IMG/VR virus record: IMGVR_UViG_3300030019_000576 | Reading direction: 5' to 3' (one strand) | Length of the DNA stretch: 64,000 bases | Source: a virus | In this document: piece after piece, positions 1-64,000 of the stretch | Numbering within the stretch: position 1 is the first letter of the stretch | Layout of the letters: every line of letters begins with the position of its first letter | The notes under the pieces: generated by a model | The model's database searches: none | Seen by the model: only the letters and a program-made list of their open reading frames with translations | What the model was told of the DNA's origin: nothing | Position numbers and translations under genes: made by a program

Positions 1-874
1 ATTCAGTTTAAATTCAGTAATGGAAGATTTATTTTTAACTATTAAAAATAAAAATAAAAATCTTGATGTTAAAATAAGATTGAATATACCTAAAATTGAT
101 ATAAAAATAGTAAGTGATAGTTTTAGAATATTACAAGTTCTTAATAATCTTATAAATAATTCAATGAAATTTACTAAAACAGGATATATAGAATTTGGAT
201 ATATTAAGAATGAAGATAATTTTTCATTTTTTGTTAAGGATACGGGGATTGGTATAAAAAAAGAAGAAAAAGATAAAGTATTTGAAAGATATTCACAATT
301 TAAAAATAAAAGCAAAACAAATAAACCAATTGGTCATGGATTAGGGTTAGCAATTTCAAAAGAATTAGTTACTTTAATGGGTGGTAAAATTTTAATGGAA
401 TCAGAATATAATAAAGGTACTACATTCATGTTTACTATTCCGAATAATAAAAAGTTAAATAAAGTTAAAATATTAAAAAGTGATGAAGAATATTATGATT
501 CTAATTTCAATGGTAAAAAAATACTTATCGTTGAAGACATTGACTTCAATATTAAACTATTAGAATCTTATCTTGAAGATACTAACGCAACATTAATAAT
601 CGCAAAAGATGGTAATGATGCTATATTTAAATACAATGAATATAAAAATGACTTAAATATTATATTAATGGATATTCAATTACCCGAAATGAATGGTACT
701 GATGTCACAAAAATAATTAGAACTGTTGATAAAGAAACACCTATAATAGCACAAACAGCTTACGCAATGAAAGATGATATACAAGGGATTATGGATTGTG
801 GTTTTAATGATATTATTAACAAACCGATTAAAAAAGAAGATTTATTAAGAATGATTTATAAATATATTCTTTAA
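1..874 (+). CDS. hybrid sensor histidine kinase C-terminal part (HATPase_c plus REC receiver); 5' partial, the frame is open to the window edge
   Basis: The N-box IRLNIPKIDIKIVSDSFRILQVLNNLINNSMKFT and the G-boxes GHGLGLAISKELVTLMGG identify an HK ATPase. It is followed by KKILIVEDIDFNIKLL...LIIAKDGNDA...ILMDIQLPEMNG...KP, a CheY-like receiver with its Asp. Codons 2-19 carry no stop, so the gene continues upstream of the window. Confidence 0.7.
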   Translation, partial: FSLNSVMEDLFLTIKNKNKNLDVKIRLNIPKIDIKIVSDSFRILQVLNNLINNSMKFTKTGYIEFGYIKNEDNFSFFVKDTGIGIKKEEKDKVFERYSQFKNKSKTNKPIGHGLGLAISKELVTLMGGKILMESEYNKGTTFMFTIPNNKKLNKVKILKSDEEYYDSNFNGKKILIVEDIDFNIKLLESYLEDTNATLIIAKDGNDAIFKYNEYKNDLNIILMDIQLPEMNGTDVTKIIRTVDKETPIIAQTAYAMKDDIQGIMDCGFNDIINKPIKKEDLLRMIYKYIL

Positions 875-1131
875 TCTATATCTTTCAATAACTTAAATGC
901 TAACGTATATGCTTTCGATTTATTTACTAATGAATTTGAAAACTTATACGTTATGTCATTTGTAACATCAATCAAATATATCATATCACTTTTAACAGTT
1001 GCATAAAACTTAAAAACTAATTTATTATTTATGGTGAATCTTGCTTCTTGATACCATTTATAAACTGCTGTATCATCAACTTCTATTGTTTTCCAAGTTA
1101 TAGATTTAGATTTTGTTATAATTGTTGCCAT
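871..1131 (-). CDS. hypothetical protein
   Basis: 86-aa ORF convergent with the kinase; no recognisable motif. Confidence 0.3.
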   Translation of the reverse strand: MATIITKSKSITWKTIEVDDTAVYKWYQEARFTINNKLVFKFYATVKSDMIYLIDVTNDITYKFSNSLVNKSKAYTLAFKLLKDID

Positions 1132-1185
1132 ATTATTGTATATTGGTTTTGTTTATATATAGTATATTAAAAATTAATTTATGAT

Positions 1186-1581
1186 ATGCAACCAAGTATT
1201 CAAACTATAATAAAAAATAATCGTATTCATTATTATAAAAAAATAACTTATAGTAAAAAATATAAGCGGATAGAATACTTGTATGATATTTATGAAAATG
1301 GTGAAGTAAAAACAACATCTTGTCATAATATTAAAAACCCTGCTGTTATCGTTTATTCAAATAATAAAATAACACGCTTAGAATATTGGGTTAAAGGTGA
1401 ACGTCATCGTGAAAATGCTGCATCTATAATTACTTTATCTAATAATAAAGTCACAACACAAATATGGTATCATCATAATGAAAAATTATCAGATGAAGAA
1501 GTTGAATCTATAAAAAAATGTATTGATAGAAGAAGAAAAATTATAAGAATTTTAATTAAGAAAAGAATGAAAAATAACTAA
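1186..1581 (+). CDS. hypothetical protein
   Basis: ATG ORF with a basic C-terminus; no recognisable motif. Confidence 0.4.
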   Translation: MQPSIQTIIKNNRIHYYKKITYSKKYKRIEYLYDIYENGEVKTTSCHNIKNPAVIVYSNNKITRLEYWVKGERHRENAASIITLSNNKVTTQIWYHHNEKLSDEEVESIKKCIDRRRKIIRILIKKRMKNN

Positions 1582-1604
1582 ATAAGTGGAATTACCCACC
1601 TATT

Positions 1605-2132
1605 TTATATAGTTTTCTTTGGTTTTATTACAACAGACATTTTATGACCTTCTAATTTAGGTAATGCTTCTGCTTGACCAAATTCTGATAATGCATCAAC
1701 CAATTTTAATAATAAAAATTGACCTTTATCCGAATATATAATTTCCCTTCCTTTGAAGAAAACATATGCTTTTACCTTATCACCTTTCTTTAAGAAAGCA
1801 GTTGCATGATTTAACTTAAAATCAAAATCATGGTCATCTGTATTAGGTGTAAAACGCAATTCCTTCACTTCTGATAAGTTTTGTTTATTCTTCTTATCTT
1901 GTTCTTTCTTTTTCTTTTTTAATTCATATAGATACTTACTATAATCTTCTATCTTACATATAGATGGGGAAACATTGGAATTTACTTCTATTAAGTCTAA
2001 TCCTTGTTCATTAGCAATTTTTAATGCTTCGTATCGTGTATAAACACCGACTTCAATGTTACTTCCTACAAGACGTACTTCCCTTGAAGTAATCTCATTA
2101 TTAATTTTAACTAAATCTTCTTTTTTTGACAT
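1605..2132 (-). CDS. infC: translation initiation factor IF-3
   Basis: Aligns along its whole length to bacterial IF-3: EVRLVG...GV, ALKIANEQGLDLIEV, PVCKIMDY-like SICKIEDY, KELRFTP.TD.HD...KL, FLKKGDKVK...F+GRE. The start is ATG, not the atypical AUU. Confidence 0.8.
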   Translation of the reverse strand: MSKKEDLVKINNEITSREVRLVGSNIEVGVYTRYEALKIANEQGLDLIEVNSNVSPSICKIEDYSKYLYELKKKKKEQDKKNKQNLSEVKELRFTPNTDDHDFDFKLNHATAFLKKGDKVKAYVFFKGREIIYSDKGQFLLLKLVDALSEFGQAEALPKLEGHKMSVVIKPKKTI

Positions 2133-2204
2133 GTTTTTATCTAAAATTCTATTTCTTATATTATATAATAGTATTTTTATTTTGTTTATTTTATTATTAT
2201 ATAT

Positions 2205-2771
2205 TTATACTATTATCCCTCTTTCTACCATTATTTTTCTTATATTTTTCTTTTTCAATATAATATCATCATCGGTGTTAATAGTTTTAACAAATGGTTT
2301 AACAGTATTTATAATATCATCAAGATATTCATCATATGTTTTTCTTTCTTCTTTAAACATATCTGCTACATCCAATCTATTAAATGCACATCTTACATCA
2401 GCAATAAACACCCCTGGTTCGAAATCAATATAATCATCAAATGAATAAAGTATATCAACCCCATTTTTTGATAAATAAAAATTATTTTCAATCCAAAATT
2501 TTTTAATATTACTTGCTTCTAAAAAATCTTTCTTTTTCTTCAATTTTCCATCGAAAGTATTATCCCAAATTAAATTAGACTTATCTAAATCAAGTTTAAT
2601 TAAAACATCAGACATTAATAGTTGTGTACTAAAAAATATAAAGTCAGTAGTACTATATGTAATTGTAACTTTATTAAGATATTTTAAATAAATATTATCA
2701 TAAGTACCATCAAGTACCGTAATACCATATTTTGCTAATTCTTTCTTCTTTGTTTCTACTGAGTTTGGCAT
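2205..2771 (-). CDS. hypothetical protein (start moved to an internal ATG; the ORF-track start at 2789 is a TTG)
   Basis: A promoter motif at 2784-2819 overlaps the TTG-extended N-terminus; the ATG at 2771 gives MPNSVETKK. Confidence 0.45.
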   Translation of the reverse strand: MPNSVETKKKELAKYGITVLDGTYDNIYLKYLNKVTITYSTTDFIFFSTQLLMSDVLIKLDLDKSNLIWDNTFDGKLKKKKDFLEASNIKKFWIENNFYLSKNGVDILYSFDDYIDFEPGVFIADVRCAFNRLDVADMFKEERKTYDEYLDDIINTVKPFVKTINTDDDIILKKKNIRKIMVERGIIV

Positions 2772-2783
2772 ATTATTAATTTT

Positions 2784-2819
2784 GAACAAAGATAATACAT
2801 TATTTTAATATATGCAAAT
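2784..2819 (-). promoter_or_regulatory. conserved phage promoter motif
   Basis: gaacaaagataatacattattttaatatatgcaaat. Confidence 0.45.
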
Positions 2820-2830
2820 AAAAACAGAAA

Positions 2831-2854
2831 AAACACTAAATAATTAGTGTTTTA
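2831..2854 (-). terminator. rho-independent terminator
   Basis: AAAACACTAA-ataa-TTAGTGTTTT after the stop of 2870..3286, forming a terminator-promoter cassette with 2784-2819. Confidence 0.55.
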
Positions 2855-2869
2855 ATTTTTATTAATAAT

Positions 2870-3286
2870 TTAATGTAATTTATGTCTAATATCTACTTCT
2901 GACAACTTACCTGTTATTAATATTTCTGTACTATTTTCATTTTGTTTATATGTATTAACTTCTAAACCTAAAGTTTCAAGAAATTCACATACGGGTTTGA
3001 TCTTATCAAATTCAATAGAATTTACAAAAGCATCATATAAATTTAATTTAAAAGTATCACTAATAGTTTTCATTAATTTAACATTAACATGACTTGTAGC
3101 AATCATTTCATTTTCAATAAAACAATCGGGTATTTCTTTAGTAGCTTCATTAAGTATCTTAATATGTATCCATATTCTATCTACATGTGTACCAATCTTT
3201 TTAGTAAACATATTTTTTAAAGTTTTTAGTTCTAACAATTCTTCGTTTATTTTATTTTCATAACATTTAATATATTTCATAAACAT
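2870..3286 (-). CDS. hypothetical protein
   Basis: Co-oriented ORF, followed by the hairpin terminator at 2831-2854. Confidence 0.45.
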   Translation of the reverse strand: MFMKYIKCYENKINEELLELKTLKNMFTKKIGTHVDRIWIHIKILNEATKEIPDCFIENEMIATSHVNVKLMKTISDTFKLNLYDAFVNSIEFDKIKPVCEFLETLGLEVNTYKQNENSTEILITGKLSEVDIRHKLH

Positions 3287-3305
3287 AATTAATTTTATGT
3301 ATATA

Positions 3306-3863
3306 TTATTTTTTAAACCACGATTTTTTTTCTTTTTTTTCTATTTTATTTATTGCTTCACTTACATGCATCACCTGTTTCACATATTTCTTATCAGAAT
3401 TAGATTCATAATTATCAGAAATATGTGCTTCTATAATATTATTATTAATATTATCAACAATTTTTTCTATTTCAACAGAATTGTAAATCATTCGTGGTAT
3501 ACAAACATCTTTATTTATTGGTAATTTAATATCACCCATAACATCTTCTAAATATAATCCATTTTTATATTCACTCAATATTTTTTGAAGGGTAAATTCT
3601 GCTTGTGCTCTTGATATACCACCAATAGGAACTTTAAAGGTTCTCCGAAAATTATTTTTATTATCATAAATATCATATGTAGTTGCACCTGTTACATAAT
3701 CTTGTGATTCACGTAAAGTAATACCTTTAGGTATATTTAAAATACTACTATCTATTGTTTTACATGCATTTTCTTGTGCTTTAAGTTTATCCATATTAGT
3801 TTTCATTTCGTTCATTTCGTTCATTAATTTTTCAAACTTTTTAGTATTTTGCATAAGTTTCAT
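3306..3863 (-). CDS. hypothetical protein
   Basis: Co-oriented ORF with a coiled-coil-like N-terminus. Confidence 0.45.
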   Translation of the reverse strand: MKLMQNTKKFEKLMNEMNEMKTNMDKLKAQENACKTIDSSILNIPKGITLRESQDYVTGATTYDIYDNKNNFRRTFKVPIGGISRAQAEFTLQKILSEYKNGLYLEDVMGDIKLPINKDVCIPRMIYNSVEIEKIVDNINNNIIEAHISDNYESNSDKKYVKQVMHVSEAINKIEKKEKKSWFKK

Positions 3864-3875
3864 ATTTTTTTATTT

Positions 3876-5075
3876 TTATAACATTTTTGCTAATTCTTTC
3901 AAATCTTCAAGATAATATATATCTAAATCATCATTTGAAAAATATTTTTCGAAATCAAATCTTTCAAATATCGGTTTTTTTCTAAATTTTAACTGTAATG
4001 CATTAAAATCCTTAATATCATTAAGTGTTTCTATTAATTCATCCTTTGTCATTGTACCTTTATATCCCTTTATGATATCAATGAAGAATTTATTCCATAA
4101 AAATATAGTATATTTTTTATTAATCATTTCCCTTGATTTTTTAAAACCTGCTCTATCATTATCAAAAATAAAGTTTATCATCAATCCATCTTCTTTCAAT
4201 AAAAATGATAAATCAGTATTTACACCAACCATACCTATTGAATTTGGTAAAAATAAACTATCAATATAACCTTCAAATATATTAACAGGTTTAGTCCAAT
4301 TTATTCTAAATATATTAAAAAAATGTGATAATTTATCATATGACATTTTTTCTTGGTCATCTAATTCACCTTCTGGATATATTTCAAAAAAAACTTTAGA
4401 AAAATCATATATTTTAAACATACGTTTATCACCATCTAAAAGATTACGTACTTGTAATGAAACTACTTTATTTTTAACTTTATTAATATAAACCATACAT
4501 GGTTGCATCCATTTATCAGTAATCCAAAATTCACATTGGTAAATATCTTCTGTTCTACCAATCTTTCGAATATTCCTAACATAAGTATCAACTATGCTAC
4601 CACTTTGTAATGGTTTTAATTTTGTAATATGTCTGTATTTTTTATCACTATAAAAATTAGTTAAATCTTGTATGTCGAATAATTTATCTAAATTATCAAA
4701 TTGAACATCTTCAACTTGATGGTATGTTATATTAGAATCAAGATAATTATATAATTGAAGTTTTTTATCCAAATCCATGTCAACATTAAATGTTTTCAAT
4801 AATTTAGTGAATGAACGTGAACACGTATCTTCATTATAACATTTAAAAAACATCGAATTAAAATAAACATGACCACGCTTTTTTGAAGCAATTCGGTGGG
4901 AATCACCACATATAGGACAACTGAAATTAAATTCCCCATTATGCTCTATAATACGTCTTTTATCAGGTGCATTAGCTTTATCTAAAACTTGCTGTAATAA
5001 ATATTTAATATATTCTTTATCTAATGTAACATCTTTATTAACCATACTTACTTTATTTTCTAATAGGTCTTCCAT
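3876..5075 (-). CDS. DNA primase (zinc-ribbon plus TOPRIM, DnaG or T7-gp4 primase-like)
   Basis: Zinc ribbon CPICGDSH...KCYNEDTC, followed by a TOPRIM with a conserved Glu (IFEGYIDSLFL) and a DxD (FIFDNDRAG). Confidence 0.6.
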   Translation of the reverse strand: MEDLLENKVSMVNKDVTLDKEYIKYLLQQVLDKANAPDKRRIIEHNGEFNFSCPICGDSHRIASKKRGHVYFNSMFFKCYNEDTCSRSFTKLLKTFNVDMDLDKKLQLYNYLDSNITYHQVEDVQFDNLDKLFDIQDLTNFYSDKKYRHITKLKPLQSGSIVDTYVRNIRKIGRTEDIYQCEFWITDKWMQPCMVYINKVKNKVVSLQVRNLLDGDKRMFKIYDFSKVFFEIYPEGELDDQEKMSYDKLSHFFNIFRINWTKPVNIFEGYIDSLFLPNSIGMVGVNTDLSFLLKEDGLMINFIFDNDRAGFKKSREMINKKYTIFLWNKFFIDIIKGYKGTMTKDELIETLNDIKDFNALQLKFRKKPIFERFDFEKYFSNDDLDIYYLEDLKELAKML

Positions 5076-5139
5076 ATATTTGCGTAATTAAAAATTATTT
5101 CTTATCTTTGTATTCCAATTTTAATAAAAAGTTTAATAA

Positions 5140-5547
5140 ATGAATGATATAGTAATAAATATAATTACAAATACTGATAATTTAATAGATAATATGTTTT
5201 TATCTGATGGTAATAAACACCATTTAACCCAATATAATACATCTGAAATGTTTAAAGATTTATTAGATATAACTATTCAACTTTCAAATGATAAAATATG
5301 GATACCATCAAGAATTCATTATATAAAAGAATTAAAAAATAGTTCAGAATATAATTTAGTTGAATGTTTACAGTTTTGTAACTTAATAAAAGTTTTTGTT
5401 AATATAAATCCAAATGGATTTTTTAATCAGGGATTTTATGAGCTATATAATATGACTTTAAAAGATTTTCAATATATGTATAAAAATAATATTGATATAA
5501 ACCTAATGTTAAGAAGAAAAAAACTATTAAAAATATTTAAGAAATAA
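5140..5547 (+). CDS. hypothetical protein
   Basis: ATG ORF; TATCTTTG (TAnnTTTG) lies about 25 nt upstream on the + strand. Confidence 0.45.
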   Translation: MNDIVINIITNTDNLIDNMFLSDGNKHHLTQYNTSEMFKDLLDITIQLSNDKIWIPSRIHYIKELKNSSEYNLVECLQFCNLIKVFVNINPNGFFNQGFYELYNMTLKDFQYMYKNNIDINLMLRRKKLLKIFKK

Positions 5548-5641
5548 AATATAATATATTATTATAAATGTATATATCATGATCTTGCACGTTTTTTTGA
5601 AAAAACTTGTGTATTTCATATTTTTTTAGTATATTTGTACC

Positions 5642-6118
5642 ATGAAACTAAACGTAAAAATTTGTGTGGGAATACCTGCTTCTGGGAAGTCTACCTTTTC
5701 AGCACAGTATGTTTTTGATAATCCTGAAACAAAGCGTATAAACAAGGACTGTTTGAGGGAAATGTTTAATCCAGGTAAAGTTACCAAAGTAAACGAAAAC
5801 TTCATTAGAATGTCTCGTATGAAGTTAATTGAGCTATGTATGATAATGGATAGACATGTATTAATTGATGATACTAACTGTATCCAAGAAAGATTGGATG
5901 AACTTATATCAGATATTAAAATTGCAGCAAGTGCAATGGGTAAAAAAGTTGAAATTGAAATAATTGATTTTCAAACGGATTTTCAGACTTGTTTAGAAAG
6001 AAATAGAAATAGAAAAAAGGTTGTAGAAGAAAGATTTTTATATTTTATGCAAAAATCAAAAGATAATTTGGATTTTAAAGCACTTAAATTCCATACATAC
6101 ACAATAAAAAAGGACTGA
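5642..6118 (+). CDS. polynucleotide 5'-kinase-like P-loop kinase (T4 Pnk kinase-domain-like)
   Basis: Walker A GIPASGKST, INKDCLRE, LIDDTNCIQERL and a C-terminal ERNRNRKK align with the T4 Pnk kinase domain; no phosphatase domain is present. TATATTTGTACC abuts the ATG, so the mRNA may be leaderless. Confidence 0.6.
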   Translation: MKLNVKICVGIPASGKSTFSAQYVFDNPETKRINKDCLREMFNPGKVTKVNENFIRMSRMKLIELCMIMDRHVLIDDTNCIQERLDELISDIKIAASAMGKKVEIEIIDFQTDFQTCLERNRNRKKVVEERFLYFMQKSKDNLDFKALKFHTYTIKKD

Positions 6119-6137
6119 TTAATTTCAGTCCTTTTTT
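6104..6137. terminator. bidirectional rho-independent terminator
   Basis: AAAAAGGACTGA-TTAATT-TCAGTCCTTTTTT, a perfect 12-bp stem flanked by A- and T-runs, sits between convergent genes. Confidence 0.7.
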
Positions 6138-6140
6138 ATT

Positions 6141-6440
6141 TTATTTATTTTTTGATAAATAATCTATTATTTCAATACTATCTTCTATTTGAGTTAATGC
6201 AATTCGAAAGGTTAATCTCATAGTTGCGTTTTTATCAAATTCATTAATTTGTTGTTCATAGAATTTTTTTCTTTTTAGTAATTGTGTACGTTTAATTGTT
6301 AAAAATGCATCAGAAAGAACATTATTTTTTTCAATACCACGTTCTATTTCAGATTCACTGTCATTATAAACGACACCATTATTATCTTCATAACCTTCAT
6401 TCATTTTCTTATTTTCAAAATATTCATTAAAATTTGTCAT
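6141..6440 (-). CDS. hypothetical protein
   Basis: Co-oriented ORF. Confidence 0.4.
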   Translation of the reverse strand: MTNFNEYFENKKMNEGYEDNNGVVYNDSESEIERGIEKNNVLSDAFLTIKRTQLLKRKKFYEQQINEFDKNATMRLTFRIALTQIEDSIEIIDYLSKNK

Positions 6441-6447
6441 ATATATA

Positions 6448-7308
6448 TTATTTTTTCTTTTTATCTTCTTTACAACAAACTATATCATCATAGTTATCCA
6501 TAGTCAATACTTTTGTATCTTTTAATAATTTAAGTGCATTTTCTGTTGCTGTGTGTAAATCCATATCTGTTTTAGCATCTTCCCTTGCATATTCCAACAT
6601 ACGAATGAACAATGGTACATCCATTGTAATAGTATCTATTTTATCAGAATCTTTTTTATCTTCTTCATCCTTTGAATTCTTTTTTTCATTTAAAAACTGT
6701 TCAAAGTTTAAGACAGCACTTTCATTACTATTACCTGTTGGTTCATCAATTACAAGTTCACCTTTAGCACCACCTGGGATATCAACACTGATTTCATTTT
6801 CACGTGGGTTAGATTTATCTTGGATTTCTTTTATATCTTCAATATCACCGTTAAAACCGGTCCATTCTTTTGCAATATTATAAATTTTATCATATTTAAT
6901 ATCAGGAAACTTTTTCATTAGTGCATTAGTTAATGTTTCAGTATCATCAGCATTATCAGCATTTTTTCTCCAACTATTAAAATTTAATTCTAAATCATCT
7001 TTAATATTAGATTCAATGCTTTCAGTAATATAATCACCAAATTTAATTATTTCTAAATCTTCTTTTACTGTTTCGGGAAGACCTTTATGTTTAGTTGATG
7101 CAAAATCTTTTGCTTTATTCATTGATATACCTTTTGTTTTTTTTCTTTTGTCACCTGTTTTTCTTTTGGTACCATTAGCAATCCCTTTAATTTTATCAGC
7201 TAATGATTGTGGTAATTTGTCTAATTTCAAATCACCTTTTTCATATGCATATACCATACCCATGAGTCTTTGTTGTGATTTAGATGATGATTTTTCCTCG
7301 TTTAACAT
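6448..7308 (-). CDS. hypothetical acidic protein
   Basis: 286-aa ORF with a Lys-rich N-terminus and an acidic remainder; no recognisable motif. Confidence 0.45.
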   Translation of the reverse strand: MLNEEKSSSKSQQRLMGMVYAYEKGDLKLDKLPQSLADKIKGIANGTKRKTGDKRKKTKGISMNKAKDFASTKHKGLPETVKEDLEIIKFGDYITESIESNIKDDLELNFNSWRKNADNADDTETLTNALMKKFPDIKYDKIYNIAKEWTGFNGDIEDIKEIQDKSNPRENEISVDIPGGAKGELVIDEPTGNSNESAVLNFEQFLNEKKNSKDEEDKKDSDKIDTITMDVPLFIRMLEYAREDAKTDMDLHTATENALKLLKDTKVLTMDNYDDIVCCKEDKKKK

Positions 7309-7362
7309 ATAAGAAAATTATTTTATATTATATATAAAAATAATTATTGTATTATTATAAAA

Positions 7363-7397
7363 AAAAAGTATTTTATGTTATATAAAATACTTTTTAA
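7363..7397 (-). terminator. rho-independent terminator
   Basis: AAAAGTATTTTAT-gttatat-AAAATACTTTT hairpin immediately after the stop of 7400..8029. Confidence 0.55.
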
Positions 7398-7399
7398 TT

Positions 7400-8029
7400 C
7401 TATTGAAATAAACTTCTAAAATTTTTAATGTCTTCTGACTTTCTACTATTCCATATAGTATCATCAGATGTAGTGCTCATATCAGTCTCAATTTTGAAAT
7501 TTGTTAAATAAGATATAGGACACTTACATACTATTCTTAAAAAATCATCCCCACACCATATTTTTATATTATCAGGTATATCAACCCAATTCTTTTTATC
7601 AAATGCTATAAAGCATCCCCACCCAAATCGTTGTATATTCCTTTTATCTTCTTTACATATTATAGGTGCTTCATTATCTGTCGTGTAATTTGAAGTATCC
7701 ATCCCGATTATACCATATCTATCTAATCTATAAGGATTTAAAAATTTAAGAATAGATGTATTAAAATTAATATCATCATTAAGTAATGCAACCGAATAAT
7801 TTTTTGATAATTTAACACCTAAATTCCAAGCAGGATTCACAAATATATTTTGACCAGGTTGTATTAAATTTACTTTATGAAGTATTTTATCATAATGTTT
7901 ATAGTATTCATTGCTATTATCAATCAAAATTATTTCATCCACATCAGAACATTTTATTAAATCATCTAATAATTTATGTATTCTTTTTGATTTCCATAAT
8001 GTTGGTATTACTATTGATAATCTATTCAT
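7400..8029 (-). CDS. glycosyltransferase family 2-like
   Basis: N-terminal LSIVIPTLW...DEIILIDNS matches the GT-A fold signature. Confidence 0.5.
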   Translation of the reverse strand: MNRLSIVIPTLWKSKRIHKLLDDLIKCSDVDEIILIDNSNEYYKHYDKILHKVNLIQPGQNIFVNPAWNLGVKLSKNYSVALLNDDINFNTSILKFLNPYRLDRYGIIGMDTSNYTTDNEAPIICKEDKRNIQRFGWGCFIAFDKKNWVDIPDNIKIWCGDDFLRIVCKCPISYLTNFKIETDMSTTSDDTIWNSRKSEDIKNFRSLFQ

Positions 8030-8076
8030 AAAATATTTTATTTTTATATATTATAAAAACAGGGTTTTGTTTAAAT

Positions 8077-8106
8077 AAAAAACCCATAGAAAAATCTATG
8101 GGTTTT
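8077..8106 (-). terminator. rho-independent terminator
   Basis: AAAAACCCATAG-aaaaat-CTATGGGTTTTT hairpin after the stop of the sigma factor gene. Confidence 0.65.
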
Positions 8107-8109
8107 TAT

Positions 8110-8973
8110 TTAGTTAAGTCCGTGTTCATCAAGTAATTTAAACTTCTTGTTAACCATTGATTGTATTAACTGTCTACCTTTACTAATTTGTGATTTAATA
8201 GTTGAAAGATTTGTTGTTGTTTTATAAACCCCTATTAAAGAACCAATTGAATAAATTTCAATATCGTTGATATTCGATATTTCTTCACGATTTATATTAA
8301 ATATTGTTTGTGGTAAAATTTCAAATTCAATAACAATTTCTTTATCATAATGATTTTTATATGTAAATATAACATAGCTACTAACACTGCTATTATTTTC
8401 AAGTTCTAATGATAAAAATTCAGGTGTATCTTCCAATTTGAATGTTTCATCGTCAAGTTTTATTGAATATTCTTTTTTACATATATCAGCAATATCAAGA
8501 TACGTTTTATTTTCAATTTCCCGTAAAACCATAACATGTTTATATTTATCGGGTAACCTTTGAATTGCTTCTTTAACTAATTCTACTTTTTTTAATAAGA
8601 TTAAATCTTGTTCAGTTTTTACATCATCATATACCAAACTATTAGAAATAACCGTTGTAAGGTTTAAGTTATCATCATTTTGTTTATCCATAGAAACAAC
8701 ATTGAGTCGTTTTCTATCTTTATATTCTTTCTTTACTAAGTTTTCAGCTATTTTGTAAATCCATGTATGGATTTGTGATTTTTCAGCATTGAAGTTGTCT
8801 ATTTTTAATAGTGCTTGTGTAAATGCATCATCAGCAAAATCTTCTGCTATCTCTTGGTCTTTTGTGTATTTGGTCAGATGCCAAATTAATTTAGGTTTAT
8901 AAACTGCATAAAAATTAGAAAAATTAAGTCCAGTTATCTGTTCAAATTTGCGTGATAAGTTGTCGTTCAGCAT
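8110..8973 (-). CDS. RNA polymerase sigma factor, sigma-70/ECF type, with a C-terminal extension of about 110 aa
   Basis: Region 2 (IAEDFADDAFTQALLKIDNF, YKIAENLVKKEYKDRKR) and region 4 (LPDKYKHVMVLREIENKTYLDIADI) match ECF sigma architecture. Confidence 0.65.
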   Translation of the reverse strand: MLNDNLSRKFEQITGLNFSNFYAVYKPKLIWHLTKYTKDQEIAEDFADDAFTQALLKIDNFNAEKSQIHTWIYKIAENLVKKEYKDRKRLNVVSMDKQNDDNLNLTTVISNSLVYDDVKTEQDLILLKKVELVKEAIQRLPDKYKHVMVLREIENKTYLDIADICKKEYSIKLDDETFKLEDTPEFLSLELENNSSVSSYVIFTYKNHYDKEIVIEFEILPQTIFNINREEISNINDIEIYSIGSLIGVYKTTTNLSTIKSQISKGRQLIQSMVNKKFKLLDEHGLN

Positions 8974-9023
8974 AATAATATTTTGTTTTTAAATATGGGT
9001 TAGTATAGGTTTATATTATATCA

Positions 9024-9063
9024 AAAAAGTGGAAAGAAGTTTGTTTTATTTTCCACTTTTTTG
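9024..9063 (-). terminator. rho-independent terminator
   Basis: AGTGGAAA...TTTCCACT stem followed by TTTTTTG, just after the stop of 9083..11053. Confidence 0.55.
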
Positions 9064-9082
9064 ATATTTTCCTATTTAATAA

Positions 9083-11053
9083 TCAATTTCTTCTTCTAAC
9101 CCTGAATGGATGGTAGTCGTAATTGTTTGTGAAATTTGATTCATCCGCAAATAAATCACGTAGTTCATCTGTTAATTCATTTCCTTCTTCTGAATCAATT
9201 ATATGAATATCTTCTTCAACTTGTCTTGGTTGAAAATCATAAGCATCATAACCATCATACGAAACATTTCTGCGTTGAACTACTGGTTCATCATTTACAA
9301 CTTGTCGAGGTGATTCATCATTTGTAACTTGTCGAGTTGATTCATCATTTGCAACTTGTCGAGGTGATTCATCATTTTCAACTTGTCGAGGTGTTTCAAA
9401 TATGTCTGCCATAGTCTGTCCACCAGGCATGGTAATATGCCCAAGACTTCTACTACCAGTAAGACTTCCATAGAGTGAATTATGTGATACTGAATATGTT
9501 TCATACATTTGATGTAGAGCTTCGGAAGAAGAAGTTAACGTACTTCTTAATCGTCTTGGATCGATTGTTTGTTCTAAATCAGTTTCAGATGGTTCAACAC
9601 CACCATCTTCTACATCATATTGACCCCTATCAGTACGTGGTGCTCTATAATAAGAACCATAAGAATCACCCATACTCTTTTTTTGTTTAGCTTTTCTATT
9701 CTTTAAATAGGTTTCCCTCACTTCATTTGAATAAAAAATTCTACCATTACTTTCTTCAAATTCTACTCCAATAAGTTTGTAATGAATAATAACTTCTTTA
9801 TCTTCCAAATAAGCAGTTCTTGCACTATTTTTGTATATAAATGTATCCATGTATTCAGACCAAATCGCTTCATCAACTAAGAAATATTTAGTGTTACCTA
9901 ACACATTAGAACAAACTATTTTAGGACTTTTGTTATATGCTTTTCTTTCACCTGTATTATGAACATAAACTTCATCACCACGATATACCCATGTTTCATC
10001 AATATCAACATAAACAGCTTCATCTTCTAATATATTTTCATTATAGAATGTACTAAATACACGTGGTCTATCATCAACTTCTGAATGATAACGACCTTGA
10101 TAATCAGTTAAAATAATATGACCAGTTGTAGTACGCAAATCACCATTATTTGATAAAACATGAGTTTCCTTATTATATATTGATAAACTATCAAGATAAG
10201 GATAATATTCATAATGACGTTCAGGGTGTTTATTCAATGTTACTTGAAGAAGCATATCACGATATTCATAAACTGAATTAGTTGTAGGGTCAGCAATTTT
10301 GTTAAACCAACCATAACGTTGTTCAGTTCTATATAACCATCCTTGTTCTTTTGCGTAGTTTTTGAAAATTTCAATATCAAAATCATTCACAGTATAAATT
10401 CTATCCATGAATATACGTTTACTTGGAACTTCTAAATTCCAAAGTATTGCACGACCTTTTAATTTACCTGCATCATCTTTCAATATTAACATACTGAAAA
10501 CATCTGTATTTGAAGTATACATTCCAAGGAATTTACCTGATTCAGTATAACGCATACAAGATTTACCAAGCGGTGTTTCTTGATGTGCAAAACGTGAATA
10601 GTTTTGGTGGTCATACCAAAAACGGATGTCTTCACCTGTAACTACTTCAAAACGTGCGTAGTTAACATTTTTTTCACGTTCAGCTTTAAACATATTAACA
10701 AATGATTCAATATCATTTCTTGTTCTTGGTGCTGGACAATCTTTTGGTTGATTTACAGGAAAATGGTCTTCAAACATCATTTTAATGAGTTTACCAATTT
10801 TCAGATTTGTTCGCTTATCAGTCCAAACAAGTTCTTTCCAAGATACTTCATTAGCACGTACCAATTCCATAAATTTATTGTTGATAATATATGATACATT
10901 ATCATTTTCATTACCAAAATCTAAATATGAAATTCTATCATATTCTTTGTTACGAATTCTGTCTAACAAAGCAAATGATATTTGATGTTCAATGTTACTT
11001 AACATTTCAATAAGTCTTTGTGATGCTTCTAATCTAATGTCTCCACTTTTCAT
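9083..11053 (-). CDS. large hypothetical protein with a C-terminal 9-aa tandem repeat
   Basis: 656-aa ORF with an ATG start. The C-terminal region contains at least four copies of (S/T)PRQVxNDE. No catalytic motif is recognised. Confidence 0.5.
   Translation of the reverse strand: MKSGDIRLEASQRLIEMLSNIEHQISFALLDRIRNKEYDRISYLDFGNENDNVSYIINNKFMELVRANEVSWKELVWTDKRTNLKIGKLIKMMFEDHFPVNQPKDCPAPRTRNDIESFVNMFKAEREKNVNYARFEVVTGEDIRFWYDHQNYSRFAHQETPLGKSCMRYTESGKFLGMYTSNTDVFSMLILKDDAGKLKGRAILWNLEVPSKRIFMDRIYTVNDFDIEIFKNYAKEQGWLYRTEQRYGWFNKIADPTTNSVYEYRDMLLQVTLNKHPERHYEYYPYLDSLSIYNKETHVLSNNGDLRTTTGHIILTDYQGRYHSEVDDRPRVFSTFYNENILEDEAVYVDIDETWVYRGDEVYVHNTGERKAYNKSPKIVCSNVLGNTKYFLVDEAIWSEYMDTFIYKNSARTAYLEDKEVIIHYKLIGVEFEESNGRIFYSNEVRETYLKNRKAKQKKSMGDSYGSYYRAPRTDRGQYDVEDGGVEPSETDLEQTIDPRRLRSTLTSSSEALHQMYETYSVSHNSLYGSLTGSRSLGHITMPGGQTMADIFETPRQVENDESPRQVANDESTRQVTNDESPRQVVNDEPVVQRRNVSYDGYDAYDFQPRQVEEDIHIIDSEEGNELTDELRDLFADESNFTNNYDYHPFRVRRRN
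9284..9396. repeat. 27-bp tandem repeat, about 4 copies, inside the 9083..11053 coding sequence
   Basis: ttcatcatttRYaacttgtcgagKtga repeats head to tail and encodes PRQVxNDES units. Confidence 0.7.
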
Positions 11054-11090
11054 TTTTTAATTTTTACGTGTTATTAATTTGTTATTTATA

Positions 11091-11132
11091 GTGCAAAGGT
11101 AATATAATTTTTTGAATTACCAAATTATTTTC
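11091..11132 (-). promoter_or_regulatory. conserved phage promoter motif (Bacteroidota sigma-A type: TTTG then TAnnTTTG)
   Basis: gtgcaaaggtaatataattttttgaattaccaaat. Its minus-strand reading is ATTTGGTAATTC...TATTACCTTTGCAC, placed upstream of the 11053 start. Confidence 0.5.
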
Positions 11133-11138
11133 TGTTTT

Positions 11139-11660
11139 TTAATATTTAATTTTCAATCCCAATTCATCTCTAAATGATATTAATGCTTCTGCATTACCCA
11201 AACAATCTTGAATCGGATTATGCGTATGTTTAGTTTTACGATATTTACGTTTCCAATCTGCGTTTTTACCAGCATCATTCATCATCCCACAATATAAGTC
11301 ACCAATCCTACGTGCGGAAAAACCAAATGGATTTCTACCTAAATATTTATGGAAGTAAAAATTAATCCATTGCCAATCAAATGCAGGATTGTCACTAATA
11401 AAAGTTGGTTTACCAACACTTACTTCAAGTATCCATTTCTCAAAATTTTCCATAACAATTTTAGGATCATCAAATTCTTCATGTTCTTCCCTACTGAATC
11501 CACTTATTGCAAGTGCAGATGGTTCAAATTCATCACTAATTGGTCGTGTTTCACCATAAAATGTCTTTGTTTGGTCGTTAACTAAGACAGCACCAAAACA
11601 AACCATACTTCTGTTTGCTGGTGATGGACCATCACTTTCTACATCTAAAACGATATACAT
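11139..11660 (-). CDS. DEDDh-family 3'-5' exonuclease
   Basis: Exo I YIVLDVESDG (D, E), Exo II FISDNPAFDWQW (D), Exo III HTHNPIQDCLGNA (H...D). Confidence 0.65.
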   Translation of the reverse strand: MYIVLDVESDGPSPANRSMVCFGAVLVNDQTKTFYGETRPISDEFEPSALAISGFSREEHEEFDDPKIVMENFEKWILEVSVGKPTFISDNPAFDWQWINFYFHKYLGRNPFGFSARRIGDLYCGMMNDAGKNADWKRKYRKTKHTHNPIQDCLGNAEALISFRDELGLKIKY

Positions 11661-11835
11661 TTTTTTATTTTTTTAAATTGTTGTTTAAATATATAATAAA
11701 TTCATCTTCATTCATTACATTTTTTTTACTATTTATATATCTTGAACATATACATAAATTATTAAGTTGTCCTAATTCTATTGGATTTATATTATTTTTA
11801 AATCCATAAAAAATACTTTTTTCATATATTTTTAT

Positions 11836-12234
11836 TTATTTATTTTCAAATGCACTATAACTTTCTAACCATGTTGAATTCCATTCCCTGCGGTCATCTT
11901 CCATTTTTTTGTTGAAGAAAAATTCAACAGTTTCACATCCGAAAAAATCTTTAATTTGACTTTCTAAAAATGCTACTGTTAATTTATTTGTACCACAAAT
12001 ATTATAGACTTCCCTTTCAAAACTTTTCCATTTAGGTTGATTAGTCCAAACTGTTACGTGTGTTGTATCATGTGTGAATATGTGGTCTGTATAACCTGCA
12101 AACCATTCTTCTATATTTTTTACATCACCATCAGGACGATGTGACATGTATTTTACAAATTTTAAGAATAATAATTGTTCAGGTGCTAACCTTGCTTCTT
12201 TAATCAGTTTGATTTTACTTCTAACATCACCCAT
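11836..12234 (-). CDS. hypothetical protein (the ORF-track start at 12270 is a TTG; the ATG at 12234 is preferred)
   Basis: The promoter motif at 12251-12285 lies inside the TTG extension; MGDVRSK follows the ATG. Confidence 0.4.
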   Translation of the reverse strand: MGDVRSKIKLIKEARLAPEQLLFLKFVKYMSHRPDGDVKNIEEWFAGYTDHIFTHDTTHVTVWTNQPKWKSFEREVYNICGTNKLTVAFLESQIKDFFGCETVEFFFNKKMEDDRREWNSTWLESYSAFENK

Positions 12235-12250
12235 AGTTGTATAGTTATAA

Positions 12251-12285
12251 ATTATGCAACAAAGATACAATAATTTTTTTTATCT
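12251..12285 (-). promoter_or_regulatory. conserved phage promoter motif
   Basis: attatgcaacaaagatacaataattttttttatc is a variant of the ACAAAGATAATACAA core. Confidence 0.4.
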
Positions 12286-12315
12286 ACAAAATTTTTTTGC
12301 AATATTTTTAAATAA

Positions 12316-12522
12316 TTATTTAGAAAAAAAATCTTTGAATGATTTATTATATTTCATTAATAACCACATTGAAGTAATAACCAAGATGAATATTCCACCT
12401 GATATCAATGCAAATTTTAATGAATGCATACTCATTGAATATGTTAAAAACATAATATACATTGCTAATAGTAAGTTTTTAAAAGTAAATATATATTTCA
12501 AAAATTTTTTAATCGTTTTCAT
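12316..12522 (-). CDS. small membrane protein (2 TM)
   Basis: 68-aa ORF with two hydrophobic helices, lying between co-oriented genes. Confidence 0.3.
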   Translation of the reverse strand: MKTIKKFLKYIFTFKNLLLAMYIMFLTYSMSMHSLKFALISGGIFILVITSMWLLMKYNKSFKDFFSK

Positions 12523-12534
12523 ATTTTTCGTTTT

Positions 12535-12900
12535 TTATTTTATAAGATTTAATGCAAATCTTAAACCAATTTCTAATGCTTCTTCCCATGTTTTAAAATT
12601 ATGATATTTAACATCAGTATTTTCTAATAAGAAATCATATGATCCAATATTAGTTATTATATCATTTCTATGTATTACTGTTAAATGAATATTCTTTTCA
12701 TCCCTTAACCATTTTTGTAATGATGTTTGTGTTGGTGCTGATATTCTTATTGGAATCAGTAAATTATTACTATATCCACCATGTACTTCATCATCATCAT
12801 CATCATATATATTATAGAAGGTGTAATTAAGTTCAGTATAACCATTATCCTTTGCAAGCATTGCAGTGTCACGTGTCACGTAATCCATTTTATCTTTCAT
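12535..12900 (-). CDS. LQKWLRDE-family protein (paralog 1 of 3)
   Basis: Shares AKDNGY, PTQTSLQKWLRDE and a C-terminal ALEIGLRFALNLI with 12910..13293 and 23677..24108. Confidence 0.5.
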   Translation of the reverse strand: MKDKMDYVTRDTAMLAKDNGYTELNYTFYNIYDDDDDEVHGGYSNNLLIPIRISAPTQTSLQKWLRDEKNIHLTVIHRNDIITNIGSYDFLLENTDVKYHNFKTWEEALEIGLRFALNLIK

Positions 12901-12909
12901 AATATTGTA

Positions 12910-13293
12910 TTAATCAATTAAACTTAAACCATACCTTAAACCGTCTTCAAACGCTTCTTCAAACTTATCATATCTATTAATAGGTTTATCTTTAATATCA
13001 TGATTTACATGCTTACCATTTACGGTGCAAATAAATTCTAAAGTATTATCAAATGATAAAGATTCCCTTGGTGATACATATATTTTAAATTCATCCCTTA
13101 ACCATTTTTGCAAAAGTGCTTGTGTTGGACGTGTTGTATATTCAAGTCCACAATCACCATAACTACGATTATGGTCTTCTTTTTGTGGTACCGTTGACAT
13201 TGGTCTCACCCCTATGAAATATTCATATGTTTTTATTCGAAATCCTTTTTCTTTTGCAATTCTTGCTGTTTCAATTGTTATGTAATCTTCCAT
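12910..13293 (-). CDS. LQKWLRDE-family protein (paralog 2 of 3)
   Basis: ETARIAKEKGF, PTQALLQKWLRDE, EAFEDGLRYGL. Confidence 0.5.
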   Translation of the reverse strand: MEDYITIETARIAKEKGFRIKTYEYFIGVRPMSTVPQKEDHNRSYGDCGLEYTTRPTQALLQKWLRDEFKIYVSPRESLSFDNTLEFICTVNGKHVNHDIKDKPINRYDKFEEAFEDGLRYGLSLID

Positions 13294-13513
13294 TTCTTAT
13301 TTTTTCTATTTTTTGTCTTCTTAATATTAATATTGCTTCTTTGTAAGATAACGACATTTTAAAATCTCTGCAAAATTCAAGTTGTTCAGATAAAGGAAAT
13401 CTATATTTAACTCTATCTTCTTTATTTCTTTGTGTATATATATAATATGCAAGGTTATCTAAATCAGTTGCTTCTTTGAAATTCCATTTTCCACTCTTTT
13501 TATCAATTTTCAT
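13271..13513 (-). CDS. IDK-GxW / EKIEKI-tail small-protein family member
   Basis: MKIDKKSGKW...LDNLAYYIY...RRQKIEKIRNG. Confidence 0.45.
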   Translation of the reverse strand: MKIDKKSGKWNFKEATDLDNLAYYIYTQRNKEDRVKYRFPLSEQLEFCRDFKMSLSYKEAILILRRQKIEKIRNGRLHNN

Positions 13514-13730
13514 TTTTAGATTTCAATTTTAGTATTTTTTCAATTCTTATTTGATGAAATGCTTGTTCATAAAAACTATCTTTATATAGTGCTACCATAA
13601 ATTTCTTTTGTGATGGTACCGAAAAATTTTCACCGAAATTATAATATGTATATAAAAATAATGTATATGCAACATCATCAACTTGTGATGCATTTTCATC
13701 CCATTCACCATGACTTTTATCAATTAACAT
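13503..13730 (-). CDS. IDK-GxW / EKIEKI-tail small-protein family member
   Basis: MLIDKSHGEW...VDDVAYTLFLY...IRIEKILKLK. Confidence 0.45.
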   Translation of the reverse strand: MLIDKSHGEWDENASQVDDVAYTLFLYTYYNFGENFSVPSQKKFMVALYKDSFYEQAFHQIRIEKILKLKSKNEN

Positions 13731-13971
13731 ATTCTATTCTTTTTTTAATTCTTTCAATTTTACAATATCTAATATATATTTCAGCTTCTGTGTAATATTT
13801 TTTTGCAAAATCATCTTTTTCTGAAATTAAACCATGTTGACACAAACCAGGTGCTACTTTATCAGTTATATATAAATAATAAGCAATATCATCTAATTTT
13901 GATGAATTTGAATACCAATCTATATCCCTTATATTTATATTTAGTTTCCTATCACCCTTATCAATTATCAT
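13720..13971 (-). CDS. IDK-GxW / EKIEKI-tail small-protein family member
   Basis: MIIDKGDRK...LDDIAYYLYI...CKIERIKKRIEY. Confidence 0.45.
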   Translation of the reverse strand: MIIDKGDRKLNINIRDIDWYSNSSKLDDIAYYLYITDKVAPGLCQHGLISEKDDFAKKYYTEAEIYIRYCKIERIKKRIEYVN

Positions 13972-13972
13972 A

Positions 13973-14251
13973 TTAAATATTAGTTCTTTCTTTAATTTTT
14001 AATATTTTCAAACTTCTTATTTTCAGAATTTTTTCACTTCTTAATACAAGTTCTGCACTGTTATAAATACCAATGCAACCATTACCTTTATTTTTCCTAT
14101 TAAATGACATTATAAAGGATTGTGATAATACATTATCAATATTTACACCATTGTTTAAAACACGATTTAAATATAACTGATATGCAACATCATCCATTTG
14201 ATTTGAATTTCTATCCCAATCACCCTTACTTTTGTCTATTTTTAATTCCAT
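13973..14251 (-). CDS. IDK-GxW / EKIEKI-tail small-protein family member
   Basis: MELKIDKSKGDW...MDDVAYQLYLN...RSEKILKI. Confidence 0.45.
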   Translation of the reverse strand: MELKIDKSKGDWDRNSNQMDDVAYQLYLNRVLNNGVNIDNVLSQSFIMSFNRKNKGNGCIGIYNSAELVLRSEKILKIRSLKILKIKERTNI

Positions 14252-14483
14252 CTTTTATTTTGTCTATTTTTAATTTTCTAAGTAATAATACATCAACAAA
14301 AAAATTAATATCAGCGAATAAATCAATTCTATTACCCCTAATACAAAGTCTATTGTGAAAATGAAAATCTAAATCAACTATTTTATATTGTTTACCAATG
14401 GTTAAATGTTGTTCAAAAAAATCATCAACTTTTACACACGTTACAATTTGTCCTATTTTAAAGTCTTTGTAGGTTAATTCCAT
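14226..14483 (-). CDS. small protein carrying the family tail motif (divergent member)
   Basis: The C-terminal LLLRKLKIDKIKDG matches the family tail; the N-terminus differs. Confidence 0.4.
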   Translation of the reverse strand: MELTYKDFKIGQIVTCVKVDDFFEQHLTIGKQYKIVDLDFHFHNRLCIRGNRIDLFADINFFVDVLLLRKLKIDKIKDGIKNRQK

Positions 14484-14739
14484 TTTTTATTTTTTCTATT
14501 TTTTCACGTCTTATAATATTTTTTGCTTTTTCATAAACTATTGTATAATAATTATAATTATTTTGATTAACAGAAAGATAAAAATATTCAATAAATGTTA
14601 TTTGTGGGAACATCTTAATCTGAAAAATATCATCAGGGAATTTAATAGTATATTCATTAACATTAAGTTGGTATGCAACATCATCAAGATAACTTGTTTC
14701 TTCCGCACACCAAATACCTTTAGTTTTATCAATCAGCAT
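14458..14739 (-). CDS. IDK-GxW / EKIEKI-tail small-protein family member
   Basis: MLIDKTKGIW...LDDVAYQLNVN...RREKIEKIKNG. Confidence 0.45.
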   Translation of the reverse strand: MLIDKTKGIWCAEETSYLDDVAYQLNVNEYTIKFPDDIFQIKMFPQITFIEYFYLSVNQNNYNYYTIVYEKAKNIIRREKIEKIKNGINLQRL

Positions 14740-15244
14740 AAAATAAATTATTTTTATTATAGTTTATAATAGGATTAACATCAGATACATATTTCATTTT
14801 AGCAATATGTAGCATATCATCACTATTAATAGATTCTTTAATTGAAGAAGAAAATAAAGTATTTGATTCAACAATACTATCCCAATCACAAGGTAATGAA
14901 AAGTAATATGCTTCATCTATATCAGAAACAATCATACCAGTGTAAAAACCTTTTAAACCATATTTTTCAAAGAATACGTTAGCATTACACCAAATACAAA
15001 CACATTGTTTTTCACGTAGTAAATATACTAAGTCAGAATTAATTACGAAACGCTTATATGTAAAGTCATATAAACCTTCTTCCGAACCATGACCTAACAT
15101 TATAATTCTGTCATATTCTTTTATAATTCGCTTTAAATCACCTTTACTTTTATTTGAAGTTATAACAGTCCAATCTGTACCTTTATAGATTTCAGATAAG
15201 AAGTCAGTTGATGAATCTTTTGGATGTAGTACTAATGTTTTCAT
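14729..15244 (-). CDS. hypothetical protein (possible Rossmann-like fold)
   Basis: ATG ORF; alternating KTLVLHPKD and RIIMLGHGSEEG beta-strand-like segments; unassigned. Confidence 0.45.
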   Translation of the reverse strand: MKTLVLHPKDSSTDFLSEIYKGTDWTVITSNKSKGDLKRIIKEYDRIIMLGHGSEEGLYDFTYKRFVINSDLVYLLREKQCVCIWCNANVFFEKYGLKGFYTGMIVSDIDEAYYFSLPCDWDSIVESNTLFSSSIKESINSDDMLHIAKMKYVSDVNPIINYNKNNLFYAD

Positions 15245-15300
15245 AATGCAAATATACGAATAATAATTGGAATAACAAAATATTATTCGTAATTTATTTG
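15245..15300 (-). promoter_or_regulatory. variant promoter motif with an embedded hairpin, in a divergent intergenic region
   Basis: atgcaaatatacgaataataattggaataacaaaatattattcg; stem ACGAATAATA/TATTATTCGT. It lies between the divergent starts at 15244 (-) and 15338 (+). Confidence 0.35.
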
Positions 15301-15337
15301 AATATACCTAATTTAATATATAAAATAAATTATTTTT

Positions 15338-16129
15338 ATGAAATCATTAGTATCAGTAATTGTTCCTTTTTATAATACCGATGATTTTATTGAAAGTAAT
15401 ATAGAATCAATTATTAACCAAACCTATAAAAATATTGAAATTATATATGTAAATGATGGTTCAACTGACAATTCAGAAAATATTGTTAAAAAATTTAATA
15501 ATATTTTGTTATTGAATACACCAAAGACAAATGCGGGTGATTCAAGAAATTATGGATTAAAATATGCACATGGTGAATATGTTTTCTTTTTCGATTCTGA
15601 TGATTTAATAGATTTTAAGTGTGTTGAATTATGCGTAGAACAAATGGATAATAATTATGATTGTGTATTATATAGTACAAATGTAATACCACCATATTAT
15701 AAAACACCCAATGAAATGATGAATATTACAAATGTTGTATGGAATAAATGCTTTAGAATGAGTTTAATAAAAAAATATAATATATGGTTTTCAAATATTA
15801 ATAACAGTAATGATTTATCATTTACACACGCATATTTAACATTATGTAAAAATTATATTGTTATACCTTATAAACTCTATAATAAAAGATGTAATCCATC
15901 TTCGATAATGACAAAAAACTATTTAGAACCTAATTGTGTCATTAATGCACTAAAGGATTTAAGTGTTATACTTAAAAATAATAATATATTTAAGAGTAAT
16001 GAAATAATATTTAAAGAATATTATTTAAAACAATGTGAATATATGGAAAAAATATTGAATAAAAAATGTATAAATATTCAAGAATTTTTAAATTCTAAAT
16101 TTACCACCCTTGATGAAATATTAAAATAA
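15338..16129 (+). CDS. glycosyltransferase family 2
   Basis: VSVIVPFYNTDDFIESNIESIINQTY...IEIIYVNDGSTDNS is the classic GT2 N-terminus; DSDD is also present. Confidence 0.6.
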   Translation: MKSLVSVIVPFYNTDDFIESNIESIINQTYKNIEIIYVNDGSTDNSENIVKKFNNILLLNTPKTNAGDSRNYGLKYAHGEYVFFFDSDDLIDFKCVELCVEQMDNNYDCVLYSTNVIPPYYKTPNEMMNITNVVWNKCFRMSLIKKYNIWFSNINNSNDLSFTHAYLTLCKNYIVIPYKLYNKRCNPSSIMTKNYLEPNCVINALKDLSVILKNNNIFKSNEIIFKEYYLKQCEYMEKILNKKCINIQEFLNSKFTTLDEILK

Positions 16130-16486
16130 ATTTATTTTTAGTAATTGTTTCATTTTTTCTTCGAATATTTTCAATTTTAAATTATATATTTTAACACTTC
16201 TTGATTCTAATAAACTTCTATTAGTTGCGGTTATATTCATTATACAATAACTATCTTGAATTAATCTATCATAATAAATATGAAAGAAAAATTGCGAATG
16301 TTTTATTCTATTAACTAAATCATTAATATTGTTTACTTGGGTTGGATTTGATATATGAAATTCTTCATTATGCATAAAATGTGTTTTATCAATAAATCTG
16401 TAATGGATACCATATATCAATCCATGCATAAATAATAAATTTATATTAGATTGCTTAATCAGCTCTGCTTCATTCATTTTTATCAT
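16121..16486 (-). CDS. hypothetical protein
   Basis: Co-oriented ORF. Confidence 0.4.
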   Translation of the reverse strand: MIKMNEAELIKQSNINLLFMHGLIYGIHYRFIDKTHFMHNEEFHISNPTQVNNINDLVNRIKHSQFFFHIYYDRLIQDSYCIMNITATNRSLLESRSVKIYNLKLKIFEEKMKQLLKINLF

Positions 16487-16491
16487 ATTAT

Positions 16492-16887
16492 CTAACTATA
16501 TATTCCAAGGTCATGTTCACTAATTTCTCCACGTCTATCACTTGAATCATATGAAAATGAATCAGATGCACCTTTCCAATATTTTTTCCAAGCATTTAAA
16601 ATTTCCGATGGTATTTGATTAATTGAAATAAGTAATGGTTGTAACCCCATCATAACTTTCAATGATGTATCTTTTTCGTTTATATTGAATTTACCATTTC
16701 TTAAAGAAAATAAATCTTCTTCACTTAATTTGATATTTTCAACTTGAATATTCAACCACCAATCTTGTATATGATAATATGGGTGTTTTAACCCCTTTGA
16801 ATCTAATACTGATTTTGGTATCCACACATCATTTGATAGTTGATATGCTTTTGGTGATTCAGATTTAAAATCTAATTTTATATACAT
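16492..16887 (-). CDS. hypothetical protein
   Basis: Co-oriented ORF. Confidence 0.4.
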   Translation of the reverse strand: MYIKLDFKSESPKAYQLSNDVWIPKSVLDSKGLKHPYYHIQDWWLNIQVENIKLSEEDLFSLRNGKFNINEKDTSLKVMMGLQPLLISINQIPSEILNAWKKYWKGASDSFSYDSSDRRGEISEHDLGIYS

Positions 16888-17225
16888 GTATTTAATTCTT
16901 TAAATTTATTTTTAATAATTTTATAATTCTTAGAAAATATAAATACTGGTATCCATTTTTCATTATTAGTTTTTATATAATATTTGACTATTGATGATAA
17001 TGGAAGTGATGTAGTAAAGTTATAATACCCATTTTTTTCAAAAAATATAAAATCTTTTGACATCAAAGAACTTAATTCACAATTAATAAAATCACTTTCT
17101 TGTAAATCTTTCAACGGAACATTAAACTTATTTACTACAAAAAGTGCAAGTAATACACCGAGTTCGATAATAGGGAAGCATAATATAACTGCTACAAGTA
17201 ATCCTTTAATAATTTCTATAATCAT
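16878..17225 (-). CDS. hypothetical membrane protein
   Basis: N-terminal TM helix. Confidence 0.4.
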   Translation of the reverse strand: MIIEIIKGLLVAVILCFPIIELGVLLALFVVNKFNVPLKDLQESDFINCELSSLMSKDFIFFEKNGYYNFTTSLPLSSIVKYYIKTNNEKWIPVFIFSKNYKIIKNKFKELNTCI

Positions 17226-17235
17226 AATATTTCTT

Positions 17236-17601
17236 TTAATTTATTAATTTATGTAAAGTTTCTAAAAAGTTTATAATATCATCAGTTCTTTTACTTATAA
17301 TATCATCATAAGTAAAATCACATATTTCAATAGATGTACCCCGTTTTTTTGCGGTATAAATATTAAATGTCAAATCACCGTATTGTAATACCCAAATTTT
17401 AGTTCTATATTCATAGGTAACAGTTTTATTTTGTTTACCATATATAGCTGTCAATTCATCAACCATATTACATGATAAACTTGTCATGTTATTTTTATAT
17501 GAATATGTAATATTATCAACCATCCAATTTAATATTTTTCTATTGTTAGATGTTGGTATTGAACTTTCTATTTTCTTACCGTTTAGGTGTATTATTTCCA
17601 T
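17236..17601 (-). CDS. hypothetical protein
   Basis: Co-oriented ORF. Confidence 0.4.
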   Translation of the reverse strand: MEIIHLNGKKIESSIPTSNNRKILNWMVDNITYSYKNNMTSLSCNMVDELTAIYGKQNKTVTYEYRTKIWVLQYGDLTFNIYTAKKRGTSIEICDFTYDDIISKRTDDIINFLETLHKLIN

Positions 17602-17794
17602 TTTTTAATTTGTTAACATATTTTTTTGTTAGTGTATCAACTCGTTTTAACCAAGTTCCATCATAATTCCATCCGTGTGATTTTTCAATTGCACATCTTC
17701 GATTGTAATAATCAATAAGTATTTCTTCTTCTTTATCCAATTCAATTGGATTTTTACGTTTGTAATACTTATTTAATAAATTTTTATTATCCAT
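17576..17794 (-). CDS. hypothetical protein
   Basis: Co-oriented ORF. Confidence 0.35.
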   Translation of the reverse strand: MDNKNLLNKYYKRKNPIELDKEEEILIDYYNRRCAIEKSHGWNYDGTWLKRVDTLTKKYVNKLKNGNNTPKR

Positions 17795-17962
17795 AATTAA
17801 ATATCTTCTGGGTCAAATAATTGGTCTAATAAATTCAATACGATTTGTTTTTGCTAACTCATATACTACCTTATGTCTATCTTTTAAAATTTGAAGTGAT
17901 GTGTTCATTTCACTTACTGCTTCTAATATTCTATCCATGTTTTTATTTATTAAAGTTTATAT

Positions 17963-18319
17963 TTACCATAAATCTTCTGATGAAAGTTCACCACCTATTA
18001 AAGGTTGTGTTAATTGTCCATTTTCTTTTACTAATACTAATGCTTCGCTTCTTGTAAGAAATCGGTTTTTTGTTGTTAAAAATCCTTGTTTATATTCACC
18101 TGTCGAATTTTCACCATTAGTAACAGAACGTAATCCAATTAATGCTGACATTTGACCAATAATATTTCCGTGTCTCCAACCGCATAACACTACACCACTT
18201 CCTATATTAAATGGTAAATGGGCCTGTGCTTCAAAATTCTTATACCAGGTTGCTGCACACATTACGTATTCAACTTTTCCGTTATTCATTTTTAAGTTTA
18301 ACCGCATTTCGTCTATCAT
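17963..18319 (-). CDS. hypothetical protein
   Basis: 118-aa ORF; the Gly-rich segment GSGVVLCGWRHGNIIGQ is unassigned. Confidence 0.4.
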   Translation of the reverse strand: MIDEMRLNLKMNNGKVEYVMCAATWYKNFEAQAHLPFNIGSGVVLCGWRHGNIIGQMSALIGLRSVTNGENSTGEYKQGFLTTKNRFLTRSEALVLVKENGQLTQPLIGGELSSEDLW

Positions 18320-18516
18320 AAAATATTATTTACAAGTAATATATCTAACTTAGCTACTATTGCATCTCTATCCGCTTCATCTACATACCAAAAAGTAGAA
18401 GATTGTGGATGTGGTCTATTAAAATATATCATTACACCAGAATTACAACCACTTTCTACTTCTTTATAGAAAAAGATTTCCGATTTTAATATACGTTCTT
18501 TTTTAATTAATATCAT
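18316..18516 (-). CDS. hypothetical protein
   Basis: Co-oriented ORF. Confidence 0.35.
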   Translation of the reverse strand: MILIKKERILKSEIFFYKEVESGCNSGVMIYFNRPHPQSSTFWYVDEADRDAIVAKLDILLVNNIL

Positions 18517-18522
18517 AATATT

Positions 18523-18846
18523 TTATATTGCATTATTTTTAATACATTCTTCAATTATATCAATTGTCCATAATCGTTCTACATTAAAATTTTTCTTAAC
18601 GTAGTGATTAATTCCAATGAAAGGTCTATTGTATTTTTTGATAAACCCTTTAATTTTTGTTTCAACTTCTTCTATGTTTTCATCAGGTGAAACATAAAAT
18701 TCATATCCTAAGATATATGGTCCACCACATTTAATATCTGTGGAATCATTATGTTCACATGATACATCAATAAAGATTGCATCACATACTGTTATTTGTT
18801 TAGTTTCCATAATTTTATTAATCACATGTTGCATTTTCAAAATCAC
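18523..18846 (-). CDS. hypothetical protein
   Basis: Co-oriented ORF. Confidence 0.4.
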   Translation of the reverse strand: MILKMQHVINKIMETKQITVCDAIFIDVSCEHNDSTDIKCGGPYILGYEFYVSPDENIEEVETKIKGFIKKYNRPFIGINHYVKKNFNVERLWTIDIIEECIKNNAI

Positions 18847-19036
18847 GATTCAATTTTCGAATCTTATCTTGGTCTGGATTTGGTTTTAATTCTTCTTCTT
18901 CAATTTCTTTTTGAATTGATTTCACAACACTTCTCCTGCTGTTATTTCGTTCCCTTATAGCATCATAATCTGGTTCATATGAAACACCAATTTTTTTATC
19001 CAATTTAGAAAAATATCTATCGTTTTCTACTGACAT
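18818..19036 (-). CDS. hypothetical protein
   Basis: Co-oriented ORF. Confidence 0.35.
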   Translation of the reverse strand: MSVENDRYFSKLDKKIGVSYEPDYDAIRERNNSRRSVVKSIQKEIEEEELKPNPDQDKIRKLNRDFENATCD

Positions 19037-19047
19037 AATTTATTTAT

Positions 19048-19284
19048 TTATTTAAGTTTTTTCTTAATTTCATCTAACGTTGTTAAAATACCTGCTAATA
19101 TACTAATAGTAAATCCAAATAACAGCGAAACCCCAATTGTCTGTTTTTCTGTCCAACCGAAAGGTGATAATACTGCAAATGTTAATAGTGCAGTAACACC
19201 TATTACTAAAATATTTTTAATCATAATTTTTAAATTTCTATGTAAATTTCTTTTTTTATTAAATATAATACAAATAATACCCAT
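19048..19284 (-). CDS. small membrane protein
   Basis: Two hydrophobic helices. Confidence 0.4.
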   Translation of the reverse strand: MGIICIIFNKKRNLHRNLKIMIKNILVIGVTALLTFAVLSPFGWTEKQTIGVSLLFGFTISILAGILTTLDEIKKKLK

Positions 19285-19454
19285 ACTAAATCAATAAAAA
19301 GTATTGGGTATGTAATATACCCTACCATAGTAGCATATATTGAATCAGTTGGAAGTTTTAAAATATAACCAACTATGAATAGAAAGAATAACGTAAGTGT
19401 TCCAACTAATGCAAAAAATGATAATATTCTAAATATTTTAGCTAATCTTTTCAT
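19230..19454 (-). CDS. small membrane protein
   Basis: Two hydrophobic helices. Confidence 0.4.
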   Translation of the reverse strand: MKRLAKIFRILSFFALVGTLTLFFLFIVGYILKLPTDSIYATMVGYITYPILFIDLVWVLFVLYLIKKEIYIEI

Positions 19455-19457
19455 GTT

Positions 19458-19790
19458 TTATTTAATTTTAATATGTAAATATTCTAATTCTTTTTTATTT
19501 TCTGCAAATTTTAAATAAATATCTTCAATTGATAATCCATCGTCCATACATTTATTATAAAAATTACGTATACAAGTATCATAATTTCGTAAATCATCAG
19601 TTAATACATCAGTTGTATAAAACGTCCACATACCAGAACTATTTGATGCAGCCTTTTCAGCTTTATTTAAAAAATAATCCCAATCTAAATGTCTTTGTTT
19701 AAAGACTTCCTTAAATTTTTCAATACTATACCTATAATATTTTGTTAATTCTGTATAAGTATCTTTTTGTTCGATTGATATGATTTCCAT
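19458..19790 (-). CDS. hypothetical protein
   Basis: ATG ORF with a promoter motif upstream. Confidence 0.45.
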   Translation of the reverse strand: MEIISIEQKDTYTELTKYYRYSIEKFKEVFKQRHLDWDYFLNKAEKAASNSSGMWTFYTTDVLTDDLRNYDTCIRNFYNKCMDDGLSIEDIYLKFAENKKELEYLHIKIK

Positions 19791-19809
19791 AATGTAGTTT
19801 AATAATTTT

Positions 19810-19845
19810 TACAAAGATAACATAAATAATTGGAATCTACAAATT
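19810..19845 (-). promoter_or_regulatory. conserved phage promoter motif
   Basis: tacaaagataacataaataattggaatctacaaatt. Confidence 0.45.
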
Positions 19846-20149
19846 AATTACTAATTGAATTCCAATATTTCCAAAATGATGTTCTATCCCTTGATAATAT
19901 TTGAATATATTCTTCCCATGCATAATGGTCACAATCATCATCGTGATATCGACCAGTTTCATAATTAACAAGTTCAGATAAAGCATTTTTATACATTTTA
20001 TCAAAGAATTTTATTTTTTCTTCGTCTGTATATTCTTCTAAGTCTGTAATTGCAAGTGATTTCATATTATCATTTTGCAATTTTTCGAGTTCTACAAGTG
20101 CTTGTTTCCCTTCTTCAATTTTTCTTAATAATTCTGTTCTGTTTTTCAT
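19844..20149 (-). CDS. hypothetical protein
   Basis: Co-oriented ORF. Confidence 0.4.
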   Translation of the reverse strand: MKNRTELLRKIEEGKQALVELEKLQNDNMKSLAITDLEEYTDEEKIKFFDKMYKNALSELVNYETGRYHDDDCDHYAWEEYIQILSRDRTSFWKYWNSISN

Positions 20150-20158
20150 ATTTTTGTT

Positions 20159-20671
20159 TTAATAGATGTTTACCCAATCAGTATCATTTTCATTTGGACT
20201 ATGTTCCATTTCAATAATTACATGTTCAACACCATCAATTTTTAAAAATTCTTTTTTAATAATTTCATCTTCTTCTAATCCATCAAAAACATCTAACCAT
20301 ATAGATTTTAATTTTTCATTGTAATATACACCACTATATTCAAAATCTTCAAATTCTTCAATATCAGAATTATCTTCTGCTAACTTTTTAAGTGTTTTTA
20401 TTAATGTTGTTTTTAAATCAACATTGAATTCACTGAATTTTACAATTGGTTCTGATAAACTAACGTTAAGTATTTCTTCTTTTGATGAAATAACATAAAT
20501 TTTAGTTTTTGTCATTTTATTTTCAAAAACACGTTTAATGTTATCACCTGAACCTGACTTTGAAAGTCGTTTCCACATAATAGGATTTAATAATTGTGAA
20601 GTTGAATTCACATTCATTTTTAAAAAATGTTTAATGATTGCTTCTATGCAATCTGCTGTTTCTATTTTCAT
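20159..20671 (-). CDS. hypothetical protein
   Basis: Co-oriented ORF. Confidence 0.4.
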   Translation of the reverse strand: MKIETADCIEAIIKHFLKMNVNSTSQLLNPIMWKRLSKSGSGDNIKRVFENKMTKTKIYVISSKEEILNVSLSEPIVKFSEFNVDLKTTLIKTLKKLAEDNSDIEEFEDFEYSGVYYNEKLKSIWLDVFDGLEEDEIIKKEFLKIDGVEHVIIEMEHSPNENDTDWVNIY

Positions 20672-20683
20672 ATTTACATTTAA

Positions 20684-21016
20684 TTAACAAGGACTGCTTC
20701 TACGCATAGATGAACCACATCCATCAGAAGTAGCTTTCGGTTTTATAAATCCATTTTCTTTTTTAAGTTTTACTAATTTAGATTTAAGAACTTCATATTC
20801 AGCTTGTTCTTTTGATATTTCCATTTCTTTCAACTTAATAGCAATTTCCAATTCATGCTTACTGAAAAAGTAATCTAAACTTTCCATTGTAATATCACCC
20901 GAAGTAATCAAAGTTCTTATGACAGTGTTTCTGAATTCTTCAAGACTGTTACCCTTTTCAAGAAAAAACTTGTAATAAGATTCTAAAAATTCTATTTCTG
21001 ATTTGTTTGCACTCAT
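20684..21016 (-). CDS. precursor-like protein with a Cys-containing DGCGSS C-terminal tail
   Basis: Helical, acidic N-terminal part with a C-terminal ...TSDGCGSSMRRSSPC, the same tail type as 50903..51274. Confidence 0.4.
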   Translation of the reverse strand: MSANKSEIEFLESYYKFFLEKGNSLEEFRNTVIRTLITSGDITMESLDYFFSKHELEIAIKLKEMEISKEQAEYEVLKSKLVKLKKENGFIKPKATSDGCGSSMRRSSPC

Positions 21017-21017
21017 A

Positions 21018-21251
21018 TTATTTATTTATATCTAAAAAATTTTTTACTTCCATTTCAATAAAATCGTCAATTTTATTCCATAACTTAGACATTTTATACC
21101 ATTTTTCAAGTAATTTGAATTTTATATCTTGGTCAGTTTCAGTTTCAATTGCACTATTAATCCTTTCCATTTCATCATGGAATCTATTAATTTCTTCTAA
21201 ATGTAGTTTTCTTGGTAACATATTTTTATTGTTTATCGTATAAATCAACAT
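21018..21251 (-). CDS. hypothetical protein
   Basis: Co-oriented ORF. Confidence 0.35.
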   Translation of the reverse strand: MLIYTINNKNMLPRKLHLEEINRFHDEMERINSAIETETDQDIKFKLLEKWYKMSKLWNKIDDFIEMEVKNFLDINK

Positions 21252-21474
21252 TTCCGTAATATACGGTTATATCATCTTTTTGAATACTTGGGTGTTTTAT
21301 TTCTAATAGATATTGTAAAGCATTTTCGTATATATTACATTCTATACTATTATATTTATTTTCCAATGCTTTATCAACAGTTTCTTTAACATTACTTGGT
21401 AATGTATCATAATCATATCCAATAGAAAATGATCCTTCTTCCGAATGTTCAGTTATTATAATTAACTTTTTCAT
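21226..21474 (-). CDS. hypothetical protein
   Basis: Co-oriented ORF. Confidence 0.35.
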   Translation of the reverse strand: MKKLIIITEHSEEGSFSIGYDYDTLPSNVKETVDKALENKYNSIECNIYENALQYLLEIKHPSIQKDDITVYYGNVDLYDKQ

Positions 21475-21477
21475 AAC

Positions 21478-21795
21478 TTATTTAGTATTTGTTAATTCTT
21501 TAAAAAGAATACTATAATTTATTGCAAGACCCCTAATTAACGCAATTTCATGTGGTAAATTACCTGATGTAATCCTATCACACTTTTCAGCTAAGTTAGC
21601 AAATGTAATTGCATGTTTAATTGCTAATTCATTATCAGGATAATGTTTAGCAGCAAATACTGATATACTTAATAAATATCCTTTAAGTGCTGGTAGTTGG
21701 GTTGATAAATTACTTGCTGTTATTCTATTCGCCATAGCTAAAATACCATCATACCAATTTATTAATAATATTTGTATATCTTTTTCAGTTTCCAT
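21478..21795 (-). CDS. hypothetical protein
   Basis: Co-oriented ORF. Confidence 0.4.
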   Translation of the reverse strand: METEKDIQILLINWYDGILAMANRITASNLSTQLPALKGYLLSISVFAAKHYPDNELAIKHAITFANLAEKCDRITSGNLPHEIALIRGLAINYSILFKELTNTK

Positions 21796-21799
21796 AAAT

Positions 21800-22111
21800 T
21801 TATTTTTTAATTGCTAAAATTGAACGACCACAAGAATTATACACTTCAATACCGTAATAAACAGTATTTTCGTATATACAAAAATAATCACGACTACTAC
21901 CTACTGTGTAAACACCATCAATACCAGTCTTGTAATAATTTGTTTTTTTACTTATACTTGATTTTTTCCAATCACGGTTAAGTGCTTCTACACAATCAGT
22001 CATACCATCAAATGAACTAACTTCTTTTACAAAAAGTTTATCACTATTTCGTTTTGCAAAACCTTTTAATGTAGCAAGAGTAATTTTCGGTGTATTTTTA
22101 AGTTTGTCCAT
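21800..22111 (-). CDS. hypothetical protein (start ambiguous: ATG at 22111 or at 22177)
   Basis: The promoter motif at 22128-22165 lies inside the longer ORF, which favours MDKLKNTPK at 22111. The 22177 ATG would add an MLKLFIIIIILCIFV hydrophobic leader. Confidence 0.4.
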   Translation of the reverse strand: MDKLKNTPKITLATLKGFAKRNSDKLFVKEVSSFDGMTDCVEALNRDWKKSSISKKTNYYKTGIDGVYTVGSSRDYFCIYENTVYYGIEVYNSCGRSILAIKK

Positions 22112-22127
22112 AATTTTTAGTTTTAAA

Positions 22128-22165
22128 TTCGATACAAAGATACATAAAATAATTATTATAATAAA
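22128..22165 (-). promoter_or_regulatory. conserved phage promoter motif
   Basis: cgatacaaagatacataaaataattattataat. Confidence 0.4.
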
Positions 22166-22180
22166 AAGTTTCAACATTTT

Positions 22181-22525
22181 TTATGTTAAAACTTTGTTAA
22201 TATCTCTTAAAATTATAGCAAAATTATAATCTTCAACTTCAACTGCTTCTTTCAAAGCAAATTTTATTTGTTCACTATCATTTATATTTACAAAATGTAT
22301 AGAAGGTGTCCATTTAAACCCCCTTGTTTCTTGAATACTATTACAGTTAGTGCATTCACCATCAAATAATGTAGTTTTATATCCCGCACTAATATATTGT
22401 GTACCGCATTCACTACAAGTGAGTATTTCTGATACCGTATAAATATTACCTTTAATTCTTGGATGTGCGCAAGTAGAATCTGAACTTTCTAATGCTATAA
22501 TTTTGTCACCTATTTTATGTTTCAT
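22181..22525 (-). CDS. hypothetical Cys-rich protein (possible zinc ribbon)
   Basis: SDSTCAHP...CSECGTQY...DGECTNCN is a four-Cys pattern. Confidence 0.4.
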   Translation of the reverse strand: MKHKIGDKIIALESSDSTCAHPRIKGNIYTVSEILTCSECGTQYISAGYKTTLFDGECTNCNSIQETRGFKWTPSIHFVNINDSEQIKFALKEAVEVEDYNFAIILRDINKVLT

Positions 22526-22534
22526 AAAACTATT

Positions 22535-22915
22535 TTAGATAAACGTGATTTCAGAAGAAGTCATTACTTCCGAAGTAAAAATAATAGATTTGTTATCCTT
22601 TAAACGAATTGTTTCAATTGGATATTTACGTTTACGTTCATTGATACCATTAACACGATAAGATGTACCTTTATATAAAAACTGTTTTCCAATCAAATCT
22701 GATGGTAATCCATTATTTCTTAAAAAATACACGTTATTCATGATTGTAGATTCAATATTACGTGTTTTAGCTGTAAGTCTTGTAGTAAAACGATTAGCTT
22801 CAAATGTAATATTACCAATAGATAAATCAATACCATACTGTGACGATACTAATGCTAATGCACAATCAATTGATTTCCTTAAATCTACCAAATTTTGTTT
22901 ATCGAACTGTCTCAT
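22535..22915 (-). CDS. hypothetical protein
   Basis: ATG ORF; canonical promoter motif upstream. Confidence 0.45.
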   Translation of the reverse strand: MRQFDKQNLVDLRKSIDCALALVSSQYGIDLSIGNITFEANRFTTRLTAKTRNIESTIMNNVYFLRNNGLPSDLIGKQFLYKGTSYRVNGINERKRKYPIETIRLKDNKSIIFTSEVMTSSEITFI

Positions 22916-22940
22916 ATTTTTATTTTTATTGATTAATTAT

Positions 22941-22977
22941 GGTACAAAGATAATACAAATATTTGAATTACCAAAAT
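22941..22977 (-). promoter_or_regulatory. conserved phage promoter motif (canonical copy)
   Basis: ggtacaaagataatacaaatatttgaattaccaaaat. The minus-strand reading is TTTGGTAATTCAAATATTTGTATTATCTTTGTACC, i.e. TTTG, then 19 nt, then TATCTTTG (TAnnTTTG). Confidence 0.55.
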
Positions 22978-22989
22978 ATTTTCAAATAA

Positions 22990-23664
22990 TTATTCTAATC
23001 TTTCCCAATCTATTGGGTATTTTGATTTTAGTTCAGTCATCCACCAAACAGTTTTTACTTTAGATTTAGGTAAACGTTGACCTTTCATAAGGGTAGAACG
23101 CTTGCATACAACACCTTCTTTAACTGTTGGGTACAAACACCCAACTTTAGTCCAATCGTTGTTCTCAATTGACCATATGAAGTCTTTAGTTAACTTACCA
23201 ACGTATATTACTTCTGGTATTTCAATTTCATCAACATGTGCAAATAATTTATAAAATTCTTTTGGTTCAATATATCCTTTTTTATATAAGAATATATCAA
23301 TAAGACAAAGTTTCAATGGTTCACCTGGTACATGGAATCCACTGAATGTGTGTTCACCATACCATTCAAAAAATACTGTTATTTCTTTCACACCATTAAA
23401 AACCCCATTTTTAGAAGAATTTTTAATAAGTATTTCTTTAAGTCTTTCTTCTAAATTTGTTTTAAAATATTTAACAGCATCACCAAATTGTTCACTTGAT
23501 TCATCAACATTTTGTGTCTTAGAACCAAACATAGGGAATTCTTTTTGTTTAGGTGAAAACTTTGCACAGAAATTCTGTCCATCTATTTTATTAAATGCCC
23601 AAATTTCTTCACCCAATAAGGTACCATCGTATTTTATATTTTCAAAACTATCGTAATGTTTCAT
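22990..23664 (-). CDS. RNA ligase, Rnl2-like nucleotidyltransferase
   Basis: Motif I AFNKIDGQN (KxDG), FFEWYGE (motif III-like), EGVVCK (motif IV EGxVxK); the N-terminal HYDSFEN resembles T4 Rnl2 KYSSLEN. Confidence 0.55.
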   Translation of the reverse strand: MKHYDSFENIKYDGTLLGEEIWAFNKIDGQNFCAKFSPKQKEFPMFGSKTQNVDESSEQFGDAVKYFKTNLEERLKEILIKNSSKNGVFNGVKEITVFFEWYGEHTFSGFHVPGEPLKLCLIDIFLYKKGYIEPKEFYKLFAHVDEIEIPEVIYVGKLTKDFIWSIENNDWTKVGCLYPTVKEGVVCKRSTLMKGQRLPKSKVKTVWWMTELKSKYPIDWERLE

Positions 23665-23676
23665 TTTATTTTTAAT

Positions 23677-24108
23677 TTAAAGCGTTTTTAATGCTTCTTT
23701 CAATCCTATTTCTAAAGCTGTTTCGTATTCACTTTCAAAATACATAGCATTATGTAGTGAAACAAAACATTCTTCACTTGTTGGATCTGGTTTAATAACA
23801 TTTGCATAAAACCCAATATTAGTTGTCAATGCATATGTGAATGTTTCACGTGGTGTTACGTGCAAGTTATATTTCTTGCGTAACCATTGCTGTAATAAAC
23901 TTTGTGATGGTCTTGTAATTTCTTCAAACGTTTCATTAGAACGGTCTGAAAAATGATTTGCTGAACTACCTTCAAATCCCTTCCATTTACCAACTTCAAC
24001 TATTCCGTTTTCTTTAAGTCCAACTAAAAAATAATGACCACAACATGTGTGAAATCCTTTTTCTTTTGCAAGTTTTGCTGTTTCTATATCTACTAAAACT
24101 TCTACCAT
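23677..24108 (-). CDS. LQKWLRDE-family protein (paralog 3 of 3)
   Basis: ETAKLAKEKGFH, PSQSLLQQWLRKK, ALEIGLKEALKTL. Confidence 0.5.
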   Translation of the reverse strand: MVEVLVDIETAKLAKEKGFHTCCGHYFLVGLKENGIVEVGKWKGFEGSSANHFSDRSNETFEEITRPSQSLLQQWLRKKYNLHVTPRETFTYALTTNIGFYANVIKPDPTSEECFVSLHNAMYFESEYETALEIGLKEALKTL

Positions 24109-24109
24109 A

Positions 24110-24460
24110 TTAATATTTTATAATTTTATAATTAAAATTCAGTGGTTCTTCGTGTCTTGGGATTATATTATCTTTTACATCAAGGTATTTAATACACATC
24201 TTTTTGAAAAATATTCTTGTTTCGAAATCACCCATATCTAAAACGTTACTATAAAAATTCCAATTTTCATAATTTATCCATAATATATTAATTTCGAAAT
24301 TTTGTTTAAATAAGATATTACCTCTTTTCGAATACCAATATAAAGTATCATTTTTTAATTCTGATGTCATTCCATCAATATCATTGATAAAACATTTTTC
24401 GATACCTGAAATTCTACTTTCTTTTATTCGTTTAATTTTATCAATTATTGTATTTATCAT
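24110..24460 (-). CDS. DKIxxIK-SRLS family protein (start moved to ATG 24460; track start 24478 is a TTG)
   Basis: MINTIIDKIKRIKESRISGIEK. Confidence 0.45.
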   Translation of the reverse strand: MINTIIDKIKRIKESRISGIEKCFINDIDGMTSELKNDTLYWYSKRGNILFKQNFEINILWINYENWNFYSNVLDMGDFETRIFFKKMCIKYLDVKDNIIPRHEEPLNFNYKIIKY

Positions 24461-24722
24461 AATAACGTTTTCTTTCAATTAATTGTTTTAATCTTTCTAA
24501 CTTTTTACGTCTTGTACATATTACAAAATCTATTCCATTTAAAAACGTTAAATTTATTTGATTATTATCATAATTAAAACCGAGTTCAAATTCAATATCA
24601 TAATCATATTCATTTTTGAAATAAAAAAATATTTCATCTCGAATTTCATTCTTAACAGAATTACACATTATCTTAAATGTGTATTTTTTTAATATATCAT
24701 GAATATCATCTTCTATTTTCAT
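24441..24722 (-). CDS. hypothetical protein
   Basis: Co-oriented ORF with a basic C-terminal tail. Confidence 0.35.
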   Translation of the reverse strand: MKIEDDIHDILKKYTFKIMCNSVKNEIRDEIFFYFKNEYDYDIEFELGFNYDNNQINLTFLNGIDFVICTRRKKLERLKQLIERKRYYDKYNN

Positions 24723-24970
24723 AAATTTAAACTATACTTTTTTCCAAAATGTATTTCAACAAATTCAAAAACATATGGAAATTGGTCAAGTGTTAAATTA
24801 CCAATAACACCTGTTAATGTCAGAACCATACAACCGTTAGAAAATTTATTTCTAAATAATTGTTCTTTTGGTTTAGATTTTGAAAGCATTCTTTCAAGAT
24901 CAACCTGAAATTTACCAACGGACCTCATTCTACTGTACTTCACAGCTTTTATTTTATCCCTTATGTCCAT
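24719..24970 (-). CDS. DKIxxIK-SRLS family protein
   Basis: MDIRDKIKAVKYSRMRSVGK. Confidence 0.45.
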   Translation of the reverse strand: MDIRDKIKAVKYSRMRSVGKFQVDLERMLSKSKPKEQLFRNKFSNGCMVLTLTGVIGNLTLDQFPYVFEFVEIHFGKKYSLNL

Positions 24971-25170
24971 AATTCTTTGTCATTAAAATACATTTCACTT
25001 ATATCTATACCTTTACAATATTCTAAGTATTCTTCTTCACTGCAACTAATTTCCATTTTATCAAAATCAGGTTGTGACATTGCATATTCTATCCAATCAT
25101 GTGTTGAAGTTCTTGCAGACTTAATAGCTTTTATTTTTTCAACAATCGTCATCTTCTTCATCATTTTCAA
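24961..25170 (-). CDS. DKIxxIK-SRLS family protein (short, divergent)
   Basis: ...TIVEKIKAIKSARTS. Confidence 0.35.
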   Translation of the reverse strand: MKMMKKMTIVEKIKAIKSARTSTHDWIEYAMSQPDFDKMEISCSEEEYLEYCKGIDISEMYFNDKELWT

Positions 25171-25345
25171 TTAATTCATCAGTTACACAAAAATTATAAC
25201 CGTAGTAAGGTAAAAATGATTCTTCACCAAACCCAAGACTTTCTAATGCATTACTTAATTCTTCATCAGATGCAGAATATATTCTTTCTGATAATAATTC
25301 TATTGCTTTAATTCTTGATATTTCTTTTGTTGATTTCCAACCCAT
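25139..25345 (-). CDS. hypothetical acidic protein
   Basis: Ends in DEEDDDC. Confidence 0.35.
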   Translation of the reverse strand: MGWKSTKEISRIKAIELLSERIYSASDEELSNALESLGFGEESFLPYYGYNFCVTDELIENDEEDDDC

Positions 25346-25360
25346 AATTTTTAATTATTT

Positions 25361-25672
25361 TTATTCCAAAAAACTTTTTGGATAATTTATATCATTAAGA
25401 AATTCAGCAAACATTGTATATACTATATCCCTCCATTTTGCTGTTTCTTTTTGTTCTTCTAAGGTCATTCCACCATTAAGCATAACTTCAATATCTTCCC
25501 TCCATTGAATTGATTCAAGACCAAGAAAATTTAATATATCTTTCCTTTGATTAATCCTATCTATAAATATTTTTTCTTTTTCATGTGAAAACCACCAAGG
25601 ACCATCAGAAATTACATCTTCTTCATTATCACCTTCCCACTTCATTAAATCATCATACGTTATTTTATTCAT
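25361..25672 (-). CDS. hypothetical protein
   Basis: Co-oriented ORF. Confidence 0.4.
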   Translation of the reverse strand: MNKITYDDLMKWEGDNEEDVISDGPWWFSHEKEKIFIDRINQRKDILNFLGLESIQWREDIEVMLNGGMTLEEQKETAKWRDIVYTMFAEFLNDINYPKSFLE

Positions 25673-25693
25673 ATTTTATATTTTTGTTTTAAT

Positions 25694-26002
25694 TTATTGT
25701 GTAATTTTTCTTTTTGATTCTACATTTCCACGTGTGTTTAAAACGGTTTTAATAGTAATAAGATAATCTTCCCATTTACTTAGAATATCTTTTGCATATT
25801 CATATTTTTTATAATATTGAAAAGTATATTCTCCATCATCATCATTAAAAGTTTCACAATATCTTATTTTACGCATACGTTCTGCTTTATAATAAGCTAA
25901 TAAACGCATTGTTGGTAATGAATATAAATCTTTTACTGATTTAATATTAGTTAATTCTTCAAGACTTCTTGCTTTCCAATGTGGTGTTTTTTCTTTTTTC
26001 AT
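25694..26002 (-). CDS. hypothetical protein
   Basis: Co-oriented ORF. Confidence 0.4.
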   Translation of the reverse strand: MKKEKTPHWKARSLEELTNIKSVKDLYSLPTMRLLAYYKAERMRKIRYCETFNDDDGEYTFQYYKKYEYAKDILSKWEDYLITIKTVLNTRGNVESKRKITQ

Positions 26003-26016
26003 AATTTTTTATTTAA

Positions 26017-26424
26017 TTAAACCCAAATACGATGTTCTTCATGTATAGATTCTTGTCCACTTTCTGATTCATGTATATACCATTTAACATCATCTGGTAT
26101 TTCAACTATTTTTAAATATTCAGGATTTAATATTTCAATTGCTTTTATTAAATTAATATCATCTCTTCTAATATCATTAGAATCAAAAAATCCATCACCA
26201 TAAACTTCTTTGGTTGTTTCATTACCATAATATGTAGTTGTTGTCACAAAAAAACAATCTATTGTAGTATCTTCAATTAAAAAATATTTTGTTGAACCAG
26301 GTCTTACATGGTCATACAATTCTTTGTAAAAATATGGTTTAGATAACCCACATAATTCAAAATATTTTTTAATTACTTCCATTGATAAATCAAATGAACA
26401 ATCAGTTGTTAATACTATTTTCAT
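26017..26424 (-). CDS. hypothetical protein
   Basis: Co-oriented ORF. Confidence 0.4.
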   Translation of the reverse strand: MKIVLTTDCSFDLSMEVIKKYFELCGLSKPYFYKELYDHVRPGSTKYFLIEDTTIDCFFVTTTTYYGNETTKEVYGDGFFDSNDIRRDDINLIKAIEILNPEYLKIVEIPDDVKWYIHESESGQESIHEEHRIWV

Positions 26425-26427
26425 GTT

Positions 26428-26871
26428 TTAGTTTTTATAAATTGTATAACCTAATTTCAGTGATAATATACCACTTTGTTTATTTAAAAACGTATAGGAT
26501 GTTGATATATTAAAATCAGTTATTATAATACCTACTTCAAAACCACCAGAGGGATATAATTTATTATAACTATTACTATAAGCTGCACCCATTAAACCTG
26601 CTATGTATATATCATTACAAATAAACTTTCCAATACCTACATGAAAATAACCCATGTCAAACGATGGAACACCTGCATCTAATAAATAAATATCCCTATC
26701 GTTCTTAAAACCAACATTAAGACCTACTGTAACAGGTGACTTTAAATTAAAGTCTGTACTTTCAATTACATTACCACACGATACTCTGTATAATACCGCA
26801 ACATCACTTTGAGAATATGTGTATAATATTGATACACACGAGAATAAAAATAAGAATAGAATTTTTTTCAT
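26428..26871 (-). CDS. secreted outer-membrane beta-barrel-like protein
   Basis: Signal peptide MKKILFLFLFSCVSILYTYSQ (Bacteroidota type). Alternating amphipathic strands resemble a small OMP or porin. Confidence 0.45.
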   Translation of the reverse strand: MKKILFLFLFSCVSILYTYSQSDVAVLYRVSCGNVIESTDFNLKSPVTVGLNVGFKNDRDIYLLDAGVPSFDMGYFHVGIGKFICNDIYIAGLMGAAYSNSYNKLYPSGGFEVGIIITDFNISTSYTFLNKQSGILSLKLGYTIYKN

Positions 26872-26893
26872 TTGTTAATTTTTTAATTGTTAA

Positions 26894-27199
26894 TTATTTT
26901 AAACCAGTTCCTAAATCACCATAACAAGTCCAATTTTCATTTGGTTTAGTTTTTATATAAAATACATTATATCTATGTTTTTTGAATATCATATCAATAA
27001 AAGTACTACACCATATTTCTAACAAAACTTCTTTTGTAGATTCATCATAATCATCTACTATAATTCTGTCTACACTTTCGAAAAACCGTTTGTTTCTACT
27101 TTTTTTTATAAGATTTTGCAAGTCTTGATTAAAATTATTACATTTAATCCAAACCCCTAATCTTTTCCTACTGTGAATTCCGTAACTGAATGATGACAT
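26894..27199 (-). CDS. hypothetical protein
   Basis: Co-oriented ORF. Confidence 0.4.
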   Translation of the reverse strand: MSSFSYGIHSRKRLGVWIKCNNFNQDLQNLIKKSRNKRFFESVDRIIVDDYDESTKEVLLEIWCSTFIDMIFKKHRYNVFYIKTKPNENWTCYGDLGTGLK

Positions 27200-27207
27200 T
27201 TTTTATA

Positions 27208-28191
27208 TTATTTTTTAAAACGGTTAATAAATGTTTCTGCAAATTTTATATTCCCTTTTTCTTCTTTTTTATGTTGAAGAATTTCTTCACAAATTTCTAA
27301 TCCTGCTTCAATATAAGATATATCTGAATTTTCATCAATCTTACTAATATTAGAATAGTCAGAAATTGGATAATACTGGTTATATTTTTCGACTCCAAAT
27401 CTTCCACTTATTTTATTATATTCATCTGATTTACAAAAATCTTCATATGACATACCGAATATTTTTATATCTTTTTCTAATTTTTCTGCATTATATTTAT
27501 CTAAAATTTCTTTAGTATATAAATGTGCAGCTTGAATAGTTTGTTCAACTTCGGATATAGACATAATATCTTTTATCACTTTATCAATATTTTCACTGAA
27601 TGTAGCATTTTTCCAATCACCATATTCTGCAACATCTTGGTCTGCACCACTTGCTTCTTTATATATACATCCATCTTTGAAACCATAACCAGTTCCTATT
27701 GTACATAATAAATAATCTGAAACATTTTTTTTAGTTTTGAACATATGCGAATATTTATAATCTTTAGACATAAATATTTCATACCAATCTACCATTGTTT
27801 TATTTACCTTTAGAATATTTTTCTGTAATTTAGATAGTTCTACACCACTAAATACCATTTTTGAAAATTCTTCCCAATTTTCTTTTTGTTCATTCATACT
27901 ACAATGCATACCCCATGCATCATAAATCAAATCTTCAATTTCACCTGATAGTGGTTTACACATTTCAATTTTATATTTTGGATTATCTTCGCATTGTCCA
28001 TTACCACGTTTTGAATCACGAAGAATACCATCATAACCCCAACAAATACGACCAGCATACCATAATGTATCATACATATACCCAAGTTTTGCTAACTGTG
28101 GTAAGTTTTCAGGTTGTGTTAAATACACTTGATTCTTTTTAATTATATTAAGAATCTTATCAATAACCAATTTTTCGAATTTAAATGTCAT
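27208..28191 (-). CDS. hypothetical protein (327 aa)
   Basis: Long ORF; no recognisable motif. Confidence 0.45.
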   Translation of the reverse strand: MTFKFEKLVIDKILNIIKKNQVYLTQPENLPQLAKLGYMYDTLWYAGRICWGYDGILRDSKRGNGQCEDNPKYKIEMCKPLSGEIEDLIYDAWGMHCSMNEQKENWEEFSKMVFSGVELSKLQKNILKVNKTMVDWYEIFMSKDYKYSHMFKTKKNVSDYLLCTIGTGYGFKDGCIYKEASGADQDVAEYGDWKNATFSENIDKVIKDIMSISEVEQTIQAAHLYTKEILDKYNAEKLEKDIKIFGMSYEDFCKSDEYNKISGRFGVEKYNQYYPISDYSNISKIDENSDISYIEAGLEICEEILQHKKEEKGNIKFAETFINRFKK

Positions 28192-28200
28192 ATTTTTATT

Positions 28201-28449
28201 TTAATTTAAAGGTTGTTCTTCTAATTCATTACCATCCCAATCAAATACTTTGTAAATTTCACCACCGAATTCATCATCAAGTTTAATTTTAATAACAACC
28301 CACCACCAAAGATAGTCACGGTTACTAAAATCTGAATTATCATTAATCCAATCAATTACTTTATCCATTGATGAACTAAGGAAACAATTTGAATCTTCTG
28401 TTTCGAAATTACCTTTCCGTCTTTCTATAATATAATAATCCATTTTCAT
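28201..28449 (-). CDS. hypothetical protein
   Basis: ATG ORF directly downstream of a terminator-promoter cassette. Confidence 0.4.
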   Translation of the reverse strand: MKMDYYIIERRKGNFETEDSNCFLSSSMDKVIDWINDNSDFSNRDYLWWWVVIKIKLDDEFGGEIYKVFDWDGNELEEQPLN

Positions 28450-28462
28450 ATTTTATTGATTG

Positions 28463-28484
28463 AAGTACAAAGATACAATAAAAA
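28463..28484 (-). promoter_or_regulatory. conserved phage promoter motif
   Basis: gaagtacaaagatacaataaaa abuts a terminator hairpin. Confidence 0.45.
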
Positions 28485-28517
28485 ATCCGATAAACAAAAT
28501 TTTTATCGGATTTTTTT
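28481..28517 (-). terminator. rho-independent terminator (AATAAACAAAAT-loop class)
   Basis: AAAAATCCGATAAA-caaaattt-TTATCGGATTTTTTT, immediately after the stop of 28521..28871. Confidence 0.65.
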
Positions 28518-28520
28518 AAA

Positions 28521-28871
28521 TTATTTATAAGCATCTTTCATATCTTGAACAATTTTTTGCTGTTCTTTGTATATTTCTATCTTTTTTAATAAATCATCAT
28601 AGTCAATATCTACATCTTTAACATCTGAATATTTTTCTTTATCATGTTCCATACTATATATATGTTGATGTAAAAATTGATTAGAAGAACACCAAGTGTG
28701 TGTATCTTCAAAAAACTTTATAAATTTTTTAATTTCTTCTAAATTATTACTATCAATTAATTTCTTAATAAACGGTGAAAATAATTCGTGTCCTAAATCG
28801 TGTAACTTGCGCATTTCCCTTGAAATATTTTCATCATTCAAATATGCATTATAATTTTTTATCTTTGCCAT
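28521..28871 (-). CDS. hypothetical protein
   Basis: Co-oriented ORF. Confidence 0.4.
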   Translation of the reverse strand: MAKIKNYNAYLNDENISREMRKLHDLGHELFSPFIKKLIDSNNLEEIKKFIKFFEDTHTWCSSNQFLHQHIYSMEHDKEKYSDVKDVDIDYDDLLKKIEIYKEQQKIVQDMKDAYK

Positions 28872-28889
28872 TATTTTTTATCTTATATA

Positions 28890-29096
28890 TTATTTTTTCA
28901 TATTTGTATTACAAAAATCACATAATTCTTCCCACAATGTATTAATTTCTTCACCTAATGAAAATTGCAAACCTGGATCACAAGAGGGATCATCATATTT
29001 TTCCCAAGATTCTTGCATATCATCTAATTCTTCTTTCTTATCTTCGAAATCAGATATTAAGTTCTTTAATTCTTTTAGCGTTTCTTCGTAACTCAT
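28890..29096 (-). CDS. hypothetical acidic protein
   Basis: Co-oriented ORF. Confidence 0.35.
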   Translation of the reverse strand: MSYEETLKELKNLISDFEDKKEELDDMQESWEKYDDPSCDPGLQFSLGEEINTLWEELCDFCNTNMKK

Positions 29097-29319
29097 ATTC
29101 TTTTTTATCTTTAAGTTCTTTTAATTTATATTCTAACCTATCTAATTCACTTTTAACAGCTCTATCCCTTTCGTCATTACAAGATGTTTGATGACAATCA
29201 CCATAAAAATCATCATCTAAATCATCACCACCTTCATATTTGAAATATTTACTATGAATATGAATAATCTTATTCAGTGATTCATTTTTTAGTTGTTGTC
29301 GTATTTCTGCGTATGTCAT
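29050..29319 (-). CDS. hypothetical protein
   Basis: Co-oriented ORF. Confidence 0.35.
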   Translation of the reverse strand: MTYAEIRQQLKNESLNKIIHIHSKYFKYEGGDDLDDDFYGDCHQTSCNDERDRAVKSELDRLEYKLKELKDKKEYELRRNAKRIKELNI

Positions 29320-29329
29320 AATTTATATT

Positions 29330-29725
29330 TTAAAAGTTAGACTTAATATAATCAAATATTTTATTCATTTTACGTTCATGAATATATCTTGATTCTTCAA
29401 CTAAACAATCAATTCTATTTTCATAGGATTCCATATCATCAATAGATAATTGATTGATTTCATCAAGTTTTGAATATTTTTCATATTGATAAAGACTATC
29501 TTGAGTTATTATGTAAGATGAAAATATTTCTTCCATATCAGAAAACTGATAAGATTCAATATCTTCATAATCTAAAAACGTGTATGGTTTACCATCACAT
29601 ATTTCATTTTCTGAAAAATGTTTCATAAGATGACCATATGTTTTTGATTTGCGTTCAAGTTCAGCAAAGTCAAAAATACAGTCTTCGTGGAAATCGTTAT
29701 TTAAACTAATTAATACTTCTTTCAT
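29330..29725 (-). CDS. hypothetical protein (start moved to ATG 29725; track start 29758 is a TTG)
   Basis: The promoter motif at 29732-29755 lies in the TTG extension; MKEVLISLN follows the ATG. Confidence 0.4.
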   Translation of the reverse strand: MKEVLISLNNDFHEDCIFDFAELERKSKTYGHLMKHFSENEICDGKPYTFLDYEDIESYQFSDMEEIFSSYIITQDSLYQYEKYSKLDEINQLSIDDMESYENRIDCLVEESRYIHERKMNKIFDYIKSNF

Positions 29726-29731
29726 AATTGT

Positions 29732-29755
29732 GGTACAAAGATAATACAAAAATTC
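29732..29755 (-). promoter_or_regulatory. conserved phage promoter motif
   Basis: ggtacaaagataatacaaaaattcc. Confidence 0.45.
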
Positions 29756-29787
29756 CAATAAACAAAATATTTATTGGAATTTTAAAA
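29747..29787 (-). terminator. rho-independent terminator (AATAAACAAAAT-loop class)
   Basis: AAAAATTCCAATAAA-caaaatat-TTATTGGAATTTTAAAAT, after the stop of 29795..30049. Confidence 0.6.
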
Positions 29788-29794
29788 TATATTT

Positions 29795-30049
29795 TTATAT
29801 TAATCCGTAAAAATGGGATTTTTTAAAATTAATCATATTTACACGTATAGCATATTTAGTGTATTCATACTGTTTATTATCATCATAATCATAAATATAA
29901 ATTTTATCCCCAACAATTTTTTTTATTCTACACCTTGATTCAGTCCAAATTAATTTCGTGTATAAACCTTCACTAACACCAGACCATTTATATCTTTTAC
30001 CTTCAACTAAAACAGTACCGTCATGTAATATAATTTCTTTCATAAACAT
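29795..30049 (-). CDS. hypothetical protein
   Basis: Co-oriented ORF. Confidence 0.4.
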   Translation of the reverse strand: MFMKEIILHDGTVLVEGKRYKWSGVSEGLYTKLIWTESRCRIKKIVGDKIYIYDYDDNKQYEYTKYAIRVNMINFKKSHFYGLI

Positions 30050-30621
30050 TTATTTATTATATTTTTAAGTTCTTCTAAATCAACAATATAACTATTATCA
30101 ATCGTGTAATCAGATTTACTTTTTTTTAATTCAACATCCATTTGTGAAGATAATCTATCTTTTATTTGTTCAGCAGTAAAACCATTTCTACTTTTTAAAC
30201 GCTGTTCTACTATATCTTTATCTGCATAAATACAAATGACAGCATCAAAATTATCTTGTTTATTATGTTCAAATATTAATGCACTTTCATTAAATATAAT
30301 ATCTTCATCTTCGTGTAAATAACAAAAATGTTCAAATGCTTTTTGGATATATTTCGTAAATATACCATTTACTATATTTAATTTATCTTTATCTTTAAAT
30401 ACCAAAGACATATACTTTCTATTATATGTACCATCAGGTAAATATGCATCAGTACCAAATTCAGTAATAAGTTCACTTTTTAAATCAACATTATTGTTTG
30501 CTGCATAAGTAGCATGGTAATCAGAATAAAATACTGAATATCCTAATCCTTCTATCATTATACAAACTGTCGTTTTTCCACTACAAATCCCACCTGTTAT
30601 CGCTATCTTCTTGTTTTTCAT
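30040..30621 (-). CDS. coaE: dephospho-CoA kinase
   Basis: IAITGGICSGKTTV (CoaE P-loop), DGTYNRKYMSLVF, and C-terminal VICIYADKDIVEQRLKSRNGFTAEQIKDRLSSQ, all colinear with E. coli CoaE. Confidence 0.75.
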   Translation of the reverse strand: MKNKKIAITGGICSGKTTVCIMIEGLGYSVFYSDYHATYAANNNVDLKSELITEFGTDAYLPDGTYNRKYMSLVFKDKDKLNIVNGIFTKYIQKAFEHFCYLHEDEDIIFNESALIFEHNKQDNFDAVICIYADKDIVEQRLKSRNGFTAEQIKDRLSSQMDVELKKSKSDYTIDNSYIVDLEELKNIINKCL

Positions 30622-30926
30622 ATATTTAAATTAAATAATTATGTTGTTTAAATCGTAATTAAAATTGTCTGCAATAAAATGACATTACTAATAGATGCAT
30701 CACTTTATACACATTATAATAAAGTGATAATCACTAAAAAGTAAGTTATTAAAATGAAAAAAACGTTAAGAAAAAATGCATTAAAACAACAAAAAAGAAT
30801 TAAAAAAACATCATCAACAATTTCTAATAAATATAAAATATTATCAACTATTATATGTTTTATAATAAACAATTCTGATATAATATTAGATAATATTTCA
30901 AATATTATATCTATGATAAATTGGTT

Positions 30927-31850
30927 TTAAATTAAATATTTATCACCTTTACCATATTTTTGTAGCATCTTAATAGATGAACTACTTACATGTTCAAATT
31001 CTGAATCAGATAAGATATTAATAACCTTAATATCAGGTTTTAAATCTTTTAGATAACGATATTGTGTTTTTTCAAATTCTAAATCACTTGCATTTCTTAA
31101 TCCACGAATAAGTGTTACATCATATCCTAACCCATCAATGAAATCAGTTAGCAATCCAGTATAAAGTCCTGCTTGTCTATTTTTTAGTGTATTAGTTAAT
31201 GGTAATAGTTCATCTGACTTAGAAGTATTAATTCCACGTGCGATTATTACTTTATCAAAAATAGCTTCTGCTTTCTTCAATATATCATAATGTCCTACAT
31301 GAAATGGGTTAAAAGAACCTGCATAAACACCAATATTATATTTACGGTATTTAATATAATCAAGATATTCTTGTTTAATATTACCAAAATGCTTTTCTAA
31401 GAATTTAATTCTATTTTCTGTATATGTTTTTACATCAACAAATTGGTATTCTTTAAAAATACCATCTTCATATTTCATAAATGAATTGAAATCACCATAT
31501 AATACTGATAAATCATATTTATTCAATAGTTTAGAAGTTGGATTTACATCAATGTGATTCTTGGTAGCTAAAATTGCTTCATAAACATCAGGATAATTAA
31601 AAAATGTTTTAAAAAGTTCTGCTGACTTTTCTTCATTATCATTATTCATTGGATCATATACTATATCATGGAATACAATAGCAAGAAGTAATTCATCTGA
31701 TAATTTGTTATCATCTATTGCTTTCCCTATTAAATCCAATACATGATTCCAAGTATGGTAAAAACGTTGTGGTTCAGAATATCTTTCTTTGTAAAAATCC
31801 ACTAATCCCATTTTTTCCGAAATCAATTCTTCTATTAGTTTTATATCCAT
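30927..31850 (-). CDS. coaD: HD-domain protein fused to phosphopantetheine adenylyltransferase
   Basis: N-terminal HTWNHVLDL...VFHDIVYDP is an HD motif. The C-terminal half carries GVYAGSFNPFHVGHYDIL (HxGH), LIRGLRNASDLEFE and HVSSSSIK, colinear with E. coli CoaD (TFDPITNGHIDIV, LIRGLRAVADFEYE, ISSSLVK). Confidence 0.7.
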   Translation of the reverse strand: MDIKLIEELISEKMGLVDFYKERYSEPQRFYHTWNHVLDLIGKAIDDNKLSDELLLAIVFHDIVYDPMNNDNEEKSAELFKTFFNYPDVYEAILATKNHIDVNPTSKLLNKYDLSVLYGDFNSFMKYEDGIFKEYQFVDVKTYTENRIKFLEKHFGNIKQEYLDYIKYRKYNIGVYAGSFNPFHVGHYDILKKAEAIFDKVIIARGINTSKSDELLPLTNTLKNRQAGLYTGLLTDFIDGLGYDVTLIRGLRNASDLEFEKTQYRYLKDLKPDIKVINILSDSEFEHVSSSSIKMLQKYGKGDKYLI

Positions 31851-31854
31851 AATA

Positions 31855-32337
31855 TTATTTTTTAAACTGTTTATGCATTTTTGCTGTAAAATCTACACTT
31901 TCTATTCGTCTCCATTTTAAATTTGTTTCATATTTCATTGAGTCATATATATGTGCTCTTTTCATAATTTTATATGGAAGTTCACATTTTTCTTTAACCC
32001 ATTCAAATAATTCAATATTTTCTTTTGGTATATAATATTTAACCCAACCTTCATGTCCACGTTGTACCATTATTCCTGTTGTTTCTTGAATAAAATCTAA
32101 TGCACAATCATAAGATTCATACATATAATTTTCCCTCCAATAATCATAATACAAATCAGTTACTTTTGCAACAAAGAACCATTTAAATTCAATATATGCT
32201 TTTACCCTTTCATCAAACTGTTTTGGAAAAGGTGTTGGTTTTATTTTATCTTGTTTTTCATGCTTTTTCATTAAATATTTACTTGCGTAATAATTAATGT
32301 TTATTATATTATAATCAGACGATTTCTTTTCTTTCAT
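31855..32337 (-). CDS. hypothetical protein
   Basis: Co-oriented ORF. Confidence 0.4.
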   Translation of the reverse strand: MKEKKSSDYNIININYYASKYLMKKHEKQDKIKPTPFPKQFDERVKAYIEFKWFFVAKVTDLYYDYWRENYMYESYDCALDFIQETTGIMVQRGHEGWVKYYIPKENIELFEWVKEKCELPYKIMKRAHIYDSMKYETNLKWRRIESVDFTAKMHKQFKK

Positions 32338-32404
32338 ATATTTAAGTTTTAAGGATATAAAGATAGTGATAATTTTTGATATAACAAAACATATTAGTTT
32401 TAAT

Positions 32405-32647
32405 TCATCTTTTACCTTCTTTAAATGATTCTTTTGTCTTGTTTGAAAATGTTATTAAGTCTTCCAATGTTAAATTAAATTTATTCATTGAAAAACATTC
32501 AATAGCACCTATTAAATCTGTTAGTTCACATATTTGTAGAACTTTATCACCCTGTTCAATTGCATCAGTTAGTTCATCAATTTCTTCTTGAATCTTTGAA
32601 AATTCACCGATTACACCTTTTTTAATTTCGTTTTTATGATAACCCAT
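32405..32647 (-). CDS. MazG/HisE-like all-alpha NTP pyrophosphohydrolase (tentative)
   Basis: 80 aa with IQEEIDELTDAIE...ELTDLIGAI, matching the paired EExxE/D helical motifs of small MazG-like enzymes. Confidence 0.35.
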   Translation of the reverse strand: MGYHKNEIKKGVIGEFSKIQEEIDELTDAIEQGDKVLQICELTDLIGAIECFSMNKFNLTLEDLITFSNKTKESFKEGKR

Positions 32648-33194
32648 TTTTATATTTTTTTATTAACGTTGATAATCGTGGTTCAGCACATCCTGTTCCG
32701 TAAATCCATTTTAAGAATTCACATTCTCTTATACCATAACTTCCTAATTCGTTACCGTCAATAGTAATATCAAAACCTATTTCAGTTTGTACAACATCTA
32801 AATTTTGTTTAAAATATTGTTGAAAAAATTCGTATGATATTTTTATAATTTTTTGTAATTCTTCTTCATTTACCACATCAGTTTTTATTAATTCATTTTT
32901 AATAAAATATTGCATGTGTAAATAATCTACTGACTCATTACGAAAGCATGGTGTCGAACCTTGATAAGTTCCATGAGGAAGAAATTCTTTCAAATATAAA
33001 TATAAAAAAGATTGTTCACCGCTTGCAACTAATCGTTTATTATTAACATTTAGTTGAAATGGTGTTTTATTCTTTGGTCTTGTTATATCATCAACATATG
33101 GTGAAACCGTCCAAGGTAATTCAATACGTTGAAATCCATTTTCAGTATAATATTTTACTGAATCATCTAATAATTTGAAATCTATCATAGTCAC
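32634..33194 (-). CDS. class II aminoacyl-tRNA synthetase-like / AsnA-like catalytic-core protein (truncated)
   Basis: TPCFRNESVD matches class II motif 2 (fRxE); 186 aa, with no anticodon-binding domain. Confidence 0.35.
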   Translation of the reverse strand: MTMIDFKLLDDSVKYYTENGFQRIELPWTVSPYVDDITRPKNKTPFQLNVNNKRLVASGEQSFLYLYLKEFLPHGTYQGSTPCFRNESVDYLHMQYFIKNELIKTDVVNEEELQKIIKISYEFFQQYFKQNLDVVQTEIGFDITIDGNELGSYGIRECEFLKWIYGTGCAEPRLSTLIKKYKNGLS

Positions 33195-33396
33195 ATATTT
33201 TTTTTATTAAGAACGTTCTATATGTTGGATTACTTTTACCCAAGTAATACCACATTCTTTGTCCATTGCTTAAACTTTTCCAATATACTGAACAAAATAC
33301 CCTTACTTTCTTTTTAAGTTTTCTTGGTATTTTATTATCAGAAAATGATATTACTTTAGGTAAAGTAAAATGTTTATCTAAATCTTCGTATTTCAT
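33163..33396 (-). CDS. hypothetical protein
   Basis: Small basic ORF. Confidence 0.3.
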   Translation of the reverse strand: MKYEDLDKHFTLPKVISFSDNKIPRKLKKKVRVFCSVYWKSLSNGQRMWYYLGKSNPTYRTFLIKKICDYDRFQIIR

Positions 33397-34274
33397 TAGT
33401 TAATATATTCATCCATTAAAAATATTCCGCAAGAGCTTCCGCAATCTTGTCCTGGTGGGATATAATATTCATATTCAATATTATATTTTTTGAAGTGTTC
33501 AGCAAAAATTTCAACTTGTTTAAAGTCAGAATGTTTAGCTGGTATATTTTCTTTTTCATTATAATATAAAAACTTCACATTAAATCCTTTGTCTTTAATT
33601 AAATCAGTTAAACGTATAGCATCTTCTTCTGTATCATTTATACCATCAATTAATGCATAGTGAATTTCAACCTTATTACCCGTTTTTATTTTATAAAAAT
33701 CTGCTGCTGCTATTGTAGATTTAATATCTAATGATGCTTTCATCCATTCATTTCTTAATTCATCAGTAGTATAGTGTAATGATATATGCAATTTAACATT
33801 TAAATTTAACATATCAATTAATCTTACCATGTTAAAAAAATGTTCGTAATTATATTTTGGTAATGCAGTTGCAAATGCAAATCTTGTATTTACTTTATAT
33901 TCATTATTAATATAATTCATACTGTCAACTACTGCTTTATAATTTGTTACAGCATCACCCATACCCATGTAGCTTATTAAAAGTGTTTTTGGTTCAACCT
34001 TTAGCTTTAAATCAAGGTAGATATAATCAATACCATCTGTTATTTCATCCCAAGTTAAATTTCTTGATACAATTTTACCAATTAAATCAGTTGCAAAACA
34101 AAATTTACATGCTAAATTACATAATGTATTACATGGTACACATATAATATCTTTACCATCATTTTTATTGATATATGAAAATTCAATTATTAAATTATCT
34201 TCTGTGTAGAAAACATATTTAATAGTACTGTCAATAGTTGATTTAACTATTTTCTTTAATCTAAGTTTACCCAT
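33396..34274 (-). CDS. radical SAM methyltransferase, RlmN/Cfr family
   Basis: CVPCNTLCNLACKFCFAT aligns with RlmN CVSSQVGCALECKFCST. MGMGDAVTN aligns with MGMGEPLLN, LHISLHYTTDELR with LAISLHAPNDEIR, and C-terminal GQDCGSSCG with DDIDAACGQ (the conserved C-terminal Cys). Confidence 0.7.
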   Translation of the reverse strand: MGKLRLKKIVKSTIDSTIKYVFYTEDNLIIEFSYINKNDGKDIICVPCNTLCNLACKFCFATDLIGKIVSRNLTWDEITDGIDYIYLDLKLKVEPKTLLISYMGMGDAVTNYKAVVDSMNYINNEYKVNTRFAFATALPKYNYEHFFNMVRLIDMLNLNVKLHISLHYTTDELRNEWMKASLDIKSTIAAADFYKIKTGNKVEIHYALIDGINDTEEDAIRLTDLIKDKGFNVKFLYYNEKENIPAKHSDFKQVEIFAEHFKKYNIEYEYYIPPGQDCGSSCGIFLMDEYIN

Positions 34275-34317
34275 AGTGTTTATTATATTCTATAACTTTT
34301 TAAGTGAAAAGTTTATT

Positions 34318-34686
34318 TTATTTTGTATATTTTACAAGATTATCCCAATCGCTACTATCTTTTTCTTCCATCCAAACATGTATTATTTTATCGTTAAAAA
34401 TATTATACTTTTTAACAGTTTCTTTTATGAAATCTGATATTTCATCGTTTGTCATTTTGCATTCATAATAAAGTTTTTCCCATAAATCTTCAATAACCCA
34501 CATAGTTAAAGTTGATTCATAATATTGAATCATTATATTATTATCAACACCAAAATATTTATTACTAAGTTGATTTTTAACTTTTATCTTACCTATACCA
34601 AAAGTATAATCAAGAAAAATCCGTTGTGCAAGGGTTAATCTTGATTCCTTTATTCGATGTATTTTATCTAAAATACTATTTGACAT
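34318..34686 (-). CDS. DKIxxIK-SRLS family protein
   Basis: MSNSILDKIHRIKESRLTLAQR. Confidence 0.45.
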   Translation of the reverse strand: MSNSILDKIHRIKESRLTLAQRIFLDYTFGIGKIKVKNQLSNKYFGVDNNIMIQYYESTLTMWVIEDLWEKLYYECKMTNDEISDFIKETVKKYNIFNDKIIHVWMEEKDSSDWDNLVKYTK

Positions 34687-35080
34687 AGTTGTGTTTCCTT
34701 TCTATACTATTAAGATGTCTTATAATATGTTTCCATGATTTGTTTTCCTTATGTCTTATAATGATATCCGAATCTTTTATATCGTAATTTTTATTAAAAA
34801 AATCATTTATAACTTTTTTTAATTCAGATGCATTCTTTATAGGAAGTATTAAATTACTTGCTGAATTACCCCAAAATAGTTCATTATCCAAATGTAGTAT
34901 AGTTTTAAGTACAGTCCTTTCTATTTCAAATAGTATACGACCATCCTTTATATAAAATAATGATGTAGGGTATTGTTTATGTCTAAATGGTGTAATATTA
35001 ATACATAAACCAATTAAATATCGTTCATTATCACTTAATCTACTATATTTTATAGTTCTTATTTTATCTAACATTTTCAT
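34676..35080 (-). CDS. DKIxxIK-SRLS family protein
   Basis: MKMLDKIRTIKYSRLSDNER. Confidence 0.45.
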   Translation of the reverse strand: MKMLDKIRTIKYSRLSDNERYLIGLCINITPFRHKQYPTSLFYIKDGRILFEIERTVLKTILHLDNELFWGNSASNLILPIKNASELKKVINDFFNKNYDIKDSDIIIRHKENKSWKHIIRHLNSIERKHNYVK

Positions 35081-35411
35081 ATTGTTTTAAATTATCCCAC
35101 CAATCTTGTTGACTATCTGAAATAACATCTATTTTATATCCTAAAATATTTAAATGAACATGAAACATTTTATAAATAAAATCTTCAATATCCCAATCAT
35201 TCTTAACACTTACAATCATACACCATAACGTCCTATTAACCCATACTGATTTACCTTTCGTGTTTTGTTCAAATACACAACCACGTGTGTTATACCACCG
35301 AATTATATTATCACTCACTTGATGGGGTTTAATACAATCAATAGCATCAATAAAAGTTCTTTCTTCTTTTGATAATCTACTATATTTAATTTTTTTTATT
35401 TTATCTTTCAT
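35064..35411 (-). CDS. DKIxxIK-SRLS family protein
   Basis: MKDKIKKIKYSRLSKEER. Confidence 0.45.
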   Translation of the reverse strand: MKDKIKKIKYSRLSKEERTFIDAIDCIKPHQVSDNIIRWYNTRGCVFEQNTKGKSVWVNRTLWCMIVSVKNDWDIEDFIYKMFHVHLNILGYKIDVISDSQQDWWDNLKQYENVR

Positions 35412-35722
35412 ATATCTTTCAATGAAAATTCAGTTATATGAATTTTTAAATATCGACTAATAGTTTTCCATATTAAAGATTCTGTTTCATATGAATTTAA
35501 TCTTAATTTTTGACTTAAATTATAAAAAAGTTCCGTACTAAATACAATTGAACCATAATCATTAAATAGAAACTTTGTAAAGTAAAAAAGTTTTTTACTA
35601 TTTTTTGTATAATAAAAAAAACCATTTTCTTCAACTATTTTAACATCATCAAAAATGATGCATTTCATCATTTCTTTTGGTGTAAGTCTACTGTATTTAA
35701 TTTGTCTTATTTTATCTTTCAT
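35408..35722 (-). CDS. DKIxxIK-SRLS family protein
   Basis: MKDKIRQIKYSRLTPKEM. Confidence 0.45.
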   Translation of the reverse strand: MKDKIRQIKYSRLTPKEMMKCIIFDDVKIVEENGFFYYTKNSKKLFYFTKFLFNDYGSIVFSTELFYNLSQKLRLNSYETESLIWKTISRYLKIHITEFSLKDI

Positions 35723-36069
35723 AAATATTCTATTGTGAAAAAGGTCATCCTAATTTTAAAATGCAAAGCAATAGTTTTCATAATTAATAATTCTGTTTCA
35801 TTTGTATCTAAATGTAATTTTTTACGTAATCTATAAAAAAGATTATGACTAAATACAATTTCACCATATTTTGGATCATCAGTAAATGCAAATTTTCTAA
35901 AGTAAAAAATATTTATATTATTTCGTTTATAATTTATACTATTTCGTTTATAATATATTCTTCCACCTTCTTTATTTGTTTCCACACCATCCACAATGAA
36001 ATATCTCATGATTTCTTTTGGTGTCATTCTACTATATTTGATTCTTTGTATTTTATCTTTTATGTTCAT
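35719..36069 (-). CDS. DKIxxIK-SRLS family protein
   Basis: MNIKDKIQRIKYSRMTPKEI. Confidence 0.45.
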   Translation of the reverse strand: MNIKDKIQRIKYSRMTPKEIMRYFIVDGVETNKEGGRIYYKRNSINYKRNNINIFYFRKFAFTDDPKYGEIVFSHNLFYRLRKKLHLDTNETELLIMKTIALHFKIRMTFFTIEYL

Positions 36070-36392
36070 TCTTGCATTATTTTACAAACTATTTCATAAT
36101 CATACCAATCAAAGTAATCTATGCACATTTTTTTTGCATAGATTAATGCATCTTCTTTTTTATATCCAAATGTTTTAACTAATGGGTATATAACATTAGT
36201 ATAATTAATAGAAACATATTTATTTTTTTTATCTACTTGAAATATAGTTTCACCTTCACTGTTTTCATAAAAATAGTCACTTCTCGGTAAAAAAAGTTTA
36301 TGTGATTTTACATTATCAAATAAATCAATAATCCATTTATCAGAACCTGATAAACGTAATCTTTTAATATGTCTTATTTTATCTTTAATCAT
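36066..36392 (-). CDS. DKIxxIK-SRLS family protein
   Basis: MIKDKIRHIKRLRLSGSDK. Confidence 0.45.
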   Translation of the reverse strand: MIKDKIRHIKRLRLSGSDKWIIDLFDNVKSHKLFLPRSDYFYENSEGETIFQVDKKNKYVSINYTNVIYPLVKTFGYKKEDALIYAKKMCIDYFDWYDYEIVCKIMQE

Positions 36393-36787
36393 TATAATGT
36401 TTCTACTTCTTGTAGATTTTTCAATTCAATTAGTTTACTTTCATTTTCAGCTAACCATTCTTTATAATCATCTCTTTCTGATATTTCAGCGTTTGATAAC
36501 CCACCCCAATGACCAGATGGAATACCAAGGTAAATACGAATGAAAAATAGTCTTTTCATGTTATCATCACTTGACCCTTCGTAAATACTGAAACAATCAG
36601 TTGGTAAGTAATAACTATCGTTTGGTAGATGATTAAATATTACATCATATTTTACAATTTTACCATCAGATACAAGTTCATCAAGTAAGTCAGCTATATC
36701 TGTTCTTTGTCTAACTAAACCTGTTAATCCTTGACCTGTTTCACGTGTCATTTTAATTACAATATTATATAATTCGAGCTTTTCCAT
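36392..36787 (-). CDS. hypothetical protein
   Basis: Co-oriented ORF. Confidence 0.4.
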   Translation of the reverse strand: MEKLELYNIVIKMTRETGQGLTGLVRQRTDIADLLDELVSDGKIVKYDVIFNHLPNDSYYLPTDCFSIYEGSSDDNMKRLFFIRIYLGIPSGHWGGLSNAEISERDDYKEWLAENESKLIELKNLQEVETL

Positions 36788-36788
36788 A

Positions 36789-37010
36789 TTATTTTATATG
36801 TAAGATTTTGTTTGTAAATTTAACAAAAATTAATTTGTTAATGAATTTTGTGAATTTCGATTTTGGAAAAAGTGGTTTAAATATTATTGGTACCAAAAAT
36901 ATCCACCAACGTTGTAAAAATGTTATATCTATTTTTAATATACTTGAAATAAGTAATAATAAAAGTACTGTCATAATGACACAAATCATGTAAAATGTTG
37001 AAATTCTCAT
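36789..37010 (-). CDS. small membrane protein
   Basis: Two hydrophobic helices. Confidence 0.35.
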   Translation of the reverse strand: MRISTFYMICVIMTVLLLLLISSILKIDITFLQRWWIFLVPIIFKPLFPKSKFTKFINKLIFVKFTNKILHIK

Positions 37011-37014
37011 ATTT

Positions 37015-37260
37015 TTAATTTTTAATTTTTAATTTTCTTGTTATTTCATACAATTGACCAAACCTATTCACTTTTGCTGAAAAAAAGGAACTATCTATTT
37101 TTATGATAACATCATAATTGGTGTATGTAAATAGTGTATTTAAATTATGAACATCAGTTGTATCAATTACTTGAAATTTTACTGAACTGTCTATTGTTGT
37201 GTGATAACCACAACTTGAAAGTCCTAACACTAATAGGACACATAATACTAATTTTTTCAT
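37015..37260 (-). CDS. lipoprotein
   Basis: MKKLVLCVLLVLGLSSCGY, a signal peptide with a lipobox Cys. Confidence 0.5.
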   Translation of the reverse strand: MKKLVLCVLLVLGLSSCGYHTTIDSSVKFQVIDTTDVHNLNTLFTYTNYDVIIKIDSSFFSAKVNRFGQLYEITRKLKIKN

Positions 37261-37266
37261 AAATAT

Positions 37267-37719
37267 TTATTTTTTAAATTTAAATTCTTCGTAACTTTTA
37301 GAACCTTTTCTACTATTACATTTTTTACAAGAAACGACCCAATTTTTTTCATCTAATAAGTTTACTTTTCCAGAACTCATTGGTATAACATGGTCAACAG
37401 TTGCTAACATTTTATTCTTATTATTTAAAGCTGATTGATTAATTAGTCTATATCCAACTTCTAAATGTATTTTACCACAATAATGACATACTAAATCACC
37501 TGTTCTACGTTTTTCCTTTAATAAAAATATAAAACGTCTATTCAAATATTCTTGTATTTCATACATACCTTTCAAATAGTCTTCATCCATTTCTTTTAAA
37601 TAATCATTTAAAAGAATAAGAGCTGCTTGTGATTTAATTGATACATTATCATCATTATAAATCAGATGATTTACAACTGTATTACCCGAAGAAGACTTAT
37701 GATATGTTATTGTTTTCAT
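37267..37719 (-). CDS. HNH endonuclease (start moved to ATG 37719; the track start is an upstream extension)
   Basis: CHYCGK...VDHVIPMSSGK...NWVVSCKKCNSRKG is an HNH motif with flanking Cys pairs. The promoter-like motif at 37721-37765 is inside the extension. Confidence 0.65.
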   Translation of the reverse strand: MKTITYHKSSSGNTVVNHLIYNDDNVSIKSQAALILLNDYLKEMDEDYLKGMYEIQEYLNRRFIFLLKEKRRTGDLVCHYCGKIHLEVGYRLINQSALNNKNKMLATVDHVIPMSSGKVNLLDEKNWVVSCKKCNSRKGSKSYEEFKFKK

Positions 37720-37720
37720 A

Positions 37721-37765
37721 ATGAATACAAATATACAACAAATTTTTCGATATACCAAATAATAA
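37721..37765 (-). promoter_or_regulatory. variant promoter motif
   Basis: aatgaatacaaatatacaacaaatttttcgatataccaaataat. Confidence 0.35.
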
Positions 37766-37770
37766 CCAAA

Positions 37771-37800
37771 AAAAAGTGACTAATATAGCCACTTTTTAAT
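37771..37800 (-). terminator. weak hairpin terminator after the flotillin gene
   Basis: AAAAGTGac...gcCACTTTTTAA, a short stem with a T-run. Confidence 0.3.
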
Positions 37801-37820
37801 AATTATATAACTTTACAGTA

Positions 37821-39674
37821 TTATTTCTTTGCTGTTGGTGTTACTTTTTCTACTTCTTTCTTATCTTGGATATATTTCATTAATTCTATACCAATAAGAC
37901 TATCAACACCAGAACCACCACCTTGACCACCGTTAATCAAGATTTCAGGAATGATTTTTACACCATTTTTACCAATTTCTTCAATAACTTTAAGTTTTCC
38001 AAAATTTTCAGCACCCATTGCAGTTACTTGACCTTTATATGATTCAGCGTTAGCCTTACCAATTGCTTCAATCTTACCAGCTTCGGCTGCACCCATCATT
38101 TGAATTTTAGCAGCATCTGCTTCTGCATTTACTTTAGTAGCCTTTGCGTTAGCAGCAGCTTTAATTTCAACAGATTTAGCTTCACCCTCTGATTGCTTAA
38201 CAGCAGCTTCTGCTTCACGTTGTGAAATTTCTACTTGTTGTTGAGCAGCAACCATTTTAGGTTGAATATCAGCTAATGCTTTCGCAGTTTCCAACATCTT
38301 CTTTTGGTCTTGTGCTTTTGTTTGTGTTTCGAAAGTAATTTCTTCTTCCTGTGCAATCTTACGGTCAGTTAAAGTCTTCATAAGTGATTCAGGTGGAACG
38401 ATATCACCGATAAGCGTATCTACTGCCTTTACATTATATTCATCCAATACCTTTGTAATTTCAACTTTTGCAGCATTTTGACGTTCTTGACGTGTAGACA
38501 AGAAAGCAATAACATCTGAATCTTGTGCTGAATTACGGAAGTAGTTACCGATTGTTGGTTCAAGTACTTGTGATACAAGGTTTTGCATTGAACCGAAACG
38601 TGCAATTACTTTTGGTGCTTCTACTGATGGAATGTGAATAATTTGTGATACATCCAAATTGAATGGGAAACCATCTTTTGAACGTACTGTAATAGTACTC
38701 AAATTCTTATCAAGATTGTGTGATTCACTACGTGCATTTGCCCAATTAAGTACTAAGTTTGTAGTAGGAACGATTTCAATACGTTGTGTATAAGTATTAA
38801 TTGCATATTTTCCTGGATCAAGTGTTTGTAACCACACCCCTTTATTACCTTTTTCTACAATGTTACCATGTTTAAATCCATCACCAGTGACATCTTTACC
38901 ATCACCACCTACATATGAAATAACAACACCAGCGGTACCAATTGGAATTTCTGTCATTGGTCGTTTTTCAATCTGAATTGCCCAAGGACTTAATGTATAA
39001 GAACCCGCTTGAATAACTTGAATTTGAAGACCACGTTGACCACCATTTTCTAAAAACTTATCGAAGTCTTGGAAGTTATTGTGACCACTAATTTCAGAAC
39101 CTGCAATAGAACCTGTTGTAAGTGGTGTACCATCCAATGTAGTAATAATACCAATTGTACCATCTTCAATAGTTGTAATATCTGCTAAGAATACATCAAA
39201 CAATAGTGAATTAATACGATATACACCGTTATTAAGATAACCAACTTGTTTACCACGAGAACCGTTGTTGTTCAAAAATGCACGTGCATTTTGATAATTA
39301 TCAGATTCTACATGTCGTGCTAAAATAAAACCTACTTCAAGAATTTTACCATCTTTAGCTGATACCATACCAATTTTTCCTTTCGGGATGTCAGTAAATG
39401 CAGCTAAATCAATTTTGTACTGCCATACCCAATAACCCCATCCCAAGAAACCTGGTGCTAATGTATCTGCTTGAAACCCTGCTTCACCATTTAAGGCGAT
39501 AATCTTACCATCTGGTAATGAACGTTCTTTACCAAATAGGACGAATTTTTTCGTAACTAATCCAATTCGGTTTTCTGGAATGATAATCATTCCGAATAGT
39601 ACACGCAAAATTTGCTTGTAAAAAATAATTGCTAACAAAGGGAGCAACACCCACCAATAACTTAAAATTTCCAT
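37821..39674 (-). CDS. SPFH/band-7 flotillin-like membrane protein (YqiK-like)
   Basis: N-terminal TM, an SPFH core (IIPENRIGLVTKKF...) and a long Ala/Glu/Lys-rich coiled-coil C-terminus (AEADAAKIQMMGAAEAGKIEAIGKANAESY). Local GC is clearly higher than in the flanks. Confidence 0.7.
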   Translation of the reverse strand: MEILSYWWVLLPLLAIIFYKQILRVLFGMIIIPENRIGLVTKKFVLFGKERSLPDGKIIALNGEAGFQADTLAPGFLGWGYWVWQYKIDLAAFTDIPKGKIGMVSAKDGKILEVGFILARHVESDNYQNARAFLNNNGSRGKQVGYLNNGVYRINSLLFDVFLADITTIEDGTIGIITTLDGTPLTTGSIAGSEISGHNNFQDFDKFLENGGQRGLQIQVIQAGSYTLSPWAIQIEKRPMTEIPIGTAGVVISYVGGDGKDVTGDGFKHGNIVEKGNKGVWLQTLDPGKYAINTYTQRIEIVPTTNLVLNWANARSESHNLDKNLSTITVRSKDGFPFNLDVSQIIHIPSVEAPKVIARFGSMQNLVSQVLEPTIGNYFRNSAQDSDVIAFLSTRQERQNAAKVEITKVLDEYNVKAVDTLIGDIVPPESLMKTLTDRKIAQEEEITFETQTKAQDQKKMLETAKALADIQPKMVAAQQQVEISQREAEAAVKQSEGEAKSVEIKAAANAKATKVNAEADAAKIQMMGAAEAGKIEAIGKANAESYKGQVTAMGAENFGKLKVIEEIGKNGVKIIPEILINGGQGGGSGVDSLIGIELMKYIQDKKEVEKVTPTAKK

Positions 39675-39721
39675 TTTTTTTTCTTTTTTTAAATTGTTTT
39701 TATTATTAATTAAATCTATTT

Positions 39722-40171
39722 TTAAAACGTTTTTTTAAACCCATCACTTTTACCTAATATCATATTACTTGTTAGGTTTAAAATTTCTTGATATCCTGTT
39801 CCTTTTAGTATTGATATATCATCACCATTAAGCATATAAATTGCAGAACCTGTTTTTGCTGATAAACCAACATAATTCAAATATTTACTTTTAATTATTT
39901 TACTTGAATTAAATGTTACATAGATTGGGTTTTTATTTTTAGATGAAGAACTATCAAATCCTTTTTTACTAACTTCGGGTTTACCGAATGAACCTGACTC
40001 AGCATTACCAAATGAAACACCGTCTGTTTTGTCAATTGGTTTTACTTTAACTTTCATTTGTATTACTTCCAATTCTTTTTGTTCTAAGTGTGTACTATTC
40101 TTTGTATAAAGTTTAATAAATAGGATAACAAATAGAATCAATATTGGAACAATTACTGCGTAGATATCCAT
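39722..40171 (-). CDS. NfeD/YqiJ-like membrane protein (flotillin partner, tentative)
   Basis: N-terminal TM helix plus a C-terminal beta-rich G-x-G segment (LSAKTGSAIYMLNGDDISILKGTG). It sits immediately upstream of the flotillin gene, as in yqiJK. Confidence 0.35.
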   Translation of the reverse strand: MDIYAVIVPILILFVILFIKLYTKNSTHLEQKELEVIQMKVKVKPIDKTDGVSFGNAESGSFGKPEVSKKGFDSSSSKNKNPIYVTFNSSKIIKSKYLNYVGLSAKTGSAIYMLNGDDISILKGTGYQEILNLTSNMILGKSDGFKKTF

Positions 40172-40212
40172 ATTTTTCTTTTAATTATTATATTGTTATT
40201 AATAAAATAAGT

Positions 40213-40524
40213 TTAATTATTTTCATCAGTTTCTTTTTCTTTTTGGTATTCTTTAAGTTTCTTAGTCATTAAAGCAGTACCAATTGTGAATACAACAGCA
40301 GCTACAAGTATTAATGGTAACGCAGCTAAAACTTCGGTTTTTTTACTTGATAATACTATAATAAGTATAACACAAATCCAACTAATAATTGCTAAACCCT
40401 TACTTTGACGGATTTGACTTTTCAATGCTTCTTCCATATTATTTTTCTGTTTTAGTTTTAAAAGTTTCACGTGTTTTTGTTGATAAGAATCCATAATCAG
40501 CAGTAAGTTTTTTGCATCCAACAA
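40213..40524 (-). CDS. small membrane protein
   Basis: Two TM helices. Confidence 0.35.
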   Translation of the reverse strand: MLDAKNLLLIMDSYQQKHVKLLKLKQKNNMEEALKSQIRQSKGLAIISWICVILIIVLSSKKTEVLAALPLILVAAVVFTIGTALMTKKLKEYQKEKETDENN

Positions 40525-41311
40525 ATTTATTATATAAATTATTTGGGAATGTGTCTAACATTGCATTGTTTAAATTCGATAATGCAATACATTCTTTTTC
40601 AATATTAAAATATCCCTCACGTTGTGTAGTAATAAAAACACTTAAATCTGAATAGAATGTAGTGAATTGGTCATATGGTATTTGTTGATTTTCTTGTAAC
40701 CACTTCCATGTTAGATTTTTTCCATCAGCACGGTTTTCCATGATAAGTTTGGTAACTTCAATAAAAGTTTGCTTATCCATGTTAGTGATTTTTTCTTTCT
40801 GATTGTAGGTAGTCCACATTTTATCATAAAATCCCGCTTTTTCTTGGACTTTTGCATTAAATGCATATTGGTATTTGATTGATTGGTTATACATTGAACT
40901 ACCATCTTTGAATATACCAATTCCTAATTTAAATAAGTTTATAACAATATAAAATGATATAAATAATATAAGACCTTTTTTCCAAGTGAATCCTTTTTTA
41001 TTTACTTTAATATTTGGTTCAGTTGATTTATTTTTCTTTTCATTGTCATGTTTATAAGTATTGTAAAGATTACGTAAATCCTTATCTGCCCAATCCCAAA
41101 TGGTAATTATATACATTACAACCAATCCAATTATGGTAATTATGTTAAATACACAATGTAATCCACCGAATGTATTAGTAATACCATAACTATGTGATTC
41201 CATATAATCACCAGGAAATTTCAAACCCCATGTATATCCAACACCTAATGAAAGGATAATAAGAACACCTAATAGAAATAGGTAAAATTGCGTTTTAGTA
41301 AGTTTATTCAT
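40439..41311 (-). CDS. multi-pass membrane protein
   Basis: Several hydrophobic helices; ATG start with a promoter motif upstream. Confidence 0.45.
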   Translation of the reverse strand: MNKLTKTQFYLFLLGVLIILSLGVGYTWGLKFPGDYMESHSYGITNTFGGLHCVFNIITIIGLVVMYIITIWDWADKDLRNLYNTYKHDNEKKNKSTEPNIKVNKKGFTWKKGLILFISFYIVINLFKLGIGIFKDGSSMYNQSIKYQYAFNAKVQEKAGFYDKMWTTYNQKEKITNMDKQTFIEVTKLIMENRADGKNLTWKWLQENQQIPYDQFTTFYSDLSVFITTQREGYFNIEKECIALSNLNNAMLDTFPNNLYNKFVGCKKLTADYGFLSTKTRETFKTKTEK

Positions 41312-41350
41312 TTTATTTTTTAAGTTAGTTAATAATATTTATTTGTAATG

Positions 41351-41388
41351 TTTGACAAAGGTAATACAAATATTTTAATTACCAAATT
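41351..41388 (-). promoter_or_regulatory. conserved phage promoter motif
   Basis: tttgacaaaggtaatacaaatattttaattaccaaatt. Confidence 0.5.
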
Positions 41389-41430
41389 ATTTCATAAGAA
41401 ATTTTATAATTTTGTTGTTTTTAACTTTTA

Positions 41431-41661
41431 TCATAGTCTTTGTTCCATTCTACGACAAAGAAGTTGTGATAATACTGCATCAACATCTTTTTCTGTTAAA
41501 TCACAATCAGGTTCTTCTTTTGATTTAAACTTATGAATAGCATTCAATAACACGAAAGATAATTCATATCTAACACGTTTTTGTTTTAATTCCCTAATGT
41601 CTTTTTCTTCTGCTGTTAATTTAGTCTTTGCCATATCCTTCTTCTTTTTTAATATCTTCAA
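41431..41661 (-). CDS. hypothetical protein
   Basis: Co-oriented ORF. Confidence 0.35.
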   Translation of the reverse strand: MKILKKKKDMAKTKLTAEEKDIRELKQKRVRYELSFVLLNAIHKFKSKEEPDCDLTEKDVDAVLSQLLCRRMEQRL

Positions 41662-41905
41662 TCATTTTATCAATATCTTCATCAGACGGAAACTTTTTAC
41701 CTTCACTTTTTTGTTTAGATAATTCCTTCATTCCTTCAACTTCAACTATCGGTGAACATACACGGTATAATTTATTAATATTACGATGTGTTTGTTTATC
41801 CATTATTTCACGATTACTACAAGTAATAATCATTGAATTTATCCAATTTTTCAACCGTATCAAATCATCAATAGCTTCTTTTTTCTTATATTCTGCGTAT
41901 TCCAT
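41621..41905 (-). CDS. hypothetical protein
   Basis: Co-oriented ORF. Confidence 0.4.
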   Translation of the reverse strand: MEYAEYKKKEAIDDLIRLKNWINSMIITCSNREIMDKQTHRNINKLYRVCSPIVEVEGMKELSKQKSEGKKFPSDEDIDKMIEDIKKEEGYGKD

Positions 41906-41938
41906 GTTTTATATTTTTACAAATGTACTACATTATTT

Positions 41939-42400
41939 TCAAACTACCAAATGTTTATCCAATAATAATTCATTTAAATTTTTATAAAATGGTATTTTAT
42001 AGTCATCACATACTATTTTAACGTTACCACTTCTCCAATATTCATCAGGGCAGCATACGATTAACTTACCACTTGATGCTTGAAGACCTAATTCTAATAA
42101 TGATATAGGACTTTTACTATTTGGTAGAAAATTCATTATAATAATGTCTGAATATTCCATTGCATTTAATTCCCATTTTACTTGACCATAAAATTCTGCA
42201 TTTTCAATTTTTTGTTCCCATGAATCATCCCATACATCCCTACGTGGATTATATAATACTACATTCGGAAAACTACTAAAGTGTTCTTCAACATTTTTCT
42301 GCCAATTTTCAGATTCACCTTGGTCAATGGTACCTGCTAAAAAGATAGCAAATGTGCCATATGGTTTCTGTATTGGAATTGGTGGTTTATAACTTGTCAT
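41939..42400 (-). CDS. nucleoside 2-deoxyribosyltransferase-like (SLOG superfamily) protein, tentative
   Basis: GTFAIFLAGTIDQG resembles the YLAGP nucleotide-binding loop of NDT/DUF4406 proteins. Confidence 0.35.
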   Translation of the reverse strand: MTSYKPPIPIQKPYGTFAIFLAGTIDQGESENWQKNVEEHFSSFPNVVLYNPRRDVWDDSWEQKIENAEFYGQVKWELNAMEYSDIIIMNFLPNSKSPISLLELGLQASSGKLIVCCPDEYWRSGNVKIVCDDYKIPFYKNLNELLLDKHLVV

Positions 42401-42421
42401 ATTTTTATTTTTATTTTATTT

Positions 42422-42688
42422 TTAATATTTTTCCATAACTACTACACCAATATTACATTCACTTCTTGTTCCTGATATAGAAACTGATTTTACAATATAA
42501 CCATCTTTGCTTTTGCTAATTATATAATCTGTAATTCTATCTTGAACATGAAAATCACTAAATCCTTGTACAATAGTTACAGCAGGTTTAGTAGGTTTAA
42601 CAGTTATTAATTTCTGAACTTCTGGTGTAAATGCAACTGATATAGTTACAAAAATTCCTAATAGGAACATAATAAATTCTTTTTTCAT
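42422..42688 (-). CDS. small secreted protein
   Basis: Signal peptide MKKEFIMFLLGIFVTISVA. Confidence 0.4.
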   Translation of the reverse strand: MKKEFIMFLLGIFVTISVAFTPEVQKLITVKPTKPAVTIVQGFSDFHVQDRITDYIISKSKDGYIVKSVSISGTRSECNIGVVVMEKY

Positions 42689-42830
42689 TTAATTTTATTT
42701 TTAGGTGGTTTAATCGCATCAAGTTTAGGTGTAGTACCTAATCTAATTCTTTGTTTTGGGTAAAAATTTATAATAAACATTATAATTAAAGTTAATGCTA
42801 TTAAACTAACACATATAACAATGAATGTAT

Positions 42831-43025
42831 TCATGCTTTTTTATTAATTAATAATATTGATAATACAATGATAGTACAAACTATCAATGATGAAACACCA
42901 CATATTAATAAAAGAGTTAACATATTATATGGTGAATTACTACAAAATGCGCATATAAAAAAACCTAACCATAAACCTAAAATATTATTTTTTATTTCCA
43001 ATATTATACTTAAAAATTTTTTCAT
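42831..43025 (-). CDS. small membrane protein
   Basis: Two TM helices. Confidence 0.3.
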   Translation of the reverse strand: MKKFLSIILEIKNNILGLWLGFFICAFCSNSPYNMLTLLLICGVSSLIVCTIIVLSILLINKKA

Positions 43026-43468
43026 ACTCTTTTATTTTTTTTTCTGTTAATTAATTCTTTTATTCTTTCCAATTTATTCTTTCTATCTTCTTCAATAGAA
43101 GTAAATTCTTCCAACCAAATAATACTATCTGTTTTTTTTAATGAAGTATATTTATCAGTAATAAAAGATACTACATCGCTTTTATTAATACTATTTGGTT
43201 TATCAATAATTTCTACATCTAAAAATTTAGTTTTGCTATCACCTGAATCATATCTTTCTATTTCATTGACATAAATTAATACATCAAAAGGGAATTTCTT
43301 TTCATTTATGATATGTGATAATGTATATTTAAAATAACCTTTTCTTAGTGGACTACTTAGCTTTTTCAATTTTTCATTTACATCCTTTTTAAAAGATGTA
43401 TTTTTAGTGTATGATATAATATACAGTATTATCATTAAACATAATGCTATAATTAAGAATATTGTCAT
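43022..43468 (-). CDS. membrane-anchored hypothetical protein
   Basis: N-terminal TM anchor. Confidence 0.4.
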   Translation of the reverse strand: MTIFLIIALCLMIILYIISYTKNTSFKKDVNEKLKKLSSPLRKGYFKYTLSHIINEKKFPFDVLIYVNEIERYDSGDSKTKFLDVEIIDKPNSINKSDVVSFITDKYTSLKKTDSIIWLEEFTSIEEDRKNKLERIKELINRKKNKRV

Positions 43469-43480
43469 TTTAGTTTTTTT

Positions 43481-43774
43481 TTAATGTTTCCAAATATATT
43501 TACTTAATACGAATTTCATCTTTCTATCAAAATCGGGATCATTTTCTAATTCTTTCAACATACCATAATGATATGATGTATCTAATGAATTATCATCGGG
43601 TTCACCGTTACGTAGAATCATTTGATAGTTATCATTTACATAAGAATCTTCATCTTCATATGTATTTATTTCATCAATATCTTCATGTATTCTTTCTAAT
43701 ACTTTTACTACTTCACGATAAAACATAACCTTTTTAAGTTTTTTATTAATCATTGAATTTTTTTTGAAAGTCAT
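43481..43774 (-). CDS. hypothetical protein
   Basis: Co-oriented ORF. Confidence 0.4.
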   Translation of the reverse strand: MTFKKNSMINKKLKKVMFYREVVKVLERIHEDIDEINTYEDEDSYVNDNYQMILRNGEPDDNSLDTSYHYGMLKELENDPDFDRKMKFVLSKYIWKH

Positions 43775-44255
43775 TAAAATCTTCGCAAAAAATAATCAAA
43801 TTTATTTGTTCGGATGTCATAAAATCACCCATATGTTTAAATAAATTAAACCATTGTTCACCGAATAAGTAAATATTTGGTTTTACAATCATTTTACGAA
43901 CTTCATCTAAGAGTAAAAATAATTCAGCAAGTGTTCCAATACCACCTCTTTGAATTACAAAGGTTTCGCTTTCAGCATTTAAATATCCTAATCTATCATA
44001 AATATCATTACATATAATAGTTTCAGTTAAAAATTCATTACCTTTTGTGAATCCAAAAGACTTACATGTATATCCAAATGCTTGTCCATCTGCTTCTGTT
44101 GCACCCTTTGATACAGCTTCCATTAACCCACGATAACCACCATTTTTAACTATAAAACCCTTATTAGCTAAGAATCCACCTATTAGAATACTATCATTAT
44201 ATTCCTTTGTTGTTCTATCATTGATAGCACCACCGAAAAAAGTTGCGTATTTCAT
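43746..44255 (-). CDS. LOG-family (Lonely Guy / TIGR00730) putative nucleotide N-glycosidase
   Basis: GGYRGLMEAVSKGA (the GGGxGxMgA motif) and QRGGIGTLAELF (the PGGxGTxxE motif). Confidence 0.65.
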   Translation of the reverse strand: MKYATFFGGAINDRTTKEYNDSILIGGFLANKGFIVKNGGYRGLMEAVSKGATEADGQAFGYTCKSFGFTKGNEFLTETIICNDIYDRLGYLNAESETFVIQRGGIGTLAELFLLLDEVRKMIVKPNIYLFGEQWFNLFKHMGDFMTSEQINLIIFCEDFNDFQKKFND

Positions 44256-44260
44256 ATTTT

Positions 44261-44752
44261 TTAAATAAAATTTGTCATAAAATTTTTAACTGTTAAACAA
44301 TTGTAACACGGATGTTCAATACCATAAACATATTCAGAATCAAAGTCAAATAATTTATATTCTTGCCAAAAATCATGTGCTATACTATAAATATGGAAAG
44401 AAAACATTATACCATTTATTTTACCTTCATTAAAATATTCAAAATTACATTCAGTTATTTTATAAGAATAATTTGGATTTCCACTTGATAACATTAATGA
44501 ACTTGAAATTTTATAATTAAAGAATGCTTCACATAATAGCTTTGATTCATCTTTTGATAATATCAACGTATTATCTTGATTATTTTCTTTATATGCGTTT
44601 TTAAAAATTCCTTGATTTAAATTTTTTTGTTCAAGACCTGCTTTAAAGTATTCACTTCTTGTTTTAAAATCCTTTTTAATAATATTTTTTTCACGTGTGT
44701 AATTACCCATTTTTTTATTGGTTTTATTATTAATAATTATATACACATACAC
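44261..44752 (-). CDS. hypothetical protein
   Basis: Co-oriented ORF. Confidence 0.4.
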   Translation of the reverse strand: MYVYIIINNKTNKKMGNYTREKNIIKKDFKTRSEYFKAGLEQKNLNQGIFKNAYKENNQDNTLILSKDESKLLCEAFFNYKISSSLMLSSGNPNYSYKITECNFEYFNEGKINGIMFSFHIYSIAHDFWQEYKLFDFDSEYVYGIEHPCYNCLTVKNFMTNFI

Positions 44753-45095
44753 CTAATGAAAACTTTGATGTATCAATTCCAAATTTTTCAAATATATCTT
44801 TCATTTCAAATACCATCATATCCAATTCTTCTTTTGTATAAACACCAAAATCATAATTAAAATCTTGTCCTGTTCTGATATCACAATCTTCGCTTTCTAA
44901 TTCAATACCAATTTTATAGTTTGAAAAATAATAACCATGATTAAAAACAACTTCCATATCATATAGATATCCTCTAACGTCATCTTTCAAAGATACTTCC
45001 CTATCAGGTTTTTCTTTAATAATATTACTTATCCTTTCAAAATCTTGTTCTGTTATGGTTGTTCCATAAACTAAAGTCGTTTTAACGTATCCCAT
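44730..45095 (-). CDS. hypothetical protein
   Basis: Co-oriented ORF. Confidence 0.4.
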   Translation of the reverse strand: MGYVKTTLVYGTTITEQDFERISNIIKEKPDREVSLKDDVRGYLYDMEVVFNHGYYFSNYKIGIELESEDCDIRTGQDFNYDFGVYTKEELDMMVFEMKDIFEKFGIDTSKFSLGVCVYNY

Positions 45096-45099
45096 ATTA

Positions 45100-45453
45100 T
45101 TATAATCTATTATTTTGTGCTAAAATTTCAACCCAATGACCAACTATCCAACTTAGGAATTTATTATATTCTTTATCAGATGTTAGTTCATAACCTGAAT
45201 TTATAATCCATGATTCAGCAATATCTTTATAATTAATATAATTTTTAGAATCATCAAATACACCATCTTTAATATCGGATTCAATAAGATTACAAATTTC
45301 ATCTGAAAATTTAACTAATACAATATCAGTATATTTTTCAATTTGGTCATCAGTAAAACCATTTTTAAAATATTTATCAATATAATCTTGATTACCACCT
45401 GCTCTAATATAATTAATTTTTGGTGGTTCATTATTTTGTTTCAATTCTTCCAT
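45100..45453 (-). CDS. hypothetical protein
   Basis: ATG ORF with a promoter motif upstream. Confidence 0.4.
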   Translation of the reverse strand: MEELKQNNEPPKINYIRAGGNQDYIDKYFKNGFTDDQIEKYTDIVLVKFSDEICNLIESDIKDGVFDDSKNYINYKDIAESWIINSGYELTSDKEYNKFLSWIVGHWVEILAQNNRL

Positions 45454-45465
45454 ATTTTATATTTT

Positions 45466-45500
45466 ATACAAAGATAATACAATAAATTGAATTACCAAAT
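45466..45500 (-). promoter_or_regulatory. conserved phage promoter motif
   Basis: atacaaagataatacaataaattgaattaccaaat. Confidence 0.5.
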
Positions 45501-45505
45501 TATTT

Positions 45506-46477
45506 TTAATTATTACTAATAAATTTATCAACAATATCTACACATTGTTTAAATCTGTCTTCAAAATCAGTTCCTTTAATGTAAGAAATATTCTTATCTT
45601 TAAAGTTATTGTATAGCAATTCGTGGAATTTTGAACGATTTGGTTCACCCATCCGACTACCATCATCAACAAAAGGTACATCATTCCATAGGAATAAGTA
45701 TAAATCAAATTTATTTGCATCTTCTACTTCCTTAGTGATATTTTCTGGGTGTTTATCAAATAGAAAGTTACTATAACAAACAGTTGTTATTAAATCAGTA
45801 TCAGAAAATAATATTTTATCCCCTAAGTTTTTTTCAATTTCTTCTGCTTGACCTGTAATTATTAGATTTATCATATCTGTATCACATATTTTTGTATCTG
45901 AACACACATCACGACCTACTTCTTTTGCAAACTTAAAGTTATAGTGATTAGATAATAATTCTGTCATAGTTGATTTACCAGTACTTTCAGTACCACATAT
46001 ACATATTTTTTTAGTATAATATGATTTAACTGATTTTGGTATAAAATTCCAATATTTTAATGGTGTTTCCCTTATTGATGTAGATGAAATCGGTGTGTTT
46101 GTTCTTTTTTCATCGTATTGCATATGTTTAATATTCATAAATCCACCAACATAATCACCATATTTTTCACTTGTGAAAATTATATTCACATCAGGAAATA
46201 AATCTGTTAAATATAAAGACCAAACCCTTGATATTTCAATATTTGATACAGATGTATTTTCCATATGTGATGTATCCTTATGAATTATTTTTATATTAGG
46301 TATATCTTTAAATTCTTCTTGTAACCATTTATATCTAAGTTCGCTTGGAATTTCTTCTTTATCGTGTGAGCATAATAATACATAAAGAAAATCAGAATTT
46401 GATAATCCAAAGTTTATTAAAGAAAGATGTCCATTATGTAAAGGACAAAAACTACCTAATACTAATCCTGTTCTCAT
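45506..46477 (-). CDS. nadR: bifunctional NMN adenylyltransferase / ribosylnicotinamide kinase (NadR type, lacking the HTH domain)
   Basis: GLVLGSFCPLHNGH (HxGH). ISSTSIRETPLKYWNFIPKSVKSYY...ICGTESTGKST aligns with E. coli NadR ISGAQIRENPFRYWEYIPTEVKPFF...ILGGESSGKST. A Walker B DTD is present. Confidence 0.85.
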   Translation of the reverse strand: MRTGLVLGSFCPLHNGHLSLINFGLSNSDFLYVLLCSHDKEEIPSELRYKWLQEEFKDIPNIKIIHKDTSHMENTSVSNIEISRVWSLYLTDLFPDVNIIFTSEKYGDYVGGFMNIKHMQYDEKRTNTPISSTSIRETPLKYWNFIPKSVKSYYTKKICICGTESTGKSTMTELLSNHYNFKFAKEVGRDVCSDTKICDTDMINLIITGQAEEIEKNLGDKILFSDTDLITTVCYSNFLFDKHPENITKEVEDANKFDLYLFLWNDVPFVDDGSRMGEPNRSKFHELLYNNFKDKNISYIKGTDFEDRFKQCVDIVDKFISNN

Positions 46478-46478
46478 T

Positions 46479-47024
46479 TTACGTTGTTTTTAAATGTTTT
46501 TTCCATTCTTTATAACCCGCAATTGATAATATTATTAATAATAAATTATACCCTGCGATGTAATACATATCTTGATGAAGACATAATATAATTAACATTA
46601 CATTATTTATCATAAAAATCCACCAAGATTCAATAACCTTTTTAACTAATAAATATGTTGCAAGTAGTGCGATAATACCACCTATACCATCAAGATATAA
46701 TAAATTATTATTAGTTGTTTTAGTTAATAATGTAAAGATAATACCAATCACCATGCATATTCCTATGCATAGTGCTGATTTAGTATATCCTATTTTTGTA
46801 ACTTCTTTTGTATCAACTTCATTCCATTTTACCCAACCATACGCACATTGACCAACTGAAACAAGTTGTAATACCATCTGTGAATAAAAGTTTACATTAT
46901 AAAAGTAATAGGTTAATAGTACTGCACTAATTAATCCAAATACCCAACAAAGTAGATTTTGTTTAATTGTTAAAAACACACTTACTATTCCAATAATGAC
47001 TGAAATTAATTCAATATTTTTCAT
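46479..47024 (-). CDS. pnuC: nicotinamide riboside transporter
   Basis: CAYGWVKW and C-terminal ESWWIFMINNVM...IAGYNLLLIILSIAGYKEW align with PnuC (NIYGWYAW, ENWLLWVIINV...). Its start overlaps the receptor stop (TAATG). Confidence 0.8.
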   Translation of the reverse strand: MKNIELISVIIGIVSVFLTIKQNLLCWVFGLISAVLLTYYFYNVNFYSQMVLQLVSVGQCAYGWVKWNEVDTKEVTKIGYTKSALCIGICMVIGIIFTLLTKTTNNNLLYLDGIGGIIALLATYLLVKKVIESWWIFMINNVMLIILCLHQDMYYIAGYNLLLIILSIAGYKEWKKHLKTT

Positions 47025-48997
47025 TAAAATTTAACTTTAACTGTTGTATAAAAATTAAGTGGAGCACCTATAAAATAAGCATTTTCCCCATTTGAAACAT
47101 ACCCACCCGTAAAGTATTTAGTGTTAGTTAAATTATTACCTTGAATTGATAAGTTTACATTTTTAGTTAATTGATAACCAATTTTTGCATTGAATAATAC
47201 ATAACCAGGAATTGTTTCAGTATTTGCAGGATTAATAAATGCATCCGATAAATATCGACCAGATACGTTTATAAAGAGCTTACCGTTGTTGTATTCAATA
47301 TTCTGATTAACTATTACATTTGGTGTATAAAGTGCGTGATATGATGTGTTATCACCTTTAATTTCACTATTCATTAATGTTGTATTATTATTTATAGATA
47401 AATTTTTTGTAAGATTACATGAAAAATCAAATTCTGCACCATAACGTGAACTTTTATCTACATCTGTCATTAATGGTAAACTATTTAACCCCATTGCACC
47501 TAATTGTGTAATTTCATTATTAAAGTCCATATAAAACAAATTACTTTGAAGTTTCACAACACTATTTGATAAGTTATAACCAAGTTCATAGTCAATAACA
47601 CTTTCAGGTTTAATTATAAATAAATCAACTAAATTATCATTCCCACCGAACATGTCACTTCTTGTAGGTTCACGGTGTGATTGACCAACCGAAAAATACA
47701 AAGATTCATTATTTGTAATTGTGTATGTCACACCCCCACGTGGATTTAAAAACAACCAATTAATTCGTTTCATTGGATTATCACCTATGTAAGTGAAGTT
47801 AACATTACGTAATTGTAAGTCAGTAAATAAACTAAATTTATTTATATCATAATTTGCTTTGATGTAAAAACTTCCTTCGTTTTTATATCCAGTATTTGTA
47901 TATAAGGAATCAATCTGAACAGAACCAGGGTGTGTCATATTTCCACTGTGTGTTCGATTATATGTATTAAGCTGAAATCCAGTGTTAAATTTTAAATCAT
48001 TATATTTTATAAGATAATTTGATGTGAACCCAACGAAATTAGAATTTAATCCAAAATTAAGCAAGTCAGTTGGTGCAGTAAACATACCCCATTTACCATC
48101 TAAATGATTGTAAAAGAAAGTATTTGTTAGAACATAATTACTTGATTCACTATGAACATATTGTAACTGTACAAAACTTTGATTAAAATCATCATTTTCA
48201 CCTTTAGGGTTATAATTTGTGCGAGGGTCTTTTAATATATCAGATTCTGATACTGCATACCATGCCATTTGATTAATTGATTTACCCGAAAATGCAGTCA
48301 ACTTTAATACATCCTTATTACCATAGTATCCACCCGAAAGAAATGCTGAATAACCACTACCACTTGAATTATATTTATACCCATCACTTGTATATTCTGA
48401 TACACTACCAAATAACGCAAATTTATTAATTAAACCCGTACCAAAATTAACATTAAGTGATTGTGTTCCAAAACTACCCGATGTAAAACTTGCATTAAAA
48501 CCTTTATCTAAACCTGTTTTACTTTCAAAATTAATACTACCACCATATGAAGATGTACCATTTGCTGATGTACCAATACCACGTTGGATTTGCATAGAAT
48601 TAATATTCATTGCGAAATTAGGAAAATTGCTAAAATATACCCCTTGGTCTTCACTTTCATTTAACGGAATACCATTTAATGTCATATTTATACGTGTTTG
48701 GTCAATTCCACGAATTCGAAATGATACATATCCATTAGGTTGACCACCATCAGATTGTGATGTAATTGATGGTGTTTTATCTAAAATATACACCATTTCT
48801 TGACCACTGTATTGCTTATCAATGTCAACACTATTGACAACTTTTTGGGAAATAGGTGTTTTAATATCTGGTCGAATACCTACAACTTCCACGTCATTTA
48901 ACTTTACTACTTTTACAGTATCTTTTGATACTTGCGAATAAGAGGTAAACACATTAAATAATGCGATAACCAACACAAAAAATTTAATTTTCTTCAT
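47024..48997 (-). CDS. TonB-dependent outer-membrane receptor
   Basis: Signal peptide MKKIKFFVLVIALFNVFTSYSQ, an N-terminal plug region, a long beta-barrel with alternating aromatic strands and a C-terminal ...VKVKF (terminal Phe). Confidence 0.7.
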   Translation of the reverse strand: MKKIKFFVLVIALFNVFTSYSQVSKDTVKVVKLNDVEVVGIRPDIKTPISQKVVNSVDIDKQYSGQEMVYILDKTPSITSQSDGGQPNGYVSFRIRGIDQTRINMTLNGIPLNESEDQGVYFSNFPNFAMNINSMQIQRGIGTSANGTSSYGGSINFESKTGLDKGFNASFTSGSFGTQSLNVNFGTGLINKFALFGSVSEYTSDGYKYNSSGSGYSAFLSGGYYGNKDVLKLTAFSGKSINQMAWYAVSESDILKDPRTNYNPKGENDDFNQSFVQLQYVHSESSNYVLTNTFFYNHLDGKWGMFTAPTDLLNFGLNSNFVGFTSNYLIKYNDLKFNTGFQLNTYNRTHSGNMTHPGSVQIDSLYTNTGYKNEGSFYIKANYDINKFSLFTDLQLRNVNFTYIGDNPMKRINWLFLNPRGGVTYTITNNESLYFSVGQSHREPTRSDMFGGNDNLVDLFIIKPESVIDYELGYNLSNSVVKLQSNLFYMDFNNEITQLGAMGLNSLPLMTDVDKSSRYGAEFDFSCNLTKNLSINNNTTLMNSEIKGDNTSYHALYTPNVIVNQNIEYNNGKLFINVSGRYLSDAFINPANTETIPGYVLFNAKIGYQLTKNVNLSIQGNNLTNTKYFTGGYVSNGENAYFIGAPLNFYTTVKVKF

Positions 48998-49030
48998 TGT
49001 TTTTTTTTTTAATTGTTATTAATAATTTCG

Positions 49031-49068
49031 AGTACAAAGATAATACAAATATTTTGAATATACAATAG
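49031..49068 (-). promoter_or_regulatory. conserved phage promoter motif driving the receptor-pnuC-nadR operon
   Basis: agtacaaagataatacaaatattttgaatatacaatag. Confidence 0.5.
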
Positions 49069-49072
49069 TTAA

Positions 49073-49342
49073 TTATTTAAATTTTAAATATTCTTCTTCT
49101 GTTAAAATATTTTTATTTATATAACCAACAATAACACCCCATGATTTACGAACATCACCTTTTAATATAGTATTAATTATATTATCAATACCAACTATGG
49201 TACCTTTCACAGTAGTCACTGGTAGTTTAATCCAAACTTGCATCAGTTTATTCCAATCTTCGTGATAATTTAATTCTTCTGTCCATTCTACCTTCATAAA
49301 ATACGCAAGTATTTTATTTCCTTTTTCTTCTACTATTGTCAT
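49073..49342 (-). CDS. hypothetical protein
   Basis: Co-oriented ORF. Confidence 0.4.
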   Translation of the reverse strand: MTIVEEKGNKILAYFMKVEWTEELNYHEDWNKLMQVWIKLPVTTVKGTIVGIDNIINTILKGDVRKSWGVIVGYINKNILTEEEYLKFK

Positions 49343-49352
49343 ATGATTTTAA

Positions 49353-49565
49353 TTAAACAGTTATTTTAGATGATAAAAAATCTATTAAGTTATCTGCTGT
49401 ATATTCATACCCATATTCGTCACAACCACCTGATGCTTCATCAGATAATGTGATATTTAAATTATCGTTTTGTAATGTTATTTCTACTTGTGTAGACCAA
49501 TTTTCATGGTACACAGATACATTAACTGTTTCTAATTGTCCGTTTATATCAACTATTGCATTCAT
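49353..49565 (-). CDS. hypothetical protein
   Basis: ATG ORF with a promoter motif upstream. Confidence 0.4.
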   Translation of the reverse strand: MNAIVDINGQLETVNVSVYHENWSTQVEITLQNDNLNITLSDEASGGCDEYGYEYTADNLIDFLSSKITV

Positions 49566-49587
49566 ATTCTAATTTTTTTAAATTATG

Positions 49588-49624
49588 ACACAAAGATAAT
49601 GCAAATATTCGGATTTACCAAATA
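49588..49624 (-). promoter_or_regulatory. conserved phage promoter motif
   Basis: gacacaaagataatgcaaatattcggatttaccaaat. Confidence 0.5.
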
Positions 49625-49657
49625 TTTGCATCATAAATATGTTTTTATTTATTAAAA

Positions 49658-49969
49658 TTAATGTCTTTCATTACCGTATTCTAAAAGTTTTCTCAACTTT
49701 TCAACAACCGTTTCAAAATTTTCTTCATCTTTGAAAAATTCCTTTGCTTGAAATGCTGATGGTGAATCTGATGTTCTAACTGCATACATTGCTTCTCTTA
49801 ATAAAGAAAATTCTTTAATTGTTAATGGTTCAATGTCCGTATATTGTTCAATTTCTTTTTTTTGTAAAGATAAATCTTTTGTACCATATAATTCTTCTAT
49901 CTGTTTTTGTTTTCTTGATTTAAAGATATTAGAAAATCCTTCAAATGTTTTTACTGTTTTATTTTTCAT
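49658..49969 (-). CDS. hypothetical protein
   Basis: Co-oriented ORF. Confidence 0.4.
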   Translation of the reverse strand: MKNKTVKTFEGFSNIFKSRKQKQIEELYGTKDLSLQKKEIEQYTDIEPLTIKEFSLLREAMYAVRTSDSPSAFQAKEFFKDEENFETVVEKLRKLLEYGNERH

Positions 49970-49995
49970 AAAATGTTTTTTATTATATATTAAAA

Positions 49996-50886
49996 TTAAT
50001 ATATTATATTATTTTCACCAAAACCATATCTAAGATATTCACCATCAAATATAAGACTATTTGTTGTATCTTGATTTTTATATGTATTTTTTAAATATAA
50101 TTTAATATGTTCACCTTTGAAGTTTTTTGGGGTATATAAATAATTTCTACAAGTACAGTGTTCGGGGTATTCAAACTGTTTCGAATTAAAGAAACCCTTC
50201 TTCAATTTTAAGATATTAATGTCAATAAAATTATCAGTACAATATTCATTAACTTGTAATAATGAAACAAATCCTGCTGAAAATACATTTAATTCATTTG
50301 CGTTTTCTAAGAAATTAATTACTTTTCTATTAGTATCGACACCACCTTTTACTAAAGTGCATCCAAAATGTAGCAACCCATCTCTTGTATGATTGGATTG
50401 TACTTCACCTATTTCTTCATTTGAAATACTTTTAAACCCTAAAATTCTATCGTTTATTTTATTGTTATAGTGGTGTTTAGATAGTCCAATATTATCTATA
50501 TAATCTACTGTTGAATCAGCAAACATTTGAACTAACTTCAATCCATTTGTATTTAATCCAATATAAGTATTGGGATATTCTTCTTTTGTGAATTTTAATA
50601 CATCTTTAAATCTACTGTAATTTAAAGTTGGTTCACCACCCGTAAATTGTATTTTTCTTAGTTCAACACTGTTACGTTTTATTTCTGCTAAAATTTCTTC
50701 ATATTTTTTAAAATTAAAATGATTAGCTATTTCTTTGAATTCACAAAATAAACAATCAGCATTACATCCTTTAAATCTAACATAAAGATTAATATAGGGT
50801 TCTGTTATATCAGAACCCTCATTACCGAAAAACATACAATACTTATCACGTAATGTAATGTCTTTATCAAATAAGTTTATATTCAT
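49996..50886 (-). CDS. radical SAM enzyme (possible peptide-modifying maturase)
   Basis: GCNADCLFCEF is the CxxxCxxC cluster; FTGGEPTL is the SAM-binding GGE motif. Extra C-terminal cysteines (EYC, HCTC) could be an auxiliary cluster. It lies directly downstream of the Cys-rich precursor-like gene. Confidence 0.6.
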   Translation of the reverse strand: MNINLFDKDITLRDKYCMFFGNEGSDITEPYINLYVRFKGCNADCLFCEFKEIANHFNFKKYEEILAEIKRNSVELRKIQFTGGEPTLNYSRFKDVLKFTKEEYPNTYIGLNTNGLKLVQMFADSTVDYIDNIGLSKHHYNNKINDRILGFKSISNEEIGEVQSNHTRDGLLHFGCTLVKGGVDTNRKVINFLENANELNVFSAGFVSLLQVNEYCTDNFIDINILKLKKGFFNSKQFEYPEHCTCRNYLYTPKNFKGEHIKLYLKNTYKNQDTTNSLIFDGEYLRYGFGENNIIY

Positions 50887-50902
50887 ATTTTTTGTTTAAA
50901 AA

Positions 50903-51274
50903 TTAACAACTCGACCTATTACTACTACCAGAACTACCACATCCATCACTTGTCGTACTTCTGCTTATACTTCTACTTGGTGTACTACCACAACCATCAA
51001 TACGAACTGTTCTACCTGAACTACCACAACCATCACCATATGTTTGTGAAGGTCTTTGTACTTGTGGACTACTCTTACTAAATGATTTAAATCTTTTAAC
51101 TATTTCATTTGGTTCTTCATCATCTAAGAATTCTTCTATTATTTCTTTATCAATTTGACCATCTTCTACTAATTTATTAGTATATGTTTTAAATTTTGCT
51201 TCCCATTCGGTACCATATTTTGAATTAAAAAATTTTTTTAATTCTGATAATAAATTATTTTCCGCTTTTGTCAT
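50903..51274 (-). CDS. precursor-like protein with a triple DGCGS C-terminal tail
   Basis: Helical acidic N-terminal region of about 75 aa, then ...GDGCGSSGRTVRIDGCGSTPSRSISRSTTSDGCGSSGSSNRSSC (four Cys in repeated DGCGS units). Confidence 0.45.
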   Translation of the reverse strand: MTKAENNLLSELKKFFNSKYGTEWEAKFKTYTNKLVEDGQIDKEIIEEFLDDEEPNEIVKRFKSFSKSSPQVQRPSQTYGDGCGSSGRTVRIDGCGSTPSRSISRSTTSDGCGSSGSSNRSSC

Positions 51275-51332
51275 AATAATGTTTTTTATTATATATATTA
51301 TTATTACAAATTAGTTTTTATAAAGACAAAAA

Positions 51333-52055
51333 TTATTTAAATTTTTCATCAAATATATCAAAATTATCACCTACTGAATTGTTATCGTTAATAATAGCAA
51401 AGACAACATTTTTAAATAAATCAGCGTATCCATTTGTTACTAAGATATTATAAAACAAATTTGAAATTATTTCAGGATTGTTTTTAAATACACCACACCC
51501 CCAAGCACCAATAACAATATTTTCAACATTGTTATTGATTGCAAGTGATAACATCAATTTTATTTTATTTTTTGTTGTATCAATATAATAAGAATTATCA
51601 TAATTACAAATTTCATTAAGATTCATTGCAGCAATAGTAATAACATCAGATACAATTTCGTCCATATAATCATAATTTACATCTTTAAAAAATATCGCAT
51701 CCTTTGTATATAACGCTTGATTTTCAACTAATGGATAGAATATATTACTTATAACATTAAATAGATTAGAACACCTAAAAAGACATTCTTCTTGTGCTTT
51801 TGCACCATTTTCTACACCACCACCAGGTCTGGAAGGTGATGCCATATTAAGAACACAACTTTTACCTAATTTACTAACAATTTCCAATGCTGTTACCGAA
51901 TCAGAATTAACTACTAATATATTATTTTTAATACTTGGTGTAACTGCAATTGTTACTGAATCAAGAAAAGTATGTTTAGTAGTGACTGATTTATTCATGT
52001 CAATACTATAATTTTTAGTATCTTTGAATACATTAATTAATTTATCATTGTTCAT
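51333..52055 (-). CDS. bacterial-type poly(ADP-ribose) glycohydrolase-like macrodomain protein (DUF2263/TIGR02452-like)
   Basis: NMASPSRPGGGVENGAKAQEECLFRCSNL contains the bacterial PARG catalytic signature GGG-X7-QEE. Confidence 0.55.
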   Translation of the reverse strand: MNNDKLINVFKDTKNYSIDMNKSVTTKHTFLDSVTIAVTPSIKNNILVVNSDSVTALEIVSKLGKSCVLNMASPSRPGGGVENGAKAQEECLFRCSNLFNVISNIFYPLVENQALYTKDAIFFKDVNYDYMDEIVSDVITIAAMNLNEICNYDNSYYIDTTKNKIKLMLSLAINNNVENIVIGAWGCGVFKNNPEIISNLFYNILVTNGYADLFKNVVFAIINDNNSVGDNFDIFDEKFK

Positions 52056-52302
52056 ATGTTATGTGTTTACTTTTTAATATTTTTTTTATTTTAAGTTTCC
52101 TTTCAGATATTATATCACTATCGTCATATTCTTCATGACAATAATAAACATAACCATATTCATCTTCCCATAAAGAACGACAATTCATAAAAATTATTTC
52201 ATCACCATAAATATTCATTTTATGAATTAAGTTTAATTGTTGTGCTTGATAAACAGTATCTAAACGTTTTAAACACCTAAAAAAATTTCTTATTTTACTC
52301 AT
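52045..52302 (-). CDS. hypothetical protein
   Basis: ATG ORF with a promoter motif upstream. Confidence 0.4.
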   Translation of the reverse strand: MSKIRNFFRCLKRLDTVYQAQQLNLIHKMNIYGDEIIFMNCRSLWEDEYGYVYYCHEEYDDSDIISERKLKIKKILKSKHITYEQ

Positions 52303-52316
52303 AATTTATATTTATT

Positions 52317-52353
52317 GTGCAAAGATAGTAAAAATAATTCACTTATACAAATA
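52317..52353 (-). promoter_or_regulatory. conserved phage promoter motif
   Basis: tgtgcaaagatagtaaaaataattcacttatacaaat. Confidence 0.45.
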
Positions 52354-52355
52354 GT

Positions 52356-52796
52356 TTATTCTGGAATTAAAAAAGGAAGTAATTTTATTTTTTTACATTT
52401 ACCTGTTACACTGTTAAATATAGTGTTGTTTATCATTGATTTATACTGAATATAATATTCTTCTTTGTTTGATTCTTCTTTACAAACATTTTCACGATTA
52501 AAATTCTTATAAATCATAGATTTCACATAACATGCGATGGTTTCATCTGCATGTCTTTTACCGACTTCAATAGTATAATATTCTTTAATTTTTTTATATA
52601 CTTCTTCATTCATAATTAGATAGTTATCTTTTATATCATATCTAAATATTTCTTTATTTTTTGTTTTATAATTTACAAGATAATCACTATCCCAATCTCT
52701 AATTTCTTTTAAAGAAAATAATAGTTTTAGAAAGTAACTTTCTGATTTTGGTATTCTGTCCTTTTTAATTAATAATATTTTATCTTTTATTGTCAT
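52356..52796 (-). CDS. DKIxxIK-SRLS family protein
   Basis: MTIKDKILLIKKDRIPKSES. Confidence 0.45.
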   Translation of the reverse strand: MTIKDKILLIKKDRIPKSESYFLKLLFSLKEIRDWDSDYLVNYKTKNKEIFRYDIKDNYLIMNEEVYKKIKEYYTIEVGKRHADETIACYVKSMIYKNFNRENVCKEESNKEEYYIQYKSMINNTIFNSVTGKCKKIKLLPFLIPE

Positions 52797-53215
52797 AATT
52801 TAAATTTCAATATTCTTTTTATAAAACTGTATTTACTTTTATGTTTTATTTCCTCTTTTAATTTTAAAACTTGGTTTTTTGACATCATTCTACCAATTGT
52901 TATGGGTGATGTTTCTAATTTATCTTTTATTATAGTGAAGTAACCGTTTTTATTTTCATATAATAATTCTTTAAAAAGTTCAATACCAAGTTGTTCATCA
53001 ATATTATACTGCATTGCTCTTCCAATTACTTTATATATTAAAAAAAATGTGTTATGTGTATTATTATATTCAAATATACAAGTATCATCCTTAATAAAGT
53101 ATATGTCATTTTTACACTCTAAAATTTCTATATTATTCAATAAGTTTTCTAAATCGAATATATATGTATTATACCTACTTCTTTTAATAAGTTTTATTTT
53201 ATCTTTTATATCCAT
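52793..53215 (-). CDS. DKIxxIK-SRLS family protein
   Basis: MDIKDKIKLIKRSRYNTY. Confidence 0.45.
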   Translation of the reverse strand: MDIKDKIKLIKRSRYNTYIFDLENLLNNIEILECKNDIYFIKDDTCIFEYNNTHNTFFLIYKVIGRAMQYNIDEQLGIELFKELLYENKNGYFTIIKDKLETSPITIGRMMSKNQVLKLKEEIKHKSKYSFIKRILKFKL

Positions 53216-53520
53216 GAATGAGGTGATTTTCTACATTTAAAAATTTCAATACCGGTTGTATACTTTACTAAGTATTTTTTTATAGTTGATTCAACATCTA
53301 TCCACTTTAAATTAAATTCTATTTCAAGTTTATCCCATACTTCACGTCTAATGAAAATAGTTTTATACATATAATCGGTTTCTAATATTATAGAATCATT
53401 ACAAGTATAATACCATGAAGTACCTTGCTGTACTAAGTTTTCGAATATCCCCTTTAAATAATATTCTTCGGGTGACATTCTACTAAGTTTTATTTGTTTT
53501 ATTTTATCTAACACTTCCAT
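53206..53520 (-). CDS. DKIxxIK-SRLS family protein
   Basis: MEVLDKIKQIKLSRMSPEEY. Confidence 0.45.
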   Translation of the reverse strand: MEVLDKIKQIKLSRMSPEEYYLKGIFENLVQQGTSWYYTCNDSIILETDYMYKTIFIRREVWDKLEIEFNLKWIDVESTIKKYLVKYTTGIEIFKCRKSPHSWI

Positions 53521-53860
53521 CTTCTATTTGTTTATTTATTAAATAAAAATCTTCATATGGTCTTAATTCACAATCTTCCCAACCTAAATTATTTTTTAAT
53601 AACTTTCTAAGAAGTAAGATTACTTCATGGTCATTATATCCAAATTTATTAATTAAATTAAACCAAATTTTATCTTCTACATATATAAGATTAGTAAATT
53701 TCTTTTTAAGAAATGCAATATTTTTCATATACCTATATATTTCAGAAGTTGCATCCCATTGTTCAACATAGACGTATTCTAACCCATTTATTATAGTTAA
53801 TAAATATTTTTCAACTTCACTTAGACGTGAATACTTTATTCGTTTTATTTTATCTATCAT
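53504..53860 (-). CDS. DKIxxIK-SRLS family protein
   Basis: MIDKIKRIKYSRLSEVEK. Confidence 0.45.
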   Translation of the reverse strand: MIDKIKRIKYSRLSEVEKYLLTIINGLEYVYVEQWDATSEIYRYMKNIAFLKKKFTNLIYVEDKIWFNLINKFGYNDHEVILLLRKLLKNNLGWEDCELRPYEDFYLINKQIEDGSVR

Positions 53861-53862
53861 AT

Positions 53863-54198
53863 TTAATAATTTGAAGATCCATACACTTCTTTAATTTTAA
53901 GACCTGTGTACAGTGTGACTATATTTTTAACAATTGGATGTATATCATCCCATTCTAAATTATATTTATATTTTAAACCACTTAAAATATTTTTACCAAT
54001 GTATAAATACATCCAACAATTACAGAAAGAAAAATATTCCACATCTTGATCATATCTATCTTTTTTTGTCATAGATTTGAAAAATATCTGATCACTTTGT
54101 TTATGATATACAGAATATGAATCATCTAAAAAACTTATTATATACTTTTCAGCTGGACTTAACCTTTCTAATTTTATTTTTCTTATTTTATCTATCAT
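53863..54198 (-). CDS. DKIxxIK-SRLS family protein (start moved to ATG 54198; track start 54216 is a TTG)
   Basis: MIDKIRKIKLERLSPAEK; a promoter motif overlaps the TTG extension. Confidence 0.45.
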   Translation of the reverse strand: MIDKIRKIKLERLSPAEKYIISFLDDSYSVYHKQSDQIFFKSMTKKDRYDQDVEYFSFCNCWMYLYIGKNILSGLKYKYNLEWDDIHPIVKNIVTLYTGLKIKEVYGSSNY

Positions 54199-54210
54199 AA
54201 AAATATATTT

Positions 54211-54240
54211 ATACAAAGATACAACATTTTTTCATTATAT
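54211..54240 (-). promoter_or_regulatory. conserved phage promoter motif
   Basis: atacaaagatacaacattttttcattatat. Confidence 0.4.
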
Positions 54241-54293
54241 AAAATATATTCCTTTCTTTTTTTATATATAACATAAAATTATAACATATTATA

Positions 54294-55430
54294 ATGAAAA
54301 AAATGAAAAACTTTAATGAATTTATATTTGAAGGTATAGATATCAATAAAAAACAGTTTATAGTAAACAAAATTTTATCACATTTAAAAATAAAATTGTT
54401 TTATGTATCCACTTATCAAATGTCATTCACTATGATATTACCATTGATGGAAAAATTCTTTGAAGGAAATAGATTTTCATTTGATAAAACACCATATAAT
54501 AAAACATTGTTATACATATACGCATATTCTATTTTATGCTATGAAAACAAAGATAAGTTAAGAATTATTTATGATGAACTACATTCTAAAAATATTCAAG
54601 ATAAAGAAATACAATATGCTATAAATGTTTTGAATAATATAAAATTATTATTTATTAAATTGATGGATAGTTCTGATAAGCATATTAAAACTTTCATTGA
54701 TGTATTAAAAAATAATGCATTATTTATACCTTACTTATCAGTACTTACTTCTTTGATAAATAATGAAAGATTAAATATTGAATTATTCACTGGAAAATTT
54801 GCAGATTTCCAACTTGAATTAGGGGAAGAAAACTTTAATATATTGATAATCAAGATAATAAATAAAATGAATATTATAGCAGGTGGTACAAATAAGTTAC
54901 AAAATAAAGAAAATGCAAAACCATTCTTAGTAAATGATGAATTTAAATCACCAATGTATCAATCAGAAAAACCATTTATATATGATAATCTTACAGAAGG
55001 TATAAATGATTATTTAACAGGTCCAAGTGATGAAGAAATAATGAAAAAAAATCATCTAATTGGATTATCCCCTGATAGATTATTAGTTGATTCAAGTAAA
55101 ATAGGTTATTTAGTTGGTGTAAAGAAAGCATTAGAATCGGGTGCTGATTTACATTGTGATGAAGATAACGCACTTGTATTAGCATGTAAAAATGGTAAAG
55201 CAGATGTAGTAAAATATTTAATAGAACAAGGTGCAGATGTACATACTGGAAATGATGAACCATTAAAAATGAGTGCTTTTTCAGGTTCATTAGATACATT
55301 CAAAGCTGTTATTGATTCGGGTGAAGAATTTGACGGTGAAACACAATCAATAGTAGCAGATTATGCATTTACATCTGATGCTTTAATGGATTATATAATG
55401 GAAATTTGGGAAGCAGATGATTTAAAATAA
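54294..55430 (+). CDS. ankyrin-repeat protein
   Basis: The C-terminal third has at least three ANK repeats (ALESGADLHCDEDNALVLACKNGKADVVKYLIEQGADVHTGNDEPLKMSAFSGSLDTFKAVIDSG). Confidence 0.55.
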   Translation: MKKMKNFNEFIFEGIDINKKQFIVNKILSHLKIKLFYVSTYQMSFTMILPLMEKFFEGNRFSFDKTPYNKTLLYIYAYSILCYENKDKLRIIYDELHSKNIQDKEIQYAINVLNNIKLLFIKLMDSSDKHIKTFIDVLKNNALFIPYLSVLTSLINNERLNIELFTGKFADFQLELGEENFNILIIKIINKMNIIAGGTNKLQNKENAKPFLVNDEFKSPMYQSEKPFIYDNLTEGINDYLTGPSDEEIMKKNHLIGLSPDRLLVDSSKIGYLVGVKKALESGADLHCDEDNALVLACKNGKADVVKYLIEQGADVHTGNDEPLKMSAFSGSLDTFKAVIDSGEEFDGETQSIVADYAFTSDALMDYIMEIWEADDLK

Positions 55431-55505
55431 AATAAAACATAAAATATTTTGTTATATCAAAAATAAGTCGTATATTTGTGCAATTAATTATAAATACATA
55501 AAAAT

Positions 55506-55727
55506 ATGGATGAATTAACAGTAAAAGTTAAGAACGAATTAGTCAAAAATTTAAGAATGAGTGAAGATTTGTTAGATAGAGATTATCTACATGTAGGTAT
55601 TAAATCATATACAAGACGTGAATTAGCAAATGAAATTGAAAATGAAACAGATTTTGGTATTGAATGGTTAGGACTTTCTCTTTCGGTATCACTTGATATT
55701 ATAGCACGAAATTCTAAAAAACAATAA
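55506..55727 (+). CDS. hypothetical protein
   Basis: 73-aa +-strand ORF with an ATG start. Confidence 0.4.
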   Translation: MDELTVKVKNELVKNLRMSEDLLDRDYLHVGIKSYTRRELANEIENETDFGIEWLGLSLSVSLDIIARNSKKQ

Positions 55728-55729
55728 TT

Positions 55730-55951
55730 ATGTTTAGAGACGAAAAAACAGGACAAGATTTTGCGGGTTCCCAAAATGTATGGTTAAAAAGACTTGGTTT
55801 ATATATTATAATTGTTGCAGTATTTTCAAGTTTTTTTAAAGCACATATAATATTATTCTTTGTAATTCTATTTACTATTTTAGGGTTAGCAATTTTACGA
55901 TATCTCGGTAGAGGGTTTATACAGTTTTTTAAAGATTTATTCTTTAAGTAA
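55730..55951 (+). CDS. small membrane protein
   Basis: Two TM helices; followed directly by a terminator. Confidence 0.4.
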   Translation: MFRDEKTGQDFAGSQNVWLKRLGLYIIIVAVFSSFFKAHIILFFVILFTILGLAILRYLGRGFIQFFKDLFFK

Positions 55952-55987
55952 AAAAAAAGGTTGATTTAATTATCAACCTTTTTTCTT
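55951..55987. terminator. bidirectional rho-independent terminator
   Basis: AAAAAAAGGTTGAT-ttaatt-ATCAACCTTTTTTC. Confidence 0.65.
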
Positions 55988-56568
55988 TTTATATTCATTA
56001 TTTTATACATTCTCAAATATACCGCTATATCATCTAAGAATTCTAATGTTATATCCTTAAAATCATTATGTTCCTTCAAAATAGATATATGATTATACGT
56101 TTGTTCATTATTAAGACTTCCATTAACAAATAGCTGTATATTCTTTAACTTCACTTGTTCCGATATGATTTTAATATCTTCTTCATCTTTTTGAATATTA
56201 CTGAAATCATCAATCATTAAAACATCAATAGGACTATTATTTATTGCTTGCATTAAATAAATAATATTATGTACTATTAATATTTTTGTATTTGCAACAC
56301 GTATTACATTTATTGAATTATGTAAAGCTAATAATTTTGATTCTTCTGATTCATCATTTAAATCACGTAATATATCAAAAACAGTATGAATAGAATTTCT
56401 ATTATTTATTAGTATAACTATGTGTTTATTATCATTTTCATATGCATATCTTGATACACAATATAATTGTGTTTGTGTTTTACCTACCATATTTTCTGAA
56501 AAAAAAGAAAAATTTTTGTCACTAATATAGTCACATATTAAATCCATTTTATCCTTATCAATTTTCAT
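55966..56568 (-). CDS. RecA/DnaB-like P-loop ATPase (tentative)
   Basis: NMVGKTQ (a degenerate Walker A with GKT) and VLMIDD (Walker B-like); 200 aa. Confidence 0.35.
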   Translation of the reverse strand: MKIDKDKMDLICDYISDKNFSFFSENMVGKTQTQLYCVSRYAYENDNKHIVILINNRNSIHTVFDILRDLNDESEESKLLALHNSINVIRVANTKILIVHNIIYLMQAINNSPIDVLMIDDFSNIQKDEEDIKIISEQVKLKNIQLFVNGSLNNEQTYNHISILKEHNDFKDITLEFLDDIAVYLRMYKIMNIKRKKVDN

Positions 56569-57013
56569 TTCTTATATTGTTTAAAATTCTTTCAATTTTT
56601 TGTCTTCTTAATAATAGTTGCACTTCATGCATATCAACATGATTATCATAATAGTCCGATGTAATTGTTAGTTCTATATCCCCATAATTATTTTCATCTT
56701 CACAAATAGGAATTGAAAAACTTCTTAATATACTATTATATAAATGATATGATTTTGTATTATCTAAAAATAAATAAATATCACTTACTTTATATGAAGA
56801 AGATATTCCGAATGTTTTGTTACATCTTAAATACCAATCACGTATTTCTGTAAATACTGATGGGATAAAAGAAATTGTTATATCATGTTCAATATTAACA
56901 TTAATATTCTTATTTGTAAATACGGATGTCTGATATATAGCATTATTTTGAACAGTGCTGTGAATTGAGTTTATTTGAGTGTTAATGTTTAAATCGGGTA
57001 TTATTAATAACAT
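56558..57013 (-). CDS. hypothetical protein carrying the EKIEKI-type tail
   Basis: Ends in LLLRRQKIERILNNIRNEN, the same tail and junction seen in the 13.3-14.7 kb family. Confidence 0.4.
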   Translation of the reverse strand: MLLIIPDLNINTQINSIHSTVQNNAIYQTSVFTNKNINVNIEHDITISFIPSVFTEIRDWYLRCNKTFGISSSYKVSDIYLFLDNTKSYHLYNSILRSFSIPICEDENNYGDIELTITSDYYDNHVDMHEVQLLLRRQKIERILNNIRNEN

Positions 57014-57067
57014 ATACCATTTTATTTTTATATATTATATAATATATAAAATGTTTATTATTAAATT

Positions 57068-57100
57068 AAAAAAGGTGTATTATTTCTAACACACCTTTTC
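57068..57100 (-). terminator. rho-independent terminator after clpP
   Basis: AAAAAAGGTGTattatttctaaCACACCTTTTC. Confidence 0.55.
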
Positions 57101-57104
57101 AGTT

Positions 57105-57785
57105 TTAATCCATTCCAATGATTTTATCAATTGCACCGTATTCTTTAGCTTCAACCGAAGTCATCCAATAATCACGTTCACAATCTGCTGAAACTTTTTC
57201 AAGTGGTTGACCAGTCCTGGTTGAAATAATTTCATATAATTCATTCTTTAAAAGTTGAATTTGTTTGTATGTTATTTCAATTTCAGTTGCTTGACCTTGA
57301 ACACCCCCAAGTGGTTGATGTTGCATTAACCGTGAATGTTTTAAACAAGACCGATTTTTTCCCGATATAGATAGAATGTATGCCATACTTGCAGCAATAC
57401 CTGTTACTATCGTATTTACATCCGGTTTAATAAATTCCATCGTATCAAGAATACTATATCCAGCGTAAATTCCACCACCACCACTATTAATATATAAATT
57501 AATATCAGTTTTATCTGTTGAATTCATATAAAGTAATTGTCCTGTAATAATGTTAGATACATCATCATTGATAGCTGTTCCTAAATAGATAATTCGATCC
57601 ATCATCAAACGACTAAATACATCCATTGAAGCAACGTTTAACTGTCGTTCTTCAATGATAGTTGGATTAATATAACTGCTACTAAGTGTATTAGTAAATT
57701 TGCGATAACTATCTAAAGTTGTAGAACTTATACCTTGTGATTTTAAAAATAAGTTCACATCTTTTTGAAATTTTTGTTCGTTCAT
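57105..57785 (-). CDS. clpP: ATP-dependent Clp protease proteolytic subunit, with an N-terminal extension of about 45 aa
   Basis: GIAASMAY (catalytic Ser), LMQHQPLGG (His) and ERDYWMT (Asp) are intact; YINSGGGGIYAG is the INSPGG loop. Confidence 0.75.
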   Translation of the reverse strand: MNEQKFQKDVNLFLKSQGISSTTLDSYRKFTNTLSSSYINPTIIEERQLNVASMDVFSRLMMDRIIYLGTAINDDVSNIITGQLLYMNSTDKTDINLYINSGGGGIYAGYSILDTMEFIKPDVNTIVTGIAASMAYILSISGKNRSCLKHSRLMQHQPLGGVQGQATEIEITYKQIQLLKNELYEIISTRTGQPLEKVSADCERDYWMTSVEAKEYGAIDKIIGMD

Positions 57786-57814
57786 AATTTATTTGTTTTA
57801 AAATTGTTTTTATA

Positions 57815-58879
57815 TTATTTAAAATTGTTAAGTTTTGAAAGTTGATTTAATAATTCTTCTTCTTCATCCGTTATTTGTTTTGGTATTGTTAAATTAACAA
57901 CTACTAATAAATCACCTCTATTACCACGTTGGTCTGCTAATCCCTTACCTTTAAGTTTTTTAACATCATTTGGTTTAGTGAATTTATTTATTACTATTTT
58001 AACATCACCTTCTAACGCTGGTATAATTGCTTCACCACCTAATATTAGCTTAGTATATGGAAGATATAAATTAAATATAAGATTTTGTCCGTCTCTTTGT
58101 AATTGTGTATTATTAATAACATCTATAAATATAATAAGATTCCCATAAATTCCACCATTTCCTGGTCTAATAGGTGAATTACCTTTACCACTTGCTTGAA
58201 ATTTATCACCATGATTAATACCTTTTGGTACGTTCACATTTAATTCTGTTTCTTCCTTTACAACACCAGTACCTTTACATTCATTACATTCATGTGTAAT
58301 AATATATCCATCACCTTTACATTTAGGACAGTCAACAGTTGACATAATTATGGTTGAACCCATTTGTCTTTTCATGTTTACCTTACCCGAACCATTGCAA
58401 TCTGAACAAGTATCGTGTTCCCCACCCCAACCATCACAAGATTTACATTTAACTTCACGATTATATTTAATCTTTTTATCTAACCCACTGATAACATCAG
58501 TTAAATCAATAGAAATTTTTAATTTAATATCATATCCACGTTTTATATTACGATTTGGTTGTGATTGAAATCCACCACCAAATCCACTGAATCCACCGAA
58601 TGCACTACCAAACATATCAGCGAATATATCACCTGAATTAAATCCACCAAACCCTGTTGGACCATCTGGATTACCATAGTTATCATAATTAGATTTTTTA
58701 GCATCATCACCTAAAACAGAATATGCTTCTGAAAGGTCTTTAAATTTTTCTTCGAAATCTTTATGTTCAGGATTCTTATCAGGGTGATATTTTTTTGCTA
58801 AGTTTCGGTATGCTTTTTTAATATCATCTTTTGATGTATTTTTATCTACACCTAAAACTTCATAATAATTTTTTGACAT
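57815..58879 (-). CDS. dnaJ: molecular chaperone DnaJ (type I: J domain, G/F region, four CxxCxGxG repeats, C-terminal domains)
   Basis: YYEVLGV...[13 protein letters not shown] includes the HPD motif. A G/F-rich linker follows, then [32 protein letters not shown]. Confidence 0.8.
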
Positions 58880-58931
58880 ATATACGTAATTTCTTTTTGG
58901 TTATTATATTCAAAAAATACAAAAAAGTTTA

Positions 58932-59327
58932 TTAATATTTATGTCTAAATGCATACACATAATTATTATCACAGTTTAAGAAAACACTATATGTAACATC
59001 ACCTTTTTCTTCACGTGTATTACCATTTAAATGTATATATTTTGTTAAGTAATAATATTCAAATGATTTTGCTGTTTGAAAATCTTTTGTTACAACTGAT
59101 GTATGATCACAATATCCACGTTCATCAAAAGTATAAATAATTACATTCCCTCTTACATTAACCAACATCATTGATGTATGGTTTTTATCATTCATAGTGG
59201 TTATTTTAAACCCCTTGAATTCTTTCATAACTTCATTTTTTTCTCTGCCTATTCTTTCGTAATCTTGGGAATATGTAGAAATTGATAATGATAACAGCAT
59301 TGCTAAAAATACCAAAATCTTTTTCAT
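58932..59327 (-). CDS. secreted hypothetical protein
   Basis: Signal peptide MKKILVFLAMLLSLSISTYSQ. Confidence 0.45.
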   Translation of the reverse strand: MKKILVFLAMLLSLSISTYSQDYERIGREKNEVMKEFKGFKITTMNDKNHTSMMLVNVRGNVIIYTFDERGYCDHTSVVTKDFQTAKSFEYYYLTKYIHLNGNTREEKGDVTYSVFLNCDNNYVYAFRHKY

Positions 59328-59435
59328 TTTTTCATTTATACATTTATTTTTTTAATATTAATTAAACTATATATTGTTTATATTTATCTATATACTGCTT
59401 TATTATTAAAAGTTTAAAAAAAAGTTAAAATAATT

Positions 59436-60614
59436 TTATACATCATATATTGGACATCCAATATTACATTTTCTACATGCTGAAACCTTGTCACCAAAAT
59501 CAGTTGTTTTTTTATTAAACCATACATCAGTCATAAAATCATTACAATTTGAAACCATTATACCTTGTTTCCAACCATCGGTACCTTCTGTAAATGAACA
59601 AGGAAAATATTCTGAATTAACATTAATATATGCTGAATATTTTCCACCTGCTTCACATGGTTCAATAAAAGTTTTCATATATTCATATTCAGTATTTTTA
59701 TTTATGAAAATATTTGCTTTTGCAGCAGAACAACTATCAAATCCTATACTAATTTTGTTATCAATTGCAAATTTAAAAAGATTGTCAAATTTTTCTTGTG
59801 ATAAATTAGTAAATCTACCAACACTTCTACCTTTTTCTTTAAGTGATAAAAATACAATACTTCTTAATTCAGATAATCTAATATCAGATTTTATATCATT
59901 CAAAATTTCAAATGCATTATCATAAGTTTCTTCTGAAATCATAACATGCAAATTACATTGTTTCAATCCTTTATCAGTTAGTTTTTTTACCGTATCATAT
60001 GATTTATCTTTATCATATACACTAACTGCAACTGCACCACAATATTTAACTAATTTATTAATATCATCATCAGTTGCTTCACCGTTTATTGTTATAGTTG
60101 GTATAATATCATTTGATTTAGTATAGTCTAATATATCCCATAAATCAGGACATAAATCAATGCTACCGATACCAAAAGCAATAGATGTTACAGATGGTGG
60201 TAATTTATGGAAAGTGTCTTTAAAGTCTTTAAATGAAATATTTTTACCATTTTTTATTGTATTGCTTTTATAACAAAATGCACATCCCATACTACATTTT
60301 TCACTAATTTCCCAATCAACAATTTCAGGTGCAGTTACACTAAAATCACCATCTGTTTTTAAATCAGTAAAAAATTCGTGTATATTTATTTTTACACCCC
60401 ACATATTAGACCATATACGATGTAATTTAATATCAAAAAGATTAAATCCTTTTTCTAAATTTGTATAATCACCTTTTCCCCAACGAATAAAAAAACCCGT
60501 TTGTTTATTAAATAAAAAATTATATTTTTCACTTTTAAGTGCTTTAAAAAGTGATGTATCAATAATAGTTGCTACATCACCATTTATCAAAATAATATTT
60601 GTTGTTTTAATCAT
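59436..60614 (-). CDS. radical SAM / SPASM-domain protein (anSME- or RiPP-maturase-like)
   Basis: EKCSMGCAFCY is the CxxxCxxC cluster. The C-terminus has a Cys-rich SPASM-like region (CEAGG...CSF...CND...CRKCNIGCP). Confidence 0.6.
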   Translation of the reverse strand: MIKTTNIILINGDVATIIDTSLFKALKSEKYNFLFNKQTGFFIRWGKGDYTNLEKGFNLFDIKLHRIWSNMWGVKINIHEFFTDLKTDGDFSVTAPEIVDWEISEKCSMGCAFCYKSNTIKNGKNISFKDFKDTFHKLPPSVTSIAFGIGSIDLCPDLWDILDYTKSNDIIPTITINGEATDDDINKLVKYCGAVAVSVYDKDKSYDTVKKLTDKGLKQCNLHVMISEETYDNAFEILNDIKSDIRLSELRSIVFLSLKEKGRSVGRFTNLSQEKFDNLFKFAIDNKISIGFDSCSAAKANIFINKNTEYEYMKTFIEPCEAGGKYSAYINVNSEYFPCSFTEGTDGWKQGIMVSNCNDFMTDVWFNKKTTDFGDKVSACRKCNIGCPIYDV

Positions 60615-60975
60615 TCTTAATAAGTGTAAAATAATTATATAAAAAATCTACTAAATGAAAATCAGTATAGAATATCTGTTCTGAAATCATTGTATAAAAT
60701 CCATGTGCTTCACCATAAAGAGGAAACTTCACGTGATTAAATATAAAAGGTGCAACATTGGTGTAAAGAAATTCAAACCAATGAAGTGAAATACCTTTCC
60801 ATAAATGGTCAGAATATTTTTCTTCGTTTGACACTACTATATTATTAAAATCATAATTAAATGCACCTAAAGATGCTTCCTGTTCAAAAGTAATATTTTT
60901 ATACTGTGGTAAAACTACTTTTGCCATTTCAAGTATTCTTGAAATCTGTTCTGTTGTTAATTCAATTTTTTTCAT
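60607..60975 (-). CDS. hypothetical protein
   Basis: Co-oriented ORF that overlaps the radical SAM gene by 8 nt. Confidence 0.4.
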   Translation of the reverse strand: MKKIELTTEQISRILEMAKVVLPQYKNITFEQEASLGAFNYDFNNIVVSNEEKYSDHLWKGISLHWFEFLYTNVAPFIFNHVKFPLYGEAHGFYTMISEQIFYTDFHLVDFLYNYFTLIKND

Positions 60976-61200
60976 GTTTTATATTTTTTTAATGTTAATA
61001 ATTTTATTAGTTCTTTCGATTAAACGTTGTTTTTCATTTTCATCATTTTTGATAATTGTTCCTTCACATTGTTTAATTACCCAATCAATTTGTGATTCTT
61101 TTACATCTTGAATGCATCCATACATTCAATTAAACAAATCTTGTTGCTTACTTGTACATTGCTTGTACAGATCTAATAATTTACTTTTTTCATAAAACTT

Positions 61201-61238
61201 GAATACAAAGATAATATAAATTTTTGAATAAACAATAC
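61201..61238 (-). promoter_or_regulatory. conserved phage promoter motif
   Basis: gaatacaaagataatataaatttttgaataaacaatac. Confidence 0.45.
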
Positions 61239-61239
61239 T

Positions 61240-61770
61240 TTATTTTATTTCTTTTACTTCTAATATATTTATAATTGTTTGATTTACCCCTTTAAATGTA
61301 GTATGCTTTTTTACAGTAGCTATTATTTTAATAATATCACCTACTTCTAATTCTTTTCTTTTATTTTCACCAGTGAAACAGTATACTTCATATGTTTTTG
61401 GATTATAGAAATTAACCCTTCTATTTCCACTAAAATGGGTAGACTTTAAATGAAGTAATTCTACATCTGTCATTTTATTTCTATCCAATATACAATGAAT
61501 TACACCATCTTTTATTTCAACTTTTACAAGTTTATCGAAGAGTTCATTCGTTTGATTTCTTACTACTGTTCCAGTTATAGCACAAGTATATTCAATATAT
61601 GAAATAAACCATATTTTTCTTTCTTTAGCTATGATAGTATTACCTTCCTTATCAACAAAAGTATAAAATACATAAGTGTATTCTTCTTTATTAATAAACT
61701 TAATACCTGTTAATACAAGTTCGTGAAAGTATTGATACTTATCTATTTTACCTATAAAATTATTTTTCAT
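61240..61770 (-). CDS. hypothetical protein
   Basis: Co-oriented ORF. Confidence 0.4.
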   Translation of the reverse strand: MKNNFIGKIDKYQYFHELVLTGIKFINKEEYTYVFYTFVDKEGNTIIAKERKIWFISYIEYTCAITGTVVRNQTNELFDKLVKVEIKDGVIHCILDRNKMTDVELLHLKSTHFSGNRRVNFYNPKTYEVYCFTGENKRKELEVGDIIKIIATVKKHTTFKGVNQTIINILEVKEIK

Positions 61771-62707
61771 ATAAATTATTTTTAATCATTTTTTGTGTAA
61801 CCCAATGTTTAGAATTTGGATTTACATGATTTTTTCTAACCCATTTTACAACAGATTTACCAAAATCTTTATAACTAAAACTTTCTGCAAGTCTAATTAC
61901 ATATCCTTCTTGAAATTCAGGATTAATTGTGAATTTCTTAATAAAATCTAAATCAAATATACCACGATATAAAACTGTTACTGTTTTTAAATCTAATAAT
62001 TTACACCATTCTACGGTATCATCCCAAGACAATGCATAATTTCTATCATTCCATATATTAAATACCATAAAATAAGATGGTAAATTATCATAATGTAATG
62101 AATGTTGTGCGTATAAATTTTCACCACATATTCTCCAATTTTGTGGTATATCATAACGAATATTACCCCAAAGTCCTTTTAACCAATTTCTTGATGGGTG
62201 ATTATTAGAATCTAATGAACGTGCAAAACAGCTATCATTCATAAGTGTTGAATTTTCCCCATCCATTTTTTCAGTTATTACAATTTCCTTACCTATAAAA
62301 TATGATAAATCATATGTAATTTTATCATCAGATGTAGCACCTTCTGACCATTCCACGTGACGTGTTCTCGGATATTTCATTTTATTGTTTTCCATAATAA
62401 CTTCACCCCATTTATCATAACTTAAATCTTCATCAAACCCATCAGGTAGTATTATATTTGTAATACTTGCTTTTATTCTTAATGTTTCACAACTTAAAAT
62501 ACCATTTTCTGCTTCTATGTGGTGTTTTTCACAAAGGGAAACACCATTATTCAAATAATACCCACCATCAGTAAACTGCTTTCTATCAATTATATGGTGA
62601 ACATCAATTGCAATGCACCCACATACAACGCATTTATTAGAATCCCTTTTGAAGGTAGATTCCCTAAATTCATCACGTGTTAATAATACATTACCAATTG
62701 TTTTCAT
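61760..62707 (-). CDS. HNH-like zinc-finger domain fused to an Rnl2-type RNA ligase
   Basis: N-terminal CVVCGC...VHHIIDRK...N...CEKHH (HNH). After that: motif I ITEKMDGEN (KxDG), ICGENLYAQHS (motif III), EGYVIR (motif IV), KWVRKNH (motif V, lysines). Confidence 0.55.
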   Translation of the reverse strand: MKTIGNVLLTRDEFRESTFKRDSNKCVVCGCIAIDVHHIIDRKQFTDGGYYLNNGVSLCEKHHIEAENGILSCETLRIKASITNIILPDGFDEDLSYDKWGEVIMENNKMKYPRTRHVEWSEGATSDDKITYDLSYFIGKEIVITEKMDGENSTLMNDSCFARSLDSNNHPSRNWLKGLWGNIRYDIPQNWRICGENLYAQHSLHYDNLPSYFMVFNIWNDRNYALSWDDTVEWCKLLDLKTVTVLYRGIFDLDFIKKFTINPEFQEGYVIRLAESFSYKDFGKSVVKWVRKNHVNPNSKHWVTQKMIKNNLYEK

Positions 62708-62727
62708 TTCAATTTATTTTTAATTTA

Positions 62728-62949
62728 TTAATATTCTGGTATATCCATCCATTTAATTACATCCAAACTATAAGAAAGTTCAGAACTATCATCAACTGTT
62801 TCCCAACAATGGTCATCAGCATTAACGTATTTAATAATCCCTGGTAAAAGTTTACCACTTCTACTCCATTTTAATATTGCTAAAACTGGTTTATCAACTT
62901 CGGGTGCGTTTTCATAATCACCATCTTTTAATACTAAGTCTGTCCACAT
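62728..62949 (-). CDS. hypothetical protein
   Basis: ATG ORF with a promoter motif upstream. Confidence 0.4.
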   Translation of the reverse strand: MWTDLVLKDGDYENAPEVDKPVLAILKWSRSGKLLPGIIKYVNADDHCWETVDDSSELSYSLDVIKWMDIPEY

Positions 62950-62970
62950 ATTTTTATGTTTTAATTAATA

Positions 62971-63008
62971 ATAGACAAAGATAGTACAAATATTTCATAT
63001 ATCAAAAT
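62971..63008 (-). promoter_or_regulatory. conserved phage promoter motif
   Basis: atagacaaagatagtacaaatatttcatatatcaaaat. Confidence 0.45.
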
Positions 63009-63116
63009 TTTTACACAAAAAACCCACACCTTTTTAAAGATGTGGGAAAAGGTAGGACTTTTTACAATTGGAAGTCACTTAAAGTTATATGTTATATATA
63101 AAAATTCATAAAAAGT

Positions 63117-63536
63117 TTATGAATTTTTTAAATATTTATATCTTATTACACTTGTATCATTTAATACTGTCATTAATACACAATTGTCATCAAAATATAG
63201 AACTTGAATATCACATTTATTATTATTCGAATCAACCCCTTTCATATCATATTCTTCAACTTTATCATATTTTATATATTTTTTTGTTTTCACTTTATAT
63301 ACAGTATTAAAGTTATCCCCATTAATAAAAATTTTATTGCTTTTAATAAAGTCAAAAATAATTTTTGTGGAATCTTTTTTATACCAATTTGCATGAGTTG
63401 AATTAAGAAGAGATGGGAAAACTGTTTTAAGAATTTGTGTTTGAACATAAGGATTACTTATGATTTTTGCTTCATTTGCTTTTATGCTATTAAATGATAA
63501 TATAGCTAATACTATTAATAAGATAATTTTTTTCAT
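63117..63536 (-). CDS. secreted hypothetical protein
   Basis: Signal peptide MKKIILLIVLAILSFNSIKA. Confidence 0.45.
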   Translation of the reverse strand: MKKIILLIVLAILSFNSIKANEAKIISNPYVQTQILKTVFPSLLNSTHANWYKKDSTKIIFDFIKSNKIFINGDNFNTVYKVKTKKYIKYDKVEEYDMKGVDSNNNKCDIQVLYFDDNCVLMTVLNDTSVIRYKYLKNS

Positions 63537-63799
63537 AATTTTTATTTTTTTTTTATTTATAACAATTATTTAATATATACTACTTTCTAATTCGTTAGTT
63601 CGTGAACGTTGTTTATTTACAATCCGTTTCTTTTTTAGTATTCGTATATCATTATTTTCTATGTTATATAACATATATATCTTTATTTTAAAATAAAGTT
63701 TATGCTAAATATGTTATAAAACATGTTTTTGAACAGTTTTTTAATAAAAATCCTTTATATGCACCGTTTTATCTATATGTTACATTTATGTTAAAAATA

Positions 63800-63837
63800 A
63801 AAAACCGACATTTTAAATTAATAAAATGTCGGTTTTT
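63800..63837. terminator. rho-independent terminator
   Basis: AAAAACCGACATTTTA-aattaat-AAAATGTCGGTTTTT, a 16-bp perfect stem. Confidence 0.65.
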
Positions 63838-64000
63838 CTTCTATTTTTTAAAAAACAGTCATATGTTATAATATAACGATAATCTTTTGTGAAGTTCAAT
63901 TACATCATTAGGGCATACTTTTACTGCAAAATTATGAGTGTTTATAATTTTTTCTTTATTTATATTTGAATCCATTTCATACAAAAAAAAAATTTCTTTA

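Follow-up and report, generated by a model that had tools for sequence, protein, structure and literature searches.

Recurrent Intergenic Sequences Resembling Bacteroidota Sigma-A Promoters in a 64-kb Viral Genome Segment

The Focal Locus and the Recurrent Motif

The sequence analyzed here (hereafter the window) is a 64-kb stretch of DNA from the IMG/VR virus record IMGVR_UViG_3300030019_000576. The focal element is found on the minus strand at 22975–22945, where it begins 15 nt past the stop codon of ORF 22990–23664 and ends 29 nt ahead of the ATG of ORF 22535–22915, and it is composed of TTTG-GTAATTCAAATATTTGTAT-TATCTTTG. This element is one of 23 copies in the window of a motif comprising two blocks, TTTG and TA[T/C][C/A]TTTG, which are separated by 19 or 20 nt of semi-conserved spacer. 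Nineteen of these copies had been listed in a first-pass annotation, and a TAnnTTTG box indeed lies within a few nucleotides of all 19 positions; four copies (5103, 5630, and 55471 on the plus strand and 32358 on the minus strand) are added here. The recurring unit of approximately 35 nt described in that annotation was not recovered: its 36-mer is the 22941 copy itself, a single site was matched at three or fewer mismatches, and the 36-mer was rejected as a repeat consensus because no second site was matched at this threshold.

The downstream (-7) box matches TAnnTTTG exactly in 22 of the 23 copies, the remaining copy being TATCTTTA, and G is absent from its two middle positions in every copy, as TAHHTTTG demands. 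The upstream (-33) element is TTTG in 18 copies and (A/C)TTG in three, and it is missing from two. Between full boxes, the spacer is 19 nt at 11 sites and 20 nt at seven sites, and no site has a spacer of 17, 18, 22, or 23 nt. Coding sequence takes up 93% of the window, yet every one of the 23 copies is intergenic, and each, the three plus-strand copies among them, is co-oriented with the next gene.

TATCTTTG occurs 20 times in the window against 5.2 ± 2.3 in shuffled sequences; 15 of these occurrences fall in intergenic DNA, for whose composition 0.34 would be expected, and an unbiased scan identified it as the 8-mer with the highest intergenic enrichment. Sites of the form TTTG-N18-20-TAnnTTTG number 18 against 3.8 ± 2.1, all but one of them intergenic. 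Leave-one-out scores of the copies with a position weight matrix (PWM) range from 18.0 to 45.7 bits, with a shuffle maximum of 15.9; no site in coding regions exceeds 11.7 bits, and the equal frequency inside coding regions that had been named beforehand as speaking against a promoter was not seen. The loose TAnnTTTG word shows no enrichment in the window DNA of 25% GC (122 found, 135 expected) and, because of this lack of enrichment in AT-rich DNA, is no good as a lone detector. AT-rich words in general were commoner in intergenic DNA in the 8-mer scan. Sites of the σ70 type (TTGACA-N16-18-TATAAT-like) are at or below chance in the window (169, 156, and 162 found versus 190, 169, and 186 expected), and no TATAAT is found at the -10 position of the motif.

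Putative Promoters Along the Window

In Bacteroidota, transcription starts 4–5 nt downstream of the -7 box (PMC6847099, PMC9723704), and the transcription start sites (TSSs) and leaders given here are predicted by placing the start at this distance. For the focal copy, which scores 45.7 bits, the predicted TSS is located at approximately 22940, leaving a 25-nt leader for gene 22535–22915. The same form, TTTG-N19-TATCTTTG, is found on the minus strand at 12260–12290 (gene 11836–12234; predicted leader, 21 nt), 28468–28498 (gene 28201–28449; 14 nt), 29736–29766 (gene 29330–29725; 6 nt), 45469–45499 (gene 45100–45453; 11 nt), and 62976–63006 (gene 62728–62949 and an RNA ligase gene, 61760–62707; 22 nt). 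With a 20-nt spacer, TTTG-N20-TATCTTTG is found on the minus strand at 2787–2818 (gene 2205–2771; predicted leader, 11 nt), 19812–19843 (gene 19458–19790; 17 nt), 49591–49622 (gene 49353–49565; 21 nt), and 52320–52351 (gene 52045–52302 and a PARG-like gene, 51333–52055; 13 nt), and on the plus strand at 5079–5110, a copy absent from the earlier list (gene 5140–5547; 25 nt).

Other -7 boxes accompany a complete TTTG at several positions. TTTG-N19-TACCTTTG is found on the minus strand at 11094–11124 (gene 9083–11053, 656 aa; predicted leader, 36 nt) and 41356–41386 (gene 40439–41311; 40 nt). TATATTTG follows TTTG-N19 at 15249–15279 on the minus strand, where gene 14729–15244 is predicted to be leaderless, and at 55448–55478 on the plus strand, likewise absent from the earlier list (gene 55506–55727; predicted leader, 23 nt), and it follows TTTG-N20 at 37728–37759 on the minus strand (gene 37267–37719; 4 nt). 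TTTG-N20-TACATTTG at 41920–41951 (minus strand; gene 41621–41905; predicted leader, 10 nt) has a -33 element that overlaps the 3′ end of ORF 41939–42400. A weaker copy absent from the earlier list, TTTG-N19-TATCTTTA, was obtained from the PWM scan at 32358–32388 on the minus strand with 19.6 bits (gene 31855–32337; predicted leader, 16 nt).

The -33 element deviates from TTTG in the remaining copies. CTTG-N20-TATATTTG at 5606–5637 on the plus strand precedes gene 5642–6118, at which the TATATTTG-TACC-ATG arrangement is present as previously described and the predicted TSS is the A of the ATG, i.e., leaderless. ATTG-N20-TATCTTTG at 49035–49066 on the minus strand precedes a block encoding a TonB-dependent receptor, a protein of no known function, and a NadR-like protein (45506–48997; predicted leader, 33 nt). 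Downstream of ATTG-N19-TATCTTTG at 61206–61236 on the minus strand, the first ORF with 40 or more codons is 60979–61125 (48 aa), and the predicted 76-nt leader holds a 6-codon mini-ORF. TATCTTTG is accompanied by TTTA instead of TTTG at 22135–22165 on the minus strand, where the gene start was re-set to 22111 (predicted leader, 19 nt), and by a degenerate -33 element (TTTT) at 54214–54244 on the minus strand (gene 53863–54198; predicted leader, 11 nt).

The gap between the -7 box and the ATG ranges from 4 to 44 nt, with one additional gap of 80 nt, which is wider than the 5–30 nt previously given as frequent. Predicted leaders accordingly span 0–76 nt with a median of approximately 17–18 nt, modestly below the host medians of 24–32 nt (PMC9723704, PMC7366714). 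At both 4-nt gaps, the predicted TSS coincides exactly with the A of the ATG. The earlier description of the mRNAs as leaderless or short-leader thus holds in part: two of the 23 are predicted to be leaderless and two more to have leaders of 4–6 nt, but the median remains approximately 17–18 nt. A Shine-Dalgarno (SD)-like 4-mer is found in only one of 128 genes, and the start-codon context is A-rich, with an excess of A at position -3 and from -10 to -13; such an A-rich context without SD sequences has been described for Bacteroidota (PMC6847099).

Hairpins Associated With the Motif

A stable stem-loop followed by a U-tract, the criterion for an intrinsic terminator, was found at six sites, with ΔG values of -11 to -15 kcal/mol and z-scores of -4.6 to -6.8. 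All are read on the minus strand. A hairpin with a T-tract at 2817–2863 lies upstream of the 2787 copy and abuts its -33 element (ΔG -12.2, z -4.6), and a 13-bp hairpin with a T-rich tail at 22165–22195 lies where the 22135 copy would have its -33 element (ΔG -11.4, z -4.9). The 15-bp hairpin at 28480–28516, which is terminator-like on both strands, overlaps the 28468 promoter, its loop containing the -33 TTTG and its T-tract constituting the spacer (ΔG -15.1, z -5.5). Its homolog at 29749–29783, from which it differs by two compensatory stem changes, places the -33 TTTG of the 29736 copy in or beside the loop (ΔG -14.1, z -4.9). Furthermore, a hairpin with a T8 tract lies just upstream of the 37728 copy at 37771–37797 (ΔG -12.2, z -6.8), and a G+C-rich hairpin with a T6 tract lies upstream of the 62976 copy at 63023–63046 (ΔG -14.1, z -4.8).

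Two further minus-strand hairpins span the promoter: one at 15255–15291, at the 15249 copy (ΔG -10.8, z -4.4), and a 17-bp hairpin at 49596–49634, which extends from the -33 element into the -7 box of the 49591 copy, with the TTTG region of the -7 box as a would-be U-rich tail (ΔG -19.9, z -7.5). No convincing hairpin was found at the remaining 15 of the 23 copies. The earlier statement that many copies are fused to terminators is thus borne out by six clear cases and the two promoter-spanning hairpins, but it does not extend to the other 15. A search of Rfam with the window and with loci having structured leaders downstream of the motif yielded no family at threshold, and a tRNA scan of the window yielded none.

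Extended Consensus and Its Distribution

Beyond the two boxes, the copies share an upstream A-tract, a G following TTTG, an A-tract in mid-spacer, and a T-rich/TG segment ahead of the -7 box. Searches recovered the extended 31-nt pattern from 12 bacterial genomes, 11 of which belong to Bacteroidota, and in six genomes it is situated 16–32 nt upstream of tRNA-Met, tRNA-Arg, or tRNA-Gln genes. The sequence of these tRNA promoters is near-identical, spacer included, and reads TTTGGTAATTnAAnnnnTTnTATTAYCTTTG in Prevotella, Segatella, Bacteroidales, and other Bacteroidota (loci L017, L018, L020, L021, L023, and L024). The host tRNA promoters serve stable RNA genes and prefer TACCTTTG-CA, whereas the phage copies serve protein genes and prefer TATCTTTG-TA. 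The extended pattern is also present in seven otherwise unrelated viral contigs, and similar intergenic sites were found in a crAss-like phage, an Elizabethkingia phage, and a Prevotella Lak phage. A BLAST search of annotated phages with the 45-nt focal copy gave weak E-values and chance AT-rich matches (Sulfolobus, Bacillus, Staphylococcus), and directly inspected sites alone were used.

The phage copies come far nearer to the full consensus than ordinary chromosomal DNA does: full two-block sites number 18 in the 64 kb of the phage window versus one distinct non-query site with a 19-nt spacer in 79 kb of bacterial loci. The 12 bacterial loci, with one such site in 79 kb, thus provide too few for an unbiased spacer logo; a spacer-free scan of the viral contigs was used instead, and it showed the same spacer tendencies. 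AT-rich elements whose centers lie at -18 and -28 are general in Flavobacterium johnsoniae promoters (PMC6847099). An additional factor-binding site had been proposed to account for the conservation outside the boxes; as a phage-specific site it is unsupported, and it is unnecessary because the extended sequence precedes tRNA genes of Bacteroidota and is found in unrelated Bacteroidota phages, with the viral-contig scan giving a similar picture. Nevertheless, the spacer is more conserved among the window copies than in the generic set of two-block sites, which leaves room for an extra layer, e.g., a regulator or intragenomic homogenization.

Proposed Recognition by the Host Primary Sigma Factor

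The -33 TTTG/-7 TAnnTTTG promoter was established in Bacteroides fragilis and Flavobacterium, and TSS maps have confirmed it (PMC7366714, PMC9723704, PMC6847099); the -7 box was refined to TAHHTTTG, with G absent at the two middle positions (PMC6847099), and the Flavobacterium promoter has been quoted as TTG-N17-23-TANNTTTG (bioRxiv 10.1101/172254). With these promoters the motif shares both boxes, the spacing, the G-less middle of the -7 box, AT-rich features in the spacer, a position upstream of genes, and SD-less A-rich starts. The -33 element is barely visible in F. johnsoniae (PMC6847099), whereas TTTG is exact in 18 of the 23 phage copies. Sequence, spacing, intergenic placement, and co-orientation fit the earlier reading of the motif as a Bacteroidota sigma-A promoter, as do the lack of enrichment of σ70-type sites and the absence of SD sequences. 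The taxonomic evidence agrees with this reading as well, in that 11 of the 12 genomes matching the extended motif are Bacteroidota and the megaphages to which the window is related have been predicted to infect Bacteroidetes. From these sequence features, we infer that the motif is a promoter read by the host primary sigma factor (Bacteroidota sigma-A, i.e., sigma-ABfr), with a probability of approximately 0.86.

In the proposed mechanism, the host RNA polymerase holoenzyme would bind the -33 TTTG and the -7 TA[T/C][C/A]TTTG, 19–20 nt apart, and would start transcription 4–5 nt past the final G of the -7 box. The 23 predicted starts would divide the accessory-gene arm of a giant phage into units of one to approximately ten genes, with same-strand starts approximately 0.6–8 kb apart. 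The copies are probably strong, constitutively recognized promoters working without a phage factor, because they are unusually near consensus and carry the flanking preferences of host tRNA promoters, and such promoters would suit early expression. At six copies, the terminator-like hairpin would close off the preceding unit immediately ahead of the promoter or within it, giving rise to compact insulator cassettes, two of which have the -33 element in the loop and the U-tract as spacer. Approximately 18 intergenic gaps of at least 35 nt are without the motif, and other promoter types must therefore exist. A literature search for the structure of a Bacteroidota holoenzyme on a promoter yielded nothing directly relevant.

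Recognition by a phage-encoded factor instead of the host primary sigma would have a candidate in the sigma-70-family protein with regions 2 and 4 that is encoded at 8110–8973, and the higher spacer conservation in the window than in the generic site set would fit such a factor. However, this protein is of the ECF type. ECF promoters have an AAC-type -35 element. Furthermore, the -10 region of ECF-attributed promoters contains a conserved CGT (PMC9723704), whereas the aligned copies show TTTG and TAnnTTTG and no CGT-type -10. The identical extended motif stands before bacterial tRNA genes and in unrelated phages, and no copy lies upstream of the sigma gene itself, where the gap 8974–9082 has a different, TATAATATA-like word. 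The ECF sigma is rejected as the reader of the motif on the grounds of promoter type and of the presence of the motif in bacterial genomes, and phage-specific recognition in general is very improbable. The probability that the motif is a functionless, chance AT-rich word of a 25% GC genome is negligible: the lack of overall enrichment of the loose box and the intergenic excess of AT-rich words would be in its favor, but the intergenic count of TATCTTTG, the strict spacing, and the co-orientation of all 23 copies stand against it, and every leave-one-out score lies above the shuffle maxima.

Two further proposals concern what the copies might be in addition to, or prior to, serving as promoters. 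If the promoter doubled as an operator, a regulator from the phage or the host would attach to the semi-conserved spacer and the promoter-spanning palindromes and turn the units on or off together; the direct repeat of the self-complementary AAATATTT followed by G in the spacer, with an information content of up to approximately 1 bit per position, and the palindromes over the whole promoter at 15255–15291 and 49596–49634 point in this direction. We consider it unlikely, as the extended sequence also stands at tRNA promoters of several Bacteroidota families and in unrelated phages, the spacer-free scan gives the same tendencies, the -18 and -28 motifs of F. johnsoniae are general, and no regulator emerged as a candidate. 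The copies might also be dispersed mobile or recombinogenic cassettes in the manner of the promoter/stem-loop cassettes known from T4-type phages, their likeness then being due to recent duplication or gene conversion and not to independent selection for promoter function; this reading is suggested by a subfamily (11094, 22945, 41356, and 45469) alike at approximately 30 of 36 nt, by the clear homology of the 28468 and 29736 copies, hairpin included, and by a region rich in small genes of no known function with tandem paralogs. However, conservation ends approximately 30 nt upstream of the -7 box (approximately -41 from the predicted TSS) and a few nucleotides past it, which approximates a polymerase footprint, variation tracks the functional consensus, the same sequence is present in unrelated genomes, and no indel polymorphism bounded by copies was found in the near-identical contigs L003–L008. 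A cassette origin is improbable on this evidence and, moreover, would explain spread rather than function and is compatible with promoter activity.

Recognition as a host sigma-A promoter could be extended one step further. It is conceivable, albeit doubtful, that the consensus of approximately 40 nt (upstream A-tract, TTTG-G, mid-spacer A-tract, T-rich/TG segment, -7 box, and TA) represents a distinct "super-consensus" class of Bacteroidota promoter common to this megaphage, unrelated Bacteroidota phages, and host tRNA genes, which in the phage is additionally merged with terminators, with the -33 element in the terminator loop. Such a class may involve polymerase or sigma contacts outside the TTTG/TAnnTTTG description, e.g., extended -7, spacer, and UP-like contacts.

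Related Phages and Known Systems

A block of genes in the window has syntenic counterparts in LR745206 and LR756502, members of a clade of megaphages of >630 kb with predicted Bacteroidetes hosts (PMC7162821). In the regions of LR756502 (L001) and LR745206 (L002), the orthologous receptor genes lie within operons and have no promoter, and promoter positions ahead of them are not conserved; only two sites of the same type were found in L001, and both regions are too distant as comparators. A 40-kb region of Lak-A1 has one site of >17 bits and is uninformative on density. Contigs L003–L008, from other samples, give no comparative signal because they are 99.9–100% identical to the window.

In the cultured Bacteroides fragilis phage Bf12P1, putative promoters with -7/-33 TTTG elements have been reported to precede the early, middle, and late gene clusters (PMC13139388). 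Both are Bacteroidota phages with host-type -33/-7 promoters in intergenic DNA ahead of co-expressed gene blocks, whereas the phage of the window is an uncultured relative of megaphages of >630 kb, with 23 putative promoters in 64 kb, some of them merged with terminator-like hairpins. T4-type phages have promoter/stem-loop cassettes (PeSL), and the "morons" of lambdoid phages are promoter-gene-terminator units. With both, the window shares host-type promoters paired with stem-loops bordering small accessory gene units; by contrast, the sigma factor and consensus differ, the hairpin precedes or overlaps the promoter in the window phage, and no evidence of cassette-mediated shuffling was obtained. 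Whitaker et al. in 2017 reportedly used strong phage-derived promoters as Bacteroides expression tools.

Perspective

The motif is a clear but ordinary case of a phage borrowing host transcription signals, and it leaves current understanding unchanged because the promoter type and its use by Bacteroidota phages have already been described. It serves as a sequence-level pointer to a Bacteroidota host, in agreement with the absence of SD sequences, the TonB-dependent receptor gene, and the kinship with megaphages. As candidate expression parts for Bacteroidota, the window offers 23 putative promoters near consensus together with six compact cassettes of terminator and promoter. Furthermore, the predicted starts provide a first transcription map, in which 64 kb of mostly uncharacterized small genes would be split into units readable by the host polymerase without phage factors, and the connection of the extended consensus with host tRNA promoters offers a small, testable lead on promoter strength in Bacteroidota.

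Architecture and distribution of the repeated motif

The window has a GC content of 25.2% and a non-coding share of only 7.3%; of its approximately 129 ORFs, 118 are encoded by the minus strand. The focal copy of the motif, on the minus strand, comprises TTTG (22975-22972), a 19-nt spacer (GTAATTCAAATATTTGTAT), and TATCTTTG (22952-22945); the stop codon of ORF 22990-23664 precedes its start by 15 nt, and the ATG of ORF 22535-22915 follows its end after 29 nt. The first-pass annotation described a repeat of approximately 35 nt, and a TAnnTTTG box is present at all 19 positions listed there; however, its 36-nt "consensus" is the focal copy alone and matches nowhere else at three or fewer mismatches, and the element is therefore not a 35-nt repeat; it is a motif of two blocks whose spacer is semi-conserved. 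A two-block weight matrix trained on 22 aligned copies adds one intergenic copy at 32358 (−7 box TATCTTTA; 19.6 bits). This brings the total to 23, all oriented toward the next gene; three copies lie on the plus strand (5103, 5630, and 55471) and the other 20 on the minus strand.

Sixteen copies have TATCTTTG as their −7 box, four have TATATTTG, two have TACCTTTG, and one has TACATTTG, and G is found at neither variable position in any copy, in agreement with the refined consensus TAHHTTTG (PMC6847099). For the −33 element, 18 copies carry an exact TTTG and three carry (A/C)TTG, and the element is absent in two (22135 and 54214). It is directly adjoined by an A-rich stretch on the 5′ side and followed by G/T-T-A-A-T on the 3′ side. 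A mid-spacer "AAA" is represented by A in 18/22 and 21/22 copies at two neighboring columns, the −7 box is preceded by a T-T-G/T segment at 3–6 nt or by an immediately adjoining G, and T-A follows the box. Information content reaches background beyond approximately 30 nt upstream and 2 nt downstream of the −7 box (approximately −41 and −3 when counted from the predicted start).

Chance is excluded as the source of the motif. The loose TAnnTTTG pattern is uninformative in such AT-rich DNA (122 observed in the window versus 135 expected), whereas TATCTTTG occurs 20 times versus 5.2 ± 2.3 in shuffles, and 15 of these occurrences are intergenic versus 0.34 expected from intergenic composition; ATCTTTGT and TATCTTTG also hold the top ranks in an unbiased comparison of intergenic with coding 8-mers. 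TTTG and TAnnTTTG are separated by 19 nt in 11 sites and by 20 nt in seven (shuffles, 3.8 ± 2.1), 17 of these 18 sites being intergenic, and no site in the window has a spacer of 17, 18, 22, or 23 nt. Leave-one-out scores of the 22 seed copies range from 18.0 to 45.7 bits, versus a maximum of 15.9 over 20 composition-preserving shuffles. Equal frequency of the motif within coding regions, the observation named at first pass as speaking against a promoter, clearly does not hold: all 23 copies are intergenic, and the best coding-region weight-matrix score is 11.7 bits.

Promoter type and predicted leaders

The primary sigma promoter of Bacteroidota has been described as a −33 TTTG and a −7 TAnnTTTG, with the box at −12 to −5 and the start 4–5 nt later (PMC7366714, PMC9723704, PMC6847099). 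All measured features agree with this description, and the earlier reading of the copies as Bacteroidota-type sigma-A promoters is supported. By comparison, σ70-type sites are at or below chance in three 20-kb blocks covering 1-60000 (169, 156, and 162 versus 190, 169, and 186 expected in shuffles).

When the start is placed at the fifth nucleotide past the final G of the −7 box, the predicted leaders are 0, 0, 4, and 6 nt, then 10–40 nt, and in one case 76 nt, with a median of approximately 17–18 nt. The start predicted across the 4-nt gaps before genes 5642-6118 and 14729-15244 is the A of the ATG in both. Of the proposed leaderless or short-leader mRNAs, "leaderless" would thus apply to two copies, or to four if the very short leaders are included. 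In host species, 3.7–5.5% of 5′UTRs are leaderless or very short (<10 nt) and medians are 24–32 nt (PMC7366714, PMC9723704). A Shine-Dalgarno-like 4-mer precedes only one of 128 window genes, and in start contexts across all window genes A is enriched at −3 (70%) and from −13 to −10 (61–73%), which conforms to the "Kozak-like" start regions lacking SD motifs that have been reported in Bacteroidota (PMC6847099); T stands at −1 in 65%. The 76-nt leader, 3′ of the 61206 promoter and ahead of the 48-aa ORF 60979-61125, contains a six-codon mini-ORF (ATGAAAAAAGTAAATTATTAG; within the region 61160-61200, minus strand), which may point to a small upstream ORF or to a regulatory leader.

Hairpins and other candidate regulatory sequences

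For every copy, the 85-nt upstream segment was folded, and candidates were checked against shuffles with a folding tool. Six stem-loops have a T-tract directly 3′ and fold far better than shuffles: 2817-2863 (ΔG −12.2 kcal/mol, z −4.6), 22165-22195 (−11.4, z −4.9), 28480-28516 (−15.1, z −5.5), 29749-29783 (−14.1, z −4.9), 37771-37797 (−12.2, z −6.8), and 63023-63046 (−14.1, z −4.8). Two further hairpins, at 15255-15291 and 49596-49634 (ΔG −19.9, z −7.5), span the whole promoter, and no convincing hairpin was found in the 85 nt upstream of the remaining copies. The claim that many copies are fused to terminators would therefore hold for these six terminator-like and two promoter-spanning hairpins, but they represent only about one-third of the 23 copies. 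The hairpins at 28480-28516 and 29749-29783 overlap the promoter, with the −33 TTTG located within or next to the loop and the spacer formed by the T-tract. The two are homologous cassettes set apart by a pair of compensatory changes in the stem (G-C to A-U and A-U to U-A), which argues, from two sequences only, that the hairpin itself is maintained.

Gaps lacking the sigma-A-type motif often contain a ATATAATA(T/A)A ("TATAATATA") word approximately 15–46 nt before the ATG (2133-2204, 7309-7399, 8030-8109, 8974-9082, 34275-34317, 51275-51332, 57014-57104, and 58880-58931). They include the gaps before the ECF sigma, IF3, and DnaJ genes, and several have their own hairpin and T-tract upstream. 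The word is modestly enriched (8 versus 2.95 ± 1.7 in intergenic shuffles) and may represent a second promoter class. A perfect 16-nt palindrome, TATGTTATATAACATA, is located at 63660-63675, and related TATGTTATA half-sites at 63088, 63710, 63862, 54267, 54280, and 7374. Their overall count is not significant (10 versus 5.5); it is their placement, 8/10 intergenic and clustered in the 464-nt non-coding segment 63537-64000 and the divergent gap 54199-54293, that suggests a regulator-binding site.

Extended consensus outside the window

Public collections were queried with the spacer-inclusive pattern TTTGGTAATTNAANNNNTTNTATTAYCTTTG. It was found in seven viral contigs (24–43% GC), whose sole likeness to the window is the motif, and in 12 bacterial genomes. 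Eleven of these belong to Bacteroidota (Prevotella, Segatella, Paludibacteraceae, Prevotellaceae, Bacteroidales, and two "Bacteroidetes bacterium" MAGs), and the remaining one is represented by a 3-kb contig assigned to a Fibrobacteraceae bin. The bacterial copies lie 16–32 nt 5′ of a tRNA gene in six genomes (tRNA-Met in four, tRNA-Arg, and tRNA-Gln) and ahead of a gene whose leader contains a conserved hairpin in five; a rough composition-based estimate gives <1 chance match for the bacterial collection. Same-form intergenic sites, co-oriented with the next CDS, occur in the crAss-like phage cr111_1 (before a DpsA-like gene) and Elizabethkingia phage TCUEAP2, and Prevotella phage Lak-A1 has one same-form site. 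A spacer-free scan (TTTG-N19-TATCTTTGTA) yielded 125 unique sites across a variety of viral contigs, in which these preferences recur less strongly: G after TTTG, A at 58–64% in three mid-spacer columns, a T-rich pre-box, and A before TTTG. F. johnsoniae promoters generally carry AT-rich motifs whose centers lie at −18 and −28 (PMC6847099). Because of these bacterial, phage, spacer-free, and published parallels, the extended conservation, previously suggested to reflect an additional factor-binding site, appears to be largely a trait of strong promoters in Bacteroidota and no private phage signal. The window copies are tighter than the generic 125-site set, which could reflect selection for strength, intragenomic homogenization, or a superimposed regulator.

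Two low-GC viral contigs carry clustered near-consensus promoters: five in 8 kb (5171-7722) adjoining a 10-gene tRNA array in IMGVR_UViG_3300030019_000177, and three in 1 kb (569-772) in contig L011. In four Paludibacteraceae/Prevotellaceae loci (L019, L022, L025, and L026) and one Bacteroidales locus (L016), a leader hairpin, GGGGACT(C/T)GA(A/C)AAAGTCCCC, lies between the promoter and the ATG (ATGATTAATAAAGA...); no Rfam family matches it, and it may represent a cis-regulatory leader that has yet to be described.

Gene content and megaphage kinship

A block of TonB-dependent receptor (47024-48997), 181-aa unknown, and NadR-like protein (cytidylyltransferase + AAA_28) genes at 45506-48997 on the minus strand is syntenic in the 642-kb LR756502 (region L001, 16885-20353) and 635-kb LR745206 (region L002, 17336-20726) phage genomes, with 42–51% amino-acid identity of the receptor. 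The clade of these two phages has been predicted to have Bacteroidetes hosts (PMC7162821). Promoter positions are not conserved with these two genomes, where the orthologous receptor genes sit within operons. Homologues of the window's ClpP, of one of its radical SAM enzymes, and of its 399-aa and 656-aa unknowns are also located within the two regions. Other window genes encode IF3, DnaJ, radical SAM enzymes, an RNA ligase, a PARG-like protein, and a histidine kinase/response regulator. Short internal DNA repeats (39–76 nt, 76–87% identity) join neighboring small ORFs at 12697-14240, suggesting tandem paralogous genes. The same contig recurs in several environmental assemblies.

Proposed recognition of the promoters and implications

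The best explanation, with function inferred from sequence, is that the copies are promoters for the sigma-A of the host and work independently of phage factors. Host sigma-A would read the 23 promoters, which would drive units of one to approximately ten genes, six of them insulated by intrinsic terminators. The phage encodes an ECF-type sigma-70-family protein (8110-8973, minus strand; 287 aa, comprising regions 2 and 4 plus approximately 120 extra C-terminal residues), but it is unlikely to read the motif: the promoter type is wrong for an ECF sigma, the motif is also present in bacterial genomes, and the gap upstream of its own gene lacks it. An operator superimposed on the promoter may exist but is not needed. 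Spread of a cassette by duplication may have contributed, as indicated by a near-identical subfamily of copies and the homologous hairpin cassettes, although it would account for the origin of the copies and not for their function.

The promoter type is textbook for Bacteroidota, and a Bacteroides phage that uses it is already known (PMC13139388). New here are the high promoter density in a megaphage relative, an extended consensus identical to that of host tRNA promoters, and the predicted terminators embedded in promoters. The finding is of moderate practical value for host assignment, for a first transcription map, and as a source of expression parts.

Follow-up and report, generated by a model that had tools for sequence, protein, structure and literature searches.

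In bacteria, coenzyme A (CoA) synthesis ends with two steps that are carried out in pathway order by phosphopantetheine adenylyltransferase (PPAT, CoaD; TIGR01510) and dephospho-CoA kinase (DPCK, CoaE; TIGR00152). The same two chemistries are predicted from the genes of the locus described here, in which both enzymes retain their catalytic residues, PPAT is the solved fold nearest to the transferase and DPCK homology extends over the full length of the kinase. The locus differs from bacterial CoaD and CoaE in that the genes are phage-borne and in that the transferase has an additional N-terminal HD domain of 170 residues, a short helix α2, two changes in the presumed pantetheine pocket and a profile score below the family cut-off. 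The eukaryotic CoA synthase COASY is functionally alike in combining PPAT and DPCK in one bifunctional protein, whereas the phage PPAT and DPCK are encoded by separate genes.

The closest precedent for a coupled role of the HD domain is the proofreading system NadD-YqeK of Firmicutes and mycoplasmas. YqeK, an HD domain fused or clustered with NadD, hydrolyses mis-made dinucleotides or product analogues as well as Ap4A (PMC9426524). As in the phage fusion, an HD phosphohydrolase is joined to an adenylyltransferase that has the HxGH motif, shares the fold and makes a dinucleotide-type cofactor, and in both cases stand-alone, clustered and fused forms exist. AcpH, an HD-family phosphodiesterase, yields the PPAT substrate 4'-phosphopantetheine, which in E. 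coli is excreted rather than recovered (PMC8557913); it belongs to the same HD superfamily but has no detectable sequence relation to the phage HD domain. Stand-alone HD phosphohydrolases, including the phage family phrog_19425, are homologous to the N-terminal domain of the fusion and lack the transferase. Literature searches on fusions of HD and PPAT, on phage PPAT together with DPCK and on COG4339, which we take to be the stand-alone HD family, returned nothing relevant.

Gene organization of the locus

The locus lies in IMG/VR virus record IMGVR_UViG_3300030019_000576, a contig that resembles those of giant phages, of which a stretch of 64,000 nucleotides, referred to as the window, was analysed. 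Its features are as follows.

30040..30621, minus strand: coaE, kinase ORF of 193 residues, with the P-loop GGICSGKT at residues 9–16
30622..30926, no strand: AT-rich spacer of 305 nt between coaE and the fusion gene, holding most of a 58-residue ORF
30754..30930, plus strand: doubtful 58-residue ORF, mostly inside the spacer
30927..31850, minus strand: HD-PPAT fusion gene from the ORF list, 307 residues
30927..31340, minus strand: C-terminal phosphopantetheine adenylyltransferase (CoaD-type) domain, residues 171–307 of the fusion
31341..31850, minus strand: N-terminal HD-fold domain, predicted metal-dependent phosphohydrolase, residues 1–170 of the fusion
45506–46477: NadR, separate from the transferase of the fusion

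A preceding sequence-only reading of this DNA gave exact coordinates for the two genes and placed them about 300 nt apart, the distance being 305 nt. The motifs it had cited for the C-terminal half of the 307-residue protein (GSFNPFHVGH, LIRGLRNASDLEFE and VSSSSIK) are all present, and the HD motif it had assigned to the N-terminal half is found there as YHTWNH...FHD. The 58-residue ORF that it had considered possible is present, but a homologue search returned only identical copies of the same contig, and its status as a real gene is unsupported. A scan of the 305-nt spacer found no terminator-like site, and the 26 promoter-like sites detected are no excess over the 28.5 expected from shuffled sequence. 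A same-strand ORF of 80 residues, distinct from the 58-residue one, lies between the fusion gene and coaE in L007/L008, which are related phage loci.

Dephospho-CoA kinase

The product of 30040..30621 is by sequence a full-length dephospho-CoA kinase and is predicted to phosphorylate the 3'-OH of dephospho-CoA. It scores 110.9 bits against TIGR00152 (profile positions 2–182 of 188), exceeding the curated cut-off of 65.55, and 99.1 bits against PF01121 (cut-off 27, E = 3e-28, profile positions 3–175 of 180). All 15 PDB matches with E ≤ 1e-3 are to DPCK, either as an enzyme of its own or as a domain of CoA synthase, the best being 2if2 (E = 2.5e-18, aligned over residues 4–181). Models of other kinases reach only E ≥ 2e-5, far under their own cut-offs, and no alternative P-loop kinase family appears as the best match; the earlier assignment as CoaE thus stands.

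Adenylyltransferase domain

TIGR01510 is by far the top model for the C-terminal domain (E = 4.4e-24), with a score of 85.3 bits that lies below its equivalog cut-off of 103.3; the next specific family is NMNAT (E = 1.2e-5). An identity as NadD/NMNAT was rejected, as these models reach no more than 24.6 bits (cut-off 409) in a match confined to the HxGH region. The fold of the domain is also much nearer to PPAT than to any other class of HxGH nucleotidyltransferase, so that CoaD, as proposed from the sequence, is the nearest family by both profile and fold. The fusion protein is named at NCBI only as an 'adenylyltransferase/cytidyltransferase family protein', and JGI pipelines already label the HD-PPAT architecture as pantetheine-phosphate adenylyltransferase.

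T10, H18, K42, R88, R91, S128–130 and R133 (R or K) are listed as essential residues of PPAT (PMC12784347). All are matched in the fusion (S179, H187, K211, R249, R252, S289–291 and K294), the change from T10 to S179 being conservative, and most of the catalytic and phosphate-binding equivalents are invariant or near-invariant across 27 family members. A GLL segment is retained as the counterpart of E. coli D72-L73-M74. Helix α2 is shorter by about 11 residues, and E. coli L102 and N106 are replaced by Q263 and L267, both of which are invariant in the family. In E. coli PPAT, positions L73/M74, L102 and N106 presumably line the pantetheine pocket. Because two pocket positions are changed and the score is under the cut-off, we infer, rather than assign, the substrate of this domain.

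HD domain

The AF2 model of the 307-residue fusion has a pLDDT of 92.9 and a pTM of 0.85. Its N-terminal domain contains a complete H...HD...D metal-ligand motif in an all-helical HD/phosphodiesterase fold, and its nearest folds are those of phosphodiesterases. Family-invariant residues are R29, H32, H36, H61-D62, N72-E73, H99, D113, E134, D139 and R147. The domain scores 15.8–17.3 bits against PF01966 (HD), under the Pfam gathering score of 22, and the HD model is matched by 11 of 17 family members (best E = 2.8e-4); comparison of folds supports the HD assignment made earlier from the motif. The domain is acidic, with a median pI of 5.4. Its similarity to YqeK is weak, and membership of the YqeK/COG1713 Ap4A hydrolases was rejected as neither the sequence nor the nearest fold fits.

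Stand-alone homologues of the HD domain are found with E values down to the 1e-50s and share the motifs R..YH..H, FHD.VYD and NEE.S. They are proteins of about 205–220 residues annotated as 'predicted metal-dependent HD superfamily phosphohydrolase', and are widespread, occurring also in fungi and animals; when clustered at 50% identity, the whole HD family comprises about 12,600 representatives. The neighbourhoods of the stand-alone genes are uninformative in both bacteria and phages, apart from some distant relatives in phages (two to three lineages) that adjoin an AAA_33 kinase or an RNA ligase.

Distribution of the fusion

A total of 755 fusion homologues were found, of which the best 120 are about 300 residues in length and cover 85–100% of the query. 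Among the 146 cluster representatives closest to the HD domain, 76 have the order HD-PPAT, four have the reversed order PPAT-HD and 66 are stand-alone, CTP_transf_like being the only recurrent partner domain. The reversed proteins contain a canonical-looking CoaD domain with a full α2 and N106, which suggests that the two orders arose by separate fusion events. The contigs that encode them are too short for gene context. A search of a viral structure library gave no protein with the two-domain architecture (best query-normalised TM-score 0.45).

The arrangement had been described as a nonstandard CoaD architecture, which holds in comparison with textbook CoaD; it is no peculiarity of phages, however, as it forms a large family in the chromosomes of Mucilaginibacter and other Bacteroidota, and in huge phages on contigs of up to 675 kb. 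Two search patterns located the fusion in at least 158 Bacteroidota species with a patchy distribution. The gene neighbourhoods of 80 Bacteroidota loci show housekeeping synteny only, with rpsO, pnp, two M16 peptidase genes and a gene for a membrane protein, and no functional partner gene emerged; coaE lies about 5 kb away on the opposite strand in 15 of them. CoaD serves as a marker gene that nearly all bacteria have in a single copy, which makes the fusion of Bacteroidota a probable CoaD paralogue, the substrate of which could have drifted. The fusion family is common to phage and Bacteroidota, which are likely to be the host phylum.

In four divergent phage lineages (that of the window, L007/L008, L026 and L028) coaE is directly beside a full-length fusion gene. 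The fusions of the latter three are 59, 32 and 36% identical to that of the window, respectively, coaE is upstream of the fusion in L026, and the coaE-adjacent fusions occupy three separate positions in a neighbour-joining tree. Nine of the 13 distinct viral loci, including that of the 675-kb phage, have no CoaE within 10 kb of the fusion. Genes encoding about 190 residues upstream of several viral fusions were rejected as a common partner, being mutually unrelated.

The combination of PPAT and DPCK had been called rare in phages, in agreement with the 19 records with CoaE and 53 with PPAT/HD found among 50,697 phage records; several of these resemble bacterial contamination, the clear cases being huge phages of 630–735 kb. 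All four huge-phage records with PPAT/HD matches (LR756501, LR756503, LR756502 and LR745206) encode CoaE elsewhere in the genome, compared with about 0.02 shared records expected by chance.

Proposed function

The most probable reading, in which we have somewhat more than even confidence, is that the fusion and CoaE form a phage module for terminal CoA synthesis or salvage in which the HD domain is an active phosphohydrolase coupled to PPAT. The PPAT domain would transfer AMP from ATP onto 4'-phosphopantetheine, giving dephospho-CoA and pyrophosphate, and the neighbouring CoaE would phosphorylate the 3'-OH of dephospho-CoA to give CoA. Because HD-PPAT and PPAT-HD proteins together account for 76 and four of the best 146 representatives, with CTP_transf_like as the sole recurrent partner, the HD domain is expected to be a metal-dependent enzyme functionally coupled to the PPAT reaction and not a passive appendage. 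Its preferred role would be that of a small-molecule diphosphatase or phosphodiesterase. Such an enzyme could break down by-products of the transferase or incorrect nucleotide-pantetheine products, in the manner of YqeK for NadD, or it could free 4'-phosphopantetheine that is bound or present in a damaged form, for renewed adenylylation. The module would probably sustain cofactor pools during infection independently of host regulation. What the sequences establish is which domains are present, that their catalytic residues are conserved, how the fusion is distributed and that it is linked to CoaE; the substrates, the flux direction, the part played by the HD domain and the gain for the phage are predictions. 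The window also contains PnuC and NadR adjoining a TonB-dependent receptor, and this NAD-salvage module provides a cofactor-salvage theme that backs the CoA-module reading.

A more specific version is offered tentatively, as a possibility that we rate well below the general reading: the HD domain would be a hydrolase releasing 4'-phosphopantetheine, or a diphosphatase that proofreads or repairs the products of PPAT, and it would have been independently recruited to PPAT in both domain orders and be deployed with CoaE. It would then belong to a CoA salvage and repair module of huge phages, analogous to phage NAD+ reconstitution pathways, that serves to maintain the CoA pool of the infected cell or to oppose the loss or damage of CoA brought about by a host response.

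The departures from canonical CoaD would be accounted for if the transferase were a diverged paralogue acting on another phosphorylated acceptor or with another NTP, in which case the compound made or recycled, with or without CoaE, would not be CoA and might be a signal linked to a nucleotide or a cofactor in modified form. The score under the TIGR01510 cut-off, the shortened α2 and the invariant Q263 and L267 agree with such a divergence, as do the generic NCBI name and the patchy spread in Bacteroidota, which is suggestive of an accessory gene and not of the housekeeping coaD. We consider it unlikely, since the phosphate-binding and ATP-binding residues of PPAT and the GLL segment are all kept, the fold is so much nearer to PPAT, the reversed fusions carry canonical CoaD and the recurrent adjacency to bona fide CoaE is what a CoA pathway predicts. 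It is still less probable that the HD domain is an AcpH-like phosphopantetheinyl hydrolase, passing 4'-phosphopantetheine from holo-ACP to the fused PPAT and on to CoaE, by which CoA would be made from the prosthetic groups of host ACP and the synthesis of fatty acids would be shut down. The AcpH product is the exact PPAT substrate, and a fusion would solve its loss by excretion (PMC8557913); the nearest folds are phosphodiesterases, and PPAT is the sole recurrent partner, in both orders, among the closest 146 representatives. Homology to AcpH (PF04336) was nevertheless rejected, with an hhalign probability of 0.2% against E. coli AcpH, and Pfam ACP_PD matches none of 17 family members even at E = 10. 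The median pI of the HD domain would moreover be unexpected for a binder of the very acidic ACP, and no link to ACP or fatty-acid genes is seen for the stand-alone members of the family.

A catabolic or remodelling function seems the most improbable of these alternatives. Here CoA or iso-CoA would lose its 3'- or 2'-phosphate to the HD domain, or have its pyrophosphate cut, and PPAT would run in reverse, lowering the host CoA pool or raising dephospho-CoA for 5' capping of phage RNA. The PPAT reaction is reversible (PMC12784347), the distant stand-alone HD relatives beside an AAA_33 kinase or RNA ligase recall 2',3'-phosphoesterases of end-healing such as Runella HD-Pnk (PMC6097658), and an AAA_33 kinase as well as two RNA ligases are encoded in the window itself. 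An adjacent CoaE, however, would reverse a CoA 3'-phosphatase and drain dephospho-CoA in a futile cycle, none of the 146 and 120 closest relatives has the HD domain fused to a kinase, and proximity to an RNA ligase or kinase is limited to the two to three lineages.

Implications and further observations

If the CoA-module reading is correct, the huge phages that infect Bacteroidota bring along the terminal steps of CoA synthesis beside a NAD-salvage module, and phage cofactor maintenance widens from NAD+ to CoA. Apart from phages, a large uncharacterised family of HD enzymes (the 12,600 or so representatives at 50% identity) is flagged, for which PPAT as the only recurrent partner among the closest 146, in both orders, constitutes a classic Rosetta-stone signal suggesting a missing activity in CoA metabolism.

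Among the 25 families listed of the 30 matched in the window, there are no further CoA-pathway genes. Matches of E. coli CoaBC in the phage collection are mostly bacterial contamination. The HD and PPAT domains each also occur alone in phages without the partner nearby, and in the 735-kb phage LR756501 the HD motif is retained and the HxGH motif of the transferase is lost.

Sequence analysis of the fusion and the adjacent kinase

The two genes are separated by 305 nt.

30040-30621 (-), coaE, dephospho-CoA kinase, 193 aa
30927-31850 (-), HD-PPAT fusion, N-terminal HD domain and C-terminal CoaD-type phosphopantetheine adenylyltransferase (PPAT), 307 aa

Sequence analysis could hardly place the kinase more firmly in CoaE, as proposed in the sequence-only reading: the protein scores 110.9 bits against TIGR00152 (equivalog cut-off 65.6), covers the whole PF01121 profile (E 3e-28) and aligns end to end with its PDB relatives, 15 of 15 of which are dephospho-CoA kinases. 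All motifs quoted in that reading are found in the fusion ORF. A possible 58-aa ORF suggested for the spacer has no homologues. Promoter and terminator signals in the spacer are not above chance.

The C-terminal half (residues 171-307) had been assigned to CoaD, with NadD/NMNAT as the competing assignment. CoaD/TIGR01510 is the top profile (E 4e-24) and the best 34 matches in a PDB search are all PPATs (to E 2e-15), whereas NMNAT and NadD models match only the HxGH motif region, with E of at least 1e-5. The residues that mutagenesis showed to be essential in Helicobacter pylori PPAT (T10, H18, K42, R88, R91, S128-130 and R/K133; PMC12784347) are all kept in an alignment to Escherichia coli CoaD, with T10 replaced by Ser. 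These three results argue for CoaD over NadD/NMNAT. The TIGR01510 score of 85.3 bits is under the equivalog cut-off (103.3). Compared with canonical CoaD, helix alpha-2 lacks about 11 residues, and the equivalents of E. coli L102 and N106 are Gln and Leu.

Residues 1-170 give only a sub-threshold HD match in a sequence search, and neither Pfam nor NCBIfam holds a model for this family. The region is nevertheless a real HD domain, as had been proposed: the pattern H32/H36...H61-D62...H99...D113 is invariant across the family, the domain modelled alone reaches a pLDDT of 93.3 and phrog_19425 'phosphohydrolase' matches with E 6.5e-14. The domain looks catalytically competent.

Directly upstream of the fusion, three genes occupy 32405-34274 (-):

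MazG/PRA-PH-like protein, 80 aa (phrog_6408, E 6e-28)
class-II aaRS-core-like protein, 186 aa (phrog_4806 'histidyl tRNA synthetase', E 2e-38)
RlmN/Cfr-like radical SAM protein, 292 aa (TIGR00048, E 1e-34, under cut-off)

An RlmN-like gene also lies near the fusion in the phage loci L007/L008.

Distribution of the fusion and linkage to coaE

Among 5.8 billion proteins, 755 homologues of the full-length fusion were found, and each of the top 120 has a length of about 300 aa. They occur on viral contigs and, at 40-50% identity, on chromosomes of cultured and uncultured Bacteroidota, including many Mucilaginibacter isolates (complete genomes among them), Sediminibacterium, Thermonema, Raineya, Xanthocytophaga and Microscilla, and also in Ignavibacteria/Kapaibacteria. 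The chromosomal copies have housekeeping neighbours (an M16 peptidase pair, rpsO and pnp). JGI pipelines label the family pantetheine-phosphate adenylyltransferase and NCBI labels it adenylyltransferase/cytidyltransferase family protein. The earlier description of the fusion as non-standard thus holds relative to textbook CoaD, but the gene family is already established and abundant.

In a simple neighbour-joining tree the window protein groups with phage copies, and the sister of this phage clade is a large bacterial one; other phage copies branch deeper, which argues against very recent capture from a host. One member of the phage clade, 54% identical to the window's copy, comes from a 10-kb contig labelled 'MAG: bacterium' (L085, JAUHXI010000034.1), probably a mis-binned phage fragment. 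A homologous 323-aa protein of a 735-kb uncultured phage (L141, LR756501.1, 2923-3894) keeps the HD motifs EPHRYWH...FHDIVYD...NEEKS and has lost the GSFxPxHxGH motif from its C-terminal half, probably what is left of a PPAT that no longer works. The HD function can thus be of use in the absence of PPAT activity.

Four divergent phage lineages have coaE next to a full-length fusion: the window, L007/L008 (fusion 59% identical, coaE beside it), L026 (32%, coaE upstream) and L028 (36%, coaE beside it). The kinase gene was not found within 10 kb of the fusion in nine other viral loci, including a 675-kb phage. The suggestion that these functions are rare in phages is borne out by INPHARED, where CoaE occurs in 19 and PPAT/HD in 53 of 50,697 records. 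All four huge-phage records with PPAT/HD (LR756501, LR756503, LR756502 and LR745206) also have CoaE, far apart in the genome, against a chance expectation of about 0.02 shared records. Bacterial contamination evidently accounts for several of the other positive 'phage' records: MG065686.1, MG065691.1, 'Listeria phage LM', 'Bacteriophage sp.' and 'Acinetobacter phage MD-2021a' contain bacterial housekeeping genes, in one example a CoaBC 100% identical to the E. coli K-12 copy, so that CoA-gene matches in this collection are partly contamination.

Functional implications

The HD-domain profile retrieves 12,621 cluster representatives (E <= 1e-3), the best 146 of which comprise 76 HD-PPAT, four PPAT-HD and 66 stand-alone proteins; no recurrent partner other than PPAT was found among these 146. 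The four reverse-order proteins have a canonical-looking CoaD domain with a full alpha-2 and N106. Fusion of the same partner in both orders is strong comparative evidence that the HD activity is functionally tied to the PPAT reaction, and this Rosetta-stone link is the most valuable lead to emerge. Distant family members are stand-alone proteins of 205-220 aa, widespread and present in fungi and animals, with uninformative gene neighbourhoods. For some of them, the neighbours on other phage contigs hint at a role in RNA end-healing (see Genomic context).

The best-supported reading of the sequences is that HD-PPAT and CoaE form a terminal CoA module, in which PPAT would convert 4'-phosphopantetheine and ATP to dephospho-CoA and CoaE would convert dephospho-CoA to CoA. 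The HD domain would act as a small-molecule diphosphatase or phosphodiesterase, and we favour a role in editing PPAT products or supplying PPAT substrate. This role is proposed by analogy with the closest precedent, NadD-YqeK, in which an adenylyltransferase of the same fold as PPAT is joined to an HD domain; YqeK, fused to or clustered with NadD, is a diphosphatase that acts on wrongly made dinucleotide analogues as well as on Ap4A (PMC9426524). An AcpH-like release of 4'-phosphopantetheine from holo-ACP is chemically attractive, and in E. coli the phosphopantetheine so released is otherwise lost (PMC8557913), but this lacks sequence support and would fall to an acidic HD domain. A catabolic or capping role is less likely, as the adjoining CoaE would work against it. 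A terminal CoA module also fits a phage that invests in cofactor supply, as indicated by three contiguous genes that look like a complete NAD+ uptake-and-salvage module (45506-48997, -):

45506-46477 (-), NadR (NMN adenylyltransferase and AAA_28 kinase)
46479-47024 (-), PnuC nicotinamide-mononucleotide transporter
47024-48997 (-), TonB-dependent receptor

The original observation is confirmed, and its interpretation holds as far as the family assignments go: a phage-borne end-pathway of CoA synthesis in which an uncharacterised HD domain is fused to PPAT.

Genomic context

The window has a G+C content of about 25% and carries almost all of its ORFs on the minus strand. Its sole DNA similarity (about 65% identity) is to the 'uncultured phage' records LR745206 and LR756502 (635-642 kb). 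It encodes a primase, a weakly matched virion structural protein, an RNA ligase fused to HNH and many PHROG-only families. The TonB-dependent receptor, PnuC, NadR and a microbial-type PARG are, with the following set, cell-like genes typical of huge phages:

20-874 (+), 1605-2132 (-), 8110-8973 (-), 57105-58879 (-), hybrid histidine kinase/response regulator, translation initiation factor IF3, sigma-70 family factor, ClpP and full-length DnaJ

Together with relatives of the fusion on viral contigs in IMG/VR (as long as 675 kb), the DNA similarity and this gene content lead us to treat the window as part of a huge phage. The occurrence of homologues suggests that its host is probably a member of the Bacteroidota. 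Further genes include:

22990-23664 (-), 61760-62707 (-), 5642-6118 (+), two RNA ligases (one with the HNH endonuclease domain) and a probable AAA_33 P-loop kinase, which may be an RNA repair toolkit
41939-42400 (-), nucleoside 2-deoxyribosyltransferase-like
43746-44255 (-), SLOG/LOG 'lysine decarboxylase-like'

On other phage contigs, a distant stand-alone HD relative directly adjoins an AAA_33 kinase (L030/L031; 431-1617 in L030) or has an RNA ligase no more than two genes away (L037 and L044; 7964-10555 in L044).

Follow-up and report, generated by a model that had tools for sequence, protein, structure and literature searches.

A short-form RlmN/Cfr-like radical SAM protein encoded by a phage lacks the RNA-anchoring domain of its cellular relatives and may act on deoxypyrimidine nucleotides

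The window analyzed here, a 64,000-nucleotide stretch of viral DNA (IMG/VR record IMGVR_UViG_3300030019_000576), carries on its minus strand a group of overlapping or abutting genes that includes one for a radical SAM protein:

32405..32647, minus strand: MazG/PRA-PH-type NTP pyrophosphohydrolase-like protein, 80 aa (PF01503, 26.6 bits against a cutoff of 21.3)
32634..33194, minus strand: minimal class II aaRS-like catalytic core, 186 aa, part of a separate cassette (PHROG 4806, E 2e-38)
32679..32702, minus strand: motif 3 of the aaRS-like protein (R172 invariant)
32937..32951, minus strand: motif 2 of the aaRS-like protein, CFRNE (R84 and E86 invariant)
33163..33396, minus strand: basic 77-aa ORF (orf77), whose ATG overlaps the radical SAM stop by 1 nt (TAATG)
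33396..34274, minus strand: short-form RlmN/Cfr-like radical SAM protein, 292 aa, without an N-terminal HhH2 domain (ORF with ATG start)

The window is phage-like, as the initial annotation had supposed, with a primase, a virion-protein PHROG and a phage RNA-ligase PHROG, and it also codes for IF-3, two RNA ligases and an AAA_33 kinase. The radical SAM gene stands alone and is packed into a co-directional operon, a tight arrangement that is usual all through the window. Searches of the window for tRNAs and Rfam matches returned none, and a promoter and terminator scan of this 25% GC DNA gave counts equal to the shuffled expectation.

When compared with the RlmN profile TIGR00048, the radical SAM protein aligned without collapse (E 1.2e-34), although its 119.8 bits fall below the equivalog cutoff of 290. 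The remaining profiles likewise scored under their cutoffs, both for the RlmN equivalog (TIGR00048/PRK11194), where NF008396 gave 81.8 bits against 633, and for Cfr (NF000424, 90.2 against 530; TIGR04432, 85.7 against 550; NF011024, 89.4 against 468). A phmmer search of PDB sequences returned RlmN and Cfr exclusively (E 2e-18 to 1e-14), and the AF2 model (pLDDT 91.4) shows a beta-sheet extension followed by a partial (beta/alpha)6 barrel, a fold nearest to RlmN/Cfr among radical SAM enzymes. The best 11 Foldseek matches in the PDB were all RlmN/Cfr (E 2e-21 to 3e-13, TM 0.68-0.83), with PFL-AE as the next family at E 3e-8. No rival radical SAM family fits better across the profile, PDB-sequence and fold searches, since PFL-AE lies far behind and QueE is absent. 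These results uphold the family claim of the initial annotation at the level of superfamily homology and not at that of an RlmN or Cfr equivalog. The protein very probably belongs to the RlmN/Cfr superfamily (class A radical SAM methyl synthases) and shares its chemistry, and it is a relative of RlmN and Cfr that is orthologous to neither.

The motif blocks and structural parts of the protein map to the window as follows:

34134..34274, minus strand: residues 1-47, four-stranded beta-sheet extension before the radical SAM barrel (AF2 and alignment)
34140..34142, minus strand: Cys45, putative resolving Cys, equivalent to RlmN C118 and Cfr C105 (alignment)
34098..34121, minus strand: C52-x3-C56-x2-C59, [4Fe-4S]/SAM radical cluster motif (alignment)
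33942..33968, minus strand: M103-G-M-G-D-A-V-T-N111, the 'MGMGE..N' SAM-binding block (alignment)
33753..33794, minus strand: K161-L-H163-I-S-L-H167...D171-E-L-R174 block (alignment)
33657..33671, minus strand: V-E203-I-H-Y (alignment)
33426..33458, minus strand: P273-P274-G275...C282-G283, C-terminal loop with the methyl-carrier Cys (alignment)

All four RlmN/Cfr hallmark blocks that had been claimed are present in the 292-aa ORF, and the AF2 strands of the extension comprise residues 5-11, 17-23, 29-35 and 41-47. RlmN C118 and Cfr C105 are the cysteines that resolve the covalent enzyme-substrate adduct; C45 precedes the cluster motif by 7 residues, exactly as does C118 in E. coli RlmN, and this position is Cys in 91% and Val in 7% of short-family representatives. 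The cluster cysteines C52, C56 and C59 show no variation, either in alignment A1 or in any of the 129 sequences compared. C282, found within 'SSCG', aligns with RlmN C355 and Cfr C338, and 97% of the short family have Cys at this position. By these alignments the window protein keeps all residues required for RlmN chemistry. It shares with RlmN, its best profile, sequence and fold match (TIGR00048; PDB 3RFA, 5HR6, 6FZ6), the beta extension and partial TIM-barrel core, the CX3CX2C motif, the MGMG block, the methyl-carrier Cys (C282 = C355) and the resolving Cys (C45 = C118), and the same ping-pong methyl-synthase chemistry would therefore be expected. Cfr (NF000424, TIGR04432; PDB 9P0P) has the superfamily, fold and catalytic cysteines in common with it as well.

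RlmN is a dual-specificity radical SAM methyl synthase that produces m2A2503 in 23S rRNA and m2A37 in tRNA, and Cfr is a 23S rRNA m8A2503 methyltransferase that confers PhLOPSA resistance. The protein is shorter than these cellular enzymes, as had been noted from the sequence, because the N-terminal domain is absent, and its match spans TIGR00048 positions 74-341 of 355. Alignment with E. coli RlmN, Cfr and Cfr(C), which defines the missing stretch, leaves it ~64-85 N-terminal residues short of these proteins; it begins directly with the beta extension, before which RlmN and Cfr carry ~60-85 extra residues (~75-85 aa in the comparison with RlmN) that form the HhH2 domain. In RlmN and Cfr this domain anchors RNA tertiary structure and is crucial for RNA binding (PMC13001441).

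The residues that contact RNA in these enzymes are also largely exchanged, in a mapping built on an alignment of ~25% identity between the window protein and RlmN. Using the RNA-clamp residues known from the Cfr-rRNA cryo-EM structure (PMC13001441), we found Cfr S103 replaced by I43, S151 by L99 and S187 by A133. The Arg that is invariant in cellular enzymes (Cfr R184, RlmN R206) becomes V, I or T in the short family and is T130 here. Cfr Y252, which stacks on RNA (PMC13001441), corresponds to E203, a Glu in 90% of the short family where RlmN has T or S, and Cfr T325 corresponds to E269 (78% Glu). Of the four hydroxyls that clamp the phosphates, three are thus replaced, and the cleft gains two conserved Glu. 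The RlmN RNA contacts are similarly altered (R114 to K41, T116 to I43, N172 to L99, R206 to T130 and T209 to A133), as are the further positions T276 (E203) and T346-R347 (P273-P274). K161 (95%) and H163 (81%) are peculiar to the short family and occupy the positions of Cfr N208 and T210, which contact the base 3' of the target (PMC13001441); L99 and S101, also family-specific, lie just upstream of the MGMG block. Among the seven residues conserved in Cfr that discriminate it (Y97, W101, S103, S151, S153, Q329 and F330; PMC12887959), the window protein has K37, K41, I43, L99, S101, P273 and P274, so that the S153 equivalent alone is shared. The 'PPG' of the C-terminal loop stands in for 'QFG' of Cfr, where Q329 and F330 have the role described in PMC12887959, and for 'TRG' of RlmN. 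Core net charge and pI, considered as a proxy for RNA binding, did not discriminate, E. coli RlmN and Cfr having cores no less acidic than those of the short forms.

With the RNA-anchoring N-domain gone and the clamp residues replaced, the case for methylation of 23S A2503 or tRNA A37 by the phage enzyme, or for resistance of the Cfr type, is weakened. Substrate recognition is likely to be non-canonical and unlike that for A2503 or A37, and there is no basis to predict antibiotic resistance from the window gene, which scores ~86-90 bits against Cfr cutoffs of 468-550. Short-form proteins are nonetheless named 'RlmN', 'Cfr' or '23S rRNA (adenine2503-C2)-methyltransferase' in databases; read literally, such names would wrongly cast genes of phages as modifying ribosomes or conferring antibiotic resistance.

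The window protein belongs to a much wider group. The ~280-310 aa form without the N-domain is that of the whole clade, and the protein carries the full short-form signature (K/R41-I/V43-C45, L99-S101, H163, E203, P273-P274-G275 and C282), which sets it apart from both cellular families at the same positions:

Short form: K41-I43-C45 / L99-S101 / H163 / E203 / P273-P274
RlmN: R-T-C / N-V / A / S,T / x-x
Cfr: W-S-C / S-S / T,A / Y,F / Q-F

About nine in ten of the best 150 representatives (50% identity) lack the N-domain, and full-length forms appear among them only from E ~4e-29 and weaker. One split in a neighbor-joining tree parts all 13 N-domain-bearing RlmN/Cfr sequences from all 116 short forms, with the window protein on the short side, opposite RlmN. 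The clade consists mostly of proteins from large or huge phages, with relatives on viral contigs of 100-676 kb, together with a branch in small-genome bacteria; matches among species-representative genomes were confined to seven MAG contigs (Patescibacteria and unclassified) whose origin, phage or cell, is ambiguous. PHROG 27142, described as 'Fe-S-cluster redox domain-containing', is matched along the whole protein (E 2.8e-18), and GenBank phage proteins of this type, among them those of Tunturi_5, Phabio, Psa21, D6 and ANB28, are annotated 'ribosomal RNA large subunit methyltransferase N'. Tunturi_5 gp170 is 36% identical to the window protein and has the full signature, whereas the Phabio, Vibrio and Stenotrophomonas phage proteins form divergent subclades missing parts of it, the Phabio protein lacking the resolving Cys. 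A DNA-level search of 50,697 phage records found no near relative. Searches of the literature found no functional study of the PHROG 27142 family and nothing relevant on phage RlmN/Cfr-like enzymes, on radical SAM proteins with dCMP deaminases or on a radical SAM thymidylate synthase. Taken together, sequence comparison delineates a large, coherent and previously uncharacterized clade that has shed the RNA-binding apparatus while keeping the residues for the rare two-cysteine chemistry of methyl synthases.

Gene fusion ties this clade into deoxypyrimidine metabolism. At least 40 clusters (90% identity) join the radical SAM protein to a C-terminal dCMP deaminase; some hold 85-489 member sequences, and their contigs reach 913,761 bp. 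An independent fusion places a dCMP deaminase at the N-terminus (P0166), another adds a Nuc_deoxyrib_tr domain (P0228), and two triple fusions (P0418 and P0419) combine the radical SAM protein, a deaminase-like domain without the HAE/PCxxC residues and a dUTPase. The fused domains are true dCMP deaminases by phmmer against the PDB, with DCTD at 6e-52 and cyanophage dCD at 4e-39 compared with ~1e-5 for TadA. This rules out the tRNA A34 deaminase TadA, an identity that would have favored a role at the anticodon loop. All annotated fusions are to deoxynucleotide enzymes, and none to an RNA-binding or RNA-modifying domain was found. One fusion (P0414) overlaps a downstream thymidylate-kinase-family gene in a cluster that also contains a second Tmk, HMUDK_hel, a ThyA-family gene and a formyltransferase.

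Adjacent genes in the main clade repeat this pattern. Locus L026, whose protein is 53% identical to the window protein, has the order MazG-like, dCMP deaminase, radical SAM; in L045 (42% identical) a P-loop kinase gene is followed by a dCMP deaminase gene overlapping the radical SAM gene, an 84-aa ORF and a D12 Dam methyltransferase gene. Of 57 non-redundant groups, 7 have a dCMP deaminase no farther than 8 kb from the radical SAM gene, and in 4-5 the two are fused or adjacent (binomial P 3e-4 to 0.016 at a per-locus chance of 1-2.6%). At least one neighbor of dNTP metabolism occurs in 18 of the 57 groups, and the other 39, the window's own included, have none within 8 kb. All-versus-all ORF clustering over 60 loci revealed no universal partner, the commonest neighbor families being DUF723-like (8 of 46 groups) and Thg1-like (7 of 46). 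Seeds for Thg1-like, Tmk, ThyA-family, dCMP deaminase and P-loop kinase proteins gave no hits in the window, which itself therefore contributes no pathway partners. Given that the large deaminase-fusion clade is just ~31% identical to the window protein, the signature residues in common and the main-clade cases of adjacency are what a transfer of function relies on. About six lineages have ThyX or ThyA-family genes close to the radical SAM gene, which points to co-occurrence with thymidylate synthases and not to their replacement.

We propose the following course for the reaction. A first SAM would methylate C282, and a second would be cleaved reductively to a 5'-deoxyadenosyl radical that takes a hydrogen from the S-methyl group; the resulting thiomethylene radical would add to an sp2 carbon of the nucleobase, and disulfide formation by C45 would resolve the adduct and leave a C-methyl group behind. 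The target may be a deoxypyrimidine mononucleotide instead of rRNA or tRNA, because the family is fused or adjacent to producers of dUMP (dCMP deaminase and dUTPase), to a deoxyribosyltransferase/dNMP-hydrolase-like domain and to Tmk-like kinases, the last of which would phosphorylate the methylated product. In its simplest version the conversion would be dUMP to dTMP, or alternatively dCMP to 5-methyl-dCMP. To our knowledge, all class A enzymes characterized so far methylate adenine C2 or C8 in RNA, and a nucleotide substrate would be without precedent. From comparative genomics, we give roughly even odds that the gene encodes a radical-SAM C-methylase of a deoxypyrimidine nucleotide, possibly forming dTMP from dUMP; that it serves dTMP synthesis specifically is a considerably more tentative suggestion.

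Equally tentative is the broader conjecture that the short-form family is a SAM-dependent, folate-independent pyrimidine-dNMP C5-methylase and hence a third, mechanistically unrelated route to thymidylate, acting on dUMP directly or by way of dCMP, 5-methyl-dCMP and subsequent deamination. Large phages and some small-genome anaerobic bacteria would use such a route, re-tooled from an RNA-methylating ancestor. The fusions of dCMP deaminase with the radical SAM protein, those of the radical SAM protein with an (inactive) deaminase and dUTPase, and the overlapping thymidylate-kinase-family gene could then line up a path from dCMP or dUTP through dUMP and dTMP to dTDP. ThyA, ThyX and the phage dNMP-modifying pathways (for example T4 dCTPase, dCMP hydroxymethylase and dNMP kinase) offer a functional analogy only. 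The gene company is alike (dCMP deaminase, dUTPase, MazG-type NTP pyrophosphatase, Tmk-like or dNMP kinases, RNR and NrdD), and the proposed net reaction, like that of ThyA and ThyX, is the C-methylation of a pyrimidine dNMP; however, there is no relation in sequence or fold, and the methyl donor would be SAM, by way of a radical, and not methylene-tetrahydrofolate. If the enzyme does act on nucleotides, class A radical SAM methylation would reach from RNA adenines to free nucleotides and could reveal a new route to thymidylate or to a modified pyrimidine, with a bearing on phage DNA modification, on nucleotide auxotrophy in reduced genomes and on antifolate-independent supply of dTMP.

A serious though less probable alternative is that the protein is a minimal RNA adenine C-methyltransferase (m2A as by RlmN, or m8A as by Cfr) with A37 of host or phage tRNA, or A2503 of 23S rRNA, as its target; it would recognize local loop features only and tune translation or shield the anticodon loop or ribosome from nucleases or toxins. 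The characterized homologs and folds nearest to it are all RlmN or Cfr, it conserves both mechanistic cysteines, and the IF-3, two RNA ligases and AAA_33 kinase of the window would fit a translation-related role. In phages ANB28 and Phabio a tRNA cluster contains or borders the divergent short homolog, 17 and 9 tRNAs are found nearby in loci L063 and L008, and a Thg1-type tRNA enzyme occurs within 8 kb in 7 of 57 groups. Within 8 kb, ~14 of 53 loci have tRNA genes, but this proportion, about a quarter, is not obviously above what tRNA clusters of large phages would give and makes no convincing link, and the window has no tRNAs or Rfam matches of its own. Against an RNA substrate stand the clade-wide loss of the HhH2 domain and the altered clamp and cleft described above (three hydroxyls and the invariant Arg replaced, two Glu gained), as well as genomic associations that are with deoxynucleotide enzymes and not with RNA genes, the fused deaminases being dCMP deaminases and not TadA. 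Hosts, moreover, generally carry their own RlmN. Were this reading correct, the protein would represent a minimal RlmN-type enzyme and a phage strategy to edit the translation apparatus. The loss of RNA-specific parts would also suit an enzyme that C-methylates a base in polymer DNA, or a purine deoxynucleotide, to yield an unusual methylated phage base that blocks restriction. The D12 N6-adenine DNA methyltransferase gene two genes downstream in L045, with one small ORF between, NPPY-motif or methyltransferase-like ORFs downstream in L026 and L074, and the placement of the gene among replication and nucleotide genes in Tunturi_5, L008, L009 and L080 are compatible with this idea. Such methyltransferase adjacency is nevertheless limited to 3-4 of 57 groups, and the dCMP deaminase, dUTPase and NDT-like partners and the Tmk-like neighbor act on mononucleotides, specifically pyrimidines. 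On chemical grounds C2- or C8-methyladenine is expected to disturb Watson-Crick pairing, and we know of no base of this type in phage DNA. We therefore regard methylation of DNA or of a purine deoxynucleotide as improbable, and a deoxypyrimidine mononucleotide remains our preferred substrate.

The initial annotation had further joined the radical SAM gene with its aaRS-like and MazG-like neighbors into one RNA/nucleotide-modification unit. Both neighbors answer to their descriptions. The aaRS-like protein (AF2 pLDDT 92) finds the catalytic domains of PylRS and SerRS as its best Foldseek matches (E 5e-11, TM ~0.7) and has the invariant motif residues, yet it consists of the core only, without an anticodon- or tRNA-binding domain, and scores under the cutoffs of pheS (13.7 against 237), serS (12.1 against 302) and Pfam tRNA-synt_2d (14.7 against 19.8); a pairwise alignment with E. 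coli HisRS was uninformative. The MazG-like protein, placed by PF01503, also matches PHROG 6408 (E 6e-28), and the metal-binding motifs EEIDE and ELTD (EExxE...ExxD) are visible in its sequence. Profile searches gave no family hits for orf77, which has a homolog in a single other lineage, ~2 kb from the radical SAM gene there, and is no conserved partner; its identity as a split-off N-terminal RNA-binding domain was rejected on the absence of family hits and on this one non-adjacent homolog. The four ORFs overlap or abut in the window and must be co-transcribed, the MazG-like gene overlapping the aaRS-like gene by 14 nt, and their order is identical in four independent assemblies of the phage, but tight packing is the norm here. 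A joint function is, moreover, contradicted by synteny, since the 8 kb on either side of the radical SAM gene contain neither an aaRS-like gene nor a MazG-like gene of the window's type in any of 59 related loci. In L026 and L022 the radical SAM gene does have a MazG-like gene of another PF01503 subfamily two genes away; with the family linked as a whole to deoxynucleotide enzymes, this leaves a weak echo of the nucleotide part of the earlier proposal, while the unit as proposed is very unlikely. The aaRS-like family (at least 2311 homologs; 276 phage records) is spread far more widely than co-occurrence with the radical SAM gene would suggest, and in four of four unrelated phages (LR745206, phi92, CcrColossus and Vibrio phage 2.275.O) its gene is adjacent to the MazG-like gene, in either order; none of the four has a radical SAM gene close by. 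The aaRS-like and MazG-like genes thus form a widespread, independently conserved cassette of their own.

Translation of the minus-strand gene recovered all four RlmN/Cfr motif blocks that the initial annotation had read from the DNA, and these blocks are therefore real; the window as a whole has a GC content of ~25% and is coded almost entirely on the minus strand.

33396..34274, minus strand: radical SAM (rSAM) open reading frame, 292 aa
C52-x3-C56-x2-C59: cluster motif of the protein
Residues 103-111: MGMGDAVTN
Residues 161-174: KLHISLH...DELR
C282: cysteine in the C-terminal SSCG
C45: cysteine 7 residues upstream of the cluster motif

The RlmN alignment also held in the full profile search, which the initial annotation had named as the place where it might collapse: TIGR00048 (RlmN) was the top match (E 1.2e-34) and four Cfr and RlmN models came next, whereas PFL-AE reached only E 2e-3 and the list of 14 families with E up to 0.1 contained no QueE model. 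A phmmer query of all PDB sequences returned RlmN and Cfr chains only, and the top 11 Foldseek matches to the AlphaFold model (pLDDT 91.4) were RlmN or Cfr (TM 0.68-0.83), with PFL-AE the next family at an E-value weaker by at least five orders of magnitude. Together, the profile, PDB-sequence and fold searches show that reading the protein as an RlmN/Cfr relative was right.

At 119.8 where the RlmN cutoff is 290, and at about 90 where the Cfr cutoffs are 530-550, the profile scores indicate that the window protein is an orthologue of neither. The TIGR00048 match starts at profile position 74, and when aligned to E. coli RlmN, S. aureus Cfr and Cfr(C) the protein lacks the entire N-terminal domain (~64-85 aa), while the beta-sheet extension and barrel are retained in the AlphaFold model. 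Cryo-EM of Cfr cross-linked to rRNA places this HhH2 domain as the anchor at the junction of H90, H91 and H92, and a positive patch on it is crucial to RNA binding in Cfr and RlmN alike (PMC13001441). We mapped the rRNA-contact residues of Cfr (PMC13001441) and the residues discriminating Cfr from RlmN (PMC12887959) onto an alignment of ~25% identity, in which most mapped columns adjoin invariant motifs.

Substrate-cleft residues of Cfr or RlmN and their counterparts in the short family, which lacks the HhH2 domain
Cfr S103, S151, S187, gripping the phosphate 3' of the target (PMC13001441): I43, L99, A133, conserved
Cfr S153, the fourth phosphate-holding serine: kept as S101
Cfr R184, equivalent to RlmN R206: V, I or T
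Cfr W101 / RlmN R114, inserting into the U-turn: K41
Cfr Y252, RNA stacking: E203, 90% Glu
Cfr T325, 2'-OH binding: E269, 78% Glu
Cfr N208 and T210: K161 (95%) and H163 (81%)
Cfr Q329-F330 (RlmN T-R): P273-P274

The R184/R206 column is Arg in all 11 cellular RlmN-type sequences and both Cfr sequences. As read from this alignment, the short family retains its catalytic machinery and has a systematically changed polymer-gripping surface. With sub-cutoff scores, no RNA-anchoring domain and a remodelled cleft, the proposed methylation of A2503 or A37 and Cfr-like resistance are left unsupported.

A word-indexed search with a limit of E <= 1e-10 returned 286 relatives, almost all 285-300 aa long and many on contigs of 100-614 kb, and an exhaustive phmmer search of 1.84 billion cluster representatives returned 1088 at E <= 1e-10, of which 79 reached E <= 1e-30. 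In about nine in ten of the best 150 phmmer matches the alignment begins at the match's own residues ~3-15, so these too lack the N-domain; full-length cellular forms enter only from E about 4e-29. The short-form signature in a 129-sequence alignment is K41, I43, C45 / L99, S101 / H163 / E203 / P273, P274, G275 / C282, where cellular RlmN has R-T-C / N-V / A / S,T / x-x-G and Cfr has W-S-C / S-S / T,A / Y,F / Q-F-G. A neighbour-joining tree gave a single split between all 13 N-domain-bearing sequences (RlmN, Cfr) and all 116 short forms, which is indicative only because the tree carries no bootstrap support. IMG/VR contributed 51 loci on viral contigs up to 676 kb. In GenBank, homologues labelled 'Fe-S cluster redox domain' or 'RlmN' occur in Tunturi_5 (36% identity), Phabio, Psa21, D6 and in Vibrio and Stenotrophomonas phages, among others; we found no functional study of these phage homologues in the searchable literature. 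The gene belongs to a short-form clade of class A radical SAM methyl synthases that is uncharacterised and mis-annotated. The position of the resolving cysteine (C45) is Val in about 7% of short-family representatives and Tyr in Phabio (L013 3001..3891); since the C118A change in RlmN traps the covalent enzyme-substrate adduct, such natural variants may follow a different course or turn over only once. Phage contig L019, a relative of the window's phage, carries at 11563..12119 a tRNA-Met and a predicted tmRNA gene (tag peptide end ...VAFAA), ~3 kb away from its own RlmN-like gene.

When the neighbouring ORFs were clustered without bias, no partner common to all loci emerged. Domain fusions were more informative, several relatives being joined to nucleotide enzymes: P0166 carries an N-terminal and P0221 a C-terminal dCMP_cyt_deam_1 domain, and P0228 a Nuc_deoxyrib_tr domain. 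The fused deaminases are genuine dCMP deaminases (human DCTD E 6e-52, cyanophage S-TIM5-type dCD 4e-39, T4 Cd 7e-27); TadA reached only ~1e-5, and the tRNA-editing interpretation was therefore rejected. With P0221 as query the C-terminal fusion recurred in at least 40 distinct 90%-identity clusters (485-517 aa), some of which contain 85-489 sequences; the contigs reach 913,761 bp. P0418 and P0419 (670 aa) are triple fusions with an added dUTPase domain, and the HAE and PCxxC residues are gone from their deaminase domains; dCMP deaminase and dUTPase are the two dUMP-producing enzymes. Within the main clade, to which the window protein belongs, locus L026 (53% identical to the window protein) encodes, in order, a MazG-like protein (PF01503), dCMP deaminase, radical SAM protein and NPPY-motif ORF, and L045 (42%) a P-loop kinase, a small ORF and a dCMP deaminase overlapping the radical SAM gene, followed by an 84-aa ORF and a D12 N6-adenine DNA methyltransferase. 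A dCMP deaminase lies within 8 kb in 7 of 57 non-redundant groups and is fused or abutting in 4-5 of 57 (binomial P 3e-4 to 0.016 for a 1-2.6% per-locus chance, optimistic because genomes are organised in modules). At least one dNTP-metabolism neighbour occurs in 18 of the 57 groups and a Thg1-type tRNA enzyme in 7, and about 14 of 53 loci have tRNAs within 8 kb. P0414, named 'Cfr' at NCBI, overlaps a downstream thymidylate-kinase-family gene, with a second Tmk, HMUDK_hel, a ThyA-family gene and a formyltransferase upstream. P0398 (914-kb contig) and P0221 are surrounded by housekeeping genes, so the family has a cellular branch too; other members of their subclade have phage-like contexts. 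On a 'Lachnospiraceae' MAG contig (L084 5040..12242; also L085), an rSAM-dCMP-deaminase fusion clusters with AMP-binding/PP-binding carrier proteins, two thymidylate-kinase-family genes, HMUDK_hel (5-hmU DNA kinase-like), a ThyA-family gene and a formyltransferase, which looks like modified-pyrimidine biosynthesis in a cellular or prophage context.

It is established that the protein has class A radical SAM architecture with both cysteines, no RNA-anchoring domain and a remodelled cleft, and that members of its family are fused or adjacent to deoxypyrimidine-nucleotide enzymes. From comparative genomics, we consider it about an even prospect that the short family targets a deoxypyrimidine at the nucleotide level. 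RlmN ping-pong chemistry would then methylate a deoxypyrimidine mononucleotide at an sp2 carbon: SAM would methylate Cys282 to Cys282-S-CH3, the 5'-deoxyadenosyl radical would abstract hydrogen, the resulting radical would add to the substrate, and Cys45 would resolve the adduct via a disulfide. The simplest reading of deaminase or dUTPase, then radical SAM protein, then Tmk would be dUMP to dTMP; alternatively, dCMP may be methylated to 5-methyl-dCMP prior to deamination. Thymidylate synthesis specifically, which is one part of the nucleotide-level reading, is rather unlikely overall; ThyX or ThyA-family genes lie near the rSAM gene in about six lineages, which argues against simple replacement of thymidylate synthase. 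To our knowledge, the proposed activity has no precedent; the window locus, like most loci, lacks neighbours of deoxynucleotide metabolism, and identity between the window protein and the large fusion clade is only ~31%. An RNA target (tRNA or rRNA) is somewhat unlikely but a serious rival, the window's IF-3 and RNA ligases keeping a translation-linked role in contention, and a DNA-polymer or purine-nucleotide target is improbable. That the clade acts on deoxynucleotides is a testable and potentially important hypothesis.

The initial annotation had also suggested that the gene forms one module with its aaRS-like and MazG-like neighbours, an arrangement compatible with any of these targets. 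The rSAM gene, a 77-aa ORF and the two neighbours overlap or abut in the window (TAATG; 14-nt overlap), and the order repeats in four assemblies of the same phage. However, neither neighbour had a homologue (for MazG, of the window type) within 8 kb of the rSAM gene in any of 59 related loci; individual contexts are wholly different (terminase, RNR, NrdD/dUTPase, recombinase). Four unrelated phages (635-kb phage LR745206, phi92 gp196/gp197, CcrColossus and Vibrio phage 2.275.O) carry the pair side by side, in one order or the other, and none has a radical SAM gene near it. The pair is therefore a separate cassette; the three-gene module fails on synteny and is highly improbable. In phi92 the pair adjoins a YqeY-like gene and RNR. 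The individual assignments were borne out: the aaRS-like protein (family of at least 2311 members) is a minimal class II core with a PylRS/SerRS-like fold and invariant motif 2 and motif 3 arginines, and its neighbour passes PF01503. The conserved cassette (window 32405..33194, minus; L067, L068, L069, L070) joins the 186-aa core to an 80-aa MazG/PRA-PH-like protein across phi92-like, Caulobacter jumbo, Vibrio jumbo, Acinetobacter and huge phages (276 phage records, at least 2311 proteins).

Directly upstream of the rSAM gene, six tandem paralogous ORFs of 104-134 aa (34318..36392, minus) all begin with a DKIxxIK(Y)SRL(S/T) motif; the one tested had no family match, and related loci had no homologues. 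The window also encodes a contiguous NAD-salvage/uptake set (45506..48997, minus).

45506..46477, minus strand: NadR-like NMN adenylyltransferase/ribosylnicotinamide kinase
46479..47024, minus strand: PnuC NMN transporter
47024..48997, minus strand: TonB-dependent receptor with plug domain

Phages do not usually encode an outer-membrane receptor, and its presence suggests a host that is Gram-negative, possibly of the Bacteroidota. In this phage-like genome a full-length IF-3 homologue lies at 1605..2132 (minus; IF3_N E 1.5e-24, IF3_C E 1.1e-29), and two RNA-ligase-family proteins, one with an HNH-like N-terminus (PHROG 24030, E 1e-103), and an AAA_33 kinase form a possible RNA-repair set (61760..62707 and 22990..23664, minus; 5642..6118, plus). 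The last two steps of CoA biosynthesis are phage-encoded at 30040..31850 (minus) by CoaE (TIGR00152, 110.9 bits against a cutoff of 65.6) and a 307-aa protein in which an HD phosphohydrolase-like N-terminus is fused to a CoaD-like pantetheine-phosphate adenylyltransferase domain. The window has two more radical SAM proteins, which belong to other families and reach no curated cutoff: a 296-aa viperin/NrdG/QueE-like protein with Fer4_12 (49996..50886, minus) and a 392-aa SPASM/NirJ-like protein (59436..60614, minus; PHROG 7293, E 6.5e-65). Genes for a nucleoside 2-deoxyribosyltransferase-like protein (PF15891, E 1e-30; same broad superfamily as the P0228 fused domain), a LOG/SLOG 'lysine decarboxylase-like' protein and a microbial-type PARG (41939..42400, 43746..44255 and 51333..52055, minus), which process nucleotides or ADP-ribose, may relate to counter-defence. 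Cell-like auxiliary genes (20..874, plus; 8110..8973 and 57105..58879, minus; 54294..55430, plus; 37821..39674, minus) encode a hybrid histidine-kinase ATPase/response-regulator protein, a sigma-70 family factor, ClpP, full-length DnaJ, an ankyrin-repeat protein and a 617-aa SPFH/Band-7 protein, the last in the window's only GC-elevated stretch (34%).
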